Assembly: GCA_032718475.1 (NCBI GenBank)
Contig: JAUCBJ010008604.1
Coordinates: 1-64,000, forward strand
Origin: Nemertoderma westbladi
Taxonomy: Eukaryota; Animalia; Xenacoelomorpha
Direction of reading: 5' to 3'
Length of the DNA stretch: 64,000 bases
Shown: in pieces, positions 1 through 64,000 of the stretch
Position numbering within the stretch: the stretch's first letter is position 1
Layout of the letters: each line of letters begins with the position of its first letter
Notes under the pieces: generated by a model
Databases searched by the model: none
Told to the model about the DNA's origin: nothing
Seen by the model: only the letters and a program-made list of their open reading frames with translations
Position numbers and translations under genes: made by a program

Positions 1-1
1 G

Positions 2-3000
2 TGCCTAAAGTATCTACAAGTGTACACGGGAGGCCCAGCATACGATATCGTGAGGCAATACCAAGGAATAGAGGGCGGCTTCACGACAGCATGGCGGGCA
101 CTGGATAGGGAATACGGGCACCCGGCCAAGATCATCAGGCAGACGCTGAGAGGCATAACATCGGGTGGCCTACAGGATAATCCCGTTAGCATTAAGACGT
201 TTGCTAACAAAGTCGAGAAGGCACTGATCGTGCTGAAGACGCTAGACGCGCCATACGAGCTCAACGCGTCCAATAACATCACCACGATAGCGCAGGCACT
301 ACCGAGCTGGCTGCGCAACAAATGGAGGAAGGTCGCTTTCTCCACCCGAGACAAGAAGGGTGCGGAACCAGGTTTAGAAGAAATGTCAAACTTCTTAAAT
401 TACGAGGCTGAACTAATAACGGACCCAGTCTATAGTGAAGATAGCCTGGGAAAGGGACCAAAGGCAGATCACTACAGGCCCAAACCAGAGCACAATACAT
501 CGAACGCGTTACCGAGACTCAGGCAATCATTGCCATATGCAGCGACGCAGGGGACTGCAAGTCCACAGGCAAGCGAAGATAGGACAACATCAAGGGACGG
601 ACAGGGGAACAATAACAACATGAATAAACATAACCCCAGTACGTCCAGTAGGTCAAACCCAGTCAATAAGAATAGTAGGGACTTTGGTACAAACATAACT
701 GCGATACGCAATGCATTGTATAAAGAGGGCTACGACCCAAAAAGCAAGTGCCAGTTACACGCAAATGCGCTTCATAAAACCATGAACTGTAGGTACTGGC
801 AAGCGCTACCGAGGCAAGACCAGATAGATTACGCGTCGAGCAATAAAATCTGCTCGCGATGTGTGAAGAGTGGACACAAGGCCAGGGAATGCCAAGAGAA
901 GCCGGTCAAGTTTGGCCAAAGGAGAGGCCAGACGATGGCAACAAGCACAATAGGGGCGAAGAAGAGAGGAACAGTGCTACTTGGAGTAGTACCAGTGCGA
1001 GTGATCGGAGAAGGCAATCGATCAGTAACAACACTAATGCTGGTTGATAGTGGAGCTGCCTTCACATTAGTTGAGGAATGGGTAGCCGAAGAAATAGGGT
1101 TGAGAACGAGGCCAAGCAGGATGGCGGTGACAACCATCTCTAGCAAAGACGAGATCCTAGAGATGAGGACAGGACGGTGCGCAATTGCGGCAGTGGCACC
1201 AGGATGCGATTACGGGGCAACCATCGACCCCATCCAAGTAATAGAGTCAATTAACATCAATGCCAGGCGGCCAACCAACATCGAGGTCGAGCAATACAAA
1301 TTCCTGGACAACATTGACTTCTCAATCCCAAACGTGGACGTTAGGAAGGTATCCATCATAGTAGGCATGGACTGCCCAACGGCCCACGAGAGAATGCAGA
1401 CGGTCTTCGGCGAAGACAAGCAGAGCGACCCGGTGGCCATACTAACGCCATTCGGGTGGACGCTGAGTGGTCCAATTAAGAGCAAGATACCATTCAGGAT
1501 GTCGGAGACATCAGGATGCATGTTCGCGGGAACAATGCAGGAAATGGGTGACGAGGGAGCGGAGGAGCAGCTTAAAAGACTGCTCAGGCAGGACTTCGAG
1601 GGACTGAAAGAGACCGGAGTCGGGACCTCGGTAGAAGACAAGCAGGCTCTACAAAGTGTGGAGGAATCCATGACGTGTGATGAGGGGCGGTATACAATAG
1701 GAATGGTGTGGAAACTACCGAAGATACCGCTACCCGATAATAGAGGGATGGTACTCACGAGACTCCGCAAGCTGAAACAAACACTACAACGGAGCCCCGA
1801 GAAGAACGAGTACATTCACAAAACCATTAAGAAGTACGTCGAGAAAGGATGGGCCGTGGAGTTACCGGTCGACGAACCGAACACGGACAGGACATACTAC
1901 CTGCCACTCCACGTAGCTTTAGACCCAAAGAAAGGTAAACTTAGGATGGTAGTCGATGCATCGGCAAAGACCGACGGAAAGTGCTTAAACGATTACCTAC
2001 TAGAGGGCCCAAACATATACAATTCGGGCATAGAAGTACTACTTAGGTTTAGGAATGGGAAACACGCCTTCACGTGTGACATAGAAGGCATGTTCAACCA
2101 AGTCCGAGTAACAGAGGAAGATAGCGATAGTCAACGCTTCTTATGGTATAACGGCGAAGAAGAACCGCCTATAATACCGGCATATAAGATGGTAGTACAA
2201 AACATGGGAGCCAAGTCGTCCTCATTTACGACGACTATGGCAGTGAGAGACACGGTAAAGGGGAAGGAGGATAGATATAGCAGTAGGGCCGTCGACATGA
2301 TCAGACGCGGTTTCTACGTAGACGACGGCATGGAGTCTGGAAATACGGTTGAGGAGATACTGGAAACAGGGCGCGAGGTTCGCGACATCCTGAGAGGATC
2401 CGGCTTCAACCTGACCAAATTCCAATCCAGTTCAGAAGAATTTATCAGGGAAATAGAGGACAAGAAACCAGAATCGACCATGGACAACCCTACAACAGCC
2501 AAAGGACAGGACATGGCGATTAAGAGAACGGAATCCCAGCAGAAGGCGTTGGGAATCGTGTGGGATAGGAAAACAGACGAACTGAAGTATCAGCTGAGCC
2601 AGGAGGGCGCAGACACCCATACGAAGAGGGGTTACGTATCGTATATAGCAAGGATATACGATCCCTTAGGCCTAGCATCCCCATTACTAGTCACGGGGAA
2701 ACAGATACTCAAGAGAGTATATAAGTTGAAGGATGAGTGGGACGTAGAGGTACCAGAAGACATTAAGAAACAGTGGAGCAAATGGACAGGAGACTTGGAG
2801 AGGATGGGAACATACAACATGCCGCGAGTGTATTTCCCGGACGGGAACATGACGAATCTGGACCTACATATGTTCTCCGACGCGTCGTTAGAGGCATACG
2901 GAGCGGCACTCTATTTAGTACAACGAGAGGGGCCTCACAAGCCCAGACTAGCCTTTAGCAAAGCTAAGTCAACGCCGCCAGATTCAGCATCTGTTCCCAA

Positions 3001-4954
3001 GTTAGAATTGACAGCCGCGAGACTAGGAGTTAGAGCCACAGCCTACCTAGTGGATACAATTCCCAACATAGTGGAGACACACTACTGGACGGACTCCATG
3101 GTAGTGCTTGGTTGGCTACACAACGAAAAGACGAGGTACCCGATATTCGTCGCGAATAGAGTGGACGAAATAAGGGCGAGCACAGAATTGGAAAGGTGGC
3201 ACTACTGCCCAACAGACGAGAACCCAGCGGACTTGCTGTCGAGGGGCGTGGAACGCCACACTTTCTTAAAGAAAGAAGTATTGTGGCAACACGGGCCACA
3301 ATTTCTGAGCGATAGGGAGGCCTGGCCGCCGATGAGGAAGGTGGACCCGGGCTCGGAAGTAGTATCAGAAGGAGAAGAGGGAGATTCAGAGGGAGAAGAG
3401 ATATACTCCCAGATGGTGAGGGAGATCAGGGACGTGCAACCAGGAAGGGAACTGTGCGATAACCCGACGGATAAACTCCTCAGCTACAGTTCTAGTTGGT
3501 ATAAGACCAAGAAACTAGTGGCGTACTGGAGAGCCTTTGGGAATTTCCTTGCGGGAGTCGGCAAGGACAAGAAGACCAGGACAACCATAGATCTGGAAGG
3601 AGCGGCCAAGGCAGTCATCCGCTATGAACAACGCAAGAACTACGGCGACGAGGTGGAACGTGTCGGTAACCAACAACATCTCCGACGGGATAGCGAGTTG
3701 ATCACGCTGTCGCCACAACTCAACGAGGATGGGATCCTAGTAATGAATTCAAGGGTGGGATATAACAACAGTATAGTCGTGCCACCGAAACCCATCATCA
3801 TTCCCACAGGATCGCCTATAGTCCACCAGATCATATGGGACTCCCACAAATCGATACTGCATGGGGGCACCAACCGAACCCTCACAGAGATAAGGAGGAC
3901 CTATTGGGTCAAACAACTAAGGAAGAAGGTTAAAGCGGTAGTGGGGCAGTGCCAGACCTGCAGACGAGCGAAGAAGGAACGAGCCGTACAGGAGATGGCG
4001 CCACTACCGGCGAGTAGGGTAAGACAGCACGACCCGCCATTTACACATTGCGGTGTGGACATGTTCGGGCCGATAAAGATCAAGGTGATGCGACACACGG
4101 AGAAACGCTACGGTATTATCTTCGTATGCAACAATACGCGGGCGGTAGGGATAGAACTCGCCCAAGATGCAACCGCATCAGCCTTCATTAACGCCTTAGA
4201 AAGGTTTAGGGACCGCAAAGGTGGGACGATCGCAGTGATATATAGCGACAACGGCACCAACTTTGTGGGTGCAGAGAGTGAGATGGCAGAGGCCTTAGAC
4301 ATCTTGGAGGGAGAAGAAGTCAGGGCGGCCATGAGAAGACGACAAGTGAAGTGGGAGAGACGGACGCCGTATGCACCACATACACTAGGATGCGTCGAAA
4401 GACTGGTGGGCAGTTCGAAACGTCTAATGACGAAGCTGATGAACACCCACATGGTCACTGAAGACGTCTTACGGACGGTACTTGCAAAGTGCGAGGGGAT
4501 CATTAATAGCAGACCGCTATACCCGGAGAATGATGACCCTGAGTCACTAGACGTGTTGACGCCTAGCCATTTCCTGATGGAAAGGCCAGCGACCATAGAT
4601 ATGCGGGGTGTAGACCCAGATGATATACACTCCCGGCAAAGTTGGAAAGTAGCTAAAGCAATTAGCGCAGAGTATTGGAGGAGGTGGGTAGAAGAATACC
4701 TACCCACGCTCCATAAGCGAAGCAAGTGGAGGAAGCCAAACAGGGAGTTGAGAGAGGGAGATCTCGTAATCGTCACGGATGATACTATCATCAACAACCA
4801 ATGGCGGTTGGCGAGAGTTGTAGGCACCTACTCCGACGAGGACGGAAGAGTCCGATCGGTAGAAGTGCGGATAGGTGGAAAGATAGGTGCGAAAGACAGG
4901 AAAACCTACAGGAGAGCAGTAGGTAAATGCTGTCTCCTAGAAGGGGCACCTTAA
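2..4954 (+). CDS. BEL/Pao Gag-Pol polyprotein, 5'-truncated by window edge
   Basis: Frame is open from base 2. DUF1759-like gag, Cys-His motifs (CSRCVKSGHKAREC), aspartic protease LVDSGA, RT (CDIEGMFNQV, FYVDD), Pao RNase H (FSDASLEAYGA, YWTDS, NPADLLSRG), integrase (H..LHGG, CQTC, GVDMFGP, SDNGTNF, VERLV) and DUF5641-like end (YWRRWVEEYLPTL, DEDGRVRSVEV). No internal stops. Confidence 0.97.
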   Translation, partial: CLKYLQVYTGGPAYDIVRQYQGIEGGFTTAWRALDREYGHPAKIIRQTLRGITSGGLQDNPVSIKTFANKVEKALIVLKTLDAPYELNASNNITTIAQALPSWLRNKWRKVAFSTRDKKGAEPGLEEMSNFLNYEAELITDPVYSEDSLGKGPKADHYRPKPEHNTSNALPRLRQSLPYAATQGTASPQASEDRTTSRDGQGNNNNMNKHNPSTSSRSNPVNKNSRDFGTNITAIRNALYKEGYDPKSKCQLHANALHKTMNCRYWQALPRQDQIDYASSNKICSRCVKSGHKARECQEKPVKFGQRRGQTMATSTIGAKKRGTVLLGVVPVRVIGEGNRSVTTLMLVDSGAAFTLVEEWVAEEIGLRTRPSRMAVTTISSKDEILEMRTGRCAIAAVAPGCDYGATIDPIQVIESININARRPTNIEVEQYKFLDNIDFSIPNVDVRKVSIIVGMDCPTAHERMQTVFGEDKQSDPVAILTPFGWTLSGPIKSKIPFRMSETSGCMFAGTMQEMGDEGAEEQLKRLLRQDFEGLKETGVGTSVEDKQALQSVEESMTCDEGRYTIGMVWKLPKIPLPDNRGMVLTRLRKLKQTLQRSPEKNEYIHKTIKKYVEKGWAVELPVDEPNTDRTYYLPLHVALDPKKGKLRMVVDASAKTDGKCLNDYLLEGPNIYNSGIEVLLRFRNGKHAFTCDIEGMFNQVRVTEEDSDSQRFLWYNGEEEPPIIPAYKMVVQNMGAKSSSFTTTMAVRDTVKGKEDRYSSRAVDMIRRGFYVDDGMESGNTVEEILETGREVRDILRGSGFNLTKFQSSSEEFIREIEDKKPESTMDNPTTAKGQDMAIKRTESQQKALGIVWDRKTDELKYQLSQEGADTHTKRGYVSYIARIYDPLGLASPLLVTGKQILKRVYKLKDEWDVEVPEDIKKQWSKWTGDLERMGTYNMPRVYFPDGNMTNLDLHMFSDASLEAYGAALYLVQREGPHKPRLAFSKAKSTPPDSASVPKLELTAARLGVRATAYLVDTIPNIVETHYWTDSMVVLGWLHNEKTRYPIFVANRVDEIRASTELERWHYCPTDENPADLLSRGVERHTFLKKEVLWQHGPQFLSDREAWPPMRKVDPGSEVVSEGEEGDSEGEEIYSQMVREIRDVQPGRELCDNPTDKLLSYSSSWYKTKKLVAYWRAFGNFLAGVGKDKKTRTTIDLEGAAKAVIRYEQRKNYGDEVERVGNQQHLRRDSELITLSPQLNEDGILVMNSRVGYNNSIVVPPKPIIIPTGSPIVHQIIWDSHKSILHGGTNRTLTEIRRTYWVKQLRKKVKAVVGQCQTCRRAKKERAVQEMAPLPASRVRQHDPPFTHCGVDMFGPIKIKVMRHTEKRYGIIFVCNNTRAVGIELAQDATASAFINALERFRDRKGGTIAVIYSDNGTNFVGAESEMAEALDILEGEEVRAAMRRRQVKWERRTPYAPHTLGCVERLVGSSKRLMTKLMNTHMVTEDVLRTVLAKCEGIINSRPLYPENDDPESLDVLTPSHFLMERPATIDMRGVDPDDIHSRQSWKVAKAISAEYWRRWVEEYLPTLHKRSKWRKPNRELREGDLVIVTDDTIINNQWRLARVVGTYSDEDGRVRSVEVRIGGKIGAKDRKTYRRAVGKCCLLEGAP

Positions 4955-5069
4955 ATTAGAGTTAGTGTGAAGTTTAGTCGTCCAAGTTTTGGACTGAGGG
5001 GGGTGGGATTGAGGGCGAGACGCCCTTCCCACACAAATAAAATAAAATAAAATAAAAAATAAATAAAAG

Positions 5070-5895
5070 TTAGTTAGTTAGTAGGTACGTAGTACCTAGA
5101 GTTAGTTAGTTAGTAGGTACGTAGTACCTAGAGTTAGTTAGTTAGTAGGTACGTAGTACCTAGAGTTAGTTAGTTAGTAGGTACGTAATGCCTAGATAGA
5201 GTTAGAGGGTAGGTAGTACCGATAGTTAGAGTTAGTAGGTACGTAGTACCTAGTAAGTTAGTTAGTTAGTAGGTACGTAGTACCTAGTTAGAGTTAGAGG
5301 GTACGTAATGCCTAGATAGAGTTAGAGGGTAGGTAGTACCGGTAGTTAGAGTTAGTAGGTACGTAGTACCTAGTTAGAGTTAGAGTTAGTAGGTACGTAG
5401 TACCGATAGTTAGAGTTAGTAGGTACGTAGTACCTAGTTAGAGTTAGAGTTAGTGGGTACGTAGTACCTAGCTAGAGTTACAGGGTACGTAATGCCTAGA
5501 TAAGGTTAGAGGGTAGGTAGTACCGATAGTTAGAGTTAGTAGGTACGTAGTACCGATAGTTAGAGTTAGTAGGTACGTAGTACCTAGTTAGAGTTAGAGT
5601 TAGTGGGTACGTAGTACCTAGTTAGAGTTAGAGGGTACGTAATGCCTAGATAGAGTTAGAGGGTAGGTAGTACCGATAGTTAGAGTTAGTAGGTACGTAG
5701 TACCTAGTTAGAGTTAGAGTTAGTGGGTACGTAGTACCTAGTTAGAGTTAGAGGGTACGTAATGCCTAGATAGAGTTAGAGGGTAGGTAGTACCGATAGT
5801 TAGAGTTAGTAGGTACGTAGTACCTAGTTAGAGTTAGAGTTAGTAGGTACGTAGTACCTAGAGTTAGAGTTAGAGAGGGTACGTAGTACCACTAG
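5070..5895 (+). repeat. Tandem array of about 27 palindromic units (TAGGTAC-GTA-GTACCTA and variants) with GTTAG/GAGTTAG spacers, period about 30 bp
   Basis: Counted by eye. A 120-bp higher-order repeat is visible (5581-5700 matches 5701-5820). Confidence 0.95.
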
Positions 5896-6406
5896 TTAGA
5901 GAGAGAGAGTAAGAGGCAAAAGGGGGTAAAAATAGGATATAGATATTAGTTAGGAGTAAGTAGAGTTAGTAGCGAGAGGGGGGCATATGAGTGCAGCTGG
6001 ATAAATCGTGTGGCCACACGACGCATACTGCTGTACTGCATAGGCCCACTGATTAGGCCAGAATATGGATCAAAGAGAGAACAGAATAAATCCATAGGCA
6101 GTAGTAAGTAGTAGGACAGTAGAATCAAAGCAAAATAAATAAATAAATAGAATAGGGCTAAAAATCGGAAAATAGTGGTAACACAAGAAAAGTCGTTCTA
6201 GAACATAATAAAAGTAACGGACAGAAATCGTAAACTAGGCTGATTTACTAGCTCCGAAATTAATTAAATTAAATTAGGCTTGAAAGGCGCAGTTAAGTAG
6301 AAAAGTAGGCCATTATCGAACTGTAGGAAACATCTCAATACATCACTCATCTGTATTGCGCCTTGGTAAGGCACCACCCTGCAGGTGAGCGAGTGTAGTG
6401 TTCGGA

Positions 6407-8941
6407 ATGGCGAGTAAGCTGATCAGGAAGAGAAAGGCGGAGTCAGGAGGAAAAGAAATATTGGTGGATTTCACCGAAAGACACCCGGAGGAGAAGACGA
6501 GAGGATACTACGAGAGGTTGGAAAGGGGTCACGCGGCACGAGCGCTGCAGGATCACTTCCGGGAGGCGCACGAACAGCGGTTGGTCGGGACCTACGGGAC
6601 GCCGTCGCTGGATAACGCAATCTTCCAACACTTCCACTACGTAGTGAAAGGAGACGAGGCGAAGTTCGGGATTCCGAAGTATCCGAGGGAATCGCCGAGG
6701 AAGGACTGGAAAAGATTCATAGAGTCCGTCAACAGAGGAGGATATATGATCCTAGATGACGAGGGAACCGTGGAAGACGAAGCGGGATCGAGACGAGGAA
6801 CGGCAGGATCGGCCAGGACCATACTCTTGCATTTGGCAGCGCCAAATGGGGACATCTTCTTATTCGACTTAGGGACGTATGGGAAGAAGGACGGGCCGAA
6901 ATTAGACCGACTGCCGAAAGCGGTACAGGTCTTAGTAAGAGAGAAGTCGACGACGAAAGTGGGATCGGCGATTCGCGAGGACGCGGAGAGGATCATCGGT
7001 CCGGACGCCACCAACCTCCTGGATATGCAGAAAGTCTTTATGGCTATGACGGCACCGGATGGATTGGGGGTGGTCGAGAACTTAGGCCAATGCGGGGCGG
7101 TGGCGATGGGCCAATTATTGGGGCTCGTATGCCACAAACCAATGGATTGGGGGAAGTTTAGGGAAGAATACGGAGCAGAACTAGCGAACTCGCTGAAGTG
7201 GGGAGCGAGACCGGGAAAGCAGGAGGTATATCAGTTTCGCAGAGGAGCGATAAAGGTATATCAGAAGCGATATATCCTGCAGGAGGACTGGATGATGATA
7301 AGTTTACTTAACTTATTCATGACCGTAGTTATCGAAAGAGAACCAGGGGCATTTCTGTTATCGGGATCACCCCTAAGCTACAGGAGAGCCTTTAAGACGG
7401 CCTTTGACGGTCTGGTAGACCACCCGGGGCTGAAGGGCGAGTCGGTGTACTACAACAGCCGACATCTGGTAGATGGGGAGACGGATACACCGTATCAGAG
7501 ATGGGAGCAGCTAGAGATGGATAGACGGGAAGCAAAGCGACTGGAAGAAGTCGCTAGACGGGAGAGGATAGAAGCAGAGGAGAGGGAAGAGGAGGCCAGG
7601 ACACAGAGTTATGGCTTCGAGGAACAGGCGGGTCTAGACGAGCTTCATTGGACTTCGTCAGGGAGTTCGGGGGAGTCTCTAGGACGAGAATTGGGATGGA
7701 CGGTGGGATCGCCGAAACAGTCGACGTCGGGGTTGCAAACGATGCCCATACCAGCGGGCGCCGAGGGCGACCAACCGCCAAGGAAGTTAAGGGAGCTAGA
7801 GGGATGGAGAGCTACCGGCGAGAGCCAAGGCGGGAAGGGACATACTGGATCCATCGGGATACCGGGATTGGAGACGCTACCGGAAGAAGAGGACGACGAC
7901 GACGAATTCGGAGAGATACCGCCCATCGAAAGGATAGGCCACTCGGACACGGACTGGGTTGGCGGAAGGGTGGTGACGGCCAGTGGGGCAAGGGCCTTCT
8001 GGAACAGATCCGGCAAGCGGACCTGGGTGCACGAGGGGCCGGCGATGGATTTCGCGGGGAGCACCATCAGGTTGGGCGAGCAACCGGGGACGGCACCACG
8101 GATAGTATTCGGGGAGACGATGCCCGAGAGGGGCGGAGAGATAGACGTGAACAGGGAGAGCAACGTAGAGAAGTTCGCCTACCAGCGACTCCATAGACCG
8201 CGGAGATCGCTTGGGACGAAGGACGAGGTGGGACGCGAGACATTGGTACTCGGCTGCGACTACTGTGGGAGACAGACCCATCAGGAAAGCAGCTGCCTAT
8301 ACCGGTTCCAACGGGGAACCTTTTGTCTCTATTGTAGAGAACCAAGTCACAGGATGGGGGCGTGTCCACGGTTGCATAACCGATGTCCAAAGTGCCACTT
8401 TCGGGGACACTACGGACGCGAGTGCGACTGGATGAGCGACGAGGAGAAGTTCACGAGGTTCGAGGAGTGGGCCGACGTCGGGGCCATGACGCGCCAGCGC
8501 ATGAAGGCCCAAGAGTTCAAGTGGGGTTTCTTCCTCATAAACCAGGAGACCCACATGGAAATAATAAAGCGAAGGTTACCGTTTACCTATCAAGAGGTAG
8601 CTACGGCGGCATCGTTCGCCGGAGTTATGAACACGCAACGGTACCTGGACAGGTGGACACCAGAGAACCGGAGGGAGTTTAGGGATTTCTTGGCGGAACA
8701 CGTACCAAAGGCAATGAAGATGATCCTATGGGACGCCACACGAGGGAAACAACCAGGCCATTCTGAGGGGCCACCGGCGAAGCGGTATCGGGCTTTAATA
8801 ACACCAGCGCCCAAGGAGCCGACGACCGGGATCAGCAAGGAAGTGGCAGCGAAGGTCCGGAAGCAGAAAGCGGATGATGCCAGAGGAACAGTGATAACCA
8901 AGAAACGGGCCAGGGAGGAGGACGTGAGGAGGTACAGATGA
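6407..8941 (+). CDS. Retroelement ORF2: DEDDy (WRN/EXD/mut-7-like) 3'-5' exonuclease domain, coiled-coil and acidic linker, three CCHC zinc knuckles
   Basis: First ATG at 6407 (GGAATGG), in-frame TGA at 6386. ExoI-like YMILDDEG (D 6755, E 6761), LLHLAAPNGDIFLFDL, ExoII-like LPKAVQVLVREKSTTKVGSAIRED (D 6980), LLDMQ, ExoIII-like QKRYILQED (Y 7271). Knuckles CDYCGRQTHQESSC, CLYCREPSHRMGAC, CPKCHFRGHYGREC (8255-8425), all CX2CX4HX4C. The ORF is secure; the exonuclease call is by motif recognition only. Confidence 0.8.
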   Translation: MASKLIRKRKAESGGKEILVDFTERHPEEKTRGYYERLERGHAARALQDHFREAHEQRLVGTYGTPSLDNAIFQHFHYVVKGDEAKFGIPKYPRESPRKDWKRFIESVNRGGYMILDDEGTVEDEAGSRRGTAGSARTILLHLAAPNGDIFLFDLGTYGKKDGPKLDRLPKAVQVLVREKSTTKVGSAIREDAERIIGPDATNLLDMQKVFMAMTAPDGLGVVENLGQCGAVAMGQLLGLVCHKPMDWGKFREEYGAELANSLKWGARPGKQEVYQFRRGAIKVYQKRYILQEDWMMISLLNLFMTVVIEREPGAFLLSGSPLSYRRAFKTAFDGLVDHPGLKGESVYYNSRHLVDGETDTPYQRWEQLEMDRREAKRLEEVARRERIEAEEREEEARTQSYGFEEQAGLDELHWTSSGSSGESLGRELGWTVGSPKQSTSGLQTMPIPAGAEGDQPPRKLRELEGWRATGESQGGKGHTGSIGIPGLETLPEEEDDDDEFGEIPPIERIGHSDTDWVGGRVVTASGARAFWNRSGKRTWVHEGPAMDFAGSTIRLGEQPGTAPRIVFGETMPERGGEIDVNRESNVEKFAYQRLHRPRRSLGTKDEVGRETLVLGCDYCGRQTHQESSCLYRFQRGTFCLYCREPSHRMGACPRLHNRCPKCHFRGHYGRECDWMSDEEKFTRFEEWADVGAMTRQRMKAQEFKWGFFLINQETHMEIIKRRLPFTYQEVATAASFAGVMNTQRYLDRWTPENRREFRDFLAEHVPKAMKMILWDATRGKQPGHSEGPPAKRYRALITPAPKEPTTGISKEVAAKVRKQKADDARGTVITKKRAREEDVRRYR

Positions 8942-9617
8942 GTTCCCGGAGGCGAGGGAATGAGACTGAGACTGGGAGGTGGTGCGCCTGGAAGGCGCCG
9001 CATGTAACGTACGAACTATTAAATATAAATTTAATTAATGCAAATAACTATATAAGTGCAATTCGTATGTACGTACGTAGTGATTAGCAGTAAAATATAT
9101 ACGTTTGGAGTAAGTACTATAGTCATACAACCTTTCTCAACTAGCTACTGGGACTGGGGGACAATGACTATGGCACTATGGACGAGACAACTGACAATTT
9201 CACACTTCTTGAGTGCGGCGGCACGAGAGGGGGGGGAGGTTCGTCAGGAGAGATAAAAACAGTCAAAGTGGACTTGAGAATCGGAATAAGAGTGATAGAG
9301 TGAAGTGCGGAGAGAGTGCGAACGCAATCCTAGTGTGGGGGGGGGAGAATGAGAGGCTGAGTAAGGGACGAGGAGGTCCGGGGGTATGAGAGAGTTAGGG
9401 TGAGAGTGAAGGTGAGATAGGGCGAGAGTGTTGGGGAAACAAAAATCGCGTGAAGAGGTGAGCGCGATCGGCCCGACATGAGACGCCAGGCGTAAAGGGT
9501 AGCGTTATCATACCCAGAGGGAGCGGCCCGGAAAGCCGACTCCGAGAGAAAAGATTTCCACCCCACACCCGATGCTAGATCGGGATCCAGCGGGATTGTA
9601 GCGCACTTTTTTGGTTG

Positions 9618-9655
9618 ATGCTATCTTCTTACCGGGAAGATAGCATGGGGGGGAG
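9618..9655 (+). promoter_or_regulatory. Hairpin plus polypurine tract (plus-strand primer site)
   Basis: Perfect 11-bp inverted repeat ATGCTATCTTC/GAAGATAGCAT (9618-9646), then GGGGGGGAG (9647-9655), then TG. Confidence 0.8.
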
Positions 9656-10192
9656 TGTTAGCTTATTCAATCCCGCCAACACCCCATAAAGTTATTAGCC
9701 GATAAGCAATATTGGGAGCCGCGAGATTGGGTAATTAACCAACTCGCGCCATCCCAATAAGAATGGGAAGGAAGCACACAATAGAGGGTCAGGGGCCAAA
9801 CCCCTAACCCAAGGAGAACAGGTGGAGTTAACGGGAATACTCCACGGGGCGCCAACAAGGGTATTAACCAATCAGAGGGGGGAACGGCATCGATTGAGTA
9901 GCAGTAAGGCCACCGTGCAATATAACCAATAACCTATTAATCAGTGATTCAGTTATCTCAAGTGCAGCAGTGCTAGCGTAGGGTACAGCCAATTAGTTTA
10001 GTTAGGGGATCACGGGACTTTAGTTACCGTATCCCGCCTTGTACACATTCACAATATCTATATCTTATAACTTCCTATTATACACCGAACTTCAGAACTC
10101 AGTCACTTTATTTCATCCTTATACACGGCGGGGACGCGTGGACTAAATTACCACAACCGGATAAATCGGGATCCCTCTTGGATCCCGTCACA
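9656..10192 (+). repeat. 3' LTR (about 537 bp)
   Basis: Starts TGT right after the PPT and ends ACA; several CCAAT motifs and a TATA-like AATATAA near 9919. The 5' LTR is outside the window, so the right end is inferred. Confidence 0.7.
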
Positions 10193-10213
10193 CTGCTCGC
10201 CACCTGAAACCGG

Positions 10214-10540
10214 TTAATCCACTGAGGTCGATTCCTTCGGCTTCAAATTCTGTCCAAGAATTTTAGTTGTTGGTACGAATTTTCCAACACCGCACCACAT
10301 TTTCCAGTATAAACCCCGTACTTTTCGAACATGATCAAGCTGGTCAGGGAAGGTTGACAGGTCCTTAATTGTCCCAAATATGTTAACCCCGTATGTCAGA
10401 GTGGGTAATAATATACTCTTCCACAGGCGCTTGGCTGTTTCTTTGGAGACAATATTGAGTTTTATTTTGAGATTTAGACGGATTATACACAAAACAGTAC
10501 ACAATATACTGTACAATACACCTTCAATGTTGATCCACAT
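10214..10540 (-). pseudogene. Non-LTR retrotransposon (LINE) RT C-terminal remnant
   Basis: Translation ...KETAKRLWKSILLPTLTYGVNIF... resembles the post-RT LxKxxxxPxLxYG motif; bounded by the LTR on one side and a MITE on the other. Confidence 0.6.
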
Positions 10541-10541
10541 A

Positions 10542-10907
10542 GGCCCCCCTCACACGGAGAAACTTGTTGCTCAAGAAAATAACAATTATTTCAAAACAAA
10601 TAGCTAACATGTCCAGTCATATATATATATAATATAAAATCACTGAATTTATCGAATATTAGCTATAGTATAAAAATTGGATGTAAAAAAGTTTTTAAAA
10701 ACCTTTTTAACATCCAATTTTTATACTATAGCTAATATTCGATAAATTCAGAGATTTGATATTATATATATATATGACTGGACATGTTAGCTATTTGTTT
10801 TGAAATAATTGTTATTTTCTTGAGCAACAAGTTTCTGTGTGTGAGGGGGTCCAGCAACAAGTTGCTGAAACAAGTTGCAGAAACAAGTTGCTCCGTGTGA
10901 GGGGGCC
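10542..10907. mobile_element. Palindromic MITE
   Basis: Termini GGCCCCC(C)TCACACGGAG ... CTCCGTGTGAGGGGGCC flanked by TA; 10542-10850 is a near-perfect fold-back centred near 10697. Confidence 0.8.
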
Positions 10908-11834
10908 TAAGAAACATATCATATGTTGTATTTTATTATTTTTGTTTTTTCTTTTAAGAACATATTTTCATTCAATACTTTCACCCCACTAACATACAGT
11001 AGGCCTACGTTTTACAAATTCCATATCATTTTACCAACGTGGCACAATTATTGACCAACTCTTCTCAAGAGTCTCCAATAGTTGCGGTTTGAATGCATTG
11101 AGTTCTTGGTAATTATTGGTGGGCTTTGTCTGGAGTGGCCAAGGGTCACCAAGACTTTGTGGGTCTTGGAGGTTATTGAGAAATATTGGCTTGGCTTGTC
11201 TTGGTGTGATTTGAGACTTTTGTTAATTCTTGTTAGCAATTGCTGAATTGAGGATTCTTGTCAGATCTTGGCAAGAATGTTTAAGCGGGGCTTCGTTCAT
11301 GTGGCACACAGAACTCAAAGTATAACACTGCCTAACATTATTTTATGCTTATAATATTATGATGCCAGATAGTGGCGCACATTGACTGCATGCAAGTGAA
11401 AATATTGATCTTCATCGCAAATTGACCGCAAGTGAAATAAAATCTTGTTCATTATTTTTGTTAGAAAACAATTCCACTGTAACCTGCTACTTTCCCTTAA
11501 CGGGGGGGGGGGGGGGGGGGGTACACCATTTTGGTCCAAAATATGTCGAAATTTTTTATGGTCTATTATAATGCACCGTTGAATGGTGTTTCCAAATCTG
11601 AAAACCGCTATTTAATAGCTCTTTTAGTTTTCAAGTTATGTAAATTTCCATTTAGGGAATCCTATTGAAATTACTATTACTATGTACAATGAAAGGTCGA
11701 CTATCTCCAAATATTTTTTTCATGAAATTGTCATCTTCAAAACCCTACTACTTCTACAATTTTTGAGTAATTAGTCTGAAACTTCCTGTGGGTGTCTAGA
11801 TAGCCACCCTGACTTGATAACTGATTTGTCTGTC

Positions 11835-12095
11835 AGTCGGCACAACGTAACGACGACACTGTCGGCACAAAGTAATGCCAACACTGTCGGCACAACGTAA
11901 CGCCGACACTGTCGGCACAAAGTAACACCATGAACACTGTCGGCACAATTTATCGCCGACCCTGTCGGAATAACGTAACGCCGACACTGTCGGCACAATG
12001 TAACGACGACACTGTCGGCATAACGTAACGCCGACACTCAACACATTATCTGCACACTGTCGGCACAACGTTATGCCGACACTGTCGGCACAGCG
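11835..12095. repeat. Minisatellite of about 25-27 bp with internal palindrome (GTCGGCACAACGTAACGCCGACACT)
   Basis: About 9-10 degenerate tandem copies. Confidence 0.85.
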
Positions 12096-12504
12096 TTTAA
12101 ACCCGATAATTGCAACGCTTATTTTTTAATCGTTTCAAAAGTGTAAGAAGTATGGACATAGCCATGGGATAATTATTAACAAGCTTACAGTAGGGGGGAT
12201 ACAGTATTCCAGTTCCAGTTTCTTGTTGAGAAGTATGGTCATTCCTTTGAAACTATATGATGAACACTGACACTACGAAGATGAGAAAACTTTCCTAAAG
12301 TGCCAATTATACACCAACCATATGGAGTATGAATACCAGAAGGTTCTGAATTGGGATGTTCTGCTCAGGCCACCCGGCCATTGCTATCACTTTTGTTAGT
12401 TTTGTTTGTAACGAAGTAAAGCCTGTGGGTAATTTGTAATTTGGTATCTAACACACAGGAATTTCTAGAACATATTCCCACAAGCCAACCTAGCTACATA
12501 TTAC

Positions 12505-14643
12505 TGTGGCAGAATTCCGCCATATTCATTTAAAAAAAAATAAAAAGCAGGGAATTTTTGACGTTCAAAAACTAATTTATGGACGTCAAAAAACTAATTT
12601 ATGGACGTCCAAAAACTAATTTATGGACGTCCAAAAACCAATTTATGGACGTCCAAAAACTAATTTATGGACGTCCAAAAACTAATTTATTAGAAGTTGT
12701 TTTAAAGTTGCTTTAAAGAAATTGTTAAGTTCTGCTATTAATGCGCCATACTTATTGTATGATGACCCGGTTCATATTCTGAAGAACATTAGAAACAACC
12801 TTGCATAATGGATGATGGTTCAAGATTATTAAACCATTCTAATACACTCTCAGTGGGACAGTAGGCCTATATACAGTTCCTCCAGGTGTCATGAAATAGA
12901 AACGTTTATACCAGACTGAGGAACGGGATAGTTGTACTTCCTCGCATCTACGGCTGGCTCCCAAGTTGACTTACTCTGCGACACATTTCGGTAATAATAA
13001 ACAGAATGTTTCTTTGGCTTTACCTGTTTTTCGTCCAACAACTATAGGCCTAGCTGCTTATGAATTCTACTATCCTGAGGATAAATGTGCGGCTTTTGTT
13101 GTTAACGCTAACGAGAGGTTTCATCCCAACCCTGTAAGCTGATATATTTCTCTACATAGGGGGTCATACGTTGAGTCCGCGCCCAGAGAGACTCTTTAAA
13201 CTTATATATTTCTCTACATATAGGCTCATACGTTGAGTCCGCGCCCAGAGAGACTCTGTAAAATGAGATATTTCTCTACAGGGGGTCATACGTTGAGTCC
13301 GCGCACAGAGAGACTCTTTAAACTTATATATTTCTTTACATAGGGGGTCATACGTTGAGTCCGCGCCCAGAGAGACTCTGTAAACTGATATATTTCTCTA
13401 CAGGGGTCATACGTTCAGTCCGCGCCCAGAGAGACTCTTTAAACTTATATATTTCTCTACATAAGGGGTCATACAGTACGTTGAGTCCGCGCCCAGAGAG
13501 ACTCGTTAAACTGAGATATTTCTTTACAGGGGAGTCACCCATTTAATTTTCTGATTTACGTTTAATTTTCAGGAATATTAAATCTATTTAAATAATAAAG
13601 AGCCCGTACATGGGCCATTGATGTGTTTTTTTTACACAGGAGGTGGGGACTGGTAAATATTTGGTCGGTAGTCGGAACATATATAAATAATAAAGTATTA
13701 ATATAAATAACTTGATAATAATATAAAGTATCTAATAGTAATATAAAGTAATAAAATCAGTAACGCATGGGTTGAGGGACCGTTTACGTACGTACAGTTT
13801 AATATATATATTTTTCATTTCTAGATACTAGATATTATTTCTGAAGCCATTTTTAAAATTTGATGGCACAGTGTCTGTCTGTTCGTCTGTCGGTCTGTCC
13901 TTCGAAATTTAACCGACCGCCAGATCGACAGACACACAGTTGGAACCCATCAAATGTAAGAAAACAGAAAATAAGAAATGAAATCCCTGCCCAGGAAAAC
14001 CCCCATACCAGTCGCTATTGCAGACGTGACATCAAGGTAAATGTAATGCAATGTACTTTTAGCTACATGGTGTGTGTGTTTTACATTTTATTTGGACATA
14101 CGGACAGTCAGAGAGACCGACAGGCAGTCTTACAGAAATTTAAGAAAATGAATTTAAATTCAATATTATATAGTCCAACCAAAATGTACAGTATATTGCA
14201 CTTTATTCAAACTTATATTTCATTTTTTGATGAGTATGCCATTTCAATATGTTGACTTCAAACACAGTAGCCCCCATCACCTTATTAGTATTTTACAGTT
14301 TGTTTACGCAGTCTGAGCACTGCTGCTTGATTTTTCCATGAAAAAATCGTTGATTGATGTAATCATTGATAAAAAAAAACGCATGGAGTGTGTAACTGAC
14401 AAAATAACAACCAGTTTACAAGTAAATACAAAGTCGGCCCACTAAATTTAGTGGACTGCTAAATTAGTTTTTGGATGTCCATAAATTAGTTTTTGGACGT
14501 CCATAAATTAATTTTTGGACGTCCATAAATTAATTTTTGGACGTCCATAAATTAATTTTTGGACGTCCATAAATTAATTTTTGGACGTCAAAAATTCCTG
14601 CTTTTTATATTTTTTTAAATAAATATGGCGGAATTCTGCCATG
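12505..14643 (+). mobile_element. Degenerate P-element-superfamily DNA transposon with long TIRs containing 21-bp subterminal repeats
   Basis: TIRs 12505-12690 and 14460-14643 (TGGCAGAATTCCGCCATATT..., repeated AAAAACTAATTTATGGACGTCC). Internal broken frames read LLYDDPVHILKNIRNNL, LRLAPKLTYSA and KQNVSLALPVF (about 12752-13032), the P/THAP9 transposase motifs DxxHxxKxxRNN, APKLT and KxxVxLAxxVF. No TSD found. Confidence 0.75.
13135..13540. repeat. Tandem repeat of about 62 bp (about 6-7 copies) inside the P-like element
   Basis: Unit ATATTTCTCTACATAGGGGGTCATACGTTGAGTCCGCGCCCAGAGAGACTCTTTAAACTT with variants. Confidence 0.9.
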
Positions 14644-14784
14644 CTGTAACATATGCCATGATACTGTAATAAACACAAAACCCCAACACAAAAACTTTAT
14701 TGTTTTATGTTTATTGTTTTGGTGAGAATAATAACGTGTCACTGTCACTGTTAGTTAGCTCACGCTCTAACATGCGACGAGGCA

Positions 14785-14945
14785 CCGTGTCTGCACCAGT
14801 GTCTGCATACCAGGTGCCTGCACCACCAGAGAGGTGTCTGCACCAGATGTCTACACCAGTGTCTCTACCAGTACCAGGTGTGTGCTCCAAGTGTCTGCAC
14901 CAGGTGTCTGCACCAGTGTCTGCATCAGGTGTCTGTATCAGGTGT
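14785..14945. repeat. Degenerate 12-13 bp repeat (GTGTCTGCACCA)
   Basis: About 10 imperfect copies. Confidence 0.7.
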
Positions 14946-17099
14946 CGCTTAACGTTTACACCTCTCTCTCTCTCTGTCACAGTAAATAATTGTATTACAG
15001 TATTTCAGACCTCAATAGACTGATAGAATGTACAGTACAGTACAGCATACAGGCCGAGGCCAATGCAATGAAATTGGTCTTAGGTTGTTGCTCCAATGTT
15101 GACAATTCACGCCACTCGTCTCTGCTAACATTGTGCAGTAAGGCCTATCTGTCTGTCTAGCGCTGTAGACCATGAGTGCCTGAGAGCTGTTGCAGTGTTG
15201 CGTGTTCCTGTGTTCGGGTGTTCCGTTGTTGTCCAGTTGCTTATGCTGTACAGCTGTTGCGTATTTTCCACGGACTGACGGACGGACGGCAGACGGGAGC
15301 ACTGTCAAGTACAGAAGTAGGCCTATCAAGTCGTCAAGTAGGTAGCCTAGGCAGCTAGGTACCGGTACTTCCAACCTCCTGTAACATCCACCTGTACACA
15401 TACCAGACCTACTGCTGTACTAACCTTCCACAGTCATACATTACCGGTACTGTACTGCGTGACTGCTGTGTAGGTAGGCTGGTAGGACTGTATAATTGTT
15501 ATTGTCATTATGTCATATTACAGTAGGCCTATTATATGTTATATAACGCTGCCTGGTCAGGGCTGGGCTGTCAAAAACGTTAGGTTTTTCAAAACAAAAA
15601 TTAGGTTATTGCAGGGTTTTTGGAAGGTTTTTGCAGGTTTTTGAATGTTATTGCTAGGTTTTTGTACGGTAGTATCTGTATTTATCATTTATGTAGGTTT
15701 CTGTATTTGTATAGGCCCTATCTGCTATCTGCTGATCGGTCAGCCTAAACACCCAACTACACCCAACTTTCACCCAACTACACCCAACTACACCCAACTA
15801 CACCCAACTTTCACCCAACTACACCCAACTTTCAGCCAACTACACCCACACAGTTCCACCCCACTACACCCAACTTCCACTTCCACTCTGCATCCAACTT
15901 ACACAAAACTATACCTACTGTATGGCACCAAACTTCCACAAATTACAATATGTACAGTAACAAACTCTTCGAGGAATTGCTGAGATATGAGCTTTTAAAT
16001 GTTTCATGTACTGTATGTTGCCCCCACTGCTGAGCAATTATGAAAATAACAAACTAACGTTTTATATTTATTGCAGGTTGGTTCTAGAATAATTGATGAA
16101 TTTAGCAATAAATATACAAAGGAGAGACGCAGAGACTATTGACGAACGATCCAAGCTACAGTATAAAACTAAACTGGCGCTATGGGATTGTGGTGAAAAT
16201 GAAAACGGTATTGATACACAGGAGGGTCACCGTCACAGCCTTAACGACGAAATCGCATTGGAAACTTCTGTTATGGGAATAGCAATGCAGATAATTCGTA
16301 CAAAGTTAATGGACATAAGTTCTATATTATACAGTATGTTTAATGCAATTATAATAATGTAATTATCCTTTATGTATCATAGAATACAAGAAAAAGAACT
16401 GTAACATTATTTTCAGCAGTTTTATTTTAATCTTGGGCCCATGTAAACACTTTCTGCCGTTATATATTTAACTTTGCAGTTGCCCCTGAATCTAACCAAA
16501 ACAATAAACGAAATTTAGCCGTATCAAAACGAAACGTATCAAAAAGATAAATTAAAAAAAATAAAAAATCTTCATACATAAAATTCCAATAAAATGTCGA
16601 CCGAAAAGTGAAATCCTGGTATTATTCACATGGGCGAACTTTATGGCCTTTATATTAATTAATTTTTAACGAAACAACAGCAATAATTTTAGAACATTTT
16701 ACATTTTTGATAAACTAAAAGGGGATCTGGTAAGATCTGTACAGGTCAAGGGAATTTCTGCAAGGAACTTATTATGATCTTCACATACAGGCGATGCCAG
16801 AATGGACAAGATCTCTACAGTATGAGAATCGATAAGATCGTTATACATTACAGATCTTACAGTAGTAGAAATAATAATTCATCACACTAGGGTAGAGAAT
16901 TGCAGACGTTGATCAACGTAATCATATAGACGCGGCTTGTCGTCTCTAGTACATACTTTACAGTATATGTACAGTAGGATATGACAATATTCAGCTTATT
17001 TTATTACAAACAACGAAATGGGAGAAGTGTATTTAATCTTTCAGACATTCCACCCATTCGAAAATCCTCATGTGATCAACATTGAGGTTTCCAAACTAA

Positions 17100-17587
17100 T
17101 GTGTGCATTGTACTTGACACAATGAACCCGGCGTAGCATTCTTGTGAATGTGCCATCCAGAGATTTGGTGTCCTCAGCAGTTAGAGCCCAGCATGGACTC
17201 CCGTAGAGGAGTACTGGAACTACTGCTGCTCTAAATAATCGGACCTTGAGTTTCCGATTAATTCTCGGTGACTTCCAAATCCTGGAAAGCCTATTCAAGG
17301 CTGCCCATGCCTTTCCCTTACGTATTCGAAGGTCCTCACCTGACTTCCGGATCCATGATCCCAGGTAACAGAAGTTGTCCACATGCTCAAGCATACCATC
17401 CTTTGAGCTTATGCTCATCCGATCAGAGACTTGCTGAGGACTTTCAAAGTTAACTGTCAAAATTGTGGTCTTTCTGGAGGTAATAAAAAGTCCAACACTA
17501 GAAGCAGAATGTTCTAATGAGCTGAGGAGCCGTTGGGCTCCCTCTAATGATTCTGAGAGTACTCCTAAGTCATCAGCAAAGTCTATC
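17100..17587 (-). pseudogene. RTE-like LINE reverse transcriptase fragment nested in the foldback element
   Basis: FADDLGVLSES...VDNFCYLGSWI...KVRLFRAAVVPVLLYGSPCWALT...LDGTFTRMLRRV. Confidence 0.85.
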
Positions 17588-17879
17588 TGATCAACATTGA
17601 GGTTTCCAAGCTAAATTCTCACATGTGAATGAATAATATGTCACACACTTTAGGTATGTTGCTACATAGTCGGATCCCAAGTGGGGTTTCTCATCGGGCT
17701 TTAATGTGGATCAGTTGGCGAAAATCTTCAAAAGTTACTTACGAATGAATTTTTCGTTACAGACAGACAAGCGGACAGAACGACCGACTGGAGATGAAAT
17801 TTTGCCCTATTTTTACTAATTGCAATTGTGCGCTAAGGCTTGCCCTGACTGCGTGACTCGTCCCACAGAACACCAAACT

Positions 17880-18110
17880 CTCCAACCAACTACACTCAAC
17901 TTTGACTCACTTTCACCCAACTACACTCCACTTCCACCCAACTCTCACCCAACTACACCCAACTTTCACCCCAACTACCCCCAACAACACCCAACTTTCA
18001 CCCAACTACACCCAATTCTCCACCCAACTACACCCAACTATCACCCAACTACAGTACACTCAACATTGTCTCACTTCCACCCAACTACACTTACCTTTCA
18101 CCACTTTCTC
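17880..18110 (+). repeat. Internal degenerate CACCCAACT array (same unit as the foldback TIR ends)
   Basis: Tandem 10-11 bp units. Confidence 0.8.
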
Positions 18111-20212
18111 GCAGGTCAGGATTTTTGAAAATAAAAAATTATAAAGCAAATTATAAAATTGTCAAAAACCATACAAATCCTAATCTATGTCGCTTTTTTG
18201 GATGTGAAGATGAGTAGGACATACATACAGTACAATATATCTAATGTTTAGTTCTGAGGCATAACAGCGAGAACATGCGAGCCACGTAGTAAAGGCGAGC
18301 CTTAACGCACTATGATAATTAGTAAATACTGGAAAATTTATTTCGAGTTATTATCATATTCGAGTTAGTGAAATATTGAAACGAGGGACCGAAGTGAGAT
18401 AAAAGTACATTATACACTATAAAATGTTGTTTTATTGTTAAATTTCTTGATTACTTAACGCTCGTCTATGGACGAGCCGCAAATAATCCATCTATCTACT
18501 ATATTTACGGCTTGTCCAAGGACAAGCGTTAAGTAATTCAGAAATTTAACAATAAAATATTATAATTATCCTTTGTATCATATTACAAGAAAGATTGTAA
18601 CATAGTCTTTATTTTCAACAGTTTTATTCTAAACTTCGTGGCCTTTATATTAATTTGATCTTATCTTTCGTTTATTATTTTGGTTCCATGAGAAATTTAT
18701 TATTCGCCTATATTATACAGAAAGTACTTTATTTGCTAACCATTAAGATTGGATCAGGGAGCCAAATGGAGTGTAAACTTGAGACATGTAAAATGTAATG
18801 AGAAATGTAAAAAGTTCTAAAATTATTTCTGTTGTTTCGTTAAAAATTAATTAATACAGTATAAAGGCCATAAAGTTTAAGATAAAGAAGCTGAAAATAA
18901 TGTTACAGTTTATTTTCTTGTATTCTATGATACATAAAGGATAATTACATTATTATAATTGCATTAAACATACTGTATAATATAGAACTTATGTCCATTA
19001 ACTTGGTACGAATTATCTGCATAGCTATTCGCACAGCAGAAGTTTCCAATAATGCGATTTCGTCGTTAAGGCTGTGACGGTGACCCTCCGCTCCTGTGTA
19101 TCAATACCGTTTTCATTTTCACCGCAATCCCACAGCGCCAGTTTAGTTTGTACTGTAGCTTAGTTTGGAGTTTTGATGCGTGGTATGTGTAGACATCTAT
19201 AGGTATCTGGATCGTTCGTCAATAGTCTCTGTGTCTCTCCTTTGTATATTTATTGCTAAATTCATCAATTATTCTAGAATCAACCTGCAATAAAAATAAA
19301 ATGTTAGTTAGTTATTTTCATAATTGCAGGGCAGTGATGGCAAAATACAGCACGAGTACATGCAACTTTTAAAAGTTCATATCTCAGCAATTCCTCAAAG
19401 AAGTTCAGAGTTTGTTACTGTACATATTGTAATTTGTGGAAGATAGGTGCCATACAGTATAGTTTGGTGTAAGTTGGATGCTGTTGTGTTGAAGTTGGGT
19501 GTAGTTGGTGAAAGTTGGGTGTAGTTGGGTTGGGTGAAAGTTGGGTGTAGTTGGGTGAAAGTTGGGTGTAGTTGGGTGTAGTTGGGTGTAGTTGGGTGTA
19601 GTTGGGTGTAGTTGGGTGTAGTTGGGTGAAAGTTGGGTGTAGTTGGGTGATTAGGCTGACCCTCTGCTGATCTGCCTATTGATGGATTAGATTGACCTGA
19701 CTGCCAAAGCTTGATTGGCAGATTGCATTTCTCAATATTATATTTTACAGTTTTATGCAGCATTGGTAGATCAGCTGATCAGTAGATACCGGTCTGCCGG
19801 TAAGCCTGCTACAACAGCACAATATATTAAAATAATCGATTTGATTTTTGTTTTAAATATTACTGTATTAGTCAGTCCAGCAGGCAGGCAGCAAGAGTCC
19901 AGCCAGCCAGCTGCCAGCAGTGAAGTTTTATTGTTGGCTTACTGGCTGACTGCTGGACTGGCTTAAAGTTAAGTCCAGAAACTCAAGTCTTTAGTCAGTG
20001 GGTTTCATGCATGGAACCCAAAAAACAAGCAATTTGGCTCTTTTTGTGATCAAAAACCTAAAATCCTAGTTTTAGGCTTTTTTCAAATTTTAGGTTTTTG
20101 ACAAAAATCGACAAAAACCTAGGTTTGGCAGTTTAGGCCCTACAAAACTACTTTGCCAGCCCTGTGCCTGGTGCCTGACTGTAACAGTAGCCTAGCGCTA
20201 GCCTCCTGCGAT

Positions 20213-22763
20213 ATGGATAAAATCGAAGCATATTCAGGAACCGATCGGTCCCTGGACGCCGGAGTTTGTCGATCCAAACTAGCTTCCGCAATCGCTGACG
20301 CCGTAGAGTTAAGCAACAAAGATGAGTTATTAAACTGTTACAACCAGGAGATAGGCGGCAGTGAAGCCGACAAGAAGATGACGTTGGACCAAGCCTTTCG
20401 GGACGCAATCAAAGGCAACATAGGCAACATCGACTTGTGCCTTCGTATCATTGATTTCTGCATCGAGTTAGTTAAAGACGGTATGACTTCAACCAGCGCG
20501 ATATTCGCTATAATAGCCGACGCTCTGGATCTGCTTCCGCTGGAGCATTGCGAGAAAGTTTTCACCTACATAGAGAGTAACGTAGCCGTATGGAAGCAGG
20601 ATCATCTCTACTCCGCCGGGAAGACCTACCTGCTGCGGATGTGCAACGACCTGTTGCGTCGACTTAGCGAGTCGCAGCAGACGGTTATCTGTGGCCGAAT
20701 TCAGATGTTTCTCGCTCGACTATTCCCGTTGAGCGAGAAGTCAGCCCTGAATCTAATGTCCCACTTTAACGTGGATAACCGGACAGTGTTCAGCAACAAA
20801 GAGGAAGTAATCCAGAACCACCTGCGGGAAGAGGGAATTGAGGAGGGGGAGCTCACGAAGATCGCGCCCCCCGTCGACTACGATCTATACCGAAAGTTCT
20901 GGACTCTCCAGGACTACTTCCGGTTGCCCACGCAGTGCTACGAGAAGGCGGCGTGGAGAAGGTTCACTCGCTACTCAGATGACGTCCTCACCGTTTTTGC
21001 TTCCTACAAGGTTGACGTTAGTCAGTCCTCCCGCAAACGGAAGCACAGCGTAACCCAGGATGACGTCACCAACCGCGAGATGACGTCATCCGATGAGGTT
21101 TGCTTCACTAAGTTTCTAACCAATGAGAAGCTCCTGGATCTACAGATGAGTGACCCCAACTTCCGGCGACATATTCTCCTACAAATGCTCTTCCTATTTC
21201 AGTACCTCGGCGGTAACGTGAAGTTCAAACTCGCCAATCAGGTGATTATATATGAATTAATATACATTAAATGTTAAACTCAACTTAATCTGATTATTTA
21301 ATTTTTCTAACATTTACAGATTTAGCATAAAGGGAAAATCTTCAGAAGCGCAGCACATATGGATGACTTCATATACGAGAGTCACTGCCTTCTAGTCAAA
21401 ACATTCTTTATCTTATTAAAAACAGTGAGCAGAAAGAAGGCGCTCTGCTCTAATATATGTTAAATATTAAATTAAATACAATTAAAAAATAATTATAAAT
21501 AATAATTATTGGCTTACAGTAGTATTATGTAATCATTGGGTATTGACGACGGTATTGTGATTGCATACAATGGGCCTGCAATACAATATCATGCAATGGT
21601 ATAATAATACATATATATAGCAAAACAGCATACAGTAAAATCCAGAGGCTTTATACTACTGGCGTGGCGAGTGACTTTTTTTAAACTTTTTTTAACTAAA
21701 AAATACAAAATAGTGAAGGGAATTATGTTTTTATTTAATTCACTCAAATAGTTAGCCCTAATTAACTTAAAATTAAGTAAAAGTTAATTTTTAGATAAAA
21801 TTATAAATAACCCCAACAATCCAAATATCCCCTCTACAGGTTCTCTCTGACGATCAGACTGGGTGGATAACCTCGACCGAGACGCGGGTTTACTCAATGC
21901 TGCGGGACACACCGCCGGATGGGCCCCAGTTCGCGGCCACGGTCGACCAACTGCTAAACCGTGAGACCAACTGGATCGGCTGGAAGAACGAGGGCTGCGC
22001 GTCGTACACGCGGCCACCGCGCGCGGAATCCCGCGTCAAACTGCGGATCCGGCGCGCCTCGATCGCCGACGACGAGGTTCCCACGCACCACTCGCACGAT
22101 CTCGGATCCGCCGAACTCACCCGACTGTGGAACATCGCCCCGGATAACATGCAGTCCTGTAAACTCCCGGAACGCCGATTGCAACCCACGCTGGAGGCCT
22201 TCTTCGAGTCCCCGGTGCAGCAACTAAACCCGAACTGCGGAATAGAAGACGAGTACAAGGCGACCCACCAACCCAACCACCAGTGGCGCGCGTTGCGGCT
22301 CCTGTCCCGCAAGGCGCCGTTCTTCTTCCATCCGACCACCCAAGCGTTCGCCAACATGAGTCAGTACATGGAGTACATGTGCCGGAAGCTGGCGAAAGAG
22401 TACCCGAACTTGGGGAAACAGTTGGAGGGAGGGGGGAGTGCGGTTGGGAGTAACGGTGGAGGGAGCAACGCTGTGAGCGACAGCGAGGGGAGCGAGAGTG
22501 AGTTCGAGGATACGGAAACAATGGTGACGGCTAAACAGTTGGAGAATCTCGCTGGGAAGCTGACGCCGCCAGAGTGGAAGAAACTCGCGATACAATTGGA
22601 CTTTAAGGATATGGACATACAGGAGTTGGCGGACAGCTACGAGGAACCCCTGACGCAGGCGAGGAAGATGCTCGCCTCCTGGTTCACTAATAACGGGACT
22701 AACGCCACGTTAAAGTCATTAACTACCGCGTTAACCGACGTCGGCTTGTCTAACTACCTATAG
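20213..22763 (+). CDS. THOC1: THO complex subunit 1 (Hpr1), two exons: 20213-21241 and 21840-22763
   Basis: LLRMCNDLLRRLS, CGRIQMFLARLFPLSEKSALN, LYRKFWTLQDYFR, NWIGWKNEGC, ELTRLWN, WRALRLL and a C-terminal death domain. Phase-0 intron CAG|GTGATT ... CTACAG|GTT joins the frames. Confidence 0.96.
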
Positions 22764-25317
22764 TGCCGTACGGACTTTATTTAGTATCGTTAACTTTCAT
22801 TTTGTTAAGCTAAGTGTTTATTTTTCGTTTTCTTACAATTTACGTACATTTAATTATACATGTACGCCAAACGAACTGCGTGTTTATTTCGATAGTCTGT
22901 CTGGCCGCTATCCAACTCAAGTTTTGGGTGACTATGTGATCTTACTGTCAACCTACTTCCAGAATATGCCCATAAGAGTGCTCTTACAGATGGAGTTGAG
23001 GACCGATGTAAATATCTATTAACTATCCTCACATAGTTGAAACTCAAAGAGCTGGTGCCGTGGAATAGCAAAATACATTGCGGAATGGTCTTGACATGGT
23101 AATAACGAACGGAAATTCCTTTGATTGGGTACATCCAGTCGAGTTATTTATTTTAAACTAGCAACCAATTAACAATAGAATAATATGTTAACAGTAAATT
23201 ATAAAAAAGGCCATCTTTCAAGCGCCCAGACTCACCCTCCTAGAAAATTCCAAGCGACCTTTACTCCAAGTTTGAGTCAGACCACGTAGAATGTAAATGT
23301 AGAATTTCGCACGCAGTGCCCAAGAGATGATTGACATTAAATAACTATAATTCTCGTGGTCTCCTGTCAGGACATTTATTATATTGTTCCTTACAGCCAA
23401 CTACAGTCGTACCTCGTAAAAATATATTTCCCTTATTACAAATAGTAGCAAAATAAATAAATTTGAGTCATTTTATCAAACTGTATTTTATTGCAAATAT
23501 ATTTTACCGAAAATTTTTACTTCTACCGATCTTTCTAAATGAAATACCGTAATTAAAAACATGGATGTGACTTTGTGTCTTAACTCTATAATATTGAAAC
23601 ACAACCTGATGGGTAATCCATAATATAAAATAAAAAAGGTTGTGTTTGACCTAATAATTAATGTAATATAATTATTCGTCTCCAAGTTCATTACTCTGGA
23701 GTCCCGAATAGACACGTCTATAAATTTTTGAAAAAAATTCCACCCACAATTCTCTTATTTTTTATTATGAGTAAATAAACGTTTGTTCTCATAATAATTG
23801 AGAGTTGAAAGTGAAAGTAAACAAAAACCGTGTACCGAGTATACCACCGGTAGCCGTAGGTACTACTGTACCTGTATAACTGTGTCAAAAATGTTCCTCC
23901 CACCCCGTTTATTCCACCCACCCCGTCCATCGGGACTCCTCCAGAGTACACACACATTGATTCTGGGTTACAACTAATAAGCAATCTCTTCTTGACCTTT
24001 AATAATAGCGCACACCGACGTTTAATAATTGGCTGTTAAGTGTGTTCGAGAGCAATGGATATTGAGCTCAACATGTTAAGATCTTACATATTCTTAATTA
24101 TCTCGAGAATTAATTAATTAATTAACGCGTAACTTTCCTATTCCAAGGCCGATACACAAATAAACCACCATACAAAGTCTCGTATCGATTCACCGTCAGT
24201 GTTTAGGCGGAGATAGGGCTACGACAAACATACATAATATACAACATTGACAATTGTATTATTGTATTATATGGCGGCCAAACAATTTATATATAAATAT
24301 TTTTATATTCCACTTGGCCCATGGCTGCCATAATTTTTTTTATTCTTTGCTCCTCGTGGCCCATGGCTGCTAGTTGCAGGTAAACAGGTCCATTGATGGA
24401 TGCATCTCTCAGTACAAATGGAGATAACTTCAAAATTATCGGCACCTTTTTGCTTTTTGCTTTCGGAATCGAAACTTGCTACAATCTTCATTATTTAGCT
24501 GTTTGAAGTTCCATCCATTGAGAAATTGTAGCCGTGATTATATTTGAAAAATTACTGTGATGTGAGCTGTGGGGCCATACTAAATGCTCGAAACCTTTAA
24601 TCATAAATCAAAGGTTCAAAAGTCAAACTAACGCCATATTCGTAAGATTATTTAAATATAGGGATGTCGATCTGTTTAAAAAAATCTGGAACATAAATAT
24701 ATTCTACTGGTTCTGGATCGGGATACTGTTTGGATTTGATCACTAGCATAAGATAATGTTCAAACATACAAATAGAAAGGTTTTATACATTTGGAAACAT
24801 GGCCAATTATGCTATTTTGTAAAACTATAATATAAATCATTGAAAATTGATTTCGTTGAATCTGAAATAAAAATAAAAGTTCCAAAATTTTATAAACGAA
24901 ACTACGGACTTAAGAAATACACGGCATTTATAATTTTTTATTGCTCGATAAATGATATTGATCAATATATGATAATGATATTGATAAATGATATGATTGA
25001 ATTATAATGATACCATGATAAACCGTTAAATGTTGAACGGTGTTTGTGGTACTGTGTAGTCTATAGCCCCTTCGCAATTTCATTCTAAAAAGATCTTGTC
25101 TATAGAGTTTGTCTAAATGACTTCTCTATTCGTTTATAGCACTTGTTTGTTTCGTTTCATCGGTATAGGGAATTTGTTTCTCTAAACGAATAAATTTGTG
25201 TAACGAATTGTTACACGAACGAAGACATGCTATGACAAGTTTTACATTGGCGGATTTATGTATTATTATAAAATAATAGTTAAACAAATAAATTCTCCCA
25301 AACAATATTATAACCTA

Positions 25318-26223
25318 TCACGGACAATCGTATATATGAATTGCTTTATCGTCTGAAACCGACACAAGTTTGGAACCAGTTCGATTAAACCGACACGACC
25401 ACACCTGGTCGGTGTGGTCCGCGAAGGTTGCCTCGCATCGTCTCTCCCCTACATGCCACACCCTGCAGGTCCGATCAGCGGAGGTGGACGCGAACCGAGT
25501 GTTATCGGGGTGGTAATCGACGCTGAGGACCCATGAGGCGTGTCCGGACAACGTCGAGACAAGAGATGCGGCCAGAACGTCGTAAACCTTTATATATCCG
25601 TCGTCTGAAGCTGTAATCAACAGCTGGGAAGCGGGAGAGAATGAAAGTCCTCGTATGGGCATGGCGTGGCCTTCCAACGTGTGTATGAGACGACCTGTCG
25701 CCAAGTCGAATATGTTTATAATACCGTCGATAGCACCGGAGGCCACGTATTTACCGTCCGGACTACAAGCCAACGACATTGTAAACTTCCCACGCGTATC
25801 GAGCGACGTTTCTTTCTCTCCTTTATCGATGTTAAACACGTTTATCTTTCCGGAATGACTTCCCGTTATGACGTTCTGTCCGTCCGGTGTGAATGTCACG
25901 GTCCAGGCGTCCACTGGGCCCGCGTCTATGGTCTTTAGGAGGGTCCCCTTACTGGTGTCCCACAGTCGTATCTGGGAGTCCAGTGAGTTGCTCGCGATTA
26001 CGGTGCCGTCCGGGTTGATGTCCACCGATACGACGCCCAGTTGGTGGCCCTCGAACACGTGCTTGAGGTCGAGTCGATCGTCCGTGTAGCGCCAAGCCTT
26101 GACCAGGTCGTCAACGCCGCCCGTTACTATGTAATCTATGTCGTCCTTCTCGCAATGTTTCCACGCGCAGCTCCAGATTCCATCGTCGTGCGAGTTGCTT
26201 TGCTTATACTGAACAGTATACAT
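25318..26223 (-). CDS. WDR61: WD40 protein WDR61/Ski8 (SKI and PAF1 complexes), intronless, 301 aa
   Basis: [64 protein letters not shown], end IHIYDCP. Probable start MYTVQYKQ at 26223. Confidence 0.96.
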
Positions 26224-27729
26224 TGTGTTGTGTTGGTCCACTCCACAGGTACCGGTAGTACTGTAGTAAATATGCAATAATAATCAACGTTGGTTTGGTA
26301 GCCTACTCCTGTACCGCTAGTCCTACAACTCTTGTACTCAAACTCTACAAAAACGAAGTAGGCCTACTACATCCGCTATTATTGAAACTGAAATGAGGCT
26401 TGCGAATGTAAACTTATCACTGGGGCTCTGCTCGGGTTCCTGCAGCTATTAATAGTTTGTTTGATTGTGGCTGGCTGGCTGGCTGCTGGGTTTGTGGCTA
26501 GAATGTTTGAACGCTAATAAGTCGGTCAATCATGGATGAAATGGAACCAAACTTGGTACACATCAGCACATGTAGTATCAAAAGTTTGGAAATTCTCCAC
26601 ACATACAGATTTATTTAGTTCCTCTGTCTGCCGCTAGGAGCGAATTGACAGTAGCTGTAATTATAGAACCAACCAGAAGATTCATCTGAAATTTGGTAGT
26701 GGTAACCTACGCGCATTGTTTAATTACAAATTCTACACACAGGCAGACTTTCACAGTTCCTCCTGTCTGCAGCTAGGGGGCGAATTGTCAGCTCCAGTTC
26801 ATCGTGCTTAGCATGATTTAATTTATTACGATATAGTGATATATACTTTTAGCTATACATAATTTTTGTTGATATTATTTACTCATGTATTTACTTGCAT
26901 TATACATATACGTACAGTACACCATTTCGATATTTCATTATACCCAAAAAGTATTACGCAAGCAATTTAAAAACAATGAAAATGGAAATCTGTGCCGACA
27001 TGTACGTACATTGTACTTGTGCATACGATAATGCAATATTTTTTGTAGTTTACTAATAATTAATGGCAATAATTAATCGTCCTTCTAAACATTATCATTT
27101 TTCCTAAATTTTAACAGGTAAATCACTAAAATATCAATTCAGTTTCCATGAAATATTTTACAAGAGTAGGCCTATCACTAAAATCTATTACTTAATACTA
27201 ATTAACGGAAAGGAGACGGTTACAGTGGCACGCTATTCTAACCAAAACAATAAACGAAATTCAATAAAACTGGTTACATATTTATTTCTGATGATGCAAG
27301 TTATCATACGGGTACCCTCTAGGCACCCTCTAGCGGGAGACTGGATAACTTCTGAGTCAACCACGGAAATTATATTTCAGAAATTTGAAAAGACTACAAA
27401 AATAAACAGTAAGAAATATTAAATAATTAATAACCGTCTGTGACAATATTATTATAAATTTCGTGATGAGTTTATAGTTCAAACCACTAAAACCAGGTAA
27501 TTATATAAAAAAAATACAATATAAGCTAAAAAGATCACTGTTTACAAACTTTTCAAATTGCACATTACTTTATAAATTCTTTATTGCACTATTTACCGGT
27601 AAGTGGCATGATAGTTTAATAAGTTTAATAAGGAGTATATATTTATTGAGATACTCCTCAGAATATGCCCAATAATAATAATTCAATAACATTGAGTTGA
27701 GTTGAGTCAATTCAATAACAAGGGTTATA

Positions 27730-28043
27730 TTGAAAAATATCGAGAGTAAAAATATCGGGAGTAAAAATATCGGGAGTAAAATTAGCTATAATTTTTTGTA
27801 TGAAACACTAGCTATCGACGAAAACATTAGCTAGTACCTGATTACTATAGAAACTAAAATAAACATTATTAAACATATATAAAGTATTTTACTCGCGATA
27901 TTTTTACTCGCGAACTTTTTACTCGCGATATTTTTACTCGCGAACTTTTTACTCGCGATATTTTTACTCGCGAACTTTTTACTCGCGATATTTTTACTCG
28001 CGAATTTTTTACTCCCGATATTTTTAAACTCGATATTTTTCAA
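27730..28043. mobile_element. Small inverted-repeat element made of 15-bp units (TTTTTACTCGCGATA)
   Basis: 3 units in one orientation (27733-27780) and about 10 in the other (27885-28042); ends TTGAAAAATATCGAG / CTCGATATTTTTCAA. Confidence 0.65.
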
Positions 28044-28148
28044 AGTCTCAATAAATTGTTCAGCAATACCTAGTCACGCATTTTCTACGGCGTAAATATA
28101 ATCAAGTTGGGAAAGATTGAGGTAGAAAGAAAATTCAATCTCGATGGT

Positions 28149-29105
28149 TTACGATAAACTGGAACCGAACACAATTGTTCCCGAACAATAAGGACAATCC
28201 ACGTAAAGAGTCTTATTACAAGTAGCGATACCACTAGTGTCTTGAAAGCTCTCGGTCAAACAGTATTTGTGGTAAACTTGACCACATCTTTCGGTGCTGG
28301 GGCAGGGAACTAAAGGAATCTCGTCCCCCAATTCGTGAGTGTAGCACAAACCGCACTCCTGGAACACCTCGCCAACTAATTCCCCTTTCTGCGGAATACG
28401 AGTTTCGAGAATGAGTTCCATGTTTCCCAGCAGGGAGTGATCGCTGTCCCATAGATCCATGTTTCTTGTGAATATTTGTTGGTAGGCGTTCGCTGCCTTT
28501 GTGTCAAATCCGGCAAAGGTACAAACCGGAATATTCCACGGTTTATTGGGATCAATCTCGAGTTTCAGTGTGACACCACTGTTTATAGATATTGTCCGGT
28601 AGTTGTCTTGTTTAGTTGGGTTTTTTGGCTCTATGACGCAACACTCCTGGTCTAGCTCTGAAAACACTAGCAAAGCGTCGTTAAATTTGGAGACGGCAGT
28701 TTGAAAATGAGAATAAATTGCTTTGATAGAGGGGTCTTTTAATTCTGATAGGTCTAACGGAGAAGCCAGACTGTCTGATAGACACAATGCGGTCTCTAAA
28801 CAAGGGTCGTTGATGGAAACAGTCAGTATGTGATCGCCCTGTTCCCCATTTTCCGACGGTGCCCTGAGTACGATAAAATGCAAATCACCGGACACTGAAT
28901 GAATGGAAGTTTTTAATTCCATCAAGTCTTGAGACAATTTCTCATAAAAAGCGGCAATTTTAAGGAAGGCATCGCCCAGCTGCATAGAGCCCTGAGAATT
29001 ATCCACTAACTTCGTAGCCCACATTCCTAACGTATCACACCATGGCCACTGAGGAGTATCGTTGTCGACCTCAAAACGTTTCCGCCACTCTAAAAACTCC
29101 ATCAT
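28149..29105 (-). CDS. FANCL: FANCL-like E3 ubiquitin ligase (DRWD/URD plus RING); N-terminus missing or disrupted
   Basis: ELDQECCVIEPKNPTKQDNYRTISI...LEIDPNKPWNIPVCTFAG, WDSDHSLLGNMELIL and RING CGLCY...P...C...CGQVYHKYCL...CPYCS match the FANCL layout. Confidence 0.85.
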   Translation of the reverse strand: MMEFLEWRKRFEVDNDTPQWPWCDTLGMWATKLVDNSQGSMQLGDAFLKIAAFYEKLSQDLMELKTSIHSVSGDLHFIVLRAPSENGEQGDHILTVSINDPCLETALCLSDSLASPLDLSELKDPSIKAIYSHFQTAVSKFNDALLVFSELDQECCVIEPKNPTKQDNYRTISINSGVTLKLEIDPNKPWNIPVCTFAGFDTKAANAYQQIFTRNMDLWDSDHSLLGNMELILETRIPQKGELVGEVFQECGLCYTHELGDEIPLVPCPSTERCGQVYHKYCLTESFQDTSGIATCNKTLYVDCPYCSGTIVFGSSLS

Positions 29106-29145
29106 TCCAGCACTCAGAAAGTCAACAATGTACTCTGCAGTTCTG

Positions 29146-30477
29146 GTACCTATCAGTAATCAGTACACAACCAGACAACCGTGTAGGCAGGTACGGACTT
29201 CAGTAAAGGATTATGCTATGCTAAGTCAGACAAGTCCCTAAAAGGTGCCACCCTGCTCCATAGCGCGGGAAATTCAAATGATTGAAAGACATGTTATTTG
29301 TACTGGAAAGGGTGCCAGATCAGATCTGCCACCTATATATTGGCGGTAAATTCAAATCTGTTTTAACATTGAATACATGAATAGAGTAAGACCAATCTGC
29401 CAATGTAATTCATTGAATCAGAATAAATTATTTATTATCGGTTTAACTCACTCATCCGTTAACGTTGTTGATTTATCTATTCTGGGACTTCGAGCAGCAC
29501 GTGAACAACTAAACCAGCACGCTAACTACCGGTAGTCTGGGGCTTCGAGCACCACGCGAAACAACTAAACTGGCTGGTTACCTAGTCTGGGACTTTGAGC
29601 AGCACGTGAACAACTAAACCAGCACGTTAACTTGTCTGGGGCTTCGAGGGGCACGCGAACAACTAAACTGCTGGTTACCTAGTCTGGGACTCCGAGCAGC
29701 ACGTGAACAACTAAACCTGCACGTTAACTAGTCTGGGACTTCGAGCAGCACGTGAAAAACTAAGCTGACTGGTTAACTAGTCTGGGATTTCGAGCAGCAC
29801 GTGTATAACTAAGCTATGACTGGTTAACTAGTCTGGTACATGTCTGGGACAGATATAGCAGTATAGGCAGAAGCATTATACACCTATTGTTATTACAGTA
29901 GTAGGCTTACCTGCGATATATTTTACTATCAGTTCCCTGCTATATTGTTATAATTATAATGTTCTGATGTAATTAAAACTGATACAAGCAAATAATAAAT
30001 GTTCTTTACATTTTACTGATAGAAGTTAAGCCAAATCCCCCGATTCCCCCCCCCCCCCCCCCCCCCCCCCTCCTCAATTTGCAATTTTGCTCGAAGTCCC
30101 AGACTAGTTAACCAGTCAGCTTAGTTGTTCACGTGCTGCTCGAAGTCCCAGAATAGATAAAACAACAACAATAACGGATGAGTGAGTTAAACCGATAAGA
30201 AATAATTTATTCTGATTCAATGAATTACATTAGTCTTACTCTTATTCATGTATTCAATGTTAAAACAGATTTGAATTTACCGCCAAAATATAGGTAGCAG
30301 ATCTGATCTGCCACCCTTTCCAGTACAAATTACATGTCTTTCAATCATTTGAATTTCCCGCGCTACGGAGCTGGGTGGCACCTTTTAGGGACTTGTCTGA
30401 CTTAGCATAGCATAATCCTTTACTGAAGTCCGTACCTGCCTACGTTGTCTGGTTGTGTACTGATTACTGATAGGTAC
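29146..30477. mobile_element. Non-autonomous DNA element with TIRs of about 370-400 bp and internal repeats of about 55 bp
   Basis: GTACCTATCAGTAATCAGTACACAACCAGAC... mirrored at ...CTGATTACTGATAGGTAC; TA or GTAC duplicated. Tandem TCTGGGACTTCGAGCAGCACGTGAACAACTAA units at 29480-29835, one inverted copy near 30088-30150. Confidence 0.88.
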
Positions 30478-32966
30478 TCCGAACCGAAAGGAATTGGTCA
30501 CCTTATCAGATATTCCTCAACAGTTATCTTGCCGGTACGAAGGCAACTGATGAGATACTGTACTTAGGATCAATATGTTGACAATTATGGTGTGGACTAT
30601 GAGGGACCCATTAGATAACCCTCTACTGGAACGTTACCACCATCGCACCAAGAGTTCGAAAATAGATTTGGAAACATTGAAGTAAATGACTTCGGATTCG
30701 GAATCCAATCATATATTGATTGTAGAGAATTCATACCATCTAAAATATAATTCAAACTAAAATGGACCAATATTGAAAAAATTCGGACACTGTATAATAT
30801 TCTATTGCTAAATAGGAATATTGCCACATCATATAGACTATAAAAATATATGGCCCGGGGTGGCCCCGCAGTTACTACTGTATATGGAGGGGAAGTACAC
30901 TTTAGTTTTATTTCAACATTTACGATATATTCACATTAAATATTTCCAAAGTTCATTCCCCCATCGAATGAGGTGTCCGCAGGTACCGCGTAAATTCGCT
31001 GTGTAGGCCTACTCATTGCGTACAGTCGGTACCGTTACTGTGCAGTCGCACGTTGCCGCAGTTGCAAACTGACTATTGTTAGGATGATAGGTAATCATTA
31101 CGGGTTCAGTTTGGGTGGTCGGCAATGATTGTAGTCCGGTGACGAATTGTAGCTTTCGTTGTAAAACCGATACCCACCGTTGACGCTCATCTATTAATAG
31201 TCAATGTAGAAAAATAGGTAATATAAAATTTGAATTATATAATAAATAACAGGGATGGAATAACGAAACGAAAACGAAACGAAGGATATTTGGTTATCTC
31301 ATCTGTAAGTCGGACACCCATATCAAAGCTTTCAGTGTTGAATCGAATCTACATATTTAGCCTGTTTCGCGCACTTCTGTGTAAACTACACTCCAGGTAA
31401 ACCTAAAGAAGACGGGAATAATCAAGTTTCGTCGCGGTTGTAGACTATGTAAAGATGACAAATTCAACTTACGGTACGGTACATACCGTACGGTTACGGT
31501 TACGGTACTGTACGGTATTATTCTTTGTGTATAAAATTTTGTTAAATTTTTAAATACAGTTTTTATGTTTAATTAATTGTCGTACTATCTTTTAAGGTTA
31601 CTTTGCACGTTTTATTTCACCGCATTATTTGTCCTATTGAGCAATATGTTTGCTTATAGCCCACATGTTTGCCTATATATTGTATGTTGTTAATGCCCTT
31701 GCGTATTTTAATTATTTTTATTTGAAACTAAGTATGCTTTGCCGGTTTTTTAATATCAATTTTTTTAAATCTCATTTTAATATAATTCAATTATTTTTAC
31801 TTAATAATTAATATGCATCAACTGTTTATGTAAGTACAGAAGTACTGTAAATTAGTAATTAACTACAATTTTAATTATTTTACTAATTCTACTGTAGTTA
31901 GTCATTGTGTGTGTATACCATTACCTGTATTTTTATTATAACAGTACGAGTAGGCCTACATACACGCTTATTAGCATACTTTGCCAGATATGTTCATAAT
32001 TGTCATTCTACTGTATATGTGCAAAATTTAATATTTTATTGTTATTCTGGCGATATTAATAACATAACATTAATAACATAACATAACTATGACGGTGAAG
32101 CATAGTTAAAATCGTTAACTGCTATTCCTACCTCGGCGTAACTTTTCAAAGTTAAAAAGTCGACCGAGAAGTGAAATCCTGGTATTCTTCACATGGATCT
32201 CCATTCACAGCATTAGAAACCCAAGAATGCTATCGCTTAGAACAGCTCTAAGAATATTTCAAATTAAGATCTTACCAATAATCACGTAATCTAAACATGA
32301 TTTGGCCCAATCTAAACTGTTAGTCAACAGGATATACAAAGTTAAATCCTTCTTCTTGAAGAAAACAGACAAACTGAAGAAAAGAAAATCACACCTTTAA
32401 CATTAATGCATACTGCTTTTCAAATTATTGGACATCTGAAACTACTCAAGTAGGCCTACAGTAGATATGTTTTTATGACTAACGAGATACCGGTATAATT
32501 TTATTTCATATAACTTTCTTTCGTTACGATCAAGAGTTACGATCACAAACAACTCCCGCAAGCTAAAGTACAGTATGAGTATAGGTATAGATACATAGGT
32601 AGTATATTATATAAAAACAATAACAAAAACAATATCTCTCTCTCTCCTACAATGCCATACCCCAAAGATTGTTTACATACAGTATATCTCACATATAATA
32701 AGTCCTCCAGTCTGCCATCAGCTGTGCAGTGAGCAGTGCTAGTGCACGTGCAGGCTTGCATGTTTTATTTATTATGTGCAAGTACTGAAGTAAGCCTACG
32801 TAATACAGTAATAGGAACAATTAGTTGTGTAGCGCCTACTGTGTAGTGTTGTACCGACAACCGGTACCGGTATTGCAGTATTGGGTAGCAGTATATAGGC
32901 CTATTTCATTACACTGTAGCACTACTGCATTTCAATAGTTAGAGTGAGCTGGTAAGATACTAAGAT

Positions 32967-33680
32967 ATGGATTTGAGACCAAACCATACCGTTTATATTA
33001 ACAATCTCAATGAGAAAATCAAAAAGGATGAACTACGAAAGTCATTATACGCTATTTTCTCACAATTCGGGCAGATTTTAGATATCGTTGCCTTGAAATC
33101 TTTAAAGATGCGAGGCCAGGCGTTTGTCATATTTAAGGAGATTAACAGCGCCACAAACGCACTGCAGTCAATGCAAGGGTTCCCTTTCTACGACAAGCCA
33201 ATGAGAATTCAATATTCTAAATTAGATTCCTATGTAATACAGAAACTTAAGGGAACTTACAACGAAGACAGTCAAAAGCTGAGAGTTAAGGAGGATAGAA
33301 AAGATAAAAAGAAGAAGAAAACTAAAGAATCCGGAGCGACTAAGGTTGTGCCACCGCCGGTGCAGTTACCGGTGATGCCGCCGGCAATGTCCCCGATGAT
33401 GAATCGAGTTCTCGGCCCTATTCAACAGCCCCCGCAGGAGAACGCTCCCAACCAGGTCCTGTTCCTCACCAACCTTCCCGGGGAGACCAACGACATGATG
33501 TTACAGATGTTGTTCAACCAGTTCCAGGGATTCCGTGAGGTCCGTATGATTGCTGGCCGTTCCGACATCGCGTTCGTCGACTTCGAGTCGGACAGCCAGG
33601 CCGCTATCGCGAAGGACGCCCTTCAGGGATTCAAAATCTCCCCCACTAACGCAATGAAGATCAGCTTCGCTAAGAAATGA
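32967..33680 (+). CDS. snf: U1A/U2B'' snRNP protein (sans fille type), intronless, two RRMs
   Basis: [56 protein letters not shown]...; RRM2 [11 protein letters not shown]...AMKISFAKK. Confidence 0.97.
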
Positions 33681-34788
33681 GTCGCAAAACGGGTACAAGG
33701 GACTGTTGCGGGCTACTAATTGACTTGAGGTATATAGGCCTCAAGTCAATTAATTAGTGCGTTTTGACAACAGGAAGCGAATGAGGGAGATCCCTATATA
33801 CTTGGTTGTCAATCATCTACTACAAGATATTAATGTATTACAATTCTCCATGTAAAGTGTGTTGATAACGTTTTACCGTTATGAACATTAAGGGGAGGAG
33901 GGGGTTTCTCACAAAGATAAAAATAACTCGAAAGAGGAAAGCAATTAGTCTACATTTATTGCGCCCCATTTTATGTTTATTTGTTTGTTTGTTTATTTAC
34001 AGAAGCGAGGTCAATTGTATTTTTAGTCTGAATAAAGCGCCATTTTGTTTTATTTTATATTTATAATTATTACAGTTCAGAATATTCTCCACTAAACAAT
34101 CAACCTTTCTATTATTCTGATCTACTAAGGACCGATCTTTTACCGAAATATTTTAATTTATAATATAAAGTATTTAGTAATTAGGAAGTTATTTTCCCAG
34201 TAGCCAACCCAAACCAATGCTAAATATCAGGGTTATAATAATAAGTACAGCACAGGGATTAAAATGTTTAGGTTTGTTAAAAAATATGACAAAAATATGG
34301 ACAGGTTTGCTGTGGTCGTGATGGGTTAAGATATTATTGATATTAAATAAACGAAATACTGCTGCTGAAACGAATGACATTGCAGTTGTGTATCATATTA
34401 CTGATTAGCTCGTCTGTCCTCATCCTGTTAGTCACCCCCTGCTGGTCACGCACAAACCAACATTGGCTTGTAACCCAAACCCTGCCATAATTTAAGCCAT
34501 TTGGCCATCGGGCCGTGTTGGGCATAATGTCATGTCGTATTTCCCATATAGTAATACGAAATTTATAATCATTTATTGATACAATTTGTATTGATGGTAC
34601 AATTATATTATTTAAAAGGCCCCATTATTCCCTCACCTAATAATACCTGTAATGCGGTATTCTTTTTACAATGTGAGCCCTTTAAAAACCCCGATTGAGC
34701 TCGTGTATTAGTTATCCACAATAGGGTTGGTGGGCAAAAAAATTATTGGGCTAGAAACAATTGAAAATAACGTGGTAATAAGCCCTGA

Positions 34789-37700
34789 ATCGAGTTGCGG
34801 GGTGTGTTTTTTGTATCGAGTTGCGGGGTGTGTTTTTTGTATCGAGTTGCGGGGTGTGTTTTTTGTATCGAGTTGCGGGGTGTGTTTTTTGTATCGAGTT
34901 GCGGGGTGTGTTTGTTGTATCGAGTTGCGGGGTGTGTTTTTTGTATCGAGTTGCGGGGTGTGTTTTTTGTATCGAGTTGCGGGGTGTGTTTTTTGTATCG
35001 AGTTGCGGGGTGTGTTTTTTGTATCGAGTTGCGGGGTGTGTTTTTTGTATCGAGTTGCGGGGTGTGTTTGTTGTATCGAGTTGCGGGGTGTGTTTTTTGT
35101 ATCGAGTTGCGGGGTGTGTTTTTTGTATCGAGTTGCGGGGTGTGTTTTTTGTATCGAGTTGCGGGGTGTGTTTTTTGTATCGAGTTGCGGGGTGTGTTTT
35201 TTGTATCGAGTTGCGGGGTGTGTTTTTTGAATCGAGTTGCGGGGTGCGTTTTTTGTATCGAGTTGCGGGGTGTGTTTTTTGTATCGAGTTGCGGGGTGTG
35301 TTTTTTGTATCGAGTTGCGGGATGTGTTTTTTGTATCGAGTTGCGGGGTGTGTTTTTTGTATCGAGTTGCGGGGTGTGTTTTTTGTATCGAGTTGCGGGG
35401 TGTGTTTTTTGTATCGAGTTGCGGGGTGTGTTTTTTGTATCGAGTTGCGGGGTGTGTGTTTTTTGTATCGAGTTGCGGGGTGTGTTTTTTGTATCGAGTT
35501 GCGGGGTGTGTTTTTTGAATCGAGTTGCGGGGTGCGTTTTTTGTATCGAGTTGCGGGGTGTGTTTTTTGTATCGAGTTGCGGGGTGTGTTTTTTGTATCG
35601 AGTTGCGGGGTGTGTTTTTTGTATCGAGTTGCGGGGTGTGTTTTTTGTATCGAGTTGCGGGGTGTGTTTGTTGTATCGAGTTGCGGGGTGTGTTTTTTGT
35701 ATCGAGTTGCGGGGTGTGTTTTTTGTATCGAGTTGCGGGGTGTGTTTTTTGTATCGAGTTGCGGGGTGTGTTTTTTGTATCGAGTTGCGGGGTGTGTTTT
35801 TTGAATCGAGTTGCGGGGTGCGTTTTTTGTATCGAGTTGCGGGGTGTGTTTTTTGTATCGAGTTGCGGGGTGTGTTTTTTGTATCGAGTTGCGGGATGTG
35901 TTTTTTGTATCGAGTTGCGGGGTGTGTTTTTTGTATCGAGTTGCGGGGTGTGTTTTTTGTATCGAGTTGCGGGGTGTGTTTTTTGTATCGAGTTGCGGGG
36001 TGTGTTTTTTGTATCGAGTTGCGGGGTGTGTGTTTTTTGTATCGAGTTGCGTGGTGTGTTTGTTGTATCGAGTTGCGGGGTGTGTTTTTTGTATCGAGTT
36101 GCGGGGTGTGTTTTTTGTATCGAGTTGCGGGGTGTGTTTTTTGTATCGAGTTGCGGGGTGTGTTTTTTCTATCGAGTTGTGGGGTGTGTTTTTTGTATCG
36201 AGTTGCGGGGTGTGTTTTTTGTATCGAGTTGCGGGGTGTGTTTTTTGTGTCGAGTTGCGGGGTGTGTTTTTTGTATCGAGTTGCGGGGTGTGTTTTTTGT
36301 ATCGAGTTGCGGGGTGTGTTTTTTGTATCGAGTTGCGGGGTGTATTTTTTGTATCGAGTTGCGGGGTGTGTTTTTTGTATCGAGTTGCGGGGTGTGTTTT
36401 TTGTATCGAGTTGCGGGGTGTGTTTTTTGAATCGAGTTGCGGGGTGCGTTTTTTGTATAGAGTTGCGGGGTGTGTTTTTTGTATCGAGTTGCGGGGTGTG
36501 TTTTTTGTGTCGAGTTGCGGGGTGTGTTTTTTGTGTCGAGTTGCGGGGTGTGTTTTTTGTATCGAGTTGCGGGGTGTGTTTTTTGTATCGAGTTGAGGGG
36601 TGTGTTTTTTGTATCGAGTTGCGGGGTGTGTTTTTTGTATCGAGTTGCGGGGTGTGTTTTTTGTATCGAGTTGCGGGGTGTGTTTTTTGTATCGAGTTGC
36701 GGGGTGTGTTTTTTTGTATCGAGTTGCGGGGTGTGTTTTTTGTATCGAGTTGCGGGGTGTGTTTTTTGTATCGAGTTGCGGGGTGTGTTTTTTGTATCGA
36801 GTTGCGGGGTGTGTTTTTTGTATCGAGTTGCGGGGTGTGTTTTTTGTATCGAGTTGCGGGGTGTGTTTTTTGTATCGAGTTGCGGGGTGTGTTTTTTGTA
36901 TCGAGTTGCGGGGTGTGTTTTTTGTATCGAGTTGCGGGGTGTGTTTTTTGTATCGAGTTGCGGGGTGTGTTTTTTGTGTCGAGTTGCGGGGTGTGTTTTT
37001 TGTGTCGAGTTGCGGGGTGTGTTTTTTGTATCGAGTTGCGGGGTGTGTTTTTTGTATCGAGTTGAGGGGTGTGTTTTTTGTATCGAGTTGAGGGGTGTGT
37101 TTTTTGTATCGAGTTGCGGGGTGTGTTTTTTGTATCGAGTTGCGGGGTGTGTTTTTTGTATCGAGTTGCGGGGTGTGTTTTTTGTGTCGAGTTGCGGGGT
37201 GTGTTTTTTGTATCGAGTTGCGGGGTGTGTTTTTTGTATCGAGTTGCGGGGTGTGTTTTTTGTATCGAGTTGCGGGGTGTGTTTTTTGTATCGAGTTGCG
37301 GGGTGTGTTTTTTGTATCGAGTTGCGGGGTGTGTTTTTTGTATCGAGTTGCGGGGTGTGTTTTTTGTATCGAGTTGCGGGGTGTGTTTTTTGTATCGAGT
37401 TGCGGGGTGTGTTTTTTGTATCGAGTTGCGGGGTGTGTTTTTTGTATCGAGTTGCGGGGTGTGTTTTTTGTATCGAGTTGCGGGGTGTGTTTTTTGTATC
37501 GAGTTGCGGGGTGTGTTTTTTGTATCGAGTTGCGGGGTGTGTTTTTTGTATCGAGTTGCGGGGTGTGTTTTTTGTATCGAGTTGCGGGGTGTGTTTTTTG
37601 TATCGAGTTGCGGGGTGTGTTTTTTGTATCGAGTTGCGGGGTGTGTTTTTTGTATCGAGTTGCGGGGTGTGTTTTTTGTATCGAGTTGCGGGGTGTGTTT

Positions 37701-40700
37701 TTTGTATCGAGTTGCGGGGTGTGTTTTTTGTATCGAGTTGCGGGGTGTGTTTTTTGTATCGAGTTGCGGGGTGTGTTTTTTGTATCGAGTTGCGGGGTGT
37801 GTTTTTTGTATCGAGTTGCGGGGTGCGTTTTTTGTATCGAGTTGCGGGGTGCGTTTTTTGTATCGAGTTGCGGGGTGTGTTTTTTTAATCGAGTTGCGGG
37901 GTGCGTTTTTTGTATCGAGTTGCGGGGTGTGTTTTTTGTATCGAGTTGCGGGGTGTGTTTTTTGTATCGAGTTGCGGGGTGCGTTTTTTGTATCGAGTTG
38001 CGGGGTGTGTTTTTTTATCGAGTTGCGGGGTGCGTTTTTTGTATCGAGTTGCGGGGTGTGTTTTTTGTATCAAGTTGCGGGGTGTGTTTTTTGTATCGAG
38101 TTGCGGGGTGTGTTTTTTGTATCGAGTTGCGGGGTGTGTTTTTTGTATCGAGTTGCGGGGTGTGTTTTTTGTATCGAGTTGCGGGGTGTGTTTTTTGTAT
38201 CGAGTTGCGGGGTGTGTTTTTTGTATCGAGTTGCGGGGTGTGTTTTTTGTATCGAGTTGCGGGGTGTGTTTTTTGTATCGAGTTGCGGGGTGTGTTTTTT
38301 GTATCGAGTTGCGGGGTGTGTTTTTTGTATCGAGTTGCGGGGTGTGTTTTTTGTATCGAGTTGCGGGGTGTGTTTTTTGTATCGAGTTGCGGGGTGTGTT
38401 TTTTGTATCGAGTTGCGGGGTGTGTTTTTTGTATCGAGTTGCGGGGTGTGTTTTTTGTATCGAGTTGCGGGGTGTGTTTTTTGTATCGAGTTGCGGGGTG
38501 TGTTTTTTGTATCGAGTTGCGGGGTGTGTTTTTTGTATCGAGTTGCGGGGTGTGTTTTTTGTATCGAGTTGCGGGGTGTGTTTTTTGTATCGAGTTGCGG
38601 GGTGTGTTTTTTGTATCGAGTTGCGGGGTGTGTTTTTTGTATCGAGTTGCGGGGTGTGTTTTTTGTATCGAGTTGCGGGGTGTGTTTTTTGTATCGAGTT
38701 GCGGGGTGTGTTTTTTGTATCGAGTTGCGGGGTGTGTTTTTTGTATCGAGTTGCGGGGTGTGTTTTTTGTATCGAGTTGCGGGGTGTGTTTTTTGTATCG
38801 AGTTGCGGGGTGTGTTTTTTGTATCGAGTTGCGGGGTGTGTTTTTTGTATCGAGTTGCGGGGTGTGTTTTTTGTATCGAGTTGCGGGGTGTGTTTTTTGT
38901 ATCGAGTTGCGGGGTGTGTTTTTTGTATCGAGTTGCGGGGTGTGTTTTTTGTATCGAGTTGCGGGGTGTGTTTTTTGTATCGAGTTGCGGGGTGTGTTTT
39001 TTGTATCGAGTTGCGGGGTGTGTTTTTTGTATCGAGTTGCGGGGTGTGTTTTTTGTATCGAGTTGCGGGGTGTGTTTTTTGTATCGAGTTGCGGGGTGTG
39101 TTTTTTGTATCGAGTTGCGGGGTGTGTTTTTTGTATCGAGTTGCGGGGTGTGTTTTTTGTATCGAGTTGCGGGGTGTGTTTTTTGTATCGAGTTGCGGGG
39201 TGTGTTTTTTGTATCGAGTTGCGGGGTGTGTTTTTTGTATCGAGTTGCGGGGTGTGTTTTTTGTATCGAGTTGCGGGGTGTGTTTTTTGTATCGAGTTGC
39301 GGGGTGTGTTTTTTGTATCGAGTTGCGGGGTGTGTTTTTTGTATCGAGTTGCGGGGTGTGTTTTTTGTATCGAGTTGCGGGGTGTGTTTTTTGTATCGAG
39401 TTGCGGGGTGTGTTTTTTGTATCGAGTTGCGGGGTGTGTTTTTTGTATCGAGTTGCGGGGTGTGTTTTTTGTATCGAGTTGCGGGGTGTGTTTTTTGTAT
39501 CGAGTTGCGGGGTGTGTTTTTTGTATCGAGTTGCGGGGTGTGTTTTTTGTATCGAGTTGCGGGGTGTGTTTTTTGTATCGAGTTGCGGGGTGTGTTTTTT
39601 GTATCGAGTTGCGGGGTGTGTTTTTTGTATCGAGTTGCGGGGTGTGTTTTTTGTATCGAGTTGCGGGGTGTGTTTTTTGTATCGAGTTGCGGGGTGTGTT
39701 TTTTGTATCGAGTTGCGGGGTGTGTTTTTTGTATCGAGTTGCGGGGTGTGTTTTTTGTATCGAGTTGCGGGGTGTGTTTTTTGTATCGAGTTGCGGGGTG
39801 TGTTTTTTGTATCGAGTTGCGGGGTGTGTTTTTTGTATCGAGTTGCGGGGTGTGTTTTTTGTATCGAGTTGCGGGGTGTGTTTTTTGTATCGAGTTGCGG
39901 GGTGTGTTTTTTGTATCGAGTTGCGGGGTGTGTTTTTTGTATCGAGTTGCGGGGTGTGTTTTTTTAATCGAGTTGCGGGGTGCGTTTTTTGTATCGAGTT
40001 GCGGGGTGTGTTTTTTGTATCGAGTTGCGGGGTGTGTTTTTTGTATCGAGTTGCGGGGTGCGTTTTTTGTATCGAGTTGCGGGGTGTGTTTTTTTAATCG
40101 AGTTGCGGGGTGCGTTTTTTGTATCGAGTTGCGGGGTGTGTTTTTTGTATCGAGTTGCGGGGTGTGTTTTTTGTATCGAGTTGCGGGGTGTGTTTTTTGT
40201 ATCGAGTTGCGGGGTGTGTTTTTTGTATCGAGTTGCGGGGTGTGTTTTTTGTATCGAGTTGCGGGGTGTGTTTTTTGTATCGAGTTGCGGGGTGTGTTTT
40301 TTGTATCGAGTTGCGGGGTGTGTTTTTTGTATCGAGTTGCGGGGTGTGTTTTTTGTATCGAGTTGCGGGGTGTGTTTTTTGTATCGAGTTGCGGGGTGTG
40401 TTTTTTGTATCGAGTTGCGGGGTGTGTTTTTTGTATCGAGTTGCGGGGTGTGTTTTTTGTATCGAGTTGCGGGGTGTGTTTTTTGTATCGAGTTGCGGGG
40501 TGTGTTTTTTGTATCGAGTTGCGGGGTGTGTTTTTTGTATCGAGTTGCGGGGTGTGTTTTTTGTATCGAGTTGCGGGGTGTGTTTTTTGTATCGAGTTGC
40601 GGGGTGTGTTTTTTGTATCGAGTTGCGGGGTGTGTTTTTTGTATCGAGTTGCGGGGTGTGTTTTTTGTATCGAGTTGCGGGGTGTGTTTTTTGTATCGAG

Positions 40701-43700
40701 TTGCGGGGTGTGTTTTTTGTATCGAGTTGCGGGGTGTGTTTTTTGTATCGAGTTGCGGGGTGTGTTTTTTGTATCGAGTTGCGGGGTGTGTTTTTTGTAT
40801 CGAGTTGCGGGGTGTGTTTTTTGTATCGAGTTGCGGGGTGTGTTTTTTGTATCGAGTTGCGGGGTGTGTTTTTTGTATCGAGTTGCGGGGTGTGTTTTTT
40901 GTATCGAGTTGCGGGGTGTGTTTTTTGTATCGAGTTGCGGGGTGTGTTTTTTGTATCGAGTTGCGGGGTGTGTTTTTTGTATCGAGTTGCGGGGTGTGTT
41001 TTTTGTATCGAGTTGCGGGGTGTGTTTTTTGTATCGAGTTGCGGGGTGTGTTTTTTGTATCGAGTTGCGGGGTGTGTTTTTTGTATCGAGTTGCGGGGTG
41101 TGTTTTTTGTATCGAGTTGCGGGGTGTGTTTTTTGTATCGAGTTGCGGGGTGTGTTTTTTGTATCGAGTTGCGGGGTGTGTTTTTTGTATCGAGTTGCGG
41201 GGTGTGTTTTTTGTATCGAGTTGCGGGGTGTGTTTTTTGTATCGAGTTGCGGGGTGTGTTTTTTGTATCGAGTTGCGGGGTGTGTTTTTTGTATCGAGTT
41301 GCGGGGTGTGTTTTTTGTATCGAGTTGCGGGGTGTGTTTTTTGTATCGAGTTGCGGGGTGTGTTTTTTGTATCGAGTTGCGGGGTGTGTTTTTTGTATCG
41401 AGTTGCGGGGTGTGTTTTTTGTATCGAGTTGCGGGGTGTGTTTTTTGTATCGAGTTGCGGGGTGTGTTTTTTGTATCGAGTTGCGGGGTGTGTTTTTTGT
41501 ATCGAGTTGCGGGGTGTGTTTTTTGTATCGAGTTGCGGGGTGTGTTTTTTGTATCGAGTTGCGGGGTGTGTTTTTTGTATCGAGTTGCGGGGTGTGTTTT
41601 TTGTATCGAGTTGCGGGGTGTGTTTTTTGTATCGAGTTGCGGGGTGTGTTTTTTGTATCGAGTTGCGGGGTGTGTTTTTTGTATCGAGTTGCGGGGTGTG
41701 TTTTTTGTATCGAGTTGCGGGGTGTGTTTTTTGTATCGAGTTGCGGGGTGTGTTTTTTGTATCGAGTTGCGGGGTGTGTTTTTTGTATCGAGTTGCGGGG
41801 TGTGTTTTTTGTATCGAGTTGCGGGGTGTGTTTTTTGTATCGAGTTGCGGGGTGTGTTTTTTGTATCGAGTTGCGGGGTGTGTTTTTTGTATCGAGTTGC
41901 GGGGTGTGTTTTTTGTATCGAGTTGCGGGGTGTGTTTTTTGTATCGAGTTGCGGGGTGTGTTTTTTGTATCGAGTTGCGGGGTGTGTTTTTTGTATCGAG
42001 TTGCGGGGTGTGTTTTTTGTGTCGAGTTGCGGGGTGTGTTTTTTGTGTCGAGTTGCGGGGTGTGTTTTTTGTATCGAGTTGCGGGGTGTGTTTTTTGTAT
42101 CGAGTTGCGGGGTGTGTTTTTTGTATCGAGTTGCGGGGTGTGTTTTTTGTATCGAGTTGCGGGGTGTGTTTTTTGTATCGAGTTGCGGGGTGTGTTTTTT
42201 GTATCGAGTTGCGGGGTGTGTTTTTTGTATCGAGTTGCGGGGTGTGTTTTTTGTATCGAGTTGCGGGGTGTGTTTTTTGTATCGAGTTGCGGGGTGTGTT
42301 TTTTGTATCGAGTTGCGGGGTGTGTTTTTTGTATCGAGTTGCGGGGTGTGTTTTTTGTATCGAGTTGCGGGGTGTGTTTTTTGTATCGAGTTGCGGGGTG
42401 TGTTTTTTGTATCGAGTTGCGGGGTGTGTTTTTTGTATCGAGTTGCGGGGTGTGTTTTTTGTATCGAGTTGCGGGGTGTGTTTTTTGTATCGAGTTGCGG
42501 GGTGTGTTTTTTGTATCGAGTTGCGGGGTGTGTTTTTTGTATCGAGTTGCGGGGTGTGTTTTTTGTATCGAGTTGCGGGGTGTGTTTTTTGTATCGAGTT
42601 GCGGGGTGTGTTTTTTGTATCGAGTTGCGGGGTGTGTTTTTTGTATCGAGTTGCGGGGTGTGTTTTTTGTATCGAGTTGCGGGGTGTGTTTTTTGTATCG
42701 AGTTGCGGGGTGTGTTTTTTGTATCGAGTTGCGGGGTGTGTTTTTTGTATCGAGTTGCGGGGTGTGTTTTTTGTATCGAGTTGCGGGGTGTGTTTTTTGT
42801 ATCGAGTTGCGGGGTGTGTTTTTTGTATCGAGTTGCGGGGTGTGTTTTTTGTATCGAGTTGCGGGGTGTGTTTTTTGTATCGAGTTGCGGGGTGTGTTTT
42901 TTGTATCGAGTTGCGGGGTGTGTTTTTTGTATCGAGTTGCGGGGTGTGTTTTTTGTATCGAGTTGCGGGGTGTGTTTTTTGTATCGAGTTGCGGGGTGTG
43001 TTTTTTGTATCGAGTTGCGGGGTGTGTTTTTTGTATCGAGTTGCGGGGTGTGTTTTTTGTATCGAGTTGCGGGGTGTGTTTTTTGTATCGAGTTGCGGGG
43101 TGTGTTTTTTGTATCGAGTTGCGGGGTGTGTTTTTTGTATCGAGTTGCGGGGTGTGTTTTTTGTATCGAGTTGCGGGGTGTGTTTTTTGTATCGAGTTGC
43201 GGGGTGTGTTTTTTGTATCGAGTTGCGGGGTGTGTTTTTTGTATCGAGTTGCGGGGTGTGTTTTTTGTATCGAGTTGCGGGGTGTGTTTTTTGTATCGAG
43301 TTGCGGGGTGTGTTTTTTGTATCGAGTTGCGGGGTGTGTTTTTTGTATCGAGTTGCGGGGTGTGTTTTTTGTATCGAGTTGCGGGGTGTGTTTTTTGTAT
43401 CGAGTTGCGGGGTGTGTTTTTTGTATCGAGTTGCGGGGTGTGTTTTTTGTATCGAGTTGCGGGGTGTGTTTTTTGTATCGAGTTGCGGGGTGTGTTTTTT
43501 GTATCGAGTTGCGGGGTGTGTTTTTTGTATCGAGTTGCGGGGTGTGTTTTTTGTATCGAGTTGCGGGGTGTGTTTTTTGTATCGAGTTGCGGGGTGTGTT
43601 TTTTGTATCGAGTTGCGGGGTGTGTTTTTTGTATCGAGTTGCGGGGTGTGTTTTTTGTATCGAGTTGCGGGGTGTGTTTTTTGTATCGAGTTGCGGGGTG

Positions 43701-46544
43701 TGTTTTTTGTATCGAGTTGCGGGGTGTGTTTTTTGTATCGAGTTGCGGGGTGTGTTTTTTGTATCGAGTTGCGGGGTGTGTTTTTTGTATCGAGTTGCGG
43801 GGTGTGTTTTTTGTATCGAGTTGCGGGGTGTGTTTTTTGTATCGAGTTGCGGGGTGTGTTTTTTGTATCGAGTTGCGGGGTGTGTTTTTTGTATCGAGTT
43901 GCGGGGTGTGTTTTTTGTATCGAGTTGCGGGGTGTGTTTTTTGTATCGAGTTGCGGGGTGTGTTTTTTGTATCGAGTTGCGGGGTGTGTTTTTTGTATCG
44001 AGTTGCGGGGTGTGTTTTTTGTATCGAGTTGCGGGGTGTGTTTTTTGTATCGAGTTGCGGGGTGTGTTTTTTGTATCGAGTTGCGGGGTGTGTTTTTTGT
44101 ATCGAGTTGCGGGGTGTGTTTTTTGTATCGAGTTGCGGGGTGTGTTTTTTGTATCGAGTTGCGGGGTGTGTTTTTTGTATCGAGTTGCGGGGTGTGTTTT
44201 TTGTATCGAGTTGCGGGGTGTGTTTTTTGTATCGAGTTGCGGGGTGTGTTTTTTGTATCGAGTTGCGGGGTGTGTTTTTTGTATCGAGTTGCGGGGTGTG
44301 TTTTTTGTATCGAGTTGCGGGGTGTGTTTTTTGTATCGAGTTGCGGGGTGTGTTTTTTGTATCGAGTTGCGGGGTGTGTTTTTTGTATCGAGTTGCGGGG
44401 TGTGTTTTTTGTATCGAGTTGCGGGGTGTGTTTTTTGTATCGAGTTGCGGGGTGTGTTTTTTGTATCGAGTTGCGGGGTGTGTTTTTTGTATCGAGTTGC
44501 GGGGTGTGTTTTTTGTATCGAGTTGCGGGGTGTGTTTTTTGTATCGAGTTGCGGGGTGTGTTTTTTGTATCGAGTTGCGGGGTGTGTTTTTTGTATCGAG
44601 TTGCGGGGTGTGTTTTTTGTATCGAGTTGCGGGGTGTGTTTTTTGTATCGAGTTGCGGGGTGTGTTTTTTGTATCGAGTTGCGGGGTGTGTTTTTTGTAT
44701 CGAGTTGCGGGGTGTGTTTTTTGTATCGAGTTGCGGGGTGTGTTTTTTGTATCGAGTTGCGGGGTGTGTTTTTTGTATCGAGTTGCGGGGTGTGTTTTTT
44801 GTATCGAGTTGCGGGGTGTGTTTTTTGTATCGAGTTGCGGGGTGTGTTTTTTGTATCGAGTTGCGGGGTGTGTTTTTTGTATCGAGTTGCGGGGTGTGTT
44901 TTTTGTATCGAGTTGCGGGGTGTGTTTTTTGTATCGAGTTGCGGGGTGTGTTTTTTGTGTCGAGTTGCGGGGTGTGTTTTTTGTATCGAGTTGCGGGGTG
45001 TGTTTTTTGTATCGAGTTGCGGGGTGTGTTTTTTGTATCGAGTTGCGGGGTGTGTTTTTTGTATCGAGTTGCGGGGTGTGTTTTTTGTATCGAGTTGCGG
45101 GGTGTGTTTTTTGTATCGAGTTGCGGGGTGTGTTTTTTGTATCGAGTTGCGGGGTGTGTTTTTTGTATCGAGTTGCGGGGTGTGTTTTTTGTATCGAGTT
45201 GCGGGGTGTGTTTTTTGTATCGAGTTGCGGGGTGTGTTTTTTGTATCGAGTTGCGGGGTGTGTTTTTTGTATCGAGTTGCGGGGTGTGTTTTTTGTGTCG
45301 AGTTGCGGGGTGTGTTTTTTGTGTCGAGTTGCGGGGTGTGTTTTTTGTATCGAGTTGCGGGGTGTGTTTTTTGTATCGAGTTGCGGGGTGTGTTTTTTGT
45401 ATCGAGTTGCGGGGTGTGTTTTTTGTATCGAGTTGCGGGGTGTGTTTTTTGTATCGAGTTGCGGGGTGTGTTTTTTGTATCGAGTTGCGGGGTGTGTTTT
45501 TTGTATCGAGTTGCGGGGTGTGTTTTTTGTATCGAGTTGCGGGGTGTGTTTTTTGTATCGAGTTGCGGGGTGTGTTTTTTGTATCGAGTTGCGGGGTGTG
45601 TTTTTTGTATCGAGTTGCGGGGTGTGTTTTTTGTATCGAGTTGCGGGGTGTGTTTTTGTATCGAGTTGCGGGGTGTGTTTTTTGTATCGAGTTGCGGGGT
45701 GTGTTTTTTGTATCGAGTTGCGGGGTGTGTTTTTTGTATCGAGTTGCGGGGTGTGTTTTTTGTATCGAGTTGCGGGGTGTGTTTTTTGTATCGAGTTGCG
45801 GGGTGTGTTTTTTGTATCGAGTTGCGGGGTGTGTTTTTTGTATCGAGTTGCGGGGTGTGTTTTTTGTATCGAGTTGCGGGGTGTGTTTTTTGTGTCGAGT
45901 TGCGGGGTGTGTTTTTTGTATCGAGTTGCGGGGTGTGTTTTTTGTATCGAGTTGCGGGGTGTGTTTTTTGTATCGAGTTGCGGGGTGTGTTTTTTGTATC
46001 GAGTTGCGGGGTGTGTTTTTTTTATCGAGTTGCGGGGTGTGTTTTTTGTGTCGAGTTGCGGGGTGTGTTTTTTGTGTCGAGTTGCGGGGTGTGTTTTTTG
46101 TGTCGAGTTGCGGGGTGTGTTTTTTGTATCGAGTTGCGGGGTGTGTTTTTTGTATCGAGTTGCGGGGTGTGTTTTTTGTATCGAGTTGCGGGGTGTGTTT
46201 TTTGTATCGAGTTGCGGGGTGTGTTTTTTGTATCGAGTTGCGGGGTGTGTTTTTTGTATCGAGTTGCGGGGTGTGTTTTTTGTATCGAGTTGCGGGGTGT
46301 GTTTTTTGTATCGAGTTGCGGGGTGTGTTTTTTGTGTCGAGTTGCGGGGTGTGTTTTTTGTGTCGAGTTGCGGGGTGTGTTTTTTGTATCGAGTTGCGGG
46401 GTGTGTTTTTTATATCGAGTTGCGGGGTGTGTTTTTTGTATCGAGTTGCGGGGTGTGTTTTTTGTATCGAGTTGCGGGGTGTGTTTTTTGTATCGAGTTG
46501 CGGGGTGTGTTTTTTGTATCGAGTTGCGGGGTGTGTTTTTTGTA
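34789..46544. repeat. 26-bp satellite array (GTATCGAGTTGCGGGGTGTGTTTTTT)n, about 450 copies, 11.7 kb
   Basis: Direct reading; copy number is length divided by 26. Confidence 0.99.
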
Positions 46545-47114
46545 AAAACACGAGGAAATGGTCGAAATGGCGGGTTTAATGAATTAAGTTGTTAAGTTGT
46601 TAACAATATTGTGAACCTGTTAGATTGCCCAACCTATGCAAGCACTCAGACCTATCCGCCTATTGCATTGCAGTATCGGAGTATTGCTGTATTGCAGCTT
46701 AAGTTCATTAAGTTGAGTAAACATACTGCTGTGCCGCACTTAGGCTACCGGTTACCGCAACACATTTTTAATATGGAATAAATTTAATATAAAGGAGCTG
46801 AGTAGCCTATTGGGTACCAAACCAATTATTATAGTACCGGCTGACTGTTATTACAAGATTGGTGTTCTTATTAATCTGTATATTTAATCTGTAGGCCTTA
46901 CCGTACTCAATACAGCAGGGAACAATGTTCCTCATCATGAATTTAATTAATTATAGTATCAAAAGATGCGCAAGGCTGCTTTCAATTGATATAAGCCACG
47001 GTGAAATAATTGAGATTAATAATGTGTATTTGAATGGATCGAAAATCGCTGTCTATAGAAACCAAGAAAAAATATCAGATCACATTTGTAGTGACGACCG
47101 TAGTGACCTGTAGT

Positions 47115-49427
47115 GACAACCCCAACCGGAACCTTACTCCATTGTTGGTTATAGCAACCCCAACCGGAACCTTACACTCCATTGTTGGTTATAGCAACCC
47201 CAACCGGAACCTTACACTCCATTGTTGGTTATAGCAACCCCAACCGGAACCTTACACTCCATTGTTGGTTATAGCAACCCCAACCGGAACATTATACTCC
47301 ATTGTCCCTCTGACCCCACCCAATGGTTATAGCAACCCCAACCGGAACCTTACACTCCATTGTCCCTCTGACCCCATCCCATGGGGTTCCGGTTGGAGTT
47401 GCTATAAAGCAACCCCAACCGGAACCTTATACTCCATTGTCCCTCTGACCCCACCCAATGGTTGTAGCAACCCCAACCGGAACCTTACACTCCATTGTCC
47501 CTCTGACCCCACCCAATGGTTATAGCAACCCCAACCGGAACCTTACACTCCATTGTCCCTCTGGCCCCATCCCATGGGGTTCCGGTTGGGGTTGCTATAA
47601 AGCAACCCCAACCGGAACCTTATACTCCATTGTCCCTCTGACCCCACCCAATGGTTATAGCAACCCCAACCGGAACCTTACACTCCATTGTCCCTCTGAC
47701 CCCACCCGATGGTTATAGCAACCCCAACCGGAACCTTAAACTCCATTGTCCCTCTGACACCATCCAATGGTTATAGCAACCCCAACCGGAACCTCACACT
47801 CCATTGTCCCTCTGACACCATCCAATGGTTATAGCAACCACAACCGGAACCTTACACTCCATTGTTGGTTATAGCAACCCCAACCTGAACCTTACACTCC
47901 ATTGATAGTTATAGCAACCCCAACCGGAACCTTAAACTCCATTGTCCCTCTGACCCCACCCAATGGTTATAGCAACCCCAACCGGAACCTCACACTCCAT
48001 TGTCCCTCTGACACCATCCAATGGTTATAGCAACCCCAACCGGAACCTTACACTCCATTGTCCCTCTGACACCATCCAATGGTTATAGCAACCACAACCG
48101 GAACCTTACACTCCATTGTCCCTCTGACCCCACCCAATGGTTATAGCAACGCCGACCGGAAACTTACACTCCATTGTTGGTTATAGCAACCCCAACCGGA
48201 ACCTCACACTCCATTGTCCCTCTGACACCATCCAATGGTTATAGCAACCCCAACCGGAACCTTACACTCCATTGTCCCTCTGACCCCACCCGATGGTTAT
48301 AGCAACCCCAACCGGAACCTTACACTCCATTGTCCCTCTGACCTCACCCGATGGTTATAGCAACCCCAACCGGAACCTTACACTCCATTGTCCCTCTGAC
48401 CCCACCCGATGGTTATAGCAACCCCGACCGGAACCTTACACTACATTGTTGGTTATAGCAACCCCAACCGGAACCTTACACTCCATTGTCCCTCTGACCC
48501 CACCCAATGGTTATAGCAACCCCAACCGGAACCTTACACTCCATTGTTGGTTATAGCAACCCCAACCGGAACCTTACACTCCATTGTTGGTTATAGCAAC
48601 CCCAACCAGAACCTTACACTCCATTGTCCCTCTGACCCCACCCAATGGTTATAGCAACCCCAACCGGAACCTTACACTCCATTGTCCCTCTGACCCCACC
48701 CAATGGTTATAGCAACCCCAACCGGAACCTTACACTCCATTGTTGGTTATAGCAACCCCAACCGGAACCTTACACTCCATTGTTGGTTATAGCAACCCCA
48801 ACCGGAACCTTACACTCCATTGTTGGTTATAGCAACCCCAACCGGAACCTTACACTCCATTGTTGGTTATAGCAACCCCAACCGGAACCTTACACTCCAT
48901 TGTTGGTTATAGCAACCCCAACCGGAACCTTACACTCCATTGTCCCTCTGACCCCACCCAATGGTTATAGTAACCCCAACCGGAACCTTACACTCCATTG
49001 TTGGTTATAGCAACCCCAACCGGAACCTTACACTCCATTGTTGGTTATAGCAACCCCAACCGGAACCTTACACTCCATTGTTGGTTATAACAACCCCAAC
49101 CGGAACCTTACACTCCATTGTTGGTTATAGCAACCCCAACCGGAACCTTACACTCCATTGTTGGTTATAGCAACCCCAACCGGAACCTTACACTCCATTG
49201 TCCCTCTGACCCCACCCAATGGTTATAGTAACCCCAACCGGAACCTTACACTCCATTGTTGGTTATAGCAACCCCAACCGGAACCTTACACTCCATTGTT
49301 GGTTATAGCAACCCCAACCGGAACCTTACACTCCATTGTTGGTTATAGCAACCCCAACCGGAACCTTACACTCCATTGTTGGTTATAGCAACCCCAACCG
49401 GAACCTTACACTCTATTGTCCCTCTGA
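47115..49427. repeat. Minisatellite of interspersed 40-bp and 59-bp units (GGTTATAGCAACCCCAACCGGAACCTTACACTCCATTGT[T or CCCTCTGACCCCACCCAAT])
   Basis: Direct reading; about 2.3 kb. Confidence 0.97.
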
Positions 49428-50432
49428 TAAAAACAAATCCATAATCCACAGTACCCAAATTATAATTTAACCAGCATTTTTCATCTATCGCTAAATTAGT
49501 TACCAAATTGATTTACAATAGGACTGTAATCTACAACAATTATAATTACATTAGGCCTACATGTAACCGCACAATTATTTAAGGCAATTTAATTACAGAT
49601 TGTTTTAGTTAGTATACAAATTGGATGGAATTTGGAAAGCAATAATAAGGCCTTTTGTAAAACGATTAAAACGCAATTCTTTCGGCATTTAGGTACGTAT
49701 GGTTTAGCAAAATATGAATGTGATTATGCGATGAAAGCGAACTAAATACATACCAACTCAACTACAATAATATCTACTATATTACAACTGTCATGTAATT
49801 AATAGTTTACTCAATAAAAGTACTGCAATGTTCTGCTATAAAATGCCCGTAGATGAAATAGTGCGACATGTTTACGATAATAATTTAAAGTTTACAGTAA
49901 ATATCTACAAAAACAAAATCCCAGATACGAAATAAAATCCTATTACCGTATAAATAAATCGCTATTGAAAATGACATATAAAATAGCGCTATGGGGAAAG
50001 GCAGTAATAATTAATGGGGTTCAGGAAAAAAAACAATGTTATCCAAATATACCAACATTATTATACCAATTTATCACTGTTTTCAATAATTTCTTTGACT
50101 TAAACTCGCCATGACATGAAGTTGATCAAATTAACGCATGTTTAAATACTGTACTAATTGATATTTAGGGGTTAGCACAACTCGACTGAACTCTGAACGC
50201 ATTGATTAAAAGTCACTTACAAGACATTAATCACTTTTAGATGTATAATTCTTACAAAATGAAACTTATTCTCACTCCTTCAGGTTTTTAATAAAAGCTA
50301 TAAAACTTTCAGTACCTAGTAGGAACTATAAATTAATTTATACAGAATAGAAAGAAGCTGTAAAAAGTTTAAACCCGTAATATCAATTAATAATTAAACG
50401 GAAACCACATCGATCTACTACAATCACTGCAG

Positions 50433-53400
50433 TTAGTTTGCTTGAACGGCCCTAAACGATAAGGCTGTTATAACCTTTGTATATTTGCTGCACCGATCTT
50501 GTCTGCTGACCCCGACCCCCCTACTGCCCCATAGCAACCGCATGTGCATCTCGGTAGCAACGAGTTCTGAGACGGTCTGATCGGCCTCGTTAGCTGGCAT
50601 CACGCTCTCTAGTGCGTGGGCGTATTGCAGAGCGTTGATGATCCAACAGCGAGAGTTGTTACTGATGCATCGGATACTTTCAATATCCAGTTGCCGTAGC
50701 AACGATTCCAGAGTATCCGAGTCCAGAAGAGAAGTCGTCTGCTCTTCCGCACCAACAGAGTTTGTGTCACGAGCAATAGAATGTTCTAGACTTTCCAGCG
50801 TCGCGTTCTCGAATAGTATGTGGGGTAGTAGATGGGGGATACACACTCTTTGAGACATTGGGGCGGTCTCTAGACTTAGATAGGCCGGTCTCAGTCGCGT
50901 CTCGAACTGAAAGGCCGACGTAGTGAAATGTCGTCGCAATATTTCCCACATAACCGGCAATTTCTCTACCTAGAATAATAATAATGTTTACATCTAAGGC
51001 ATTTATTTAATCATAGGATTATGCTATATTATAATATAATAGAATGGTGTTTGATATATTGCACAACGGTAAAGCGAACTTTGTTCCTATTTTTAACGAA
51101 ATTTATTCTTATAAAATTTAATTAATGGCGCAAAAGGATGCAAACACCAATTCTGTGCTAGTGGGTTTAAATAATTAATTAAATTACTCTTAAAATTTAA
51201 GGGAAGGGAGGAGGTTACAGAGGCGGTGTTTTCTAACCAAAACAATATAAGAAACATTTTTTCATGTGCGACAAATTTGCGCTTCAGAATATTTTTTCAC
51301 TTGCGACCAGCTTGCGCCACCCCATTCTCATTCTAAGAAATTGAATATATATAATGATAAAATATATCTACATACATAGTTACAGAATACGAGGATTTAA
51401 TTAAAAATTTATAAATGAACAACATATTCCTTGACATAAGAAATAATTCTCAAACGAGGTGTTTCACAATCTCAGTAGTGACCGATAATAAAAACCAAGC
51501 ACCACCCTACAGGCGCTACGAATGATAATTGCCGGCCATATTGCCATCGTAGGGCTGATCAACATGTGTATGATTTTGTTCTATAACCACCAGGTTGATA
51601 GATTAAACGTGTAGATGGTGGGGGGCTTAAGGCACAATCAAAATTCATACCTTTTTTGTGTTTAGTTTATTGTTTTTGGTAGAATAAAGTGCCACTGTAA
51701 CATATTCCTTTCCCTAAATTTATAATTTAACATTGAGACTAGACCACCCCCCCCCCCCCCCACATACGTGATGATTAACCTCAACCAATGACATTGTTCC
51801 TGAAACGATTTCTAAAACGCAATATATACCGGTAGTCTTGGTAATGCAGATGTATTATGGAATTATATGGTTAGGCCGATGTGTATGTATGTAAGTACTG
51901 TAGGTATGTGTGTACCCATTCGTATACGACGATCCTTAGCTAAGCTTACATTATAATCTAAATTACTTACGGTAAATGAAGTCTTCTACCTGATACTATT
52001 AGTATCACAACCGACGTTACGTTTCTTACCTGAGACAAAGTTAGTCCCGACATTAACGAATGGAAACCAAACAAGTTGCCTAGCTCATTTAACAGCTGAC
52101 CAGCAACCAGTATGAAATGGTTTAGAAGACGTGCCTTCTCGTGTGTTGAGCCCGAGTATAGAATAAGGGTAGCCACAAACAGTTTCATACTGTGGTATCT
52201 GAAACACAAAACCTGATTAATCCACCTCGTGTTGTCGCAAATACTTGATATTTTGTTGCAAAGTAAATATTCTATAATTCCATACAAGTAGAACTGGGTG
52301 TATAAGTGGTGTTTATTCGTCTGGTCTCCAAATGGGAAGGGTATGTAGGTACGCTTTATACGATTGTTGTGACCTTCAGCACAGCACACTAACAAGTAAC
52401 AATAATGTAAGACTCCACCTACAGTATATCGTGTTTGATAACTTGTGGCATGTAATAATACCTGATTACTAATAGCAATTAATATTAAATCTACTTTTAT
52501 AAGGTTTACTATATTTTACATATTATTATGATTGTACATATCTGGTCTCATATTAATAATAATTATTATTCAGTACCGGTAATAATAAGAAATTTACAAT
52601 TATTGTCTTTTTGCGACGATTATAGTTAATCTGTTTGGATTTTCATGAAATATATTATATTTGCGATATAAAATTAAATACTCTCTCCTCTCTACTACAA
52701 TTCCACAATTAAGCACAATCAATTACTACAATTACGTACTCTGAGTTCCCCTCTCTACTACAATCCCAGCTGACCCACGGAATTTAAAGCACCGCGCGCT
52801 GTAATCTTATAAGATTCTAGAATACAAGACTTGAAGTAAACAAACAGATAAAATCCTCCTACAGAGACAGGGGGATACAGTACTTGACGCAAATCCCAAA
52901 TTGGGGAATTAATATATCCTCTCATTGTTAAATTATAAATTTAGAGAAATAAGTGAGTTACAATGGCGCGTTATTCTAACCAAAACAATAAACGCAAATC
53001 AATAGAACATTTTACAGTTTTATTACCGTGAGTAATCACCGTAATTTTTCGCTAATATTCCCCTGAAGATTGTCACCCCCACCTACATAGTCGGTAATAT
53101 AATAATATTCTACCTTTCAAGGAGATCCTCTCGAATGGCTCGACCCGAAGGTATTTGTAGCAAATGAAACCCGGTGGAAAGTCCCAGAGAAACCAGTTGA
53201 CTTGGAAGGTCATTCATATGTAATAACTGAAATATAAAAAGAGATGAAAAGGTTGGTATGTTAGACATAGACAAACTCTGGACAGTTAGTGACAATCGAT
53301 ACCATTTAAGGATTTACGAATTATACCATGGATTTGTGTTTGTATGTTATGCATGTAGGTCGGCATTGTTGTACTTTATAGAAATCGACAAAGAATAAAT

Positions 53401-56400
53401 AGCTTTAGGTATAAGGTCAGTGTTTATAAACCAGTGATTAGCGCGGTATAGCTACGGTGCCAGTATGTATTAATGTAGAGTAAAGTGTTAGACAACTAAC
53501 CTTTGCATCTCCGTAAGTTATATGTTTAGCCAAAATCGAACAATCTGTTTCCAATAGACGACTTCTAACCATCGACATGGCGCCATCTTCCAACGGTTTA
53601 TTGTATTGACTAATTAATTCTGACTGGAAATTAACAGGGTTTAATTGCGAAGTGAGACATTCCTCGGTCTGCTGCGATGTCACGGCGTGAGTCAATACAT
53701 TCGTATCTGCATCCTCTCGGACGTTATTCTGTTCGCTTTTAACTACAGTAATACAGTCAGAAAATGTCACCGATTTCATATTTTCGGTTTTCTCGTGTTT
53801 TTTATTAATTTCTTCCAAACTCTCCATAGACGAGAATACTCTTTCTATTTGCGCATCTTTGTGGGTCTCCGAATAATAGTCCGAGGTCTCGCTCGAGTAA
53901 CTGCACTCACTCTCCCCCTTAAACACATCGAAGGGAGCCGCCGCATTGGTGGAATCGGGTGATTGGTTGCTATGCACTGATTGGTTGCAGTCGGTTGAAT
54001 TACCACTGTCGGATGAGTTACGACTATCTCGATCTGGAGTTTCGTCAGTAACTGACGTAGAATCGTGTGATTGGCTGATACTATTGGAAGTAGTTCCCTC
54101 TGATTGGTTAACATTTTCTGTAAAAGTTCCCCCTGATTGGTTAATATTGTCTGTAGTAGTCCCCCCTGATTGGTTTTCTGTATAAGATCCCCCTGATTGG
54201 TTAATATTGTCTGTAGTAGTCCCCCCTGATTGGTTTTCTGTAGAAGTTCCCCCTGATTGTTTAATATTGTCTGTGGTAGTTCCTCCAGATTGGTTAACAT
54301 TATTTGTAATTGTTACCCCTGATTGGCTAACATTGTTTGTAGTTGCTCCACCTGATTGGCTAACATTGTCTGTAGTTGTACCTGATTGGCTGCCACTACT
54401 ATCTGCAGTTATCCCATTTGCGGCAGTTGTACTGATGCATCGTGAGATTTCCTCGGGTGATGGTGTTTTTGTTTGCACTATAATAGAGAATAGGTAGGTA
54501 TATATACAATAATAAGTTAAAAGTAAAGACTTGGTGACAAGAAGGACAATATAAAATTTCCATATAAAAATATGACATGACTTGCTCCTTGACGACGATA
54601 GCATGACGGCATGATACATCATTATTTCACAATTCATCAGATGTTGTAAATTTCTAAAAAATAACATCATATTAGTATACAACAACAACAACGAAAAGTT
54701 TAGATAAACATCGTATTAATCTAAAATGTCTAAATAGATACTGTAATAACATACACTATAGACCTAAACTGACGTTGGCTAGCTCCTGACCTGTATTTTT
54801 TGAGGGGATTCTTGGCCCAAGAATTGGGTTTGTTGTTTCGGGAATGGAGTTTGTTGTTGCAATACTCAACGATCCCATCTCTGGTATGACGTCATACGGT
54901 TCATAATACGATGGTTGTCTAGCAACGGCAGGATTGCCCCCCTTAGCCTCGTATATAGTTTGATAGTGTAAGGACCGCCCTTCATAGGCCGCATATTTCC
55001 CGGCGGGTAAATCGTAAGTTCCAGAACCCGGTCTGGACAGCGGTTTCCTTGGTAACAGAGGCGGGGGAATGTCTACGTTCGAAGTAGACTGCTCCTTGGG
55101 AATATACGAATAATTGTGGGAATTCTTTTCCTTACCAATAGAGGGCGTATCGTAACTGGCGCCCTCTTTCGGGCCAATCACAGGTCGTGTGTAGCCGTCG
55201 TCTGTTGATTGGCTGAGCGAGGAATCCAGTGTAGCTCGTCTCCGTACACCGAGCTCGAGCCCGTGGGATGTGCCGATGGTTCTACTCTTGTATTTCGAGT
55301 TCAAGGAATCCGATTTTTCGATGTTAAACGACGACGATTTGCGGAAGGAATTCACGTACAATTCGTTGAGATACGCAACGGGAAGTTTACGATTCACCGG
55401 AGTTGCTGAAAATAACAATAATATATGTACAATAGTTCTGGTACTAACGTTATCAATACCCTGGACAGTGGACAATTGATATTAAATTAACAGCTCTTAA
55501 TCTGTTAATGTTAATTTTTTCTTTGGAGATTTCAGCAATAATTTCTAAATTACCCGGATATTGACAAGGAACGTCTTTCTTGCCTTTTTAAAATATCCAG
55601 AAACAAATTCACAAACCAATATTATTGCGCCGGACGCACAACTTTAAAAAATAGGGTAATTGTTAAAATTATAAATCCCATATCATTGCTTGGGCATGAG
55701 TAATACTGTAAGTGATAGTTGGAAGATTCGCCTTAAAGAATAGACTATATCATTTACGTAGCGCGTACCATGCCGGATTCAGGCACGATAGACCTACAGT
55801 AGTTCCACGAGTCATGTAAATCAGCTGTCTCTATCATCAATAATACATATTTCCACCGTTATAATAAGCCCTTAAATGTGAAACTAAGTTTCCCCGGCCG
55901 ACCCAAGGCTAATTTCGTTAACCTTTTCAAGACCCCTAGTCAGTTGTGAACTGTGGACCCCTACGCAATATCTTAGTGAACTTTTGATGAAAATTGCTGA
56001 TTTGGGGCAGTTGTAGCTTGTAGGTGTAGCGAAAAATAATCATTCAATTAGGCCTATATACTGCAATGATCTACATTGCAGTAAGCGAATTTACAATGCA
56101 ATCCTTGGGAAACTCTACGTAAATCCCATCTCGGCGAATTATCTCGCCCCAATATTGTTAAATTATCAATTAAGGGAAATGCGCAGGTTACAGTTGCACG
56201 TTAAAAAACGATAGACGAAAGTCAATAGAACATGTTAGTGTTAGTGTTAGGCAATTCCAATGCGACTCATTAATCTTTCTAATTAACCCTCTTCGATATT
56301 TCAGCTCTTATTTGAAAATAAATCCTTATATTAACTTTGATGATCGACAGATATGAAAACAGTTTGCCTTTAAAACAAAGTTAAATAAAATATAACGACG

Positions 56401-58029
56401 GACATTAGCCAGCCACTATCTGATTTTTATATTCCTATTGACTCAATTCTAAATATTCTCCCTAAGCCATTTATCTCTCTCGAAATTTTACCAATAATAT
56501 TTGAACTTTCAAATCATGAGCATTCTTATCTATTTACTAAGTCGTCCGAAGTTTATCACGATAATAACAGATCATACACACCTTAGGTGTGAACTCCTCC
56601 CACCTTATACTGTTTATCTGATATGGTAACATAATTATATTTGTTGGTGTTTGCGTGAATTGAATAATAGTGAAGTGATGTTTGATACAATCGAATGAAA
56701 ATGGACATATTGTATGTATGTAACAGTTCTGCTACGGTTCGAACTAAGTTAACAAATTTTGTAGGGATAACTTAATATAACTTAATTTCATACCAAAGAT
56801 CATATATATACAATAGTAATTATTGTATTAATAATTATGATATTGAATAAGATTTCCATGTCTATTACGTTTATGTGAGCTGCTATCGGAATGGATAAAG
56901 CGACAGACATTCAACCTGGAGGTCACCAGTTCGATCCTCGACAACACCGACTTTGTTAATTTCCCAACGAAAATACGAAATTACAATAATAGGAAACCAC
57001 TCATTCCGGCAAAATACAAATAATAAAGTAAAATTCGGGGCCTTGAATGATAAGTCTTGCCCAAGGCAGACAAGAGACAACACTAAAAACTGATGAAATA
57101 ACATAGACCTGAAGTCAGTTAGAAACTGAAACTTATTTATAACCGCTAATGTTTGTTTTAAAGAATGAGACTATACTAACCTATAGTAGCAAGATTCCTC
57201 GAAGATAAAGGAGTTTTACTTCCCACATGAAAGTTTACCAGAGCAGCAACAGTATCGAAACAATCGCCTTCAATCTTGTATTGTGGTCTGTTTTCTGGCC
57301 CATTGGAGCGGGTGTTAGATTTGTGAATGACGTAGTGGAGGATATCAATGTTGTGGAGACAAGTTAGAACGTAAGAGCCGAGTTGGGAGGAACAATCCCG
57401 AACTAGGAAATCACCTGACTTCCTAAAGTTTATAAAGATATATTTATTACAATAATTTATAATGAAATTATACTTTTTGATAATGTATAATAAGGAACAA
57501 AATATTACTATTAGGCCCTACAAATAAATATTATTTTAATTACCCATTGTTAGCTCAAAATAAACATCCAAGTTTATGGCTCATTAGGTGACCCCTGGGG
57601 ATTCGATATACTGAACCGGACTTGCACTTGCTATCAAATTTTTGCAATTAGTAAGATACATCATGTAGGAAGTGACAGCTTTATGGCATAACGCCTCTCT
57701 CCACATTTAATTAGTAGCAGTAAATTATATAGCAGTTAATGGTTGAATCAGTTTAATTAAGGCCACTTCATCCATGGTTGAGTAGCACTCACAAGTGCTG
57801 ATACATAGGTTCTCAGCTGCAAAGCAAGGTTTAATCACTGCGATCATTATTTATTCAGATACAAAACCACTCACTTCATAGACAATTCAGCTTGTTGCCT
57901 TGGCAACGGTCCGTGGTACCAGGCGTGGCTACGGAGGTCGTAATTGGGTAATTTCAATTCGAATTCCAACTGTTTTTTCTGAGTTTCCGATACGGTGGTC
58001 TCGGCGGTGACAAACCCAGGAAGGGCCCT
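50433..58029 (-). CDS. BCAR3: BCAR3/SH2D3 (NSP family) adaptor, SH2 plus Cdc25-like domain. Exons 57875-58029, 57181-57422, 54791-55405, 53501-54477, 53114-53226, 52030-52198, 50433-50969; 5' exon(s) not located
   Basis: DLRSHAWYHGPLPRQ, GDFLVRDCSSQLGSYVLTC, FDTVAALVNFHVG, IPSGRAIREDLLER, LGNLFGFHSLM, TEMHMRLLWGSRG. GT-AG boundaries have compatible phases. The donor at 54791 is one of several possible. Confidence 0.9.
51198..51717. mobile_element. MITE of a dispersed family with TTAAGGGAA... ends, in a BCAR3 intron
   Basis: Left end TTAAGGGAAGG...GTTACAGAGGCGGTGTTTTCTAACCAAAACAAT mirrored imperfectly at 51665-51717. Related ends near 11440-11500, 27205, 52945, 56170, 58128, 58985 and 60080. 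Confidence 0.55.
54070..54400 (-). repeat. In-frame coding repeat of 27-33 bp (NQSGGTTTDNI-like) within a BCAR3 exon
   Basis: About 10 copies of CCCTGATTGG-containing units; frame preserved. Confidence 0.85.
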
Positions 58030-61000
58030 CTGAAAGAAAAATACATAAACAGATATTTTAAAATTGTTTTTAAATGTATGTTTTTAGGTCTAGTAGTATA
58101 CGATAATATCTTACCCTTACGTAAAAATTAAGGGAAATGCGCGGGTTGCAGTGGCGGTGTTTTCCAACCAAAACAATAAACTAACTTTCACAATTTCACT
58201 TGCGACTAACTTGCACCATTATCTGTGTTATATTATAATAATGCTGTATTCCCGGTTGTCAGCAGTTGGACTGAATAAATTGCCTACGATTTGAATTCAT
58301 CCCTGCATTTCTTTCAAATACTGCACTCACAATGAATATTGATCGTCGTGAAATTGAAATAGCTCTTTGATCTAAGTGGCGGTAAGATAACGAAAGGGCG
58401 GAAATTGTTAACCAGCTATCTGCACATACCTAGTAACCTACTGGTCCAAACACAAACAACAATGAATCTCTTTACTCGGGGATATTATCAATTCTCAAAT
58501 GCCATTGAATTGAGCCCGAAATTATTATCTTCCATCTATCAGCCACAAGACAGGACAGGCTGACAGGCTGACCCGGCATGGTATATACTAACCGGGATAC
58601 CATTAGTTGACCCTTCTGCCCATAATAATTTCACGTATCATCAGGGTTCTATGGATTTTTGTCGATAAATTATTTTATAGACGAGATATTCACAGAGGCT
58701 GCAGGCTTGTTTTTAACATTAATGAAGTTAAACGTTAGGATCACCAATTTTACTAAATCAATTCATTAAGATGAGGTCACTTCTTAAAATTAAAATCCAT
58801 AATGAATGACAAAGTAAAACACCACAAACGCACCCACGAGCGCCCTATACATCCCCATTCCAGTATCCGCACCACAAACACACACACGGACACCCACAAC
58901 ACTACAGACATATACGTATCTATCTGAGTGTGCTTAGTTTAGAGGGCTTAAATATGTTATTCACCTTTAATTGAATTTAAAACATTAAAGGAAATGAGCA
59001 GGTTGCAGTGGAGGCGTTTTCTAACCAAAACAATAAACGAAACTATATTATTTTGTTTGCGTTCAATTTTCGCCTATCTGCCATACCACCCCGGCCTAGC
59101 TAGCTTCGTAACACACTCCAAATAAAATTGATGTAAAGCCTAACGTAGTAACTACTGTAATGCATTCATTATACTTCCTCTTGAACAAATATGTATTAAT
59201 TAGTAACAATATTATTATAAACACTAACATTTCGCGGAACACCATATAACAAAGAAAACGCTTTAGTTGCTGATGAAACACTGAAACATCCACAGTTCAC
59301 TGCCATAATCCGTAAATCTACACTATTAGAAAATACTCCTGCCTCACTAATTACTCAAAACTTTATTAAGTGACAACGAAATAAAAAAACATGTGGCCAT
59401 TATGTATCAGTGTCCTTCAATAAAACTGTAAGATTAACGGAAACAATGAGTCATACATAATCCTTCCCCAAGGTCTGCTGCATGTGTGATGTGTGACAAC
59501 TACACCAGAAGACATCCCATCAAAAAGCTTATGCGAAGAATATAATTAGTTGAAGCTGAAGGAAACTGGTATGTAGCAATTATAGTGGCAATAAAATGGA
59601 CTTACAAAGTTGAGCTCATTTCAATACAGCAGTAGTGTTTACTGCTTCTCAAAGTACAACGACCAGAACCAGAAATATCAATGAGAACACCACAGGTGTT
59701 ACTGGTTAATAAGCAAATTAATCCCATAACGTCTATACCCCTAAGATAGGTTGGGGGATTAGGAAGTGGCGTTGGAATATGAATAATATTATAGCCAATT
59801 GGAAGAGACATTGGCAGACAGTAGTAGTGGGGATAATGAGAAATCAGTTGTTCGGTCGTCGGTATTTCATTATTAAAATTAAGGCGCCGGGCCGCCAAGA
59901 TGTCGTAATCGTAACAGCTTTTGCAAATTGTAATATATTTCGTATCACGAATATGTTTATTTTGTTGCTAGGCAAACGTAAATTGTAAGTAGTGGATGGG
60001 ACTCTTAAAAATCAACGAAATACCTTAAAATTATGAATAAAAATAAAACCACACGCGCACACGGTGCTAGATTGTATCTCGTTTATTGTGTTGGTTAGAA
60101 TATCTTGCCAATCAGGGAGGACATGTAAGTATTTAAGGTCTTAAAAATTCAAATTAATTTAAATCGATTCAAATTATTCAATTTGAGAGATTCTTTCAAA
60201 AATATTACATTTTTTTAAACAAAAAAGATCAAGTTGTATACAATAACAATAACACACTAAAAAAGTGCGATTTGTTGTGTTGTGTTCTCATCCAGTATCT
60301 ATTTTCACCAGGTTCAAAAGTCCAAATCCCGTTCCGTCACCATCTTGAATTGGATATACACGACAATAATTCGTTTTATAAACCTATAAATTCTTGACAG
60401 AATAATAATTAAAACTGGCCGAATTTCATGACATCTGAAACCAAAGAACCAAAGAAACTCGAGTTATTGCCTATTGGTGTCGTGATGAAAAAGCTGAACG
60501 CTACGCGCTAATCCGTACTGAAGGATATACAGACTGAGTTGCACGCACTACTACGTTTAAAACGTCGGTTACTGCCATTTGTAATTTTATGGAATTACCA
60601 TCATAACATATCAGACGCTCCTACCTGATGCTGATGCAGAACGTCAGGCAAGCAAGCACTTAATGACACCCAACCCCGCCCACTCAACAAGAGACCGACG
60701 CTGTATCTAAATCTATCATTGATTGCCAATTACATAATGTGGCTGGTCCTGGTATCCGAGCGTGCTGATGCTGATACCCCCCACGCATTTACATGCGGAT
60801 GTAGTCCGAGGTGGTACTCATGAGGGGAGATAACCTTCCGGTTTGTTCATAATAAGGCCAATTAAAGGCAGTTCCTGTAGATTTATAACCTAATTCACAT
60901 AAATGATGAAATGACTTACAGAAATGACTTGTCATTACAAAGGCGATTGCAAACAAAACAGAAGCGCCAACGAGCTCATATTAAACTTGTACTATCTTTT

Positions 61001-61661
61001 TTATGTGGTATATATAAATGTAAGAGATGGAAAAAGATCAAAGCATAATTTCATGAGAAGCTCAGTATCTTTCGCTGTAAACATTATGAATAATATTGTC
61101 GATTACTGAGGGAGGTTAAGGTTGTTATTGGGAATCTGGGAAATCCAATCTAAGTGCATTCTGCGATCGGGCGTGGCCCAAGTGTGGAGCCTATGTTTAT
61201 ACCAGGCTGCCTCAGGAATGCTATACCGATAGAGACAATGACGACTTTGATACACATATAATATCGACAGTAAAAGCAATAATGACGGTAGTGGACGGCG
61301 CACCTGCGTTTATAGTCAAAGTTCAATATGTCAAACCTCTACCTATGGTGACTCACAAACTAATACAGCCACTCAAAGAACACCTGCGTGTGACATCAGT
61401 ATGATCTGTAAAAAATTCATTCTCAGTCAAATACGGCGACACATCACATCATACACATCACAAATCAATGATTAGCTGATAGATGTGTAGAGATACAAAC
61501 AAGTAAGATATGATGTCCCATTGTGATTGAGAAATCCGCTGCAACTCAGTGGGTGTCAGGATTTCACTTCTTATAAGTCCTACTGCACCAAGGAAACACG
61601 GAAGGAAGGTCACATAATGATCAAATCAACGATGTTAAGTTTAGTCGCAAGCCAAATTATC

Positions 61662-62913
61662 GGTGTGCGGACACTTCCCCCCCCCCCCCCGGACACTTCC
61701 CCCCGTTCAAGTAGGACACTTTCCCCCCGGACACTTCCCCCCCGGACAGTTCCCCCCGCTCAAGTAGGACACTTCCCCCCCGGACACTTCCCCCCCAGAC
61801 ACCCCCCCCGGACACTTCCCCCCCCGACTGTTCTTAACTTCGCACATTCTTATTTTTCAATTTGTAAGGTAAACGGACTGCTTGTACCCAGACAAGTTGT
61901 ATCCAATTTTCCTTTCTTAGCTCAGAAAGTGATCTTTTGCATCCCGATTTTACATTTTATATCCAAGTTTTATTTGTGGATTTTATCAATGCAATTACAT
62001 CGTATTGTTTTCTAATCTTTAAACAATTAATTAGATGACCTATAAATTTCATCCCCCGAATGATATACAGTTTTTATTAACTATAGAATTATAATAATTA
62101 ATTGTTTTAATTATAGTTATTATTAGTCTTCTTTAAATTGTAGCAGATGGGTATGAATATTATTGTTGCAATCAAAATTATACCTCTCCAGGGTAAAATC
62201 GAGATGCATGCATCGACCTTTATTCTGTGCAATACATATTGATAAATTAATTAAATTTCCTGGTTACTTGCAATATTTTTAATAGGATTTTGTTGAATTA
62301 TATAATATTGTAGTAATTTATATATTAATTTGGTTAACATTCATTACAGCTCCTACTTTAGGCTTAGTCAATTTATTATCTGATGTTACAAACATGAATT
62401 GATTATTTCAAAATGGTCTCAAAGTCTGTCACCACGGGCACACAGGGAATGCCGGGGTTTGGGGACGGCAGCCCCCAACCAAATAAGCGGGGGTTTGGTG
62501 GCGGCAACCCCCAACTAAAGAAGCGGGGGCTTGGGGGCGGCAGCCCCCAACCTAAGAAGCGGGGATTTGGGGGCGGCAGGCCCCAATTAAAAGAAAAACA
62601 AATAAAATTTGACTATAAAAATGTTTCTTTTATAAATTTGAAAAAACTTGACTAGATACAACTTGCCCTGTAACCATCTTTAACTTTTGTTTATTGCTTT
62701 GGTGCACCCAGATTAATTTTAACACTTTAACTGGGGGGGAAGTGTCCAGGGGGGAAGTGGCCGGGGGGGAAGTGTCCGGGGGGGAAGAGTCCTACTTGGG
62801 CGGGGGGAAGTGTCCGGGGGGAAAGTGTCCGGGGGGAACTGTCCGGGGCGGAAGTGTCCGGGGGGAAAGTGTCCGGGGGGGGGAACTGTCCGGGGGGGAA
62901 GTGTCCTAAATCC
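61662..62913. mobile_element. Non-autonomous Mutator-like element with repeat-built TIRs
   Basis: (GGACACTTCCCCCC)n at 61669-61827 mirrored at 62731-62907; termini start GG; direct repeat (C)AAATTATC on both sides (61653-61661 and 62913-62921). Internal 33-bp GGGGGCGGCAGCCCCCAA repeats at 62450-62587. Confidence 0.8.
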
Positions 62914-64000
62914 AAATTATCAGGTTAGCTGAAATAGTAGACATTCAAAACCAATCTTTTAATAATTAGCTTTTCATTTCAACAACAAATTCGATGCAAA
63001 ATGTATGAAAAGGTACTCGCACACTAATTAAACACATTGTATAGTATAAAGATAACCTTAACCTTAGGGATTATTTTGCATAAGACCGTTCATTTAATGG
63101 ACTGAGACAGGAAATGGTACATTAATTAATGTTGGATGTAGGACTGCATACAGCATACATATTCTTAGTAAAGCAACTAACATACGAAAAAACCTTCTTA
63201 ACTGTAAATAATTCCGTTCGACATTAGGCCTATAGAATTAAGAACTTTATTACAGAATTCCATTAATGTGAGTCGATCTTTCAGCATTGGGTTAGGGTTG
63301 ACTCTGAACCACTACTGACGGACTACTCTATATGACATCAACATGTGCGTGAAGCGTAAAGTTATGATTTCTAAGGCAGTTCTGTTTGTATTACTTTTAG
63401 GGCATTAACTCCTTCTCATAACTGAATGTGGTTTCTTGAATAACACGCGCTCACAAGCACAAGACAACACAACTTCGATCATTTTGATTAAATTAAAGCT
63501 ATAAATAATTGAGCATGTGGCAGAGATTTTATTTATAGTGGGAAAGTGAAAGAATATAAAAATAACGGCATGATAATACGGTAAGATGCTGAAAAATAAT
63601 ATGAGACCATCATAGTACAAATGTTTCCTGACAGTAATTTATGTTGAGTTTAATCAACAGAAGTCATATTGCTGACATTGACATGAAACTGAATAAGTAT
63701 GTGTGAGTATCCTAGTCGTAGTCTAAGAGGACGAAATTCCCCAAGATGTGTCTCCCTTTGTAAATCGCCGAGTAAACAATACCATACACGAGACACATGG
63801 GTTAATTAGAGTCTCAACCCGTCCCACAAACTATCACAGTGATTCCCGAATCCACGCAAAGATTCCCTATAATCTAATAACAAACTGAACCTGCACGCAC
63901 ATCATATAAACTATGAATAATTTAAGATGCCGTGGAGTTGGAGTGGTATGCAAATTAGCAGTACAACCAACTCAGAGTTACATAGTCACATCCGCCTAGT

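Follow-up and report, generated by a model that had tools for sequence, protein, structure and literature searches.

A tandem array of imperfect palindromes between gag-pol and a predicted DEDDy-type ORF in a high-copy BEL/Pao element of Nemertoderma westbladi

Introduction

What does a tandem array of short palindromes do inside a retrotransposon, between gag-pol and an additional open reading frame (ORF2)? The array in question lies within positions 1 to 64,000 (the window) of contig JAUCBJ010008604.1 of the xenacoelomorph Nemertoderma westbladi, where a preliminary description, made from the sequence alone, had presented it as a series of RNA hairpins and as the possible ligand of the ORF2 product. 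The array is real; the evidence for RNA hairpins is not upheld, and a module of RNA and nuclease is a minority reading.

Results

The host element

The array belongs to an element with a single gag-pol reading frame, in which Peptidase_A17/RNase H is present and the domains follow one another in Gypsy-like order, the arrangement that characterizes BEL/Pao (Table 1). Pfam recognizes Peptidase_A17 (E=5e-40), DUF5641, DUF1759 and the integrase in this frame, and the RT and rve matches are below the Pfam cut-off. The C-terminal part of gag-pol has 1377 relatives at E<=1e-20, the best 120 of which are 34–42% identical, and those with names come from animals. To our knowledge, BEL/Pao elements are confined to animals.

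The end of the 3' LTR and the terminal polypurine tract (PPT) are within the window, and the 5' end of the element is outside it. At position 10192, six contigs of run X5 exit into differing flanks and sequencing depth falls. The element family is high-copy; a contig identical to 8573–8708 has a depth of 3650, as compared with about 5 in unique flank of the same run, depth being no copy number. An alternative delimitation, a giant LTR starting near 5004 and including both the array and ORF2, was set aside: depth in run X5 is about 110–160 at the pol end and the G6 run and 430–830 in 9518–9973, as a rough guide only, and the PPT-like run before 9350 also opposes it.

Table 1. Coordinates of the element and of the features around the array
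Feature	Position	Strand	Remarks
BEL/Pao gag-pol ORF	2..4954	+	open toward the left edge of the window; DUF1759, knuckle, protease, RT, Peptidase_A17, integrase, DUF5641
Two predicted hairpins (4980–4994, 5003–5032) around a G6 run (4998–5003)	4971..5034	+	may be a relic or a central polypurine tract
(AAATA)n tract in which six AATAAA hexamers overlap	5035..5068	+	immediately 5' of the array; putative cluster of poly(A) signals
Array of 27 imperfect palindromes in tandem	5070..5895	+	four-unit, 120-bp higher-order repeat
Least purine-rich stretch before ORF2	6329..6384	+	has initiator-like words and weak resemblances to acceptors; putative start of an ORF2 message
ORF2, 844 aa	6407..8941	+	predicted DEDDy exonuclease domain, acidic linker, Cys/His knuckles, conserved helical C-terminal domain
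Terminal polypurine tract, G9 then AGAA, before TG	9337..9349	+	shape like that of BEL relatives; putative role
3' LTR	9350..10192	+	right end shown; left end placed from the PPT

To the right of the LTR end lies an open frame that resembles a LINE fragment (10214–10549, minus strand), and then a 155-bp inverted repeat at 10542–10852. Elsewhere in the window there are host genes with long open frames at 20123–33677 (THOC1, a WD40 protein, FANCL and an RRM protein), an 11.8-kb satellite at 34789–46544 (452 copies of a 26-bp unit, 99% identity) and, at 47117–49427, a composite tandem repeat of 40/58 bp in which several higher-order periods are present.

Anatomy of the array

The units tile the array without gaps, the first starting at 5082 and the last at 5876 (span 5082–5892 in the core scan). 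Each unit comprises a 17-nt dyad, with arms of 7 nt around a loop of 3 nt, and a C-poor spacer of 11–17 nt, which together give periods of 28–34 nt. The 13-nt core has 29 matches in the window at up to two mismatches, of which 27 lie in the array and two outside it; the mean expected by chance is 1.2. The LTR holds neither a core match at this threshold nor a TACGTA; a short stretch resembling the unit core, with two TACGTA, occurs at 9066–9081 in the AT-rich region 3' of the ORF2 stop.

The preliminary description had counted about 27 hairpins between pol and an exonuclease gene, each with a 7-bp stem; the units and their position stand, and the uniform stem does not. The perfect dyad (TAGGTAC-GTA-GTACCTA) is found in only 11 of the 27 units, three more units form all seven plus-strand pairs if G-U is allowed (14/27), and the remaining 13 have four to six contiguous pairs. 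The four inner pairs are possible on the plus strand in every unit, and neither the GTA loop nor the 5' GGTA varies in any of the 27. On the plus strand, the GTA loop is closed by a C-G pair in 17 units, and this closing pair is lost in ten.

The C-poor spacers and the richness in UAG are as first described: UAG occurs at 157 per kb in the array and at 19 per kb in pol, in a setting of 41% GC. Words of this kind are known from the RNA motifs of Musashi and hnRNP proteins, and the array has 55 motifs of the Musashi type. The two variants named at the outset, TGGGTAC and ATGCCTA, are likewise present. They do recur, yet by duplication of a block rather than by repeated change. Tandem Repeats Finder reports a period of 120 bp, and the order of the unit classes (PPPMGPPMGPxPWMGxPWMGPWMGPPx) shows a block of four units, about 120 bp long, that has been copied several times; since this block was duplicated, the recurrent variants are descendants of few events and not independent changes. 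The ATGCCTA variant places five ATGs in the array (5188, 5308, 5492, 5642 and 5762), each soon followed by a stop, which is probably incidental.

Contigs of runs X1 and X6 carry further units at the right end of the array, so that the array is a property of the family and its right end varies between copies. Searches of metagenome contigs and of prokaryote genomes with the exact array patterns returned no match. An origin from telomere repeats is ruled out, there being no TTAGG in the array.

Substitution pattern in the dyads

Substitutions were counted against the commonest unit within a single copy of the array, and the events are few. Nine distinct substitutions are seen, eight of them to a purine; three, each of them A>G, leave a G-U pair on the plus strand, six abolish the pair, and none of the nine in this copy is compensatory. 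The preliminary description had taken wobble-compatible variants as evidence for RNA structure. This argument fails, because under the family's own A>G-rich spectrum a stem change keeps its pair by chance in about 41% of cases (17% under a uniform model), so three of nine is no excess (P=0.79). The check it had proposed, namely whether substitutions are random with respect to pairing, thus came out against hairpins, on very few events. In the absence of both compensatory change and wobble excess, pairing is not visibly what is kept.

Two weak signals of constraint remain. When two changes private to the last unit are left out, the other seven are milder than random ones (mean 1.1 vs 2.6 kcal/mol), with P=0.064 under the family spectrum and 0.018 under the uniform model. 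In addition, only one of six private point changes falls within the dyads, which make up 56% of the letters (P=0.065; a hand count from the script's list). The inner four pairs and the loop (11 positions) have a single distinct change, and all six outer and closing positions have changed, in a partition chosen post hoc; the sole inner change is A13G, found in five units, which leaves a U-G pair on the plus strand. Shuffling of the units yields a perfect 7-bp dyad in 0.6% of cases, and among 13 further tandem repeats sampled from the window, two contain dyads of at least 6 bp. In sum, constraint on the dyad is weak and non-significant, with no sign that pairing is what is kept.

Predicted folding of the array

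In an equilibrium model, the array does not fold into the 27 hairpins first proposed; a nested ladder between units is predicted instead, in which the arms of one unit pair with those of other units, so that short helices around GUA/GUA 3x3 loops make up rods. The probability of the local hairpin is at most 0.10 in 26 of the 27 units, long-range pairs account for 221 of the 243 expected, and the minimum free energy is -164.5 kcal/mol with local pairs only and -252.9 kcal/mol globally; these figures are those of an equilibrium model, and co-transcriptional folding could trap local hairpins. The minus strand reaches only -168.8, a strand difference that follows from the G/U-rich composition, and a DNA model shows no difference between strands (-4.1 vs -3.9). 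A dimer of two units is favored over two hairpins (-21.3 vs -14.6), and the 120-nt block gains only 4.6 kcal/mol by dimerizing. Measured against tandem controls with shuffled units, the folding energy is not exceptional (P=0.09). Dinucleotide-shuffle z-scores of -5.7 and -4.5 were dropped as evidence, because such shuffling destroys the tandem periodicity. Rfam has no match for the array, the best (E=1.5) being far below the gathering score.

The flanks of the array

On the pol side, the G6 run is located 43 nt 3' of the pol stop between two hairpins with a predicted fold of -26.0 kcal/mol (DNA z=-5.25 for 5000–5040). Among copies, the 16 nt directly 3' of the stop (4955–4970) have 17 substitution rows, and 4971–5026 has no substitution at 1% or more and three indel rows only, a comparison that is biased by the much greater summed depth of the latter; the double hairpin is apparently conserved across copies. 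A PPT-like G-run followed by TG within 130 nt of the pol stop occurs in 22 of the 76 BEL relatives with at least 30 nt after that stop (shuffled mean 5.1, maximum 11). As the G6 run at +43 sits where simple BEL elements end, its position suggests that the array and ORF2 were acquired together, as a cassette 3' of an older PPT. Between the G6 run and the array, the succession of six AATAAA hexamers and G/U-rich sequence resembles an internal poly(A) site, through which a full-length RNA would have to read.

On the ORF2 side, about 510 nt separate the end of the array from the ATG. The pyrimidine fraction is 0.60 in 6340–6379, and no strong splice acceptor, with at least 12 pyrimidines in 20 nt, is found before ORF2. 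Just 5' of the ATG, at 6365–6392, there are two splice-donor-like words, G|GTAAGG and CAG|GTGAGC.

ORF2

As noted in the preliminary description, the array is flanked by BEL/Pao gag-pol and by a DEDDy-like ORF with knuckles, and the exonuclease and knuckle character of the latter is corroborated by profile and structure comparison. ORF2 is a conserved, predicted DEDDy-type protein (Nibbler/EXD2/Egalitarian-like) with CCHC-type knuckles. Judged by its sequence and predicted structure, it combines an RNase H-like fold with ExoI D-x-E (D117/E119), ExoII D (D192) and ExoIII Y-x3-D (Y289/E293, where E replaces the last D), and an alignment with the relatives that share the N-terminal domain places these five residues on the DEDDy motifs.

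A full HMMER scan yields 75 relatives at E<=0.001, nearly all via the Cys/His cluster; in a small local search, the N-terminal domain is also matched (E<0.001) in 11 of 40 relatives of at least 440 aa. The ten relatives that were looked up are proteins without names. PF01612 is matched just under its cut-off in two of 33 scanned relatives, and the same family was the Atlas lead for ORF2 (0.91, on 50% of members). The matches of a 33-sequence profile include EXD2 (E=5e-10), T. brucei RNase D, Lin28, Egalitarian and WRN, as well as nucleocapsid knuckles, the match to Egalitarian covering the exonuclease-like region only. The structure model (mean pLDDT 66) matches Nibbler (E=8e-5), RNase D and Egalitarian; a fold from the single sequence is unusable (pLDDT 36). 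Queries with the single protein found less: Pfam returned no family for the whole ORF2 and only sub-threshold knuckle matches for its parts, word-index searches and a PDB search gave no match, and a scan of viral contigs found none.

Among the listed differences between copies (40 of 618), 33 lie in ORF2, and 27 of these fall on third codon positions. Purifying selection acts on ORF2, which must therefore be expressed somehow.

Egalitarian, Nibbler, EXD2 and T. brucei RNase D have the DEDDy fold in common with ORF2 (for Nibbler, TM 0.63–0.64 by target length), and RNase D entries in the PDB have CCHC fingers too. Unlike ORF2, these proteins are cellular; identity is 9–17%, and the other RNA-binding domains of Egalitarian are unmatched. 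Closer in setting are the ORF3s of the bdelloid elements Juno and Vesta and of Terminons, which are accessory DEDDy-type ORFs after pol that keep the acidic motif residues and in some cases have Cys/His motifs, as ORF2 does (PMC5408684; PMC6431247). In contrast to these, ORF2 has 844 aa, a knuckle cluster and a conserved C-terminal domain, and belongs to another lineage of LTR elements. A tandem array is present here, and none is mentioned for the bdelloid elements in the available text of their description (PMC5408684).

BEL relatives in other data

Relatives of the element were collected from metagenomes, where 80 of 483 were kept, and from a viral collection (one locus), giving 81 loci, 78 of which reach the pol stop. 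None of the 81 has ORF2 (best E=0.12) or a match to the array below E=0.04, an absence that is weak in that all the relatives are distant and only 24 of the 78 extend at least 1000 nt beyond the pol stop. Eleven tandem arrays of at least four copies are found in ten of the 81 loci. One of them, in locus L041, is an unrelated 18-nt array of 6.7 copies that starts directly after the pol stop and runs to the contig end (6153–6272); another, at the contig end of L017, has a 6-bp dyad. No post-pol array of a relative approaches the 826 nt of the array described here. In the literature covered, with most subscription papers and Repbase outside its scope, we found no report of a palindromic array or of a DEDDy ORF in BEL/Pao.

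Discussion

The nearest match to the array is the set of motifs of plant Sireviruses. These motifs are palindromes with a short central spacer, present in up to 18 copies between pol and an extra ORF; 77 of the 79 copies in the linker are upstream of such an ORF, and where the linker is without one, the motifs are reported to be absent too (PMC2829016). One of them, Inga, has the same GGTA...TACC core, and both the Sirevirus motifs and the units described here can form hairpins. A role in cis has been proposed, unproven, for the Sirevirus motifs as regulators, including an internal promoter for the ENV-like ORF (PMC2829016), and in maize LTRs they are siRNA hotspots (PMC4728375). The array here differs in being a strict tandem array with a higher-order repeat, in belonging to an animal BEL/Pao rather than a plant Ty1/copia element, and in preceding a predicted DEDDy exonuclease instead of an ENV-like ORF. 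Moreover, Sirevirus motifs also occur in the LTR, upstream of the TATA box, whereas the array has no LTR copies, no CGG-CCG and no CpG-island setting. It is thus without the features that mark membership of the Sirevirus motifs, but may work alike.

By this analogy we tentatively favor, with only a small margin over its rivals, a dyad array that grew by slippage and likely acts in cis on the expression of ORF2. A single dyad-bearing unit was likely amplified by slippage or strand transfer, and the block of four units would then have undergone a further round of amplification. A dimeric host factor would recognize the repeated dyads as double-stranded DNA sequence, as has been proposed, unproven, for Sireviruses. 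In combination with the AATAAA cluster, the dyads would divide gag-pol from an ORF2 unit with a putative internal start near 6330–6400. The position and anatomy shared with the Sirevirus motifs (PMC2829016) argue for this reading, as do the missing compensatory changes and wobble excess, the weak constraint on the dyad and the rarity of a 7-bp dyad in shuffled units, the purifying selection on ORF2, the lack of a strong acceptor before ORF2 combined with six AATAAA before the array, and the presence of array units with a different right end in other copies, with neither ORF2 nor array in the 81 BEL loci. Against it stand the differences from Sireviruses in LTR copies, CGG-CCG and GC content, the distance between the array and the ORF2 ATG, and the non-significance of the constraint signals, together with the palindromes in other tandem repeats of the window. 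The A13G change, which keeps a plus-strand U-G pair, suits a reading as RNA, or chance. The absence from relatives is weak, and bdelloid ORF3s are reportedly expressed from spliced messages (PMC5408684).

Somewhat less probable is that the array is a neutral by-product, a hypervariable repeat of the kind found between pol and the 3' LTR in Ogre and Retand, in which the palindrome favors both slippage and strand transfer, and the abundance of UAG is due to a purine-rich plus strand. Arrays in this position are family-specific, occur in about half of the Retand clusters without known function (PMC11963269), and have been proposed to arise by abnormal strand transfer (PMC7004042). The Retand and Ogre elements are plant Gypsy elements of the Tat lineage, the extra ORFs of Retand are antisense TRP28, and the available descriptions of their units make no reference to palindromy (PMC11963269; PMC7004042). 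In favor of neutrality are the higher-order duplication history, the preponderance of substitutions to purine and of those that break a pair, the unexceptional energy against tandem controls, the unrelated array after the pol stop of L041, and the other non-coding parts of the element, which are likewise purine-rich. Neutrality fits less well with the two weak constraint signals, with the near-invariance of the inner dyad and loop next to fully changed outer positions (again, a post hoc partition), and with the carriage of 826 nt in a high-copy family, a length that no post-pol array among the relatives comes near.

It is rather unlikely that the array is a multivalent signal on the full-length RNA, or a ligand of ORF2, in which 7-bp helices form between units or between RNAs around GUA/GUA 3x3 loops. 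Such a signal could serve dimerization, packaging, export or transport, and would possibly be bound by the ORF2 knuckles or the Egalitarian-like domain. The far more stable plus-strand ladder, the preference for a unit dimer and the four inner pairs available in all units are in line with this, as are the profile matches of ORF2 to EXD2, T. brucei RNase D, Egalitarian, Lin28 and nucleocapsid knuckles. Precedents exist in Egalitarian, which recognizes two bent stem-loops, the I-factor signal among them (PMC13186709), and in Cer1, which encodes its own RNA export protein (PMC10309623). However, compensatory change and wobble excess are missing, the strand difference is one of composition, and the 120-nt block gains little by dimerizing. 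Furthermore, Egalitarian owes its specificity mostly to its ED1 and ED2 domains (PMC13186709), beyond the exonuclease-like region that the ORF2 profile matched, and ORF2 retains acidic residues of the catalytic type. A bolder form, in which array and ORF2 make up a self-contained module, the RNA ladder marking genomic RNA and ORF2 binding it multivalently to dimerize, export, transport or shield it, strikes us as improbable. If true, the module would be a Rev/RRE-like system derived from a nuclease fold of the piRNA-pathway type, in a widespread and unnamed family of animal retrotransposon proteins.

A single-stranded DNA element in reverse transcription, in which G6 acts as a central PPT and the displaced plus-strand flap forms C(GTA)G mini-hairpins as a protection from 3' exonucleases, is very unlikely: G6 lies where 22 of 76 relatives have a PPT-like run and is apparently conserved, the very stable DNA mini-hairpin takes GNA triloops only and its RNA counterparts (a GAAA loop is the one shown) are much weaker (PMC13037366), and most units close the loop with C-G, yet ten have lost this pair, GTA is the weakest GNA loop (PMC13037366), the DNA model has no strand difference, and the flap would have to exceed 800 nt.

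Whichever of these readings holds, including the action in cis that we tentatively prefer, ORF2 is arguably more surprising than the array: an unannotated family of predicted DEDDy-plus-knuckle proteins, with 75 relatives and under purifying selection, merits a study of its own. Plant retrotransposons commonly have arrays between pol and an additional ORF; the origin and function of such arrays have been described as unknown (PMC11963269). The element of N. westbladi offers a clean, young, high-copy animal case in BEL/Pao, with an unusually simple 17-nt dyad, in which counts across copies would separate the promoter, RNA-signal and neutral models.

Follow-up and report, generated by a model that had tools for sequence, protein, structure and literature searches.

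The question raised by this locus is what a retrotransposon does with a gene that occupies the position of env and encodes no envelope protein. The window analyzed here is the whole stretch of 64,000 nucleotides at positions 1 to 64,000 of Nemertoderma westbladi contig JAUCBJ010008604.1 (GCA_032718475.1), and it contains a BEL/Pao element with such a gene, ORF2. BEL/Pao elements are usually regarded as having a single ORF and occasionally borrowing an env. Members with env-like second ORFs (roo, Cer, and Tas of the Belpaoviridae) resemble the present element in their set of pol domains and in placing the second ORF ahead of the polypurine tract (PPT); compared with these env-like ORFs, ORF2 is predicted to encode a soluble nucleic-acid-binding protein and not a glycoprotein. 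The element is organized as follows.

2..4954, + strand: gag-pol ORF, 5' part beyond the window (gag end, protease, RT, RNase H region, integrase)
4955..6406, + strand: non-coding spacer of 1.45 kb between pol and ORF2
5035-5068, + strand: AAATA run in the spacer
5076-5901, + strand: tandem array in the spacer
ending at 6384, + strand: weak candidate splice acceptor in the spacer
6407..8941, + strand: ORF2, 844 aa, ATG at 6407, stop-to-stop frame 6389-8941 without internal stops
9618..9646, + strand: 13-pair hairpin immediately 5' of the PPT (z -4.45)
9647..9655, + strand: PPT, from the sequence
9656..10192, + strand: 3' LTR, TG...CA, 537 bp, from the sequence and read-data boundaries

The Pfam domains in 2-4954 are ordered DUF1759, Asp protease, RVT_1, PF05380 (E 5e-40), Integrase_H2C2, rve, and DUF5641 (E 3e-24), and this ORF is a BEL/Pao gag-pol with the PR-RT-RH-IN order and Pao-specific domains. 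At the 3' end, the PPT is followed by a TG...CA LTR, as in BEL/Pao elements. The LTR was called from the 3' copy alone, as the window begins inside gag and the 5' LTR lies outside it. Contigs from sequencing run X6 ended loosely exactly at positions 9656 and 10192, and the read depth in run X1 (∼19,000-84,000, summed over contigs and serving only as a boundary signal, not as a copy number) dropped to 22 beyond 10209. None of 200 shuffles was as stable as the hairpin preceding the PPT. An Rfam search gave two matches at chance level (E about 0.6), and comparison of the spacer with the LTR revealed no real similarity. In agreement with the sequence-only reading, ORF2 was found to be an intact frame between pol and the PPT/LTR, sharing the strand of gag-pol and a like purine bias (AT skew 0.24-0.29 in ORF2, 0.24-0.36 in pol, and ∼0 beyond 10 kb; T at codon position 3, 0.09 in ORF2 vs. 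0.12 in pol). Among the listed differences in ORF2 between copies of its own element, 16 of 20 were synonymous.

From the amino- to the carboxy-terminus, the ORF2 product is composed of a DEDDy exonuclease domain, a disordered linker, a triple CCHC knuckle, a helical module, and a basic tail, located as follows.

6587..7453, + strand: predicted DEDDy 3'-5' exonuclease-fold domain, residues ∼61-349
6755-6763, + strand: ExoI, D117/E119, family-conserved columns
6980-6982, + strand: ExoII, D192, family-conserved columns
7271-7285, + strand: ExoIII, Y289/E293, family-conserved columns
7490..8239, + strand: long charged helix (residues 362-401) and low-confidence, likely disordered linker (residues 402-611)
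8255..8425, + strand: three CCHC zinc knuckles, residues 617-673
8432..8656, + strand: conserved helical module 3' of the knuckles, residues ∼676-750

The peak hydropathy of ORF2 in a 19-residue window was 1.3, on the ExoIII helix, which by this measure indicates no transmembrane segment, and the structural matches were to exonucleases; ORF2 as env was thus ruled out, as had been proposed earlier. The basic, putatively NLS-like patches that had been pointed out are present in the translation.

When ORF2 alone was compared with Pfam and PDB sequences, no exonuclease match was obtained. Three of 44 relatives matched PF01612, the best with 23.3 bits against a gathering cut-off of 23.6; this shortfall reflects divergence and not a different fold. 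The family profile (31 rows) matched EXD2 (E 1.6e-10), and the model predicted from the 31-row alignment matched Nibbler, WRN, and trypanosome RNase D (Z 13.3-13.9), the best being Nibbler with Z 13.9 over 203 residues and rmsd 3.2, a Z-score tied with those of WRN, NrnC, and RNase D. Egalitarian ranked near the top in both profile and structure comparisons, and EXD1 was among the nearest folds. A single-sequence fold of ORF2 (pLDDT 32) was discarded. The DEDDy assignment made from the sequence thus held in both profile search and model comparison, and the amino-terminal region is predicted to have a DnaQ-like/DEDDy exonuclease fold. The ExoI/II/III-like motifs were found in order on alignment to the family-conserved columns, and the catalytic set D117, E119, D192, Y289, and E293 is complete, with Glu instead of Asp at the last position. 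Nibbler/MUT-7, EXD2, WRN, Egalitarian, and EXD1 (PF01612 clan) share fold and motif order with ORF2 at 10-18% identity, and none has its domain set. With scores tied at such identity, orthology to any one host exonuclease was rejected, and no donor among them can be named.

In the predicted model, the charged helix had a pLDDT of 78-91 and the linker that follows ∼30-35. The three canonical CX2CX4HX4C knuckles, already recognized from the sequence, begin at residues 617, 640, and 660. The second and third are nearly invariant (C and H columns in 31/31, last C in 30/31), and the H column of the first is kept in 16/31 family members. No family name was found for the helical module at ∼676-750. 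The top Foldseek match to the model was TbRND (Trypanosoma brucei RNase D, PDB 7c42-7c4c; E 9e-5, Z 13.3), in which, similar to ORF2, a DEDDy domain is followed by a CCHC array (PMC7797062, in part). However, TbRND is a cellular mitochondrial enzyme with four knuckles on a 28-residue linker (PMC7797062, in part), whereas the three knuckles of ORF2 lie 260 residues from the DEDDy domain and are accompanied by the extra helical module. The knuckles of the two proteins match weakly in sequence, and identity in the structural alignment is 15-18%, short of orthology; trypanosomatid TbRND-type members are >80% similar to each other (PMC7797062, in part). The shared architecture is probably convergent.

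Relatives of ORF2 were analyzed after exclusion of P0043, a spurious repeat protein. Among the remaining 74 HMMER matches, 40, mostly short knuckle-only pieces, fell outside the N-terminal profile; alignment A1 holds 30 relatives, and identity to P0001 is ∼15-23% across the family. No relative was detected in the viral contigs scanned or in one metagenome scan with P0059 as query, and word-index searches returned nothing beyond the query's own member, which is not evidence of absence. BEL pol lies directly upstream of the relative in 15 of 23 metagenome loci; the other eight comprise two with PBS and gag downstream, five that are too short, and one truncated piece of the L016 family. No whole ORF2-type gene occurred outside a BEL context in the 23 loci, a linkage that covers the window's element and one distant, catalytically dead clade only. 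The order pol-ORF2-LTR-PBS-gag was observed on the circular contigs L003, L007, and L017. Integrase and ORF2 distances correlate across 11 dereplicated loci (Spearman 0.55; 24/9999 permutations), and the integrases of families carrying a gene behind pol are only ∼30% identical. A host-gene neighbor or a nested insertion was rejected on the read boundaries and the pol-linked relatives, on which ORF2 stands as an integral BEL/Pao gene; it is likely that the ORF2-type gene is an old accessory gene of the BEL/Pao lineage.

The complete catalytic set is present in 16/31 aligned members, at <25% identity. The motif is departed from in 13/31 aligned family members and in 17/17 aligned locus proteins, the metagenome-locus clade having lost the catalytic Asp. 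The exonuclease-like domain nevertheless remains constrained in this clade: dN/dS, a measure that had been suggested as a check, gave purifying values of 0-0.31 in eight of nine pairs, the ninth being saturated (pN/pS 0.35). Catalytic loss with continued purifying selection implies that "nuclease" cannot be the whole function. The nuclease reading is weakened accordingly.

The connection between pol and ORF2 differs among the relatives. In L004, pol and ORF2 form one frame of 1952 aa, an outright fusion. In five families, which are kin and not independent, pol ends in a TGA-CA(A/T) stop followed by a linker that stays in phase and open for 117-206 codons (as do 150, 135, 1, 3, and 2 of 2000 shuffles), and a stem begins 8-10 nt 3' of the stop. 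Known readthrough sites are marked by a UGA-C/CARYYA context with a stem-loop ∼8 nt downstream (PMC3542737, in part). The CAR-YYA context is exact in three of the five, and two of the stems are no more stable than shuffles (z -0.66 and -0.55). Judged by these sequence features, the five families match the pattern of programmed UGA readthrough, a likely route to a Pol-ORF2 fusion. No amino-acid constraint was evident in the linker, two near-identical pairs together showing one synonymous vs. seven non-synonymous changes. In having a downstream ORF accessible through the pol stop, the relatives L001-L013, but not the window's element, recall the pol-env readthrough of SIRE1, cited in PMC2194720 (in part); SIRE1 is a copia element of plants, and its ORF is env-like. 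In L016, the stop and stem are likewise readthrough-like, yet ORF2 is out of phase, and five related loci have no frame link between pol and ORF2. In the window, the first 450 nt of the spacer contain 20, 24, and 28 stops in the three frames, leaving no in-frame link. Owing to these stops and the five unlinked loci, fusion is not a general route to packaging.

The reading we tentatively prefer, at somewhat less than an even chance, is that ORF2 encodes an accessory protein binding RNA of the element itself, one that is a nuclease here and a pseudo-nuclease in others. The protein would bind this RNA in the particle or RNP, and the window's copy would additionally trim RNA 3' ends. Single-stranded RNA may be gripped by the knuckles, which would thread its 3' end into the cleft of the DEDDy domain in the manner of trypanosome RNase D, whose knuckles raise both RNA binding and cutting (PMC7797062, in part). 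RNA binding would be the constant job and cutting optional. The most likely substrate would be the 3' end of the element RNA, for tail trimming or for end protection before reverse transcription. In relatives, UGA readthrough may extend Gag-Pol at a low level, so that the protein would be packaged with the genomic RNA. In the window's element, translation of ORF2 would begin at its own ATG, on an RNA that is either spliced or initiated internally; the pyrimidine tract of the candidate acceptor at 6384 ranks 23rd of 460 YAG sites, a weak and not decisive ranking. Counting against this reading are the Glu in ExoIII and, for the trimming of RNA, the fact that DEDDy folds also cut DNA, WRN being tied with Nibbler.

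The main alternative, credible though improbable, is a trans-acting suppressor of silencing that binds or trims piRNAs or siRNAs, or whose dead form blocks Nibbler/MUT-7. Nibbler and EXD1 are among the nearest folds, but the Z-score tie of Nibbler indicates no specific kinship. An arms race would account for fast divergence and recurrent loss of catalysis, and the element family is highly repeated in this host; selection within clades is, however, purifying and not diversifying, and the rotifer DEDDy ORFs described below have no clear link to copy number (PMC5408684). A trans factor would fit a separate ORF that starts at its own ATG, whereas fusion to Pol would restrict its dose, and the fusion or readthrough in relatives speaks rather for action on RNA of the element itself. 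In its widest form, which we likewise doubt, the elements would constitute an unnamed, old, and widespread BEL/Pao class with a trimmer or dead decoy against piRNA/siRNA silencing, dosed as a separate ORF, by UGA readthrough from Pol, or by outright fusion. If true, this would be a transposon-encoded silencing suppressor made from the host's own trimmer fold.

It is rather unlikely that ORF2 is an Egalitarian-like adaptor, gripping element RNA and routing it to germ cells or into the nucleus, with cutting irrelevant even here. Egalitarian is a top match, Egl-BicD binds the I-factor localization signal (PMC13186709, in part), dead versions persist, and the NLS-like patches and the strong hairpin before the PPT (as a signal) would suit such a role. 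However, a full catalytic set retained in 16/31 members at such low identity argues for selected catalysis, and no LOTUS-like or BicD-binding parts of Egl were found in ORF2. We consider it very unlikely that the protein rides on integrase and, as a 3'-5' exonuclease, trims or proofreads the ends of cDNA ahead of integration. The same function has been suggested for the DEDDy domains of Dada transposons (PMC3706591, in part), the matches to WRN and to the proofreading domains of polymerases are equally good, EXD2 gives the best profile match, and the fusion joins the integrase C-terminus; yet the fused and readthrough versions are precisely the catalytically dead ones. RNA is moreover the usual ligand of CCHC knuckles. 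That ORF2 and the LTR at 9656-10192 form a second, non-autonomous element beside a BEL pol that has a separate 3' end is highly improbable: a hairpin, G-run, and TG at ∼4975-5001 just 3' of pol resemble a PPT/LTR start, no single read-derived contig spans pol to ORF2, and the 5' LTR is outside the window, but in X1 and X3 pol and ORF2 are covered at depths similar in order of magnitude, strand and composition run continuously from pol into ORF2, and the three circular relatives carry both genes in one element.

The earlier statement that no described element with this layout was known overstated the novelty, as the bdelloid rotifer LTR elements Juno and Vesta and the Athena/Terminon elements carry a DEDDy ORF3 (Rodriguez, Kenefick, Arkhipova 2017, PMC5408684). 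Similar to ORF2, it is an extra RNase D-like ORF after pol, in the env position and without a transmembrane segment, and 3'-end processing of element RNA was proposed for it, its activity likewise being only predicted (PMC5408684). The rotifer elements differ in that they belong not to BEL/Pao but to Juno/Vesta lineages, which have dUTPase and integrases of the GPY/F type; the catalytic residues of their ORF3s are reported to be intact, and the main text reports neither dead forms nor readthrough and places knuckles in gag and pol only, whereas ORF2 has three (PMC5408684). These comparisons are by description and not by sequence. A literature search that did not cover Repbase, and in which the slash-spelled BEL/Pao was probably missed, returned no BEL/Pao host, knuckles, catalytic loss, or readthrough for such ORFs.

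The locus thus presents a further gene behind BEL/Pao pol that is kept across families, in intact and dead forms and with a likely readthrough switch. The DEDDy-knuckle architecture, called very unusual in TbRND, is now available in dozens of variants, and a conserved, unnamed module behind the knuckles comes with the family. The family offers natural protein pairs, intact vs. dead and free vs. Pol-fused, which could settle the question raised by the rotifer elements, i.e., whether exonucleases carried by retrotransposons assist the replication cycle or counteract silencing by small RNAs.

The 844-aa frame lying between pol and the polypurine tract and LTR (ORF2) is a real, integral gene of the BEL/Pao element, with a predicted DEDDy fold (the 3'-5' exonuclease class with ExoI/II/III motifs) and the catalytic set in place. 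The element is laid out in the window as follows:

2-4954, BEL/Pao gag-pol frame, inside which the window begins (PF05380, E 5e-40; DUF5641, 3e-24; DUF1759; RVT_1; rve)
Between pol and ORF2, spacer of 1.45 kb containing an AAATA run and a tandem array
6407-8941, same strand as pol, ORF2, uninterrupted
9618-9646, hairpin of 13 pairs (z -4.45), with the polypurine tract and then the LTR behind it
9656-10192, LTR with TG...CA ends, marked by loose contig ends and a depth drop

The sequence-only reading had described an intact frame behind pol with the same strand and purine bias, and this held; the skew of ORF2 matches that of pol and stops near 10.2 kb. The boundaries were evaluated by comparing contigs of four public DNA runs (X1, X2, X3 and X6; three samples) with window 9560-10300. 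Loose contig ends were found exactly at 9656 and 10192 in X6. Immediately before 10209, X1-X3 had depths in the tens of thousands and X6 of about 40-150; past it, depth fell to 22, 55, 5 and 0 in the four runs. Over 1-12000 in X1, ORF2 (35,000-69,000) and pol (51,000-104,000) showed depths of the same order, these being contig sums and not copy numbers.

Depth peaked at the hairpin and polypurine tract (about 626,000 in X1; window 9560-9935) and, within the LTR, remained higher across the first 280 nt than across the final 250. All four runs have loose ends at 9935, which suggests that related families share the polypurine tract and the 5' part of the LTR, not its 3' part. Contigs in X1 and X3 skipped 544 nt (8419-8964), so some copies are without the ORF2 end, and the gag end may vary from copy to copy, to judge from loose contig ends at 568. 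Ahead of the protease, only a single canonical gag knuckle is recognizable (829-960); three are usual in BEL gags. Directly behind the pol stop, a short hairpin, G-run and TG (4975-5001) resemble a second or vestigial polypurine tract and LTR start; farther on, AATAAA is repeated (5035-5068) and may serve as an internal poly(A) site. Beyond the element are a near-perfect MITE-like palindrome with 155-nt arms (10542-10852), at a distance of 350 nt from the LTR, other inverted-repeat elements (15.7-19.7 and 29.2-30.4 kb), a 26-nt satellite (452 copies, 99% identical, 34789-46544) and, behind it, a 40/58-nt satellite (47117-49427). The host genes at 20123-33680 are intron-poor; from their translations we take them to resemble THOC1, WDR61, FANCL and U1A/U2B'', and the genes flanking the element are presumably animal.

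ORF2 has a highest hydropathy of 1.3 and carries three CX2CX4HX4C knuckles, starting at residues 617, 640 and 660. The ORF2 sequence alone matched no Pfam family, and in a PDB sequence search it returned knuckle proteins only, as weak matches. HMMER gave 75 matches among 1.84 billion representatives, nearly all of which aligned over the knuckles and the module that follows. With P0043 set aside, a profile built from N-terminal stretches alone recovered 34 of the remaining 74; hence, the long homologues have the N-terminal domain in common too. PF01612 was matched by 3 of 44 homologues scanned, all under cut-off, and in the Atlas the ORF2 domain neighbours clusters of PF01612 at 0.94, the family being assigned to 34% of members. 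The profile of a 31-row alignment (ORF2 and 30 relatives) matched EXD2 (E 1.6e-10), Egalitarian (0.001) and WRN (0.005). The model based on this alignment had pLDDT of about 75-93 across most of residues 100-300 and 610-770. Foldseek returned 19 matches at E <0.001, led by Trypanosoma brucei RNase D (TbRND), Egalitarian, Nibbler and Rrp6. The VIA-align Z scores of Nibbler (13.9; 203 residues, rmsd 3.2), WRN (13.6) and TbRND (13.3) were all tied, so the donor of the exonuclease domain cannot be named. D117, E119, D192, Y289 and E293 aligned with columns holding D in 19, E in 21, D in 19, Y in 26 and D/E in 24 of the 31 rows. The DEDDy fold, proposed earlier from the ordered motifs, is thus well supported. 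Among the homologues, P0002 (633 aa) and P0049 (326 aa) have a duplicated knuckle block, and P0048 shows a homeodomain match behind the knuckles.

Linkage to BEL pol, likewise anticipated, was borne out in metagenome contigs scanned with a subfamily alignment (A5) about 18% identical to ORF2, where 79 pattern matches gave 23 loci. BEL pol lies directly upstream on the same strand in 15 of the 23; two further loci start inside ORF2, with primer site and gag downstream, five have too short an upstream sequence, and L023 is a 732-nt 3' piece with 99% identity to L016. Of 12 gag-pol frames searched for domains, 10 contained PF05380; the two lacking it were a gag-protease fragment and the end of an integrase. 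Three loci (L003, L007, L017) are circular 10-kb contigs with pol, ORF2, an LTR-sized gap, primer site and gag. Integrases are 35-81% identical between locus families and about 30% identical to that of the window. Integrase and ORF2 identities correlated (Spearman 0.55; 24 of 9999 permutations) over 11 dereplicated loci, leaving out the duplicates L002 and L008, the frameshifted L015 and loci without integrase, as expected if the two genes were long co-inherited. Genomic context was seen for the window and the A5 clade only; the longest contig measures 9-11.5 kb in 10 of 30 homologue clusters, a weak hint.

The D-E-(D/E)-Y-(D/E) set is kept in 16 of the 31 rows, while 13 depart and 2 are truncated; some single-change departures may be alignment slips. 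The ExoI Asp is absent from all 17 locus proteins. A 39-row tree (LG+G4) showed two fully supported degenerate clades, and the degenerate P0061 as sister of the intact P0059 (support 100). As deep nodes are weak, the sequences indicate at least two catalytic losses, probably three or more. The dead domain is still under constraint, with dN/dS of 0-0.31 in 8 of 9 pairs, and the knuckle module gave 0-0.18 where computable. In the window's own family, 16 of 20 ORF2 differences among the best-supported 40 of 1156 differences are synonymous.

The relatives offered the following features bearing on expression:

L004:2-5857, pol and ORF2 in a single 1952-aa frame, no stop
L001:6021-6085, candidate readthrough site
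L007:856-920, candidate readthrough site
L010:6684-6748, candidate readthrough site
L012:6696-6760, candidate readthrough site
L013:6643-6707, candidate readthrough site
L016:3412-3476, candidate readthrough site

At the candidate sites, translation of pol is likely to continue past its UGA into the exonuclease-like gene by programmed readthrough. In five families (L001/2, L007/8, L010, L012, L013), pol ends in TGA; the next bases are CAA-TTA in three of them and CAA-ATG or CAT in the others, and no further stop interrupts the frame over the 117-206 codons that lead to a conserved Met-Phe start; dinucleotide shuffles were open in 150, 135, 1, 3 and 2 of 2000. A stem starts 8-10 nt past the stop in all five (z -2.98, -0.66, -5.24, -2.11, -0.55) and in L016 (-1.96). 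In a fixed register suiting three of six sequences, both sides changed in 7 of 9 pairs and pairing was 67% vs 31-43% in slid controls, a test that favours the stem because the structure was derived from the same sequences. Known signals include CAR-YYA and UGA-C with a stem about 8 nt downstream (passages of PMC3542737), and SIRE1 is cited as a case of pol-env readthrough (passages of PMC2194720). Against readthrough stand the unconstrained linker amino acids (1 synonymous and 7 non-synonymous changes, against 32 and 6, respectively, within ORF2 itself for these two pairs), kinship among the five families and L016, whose ORF2 is out of phase with pol. Ordinary spacers separate pol and ORF2 in five loci (L003, L015, L017, L020, L021) and in the window. 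The ORF2 of the window must be made separately, and we infer a spliced or internally started RNA. Long antisense open frames over pol and ORF2, up to 1058 codons, occur in GC-rich relatives and are probably a by-product of codon bias:

L001:2070-3197, minus strand, antisense open frame
L001:6246-8906, minus strand, antisense open frame
L020:1548-4721, minus strand, antisense open frame

The layout had been thought undescribed, which did not stand: DEDDy ORF3s behind pol, of untested activity, are reported for the bdelloid LTR elements Juno and Vesta as well as for Athena elements (Rodriguez et al., 2017; portions of PMC5408684), a position common to the window element. Terminon DEDDy ORFs have been reviewed (portions of PMC6431247), and Dada DNA transposons carry a DEDDy domain (portions of PMC3706591). 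A BEL/Pao element with such an ORF was not found in the literature covered, and subscription journals, Repbase and Dfam, outside that scope, may hold one. The added novelty is the knuckle architecture, family breadth, repeated catalytic loss and likely readthrough fusion in relatives.

The family retains the fold, the knuckles and the module that follows them throughout; the catalytic set is variable. TbRND binds RNA through its knuckles, which also increase cutting (passages of PMC7797062). Together with fusion to Pol, these points lead us to prefer, over the other readings, an accessory protein that works on RNA of its own element. Suppression of silencing is the best placed of those, though unlikely; a transport adaptor resembling Egalitarian (passages of PMC13186709) is improbable, and editing of cDNA ends slightly more so. 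That the window combines two elements is very improbable. Tentatively, ORF2 may therefore be regarded as an accessory protein for the element's own RNA, which would trim RNA 3' ends where the catalytic site is intact and which, in relatives, fusion to Pol would place in the particle.
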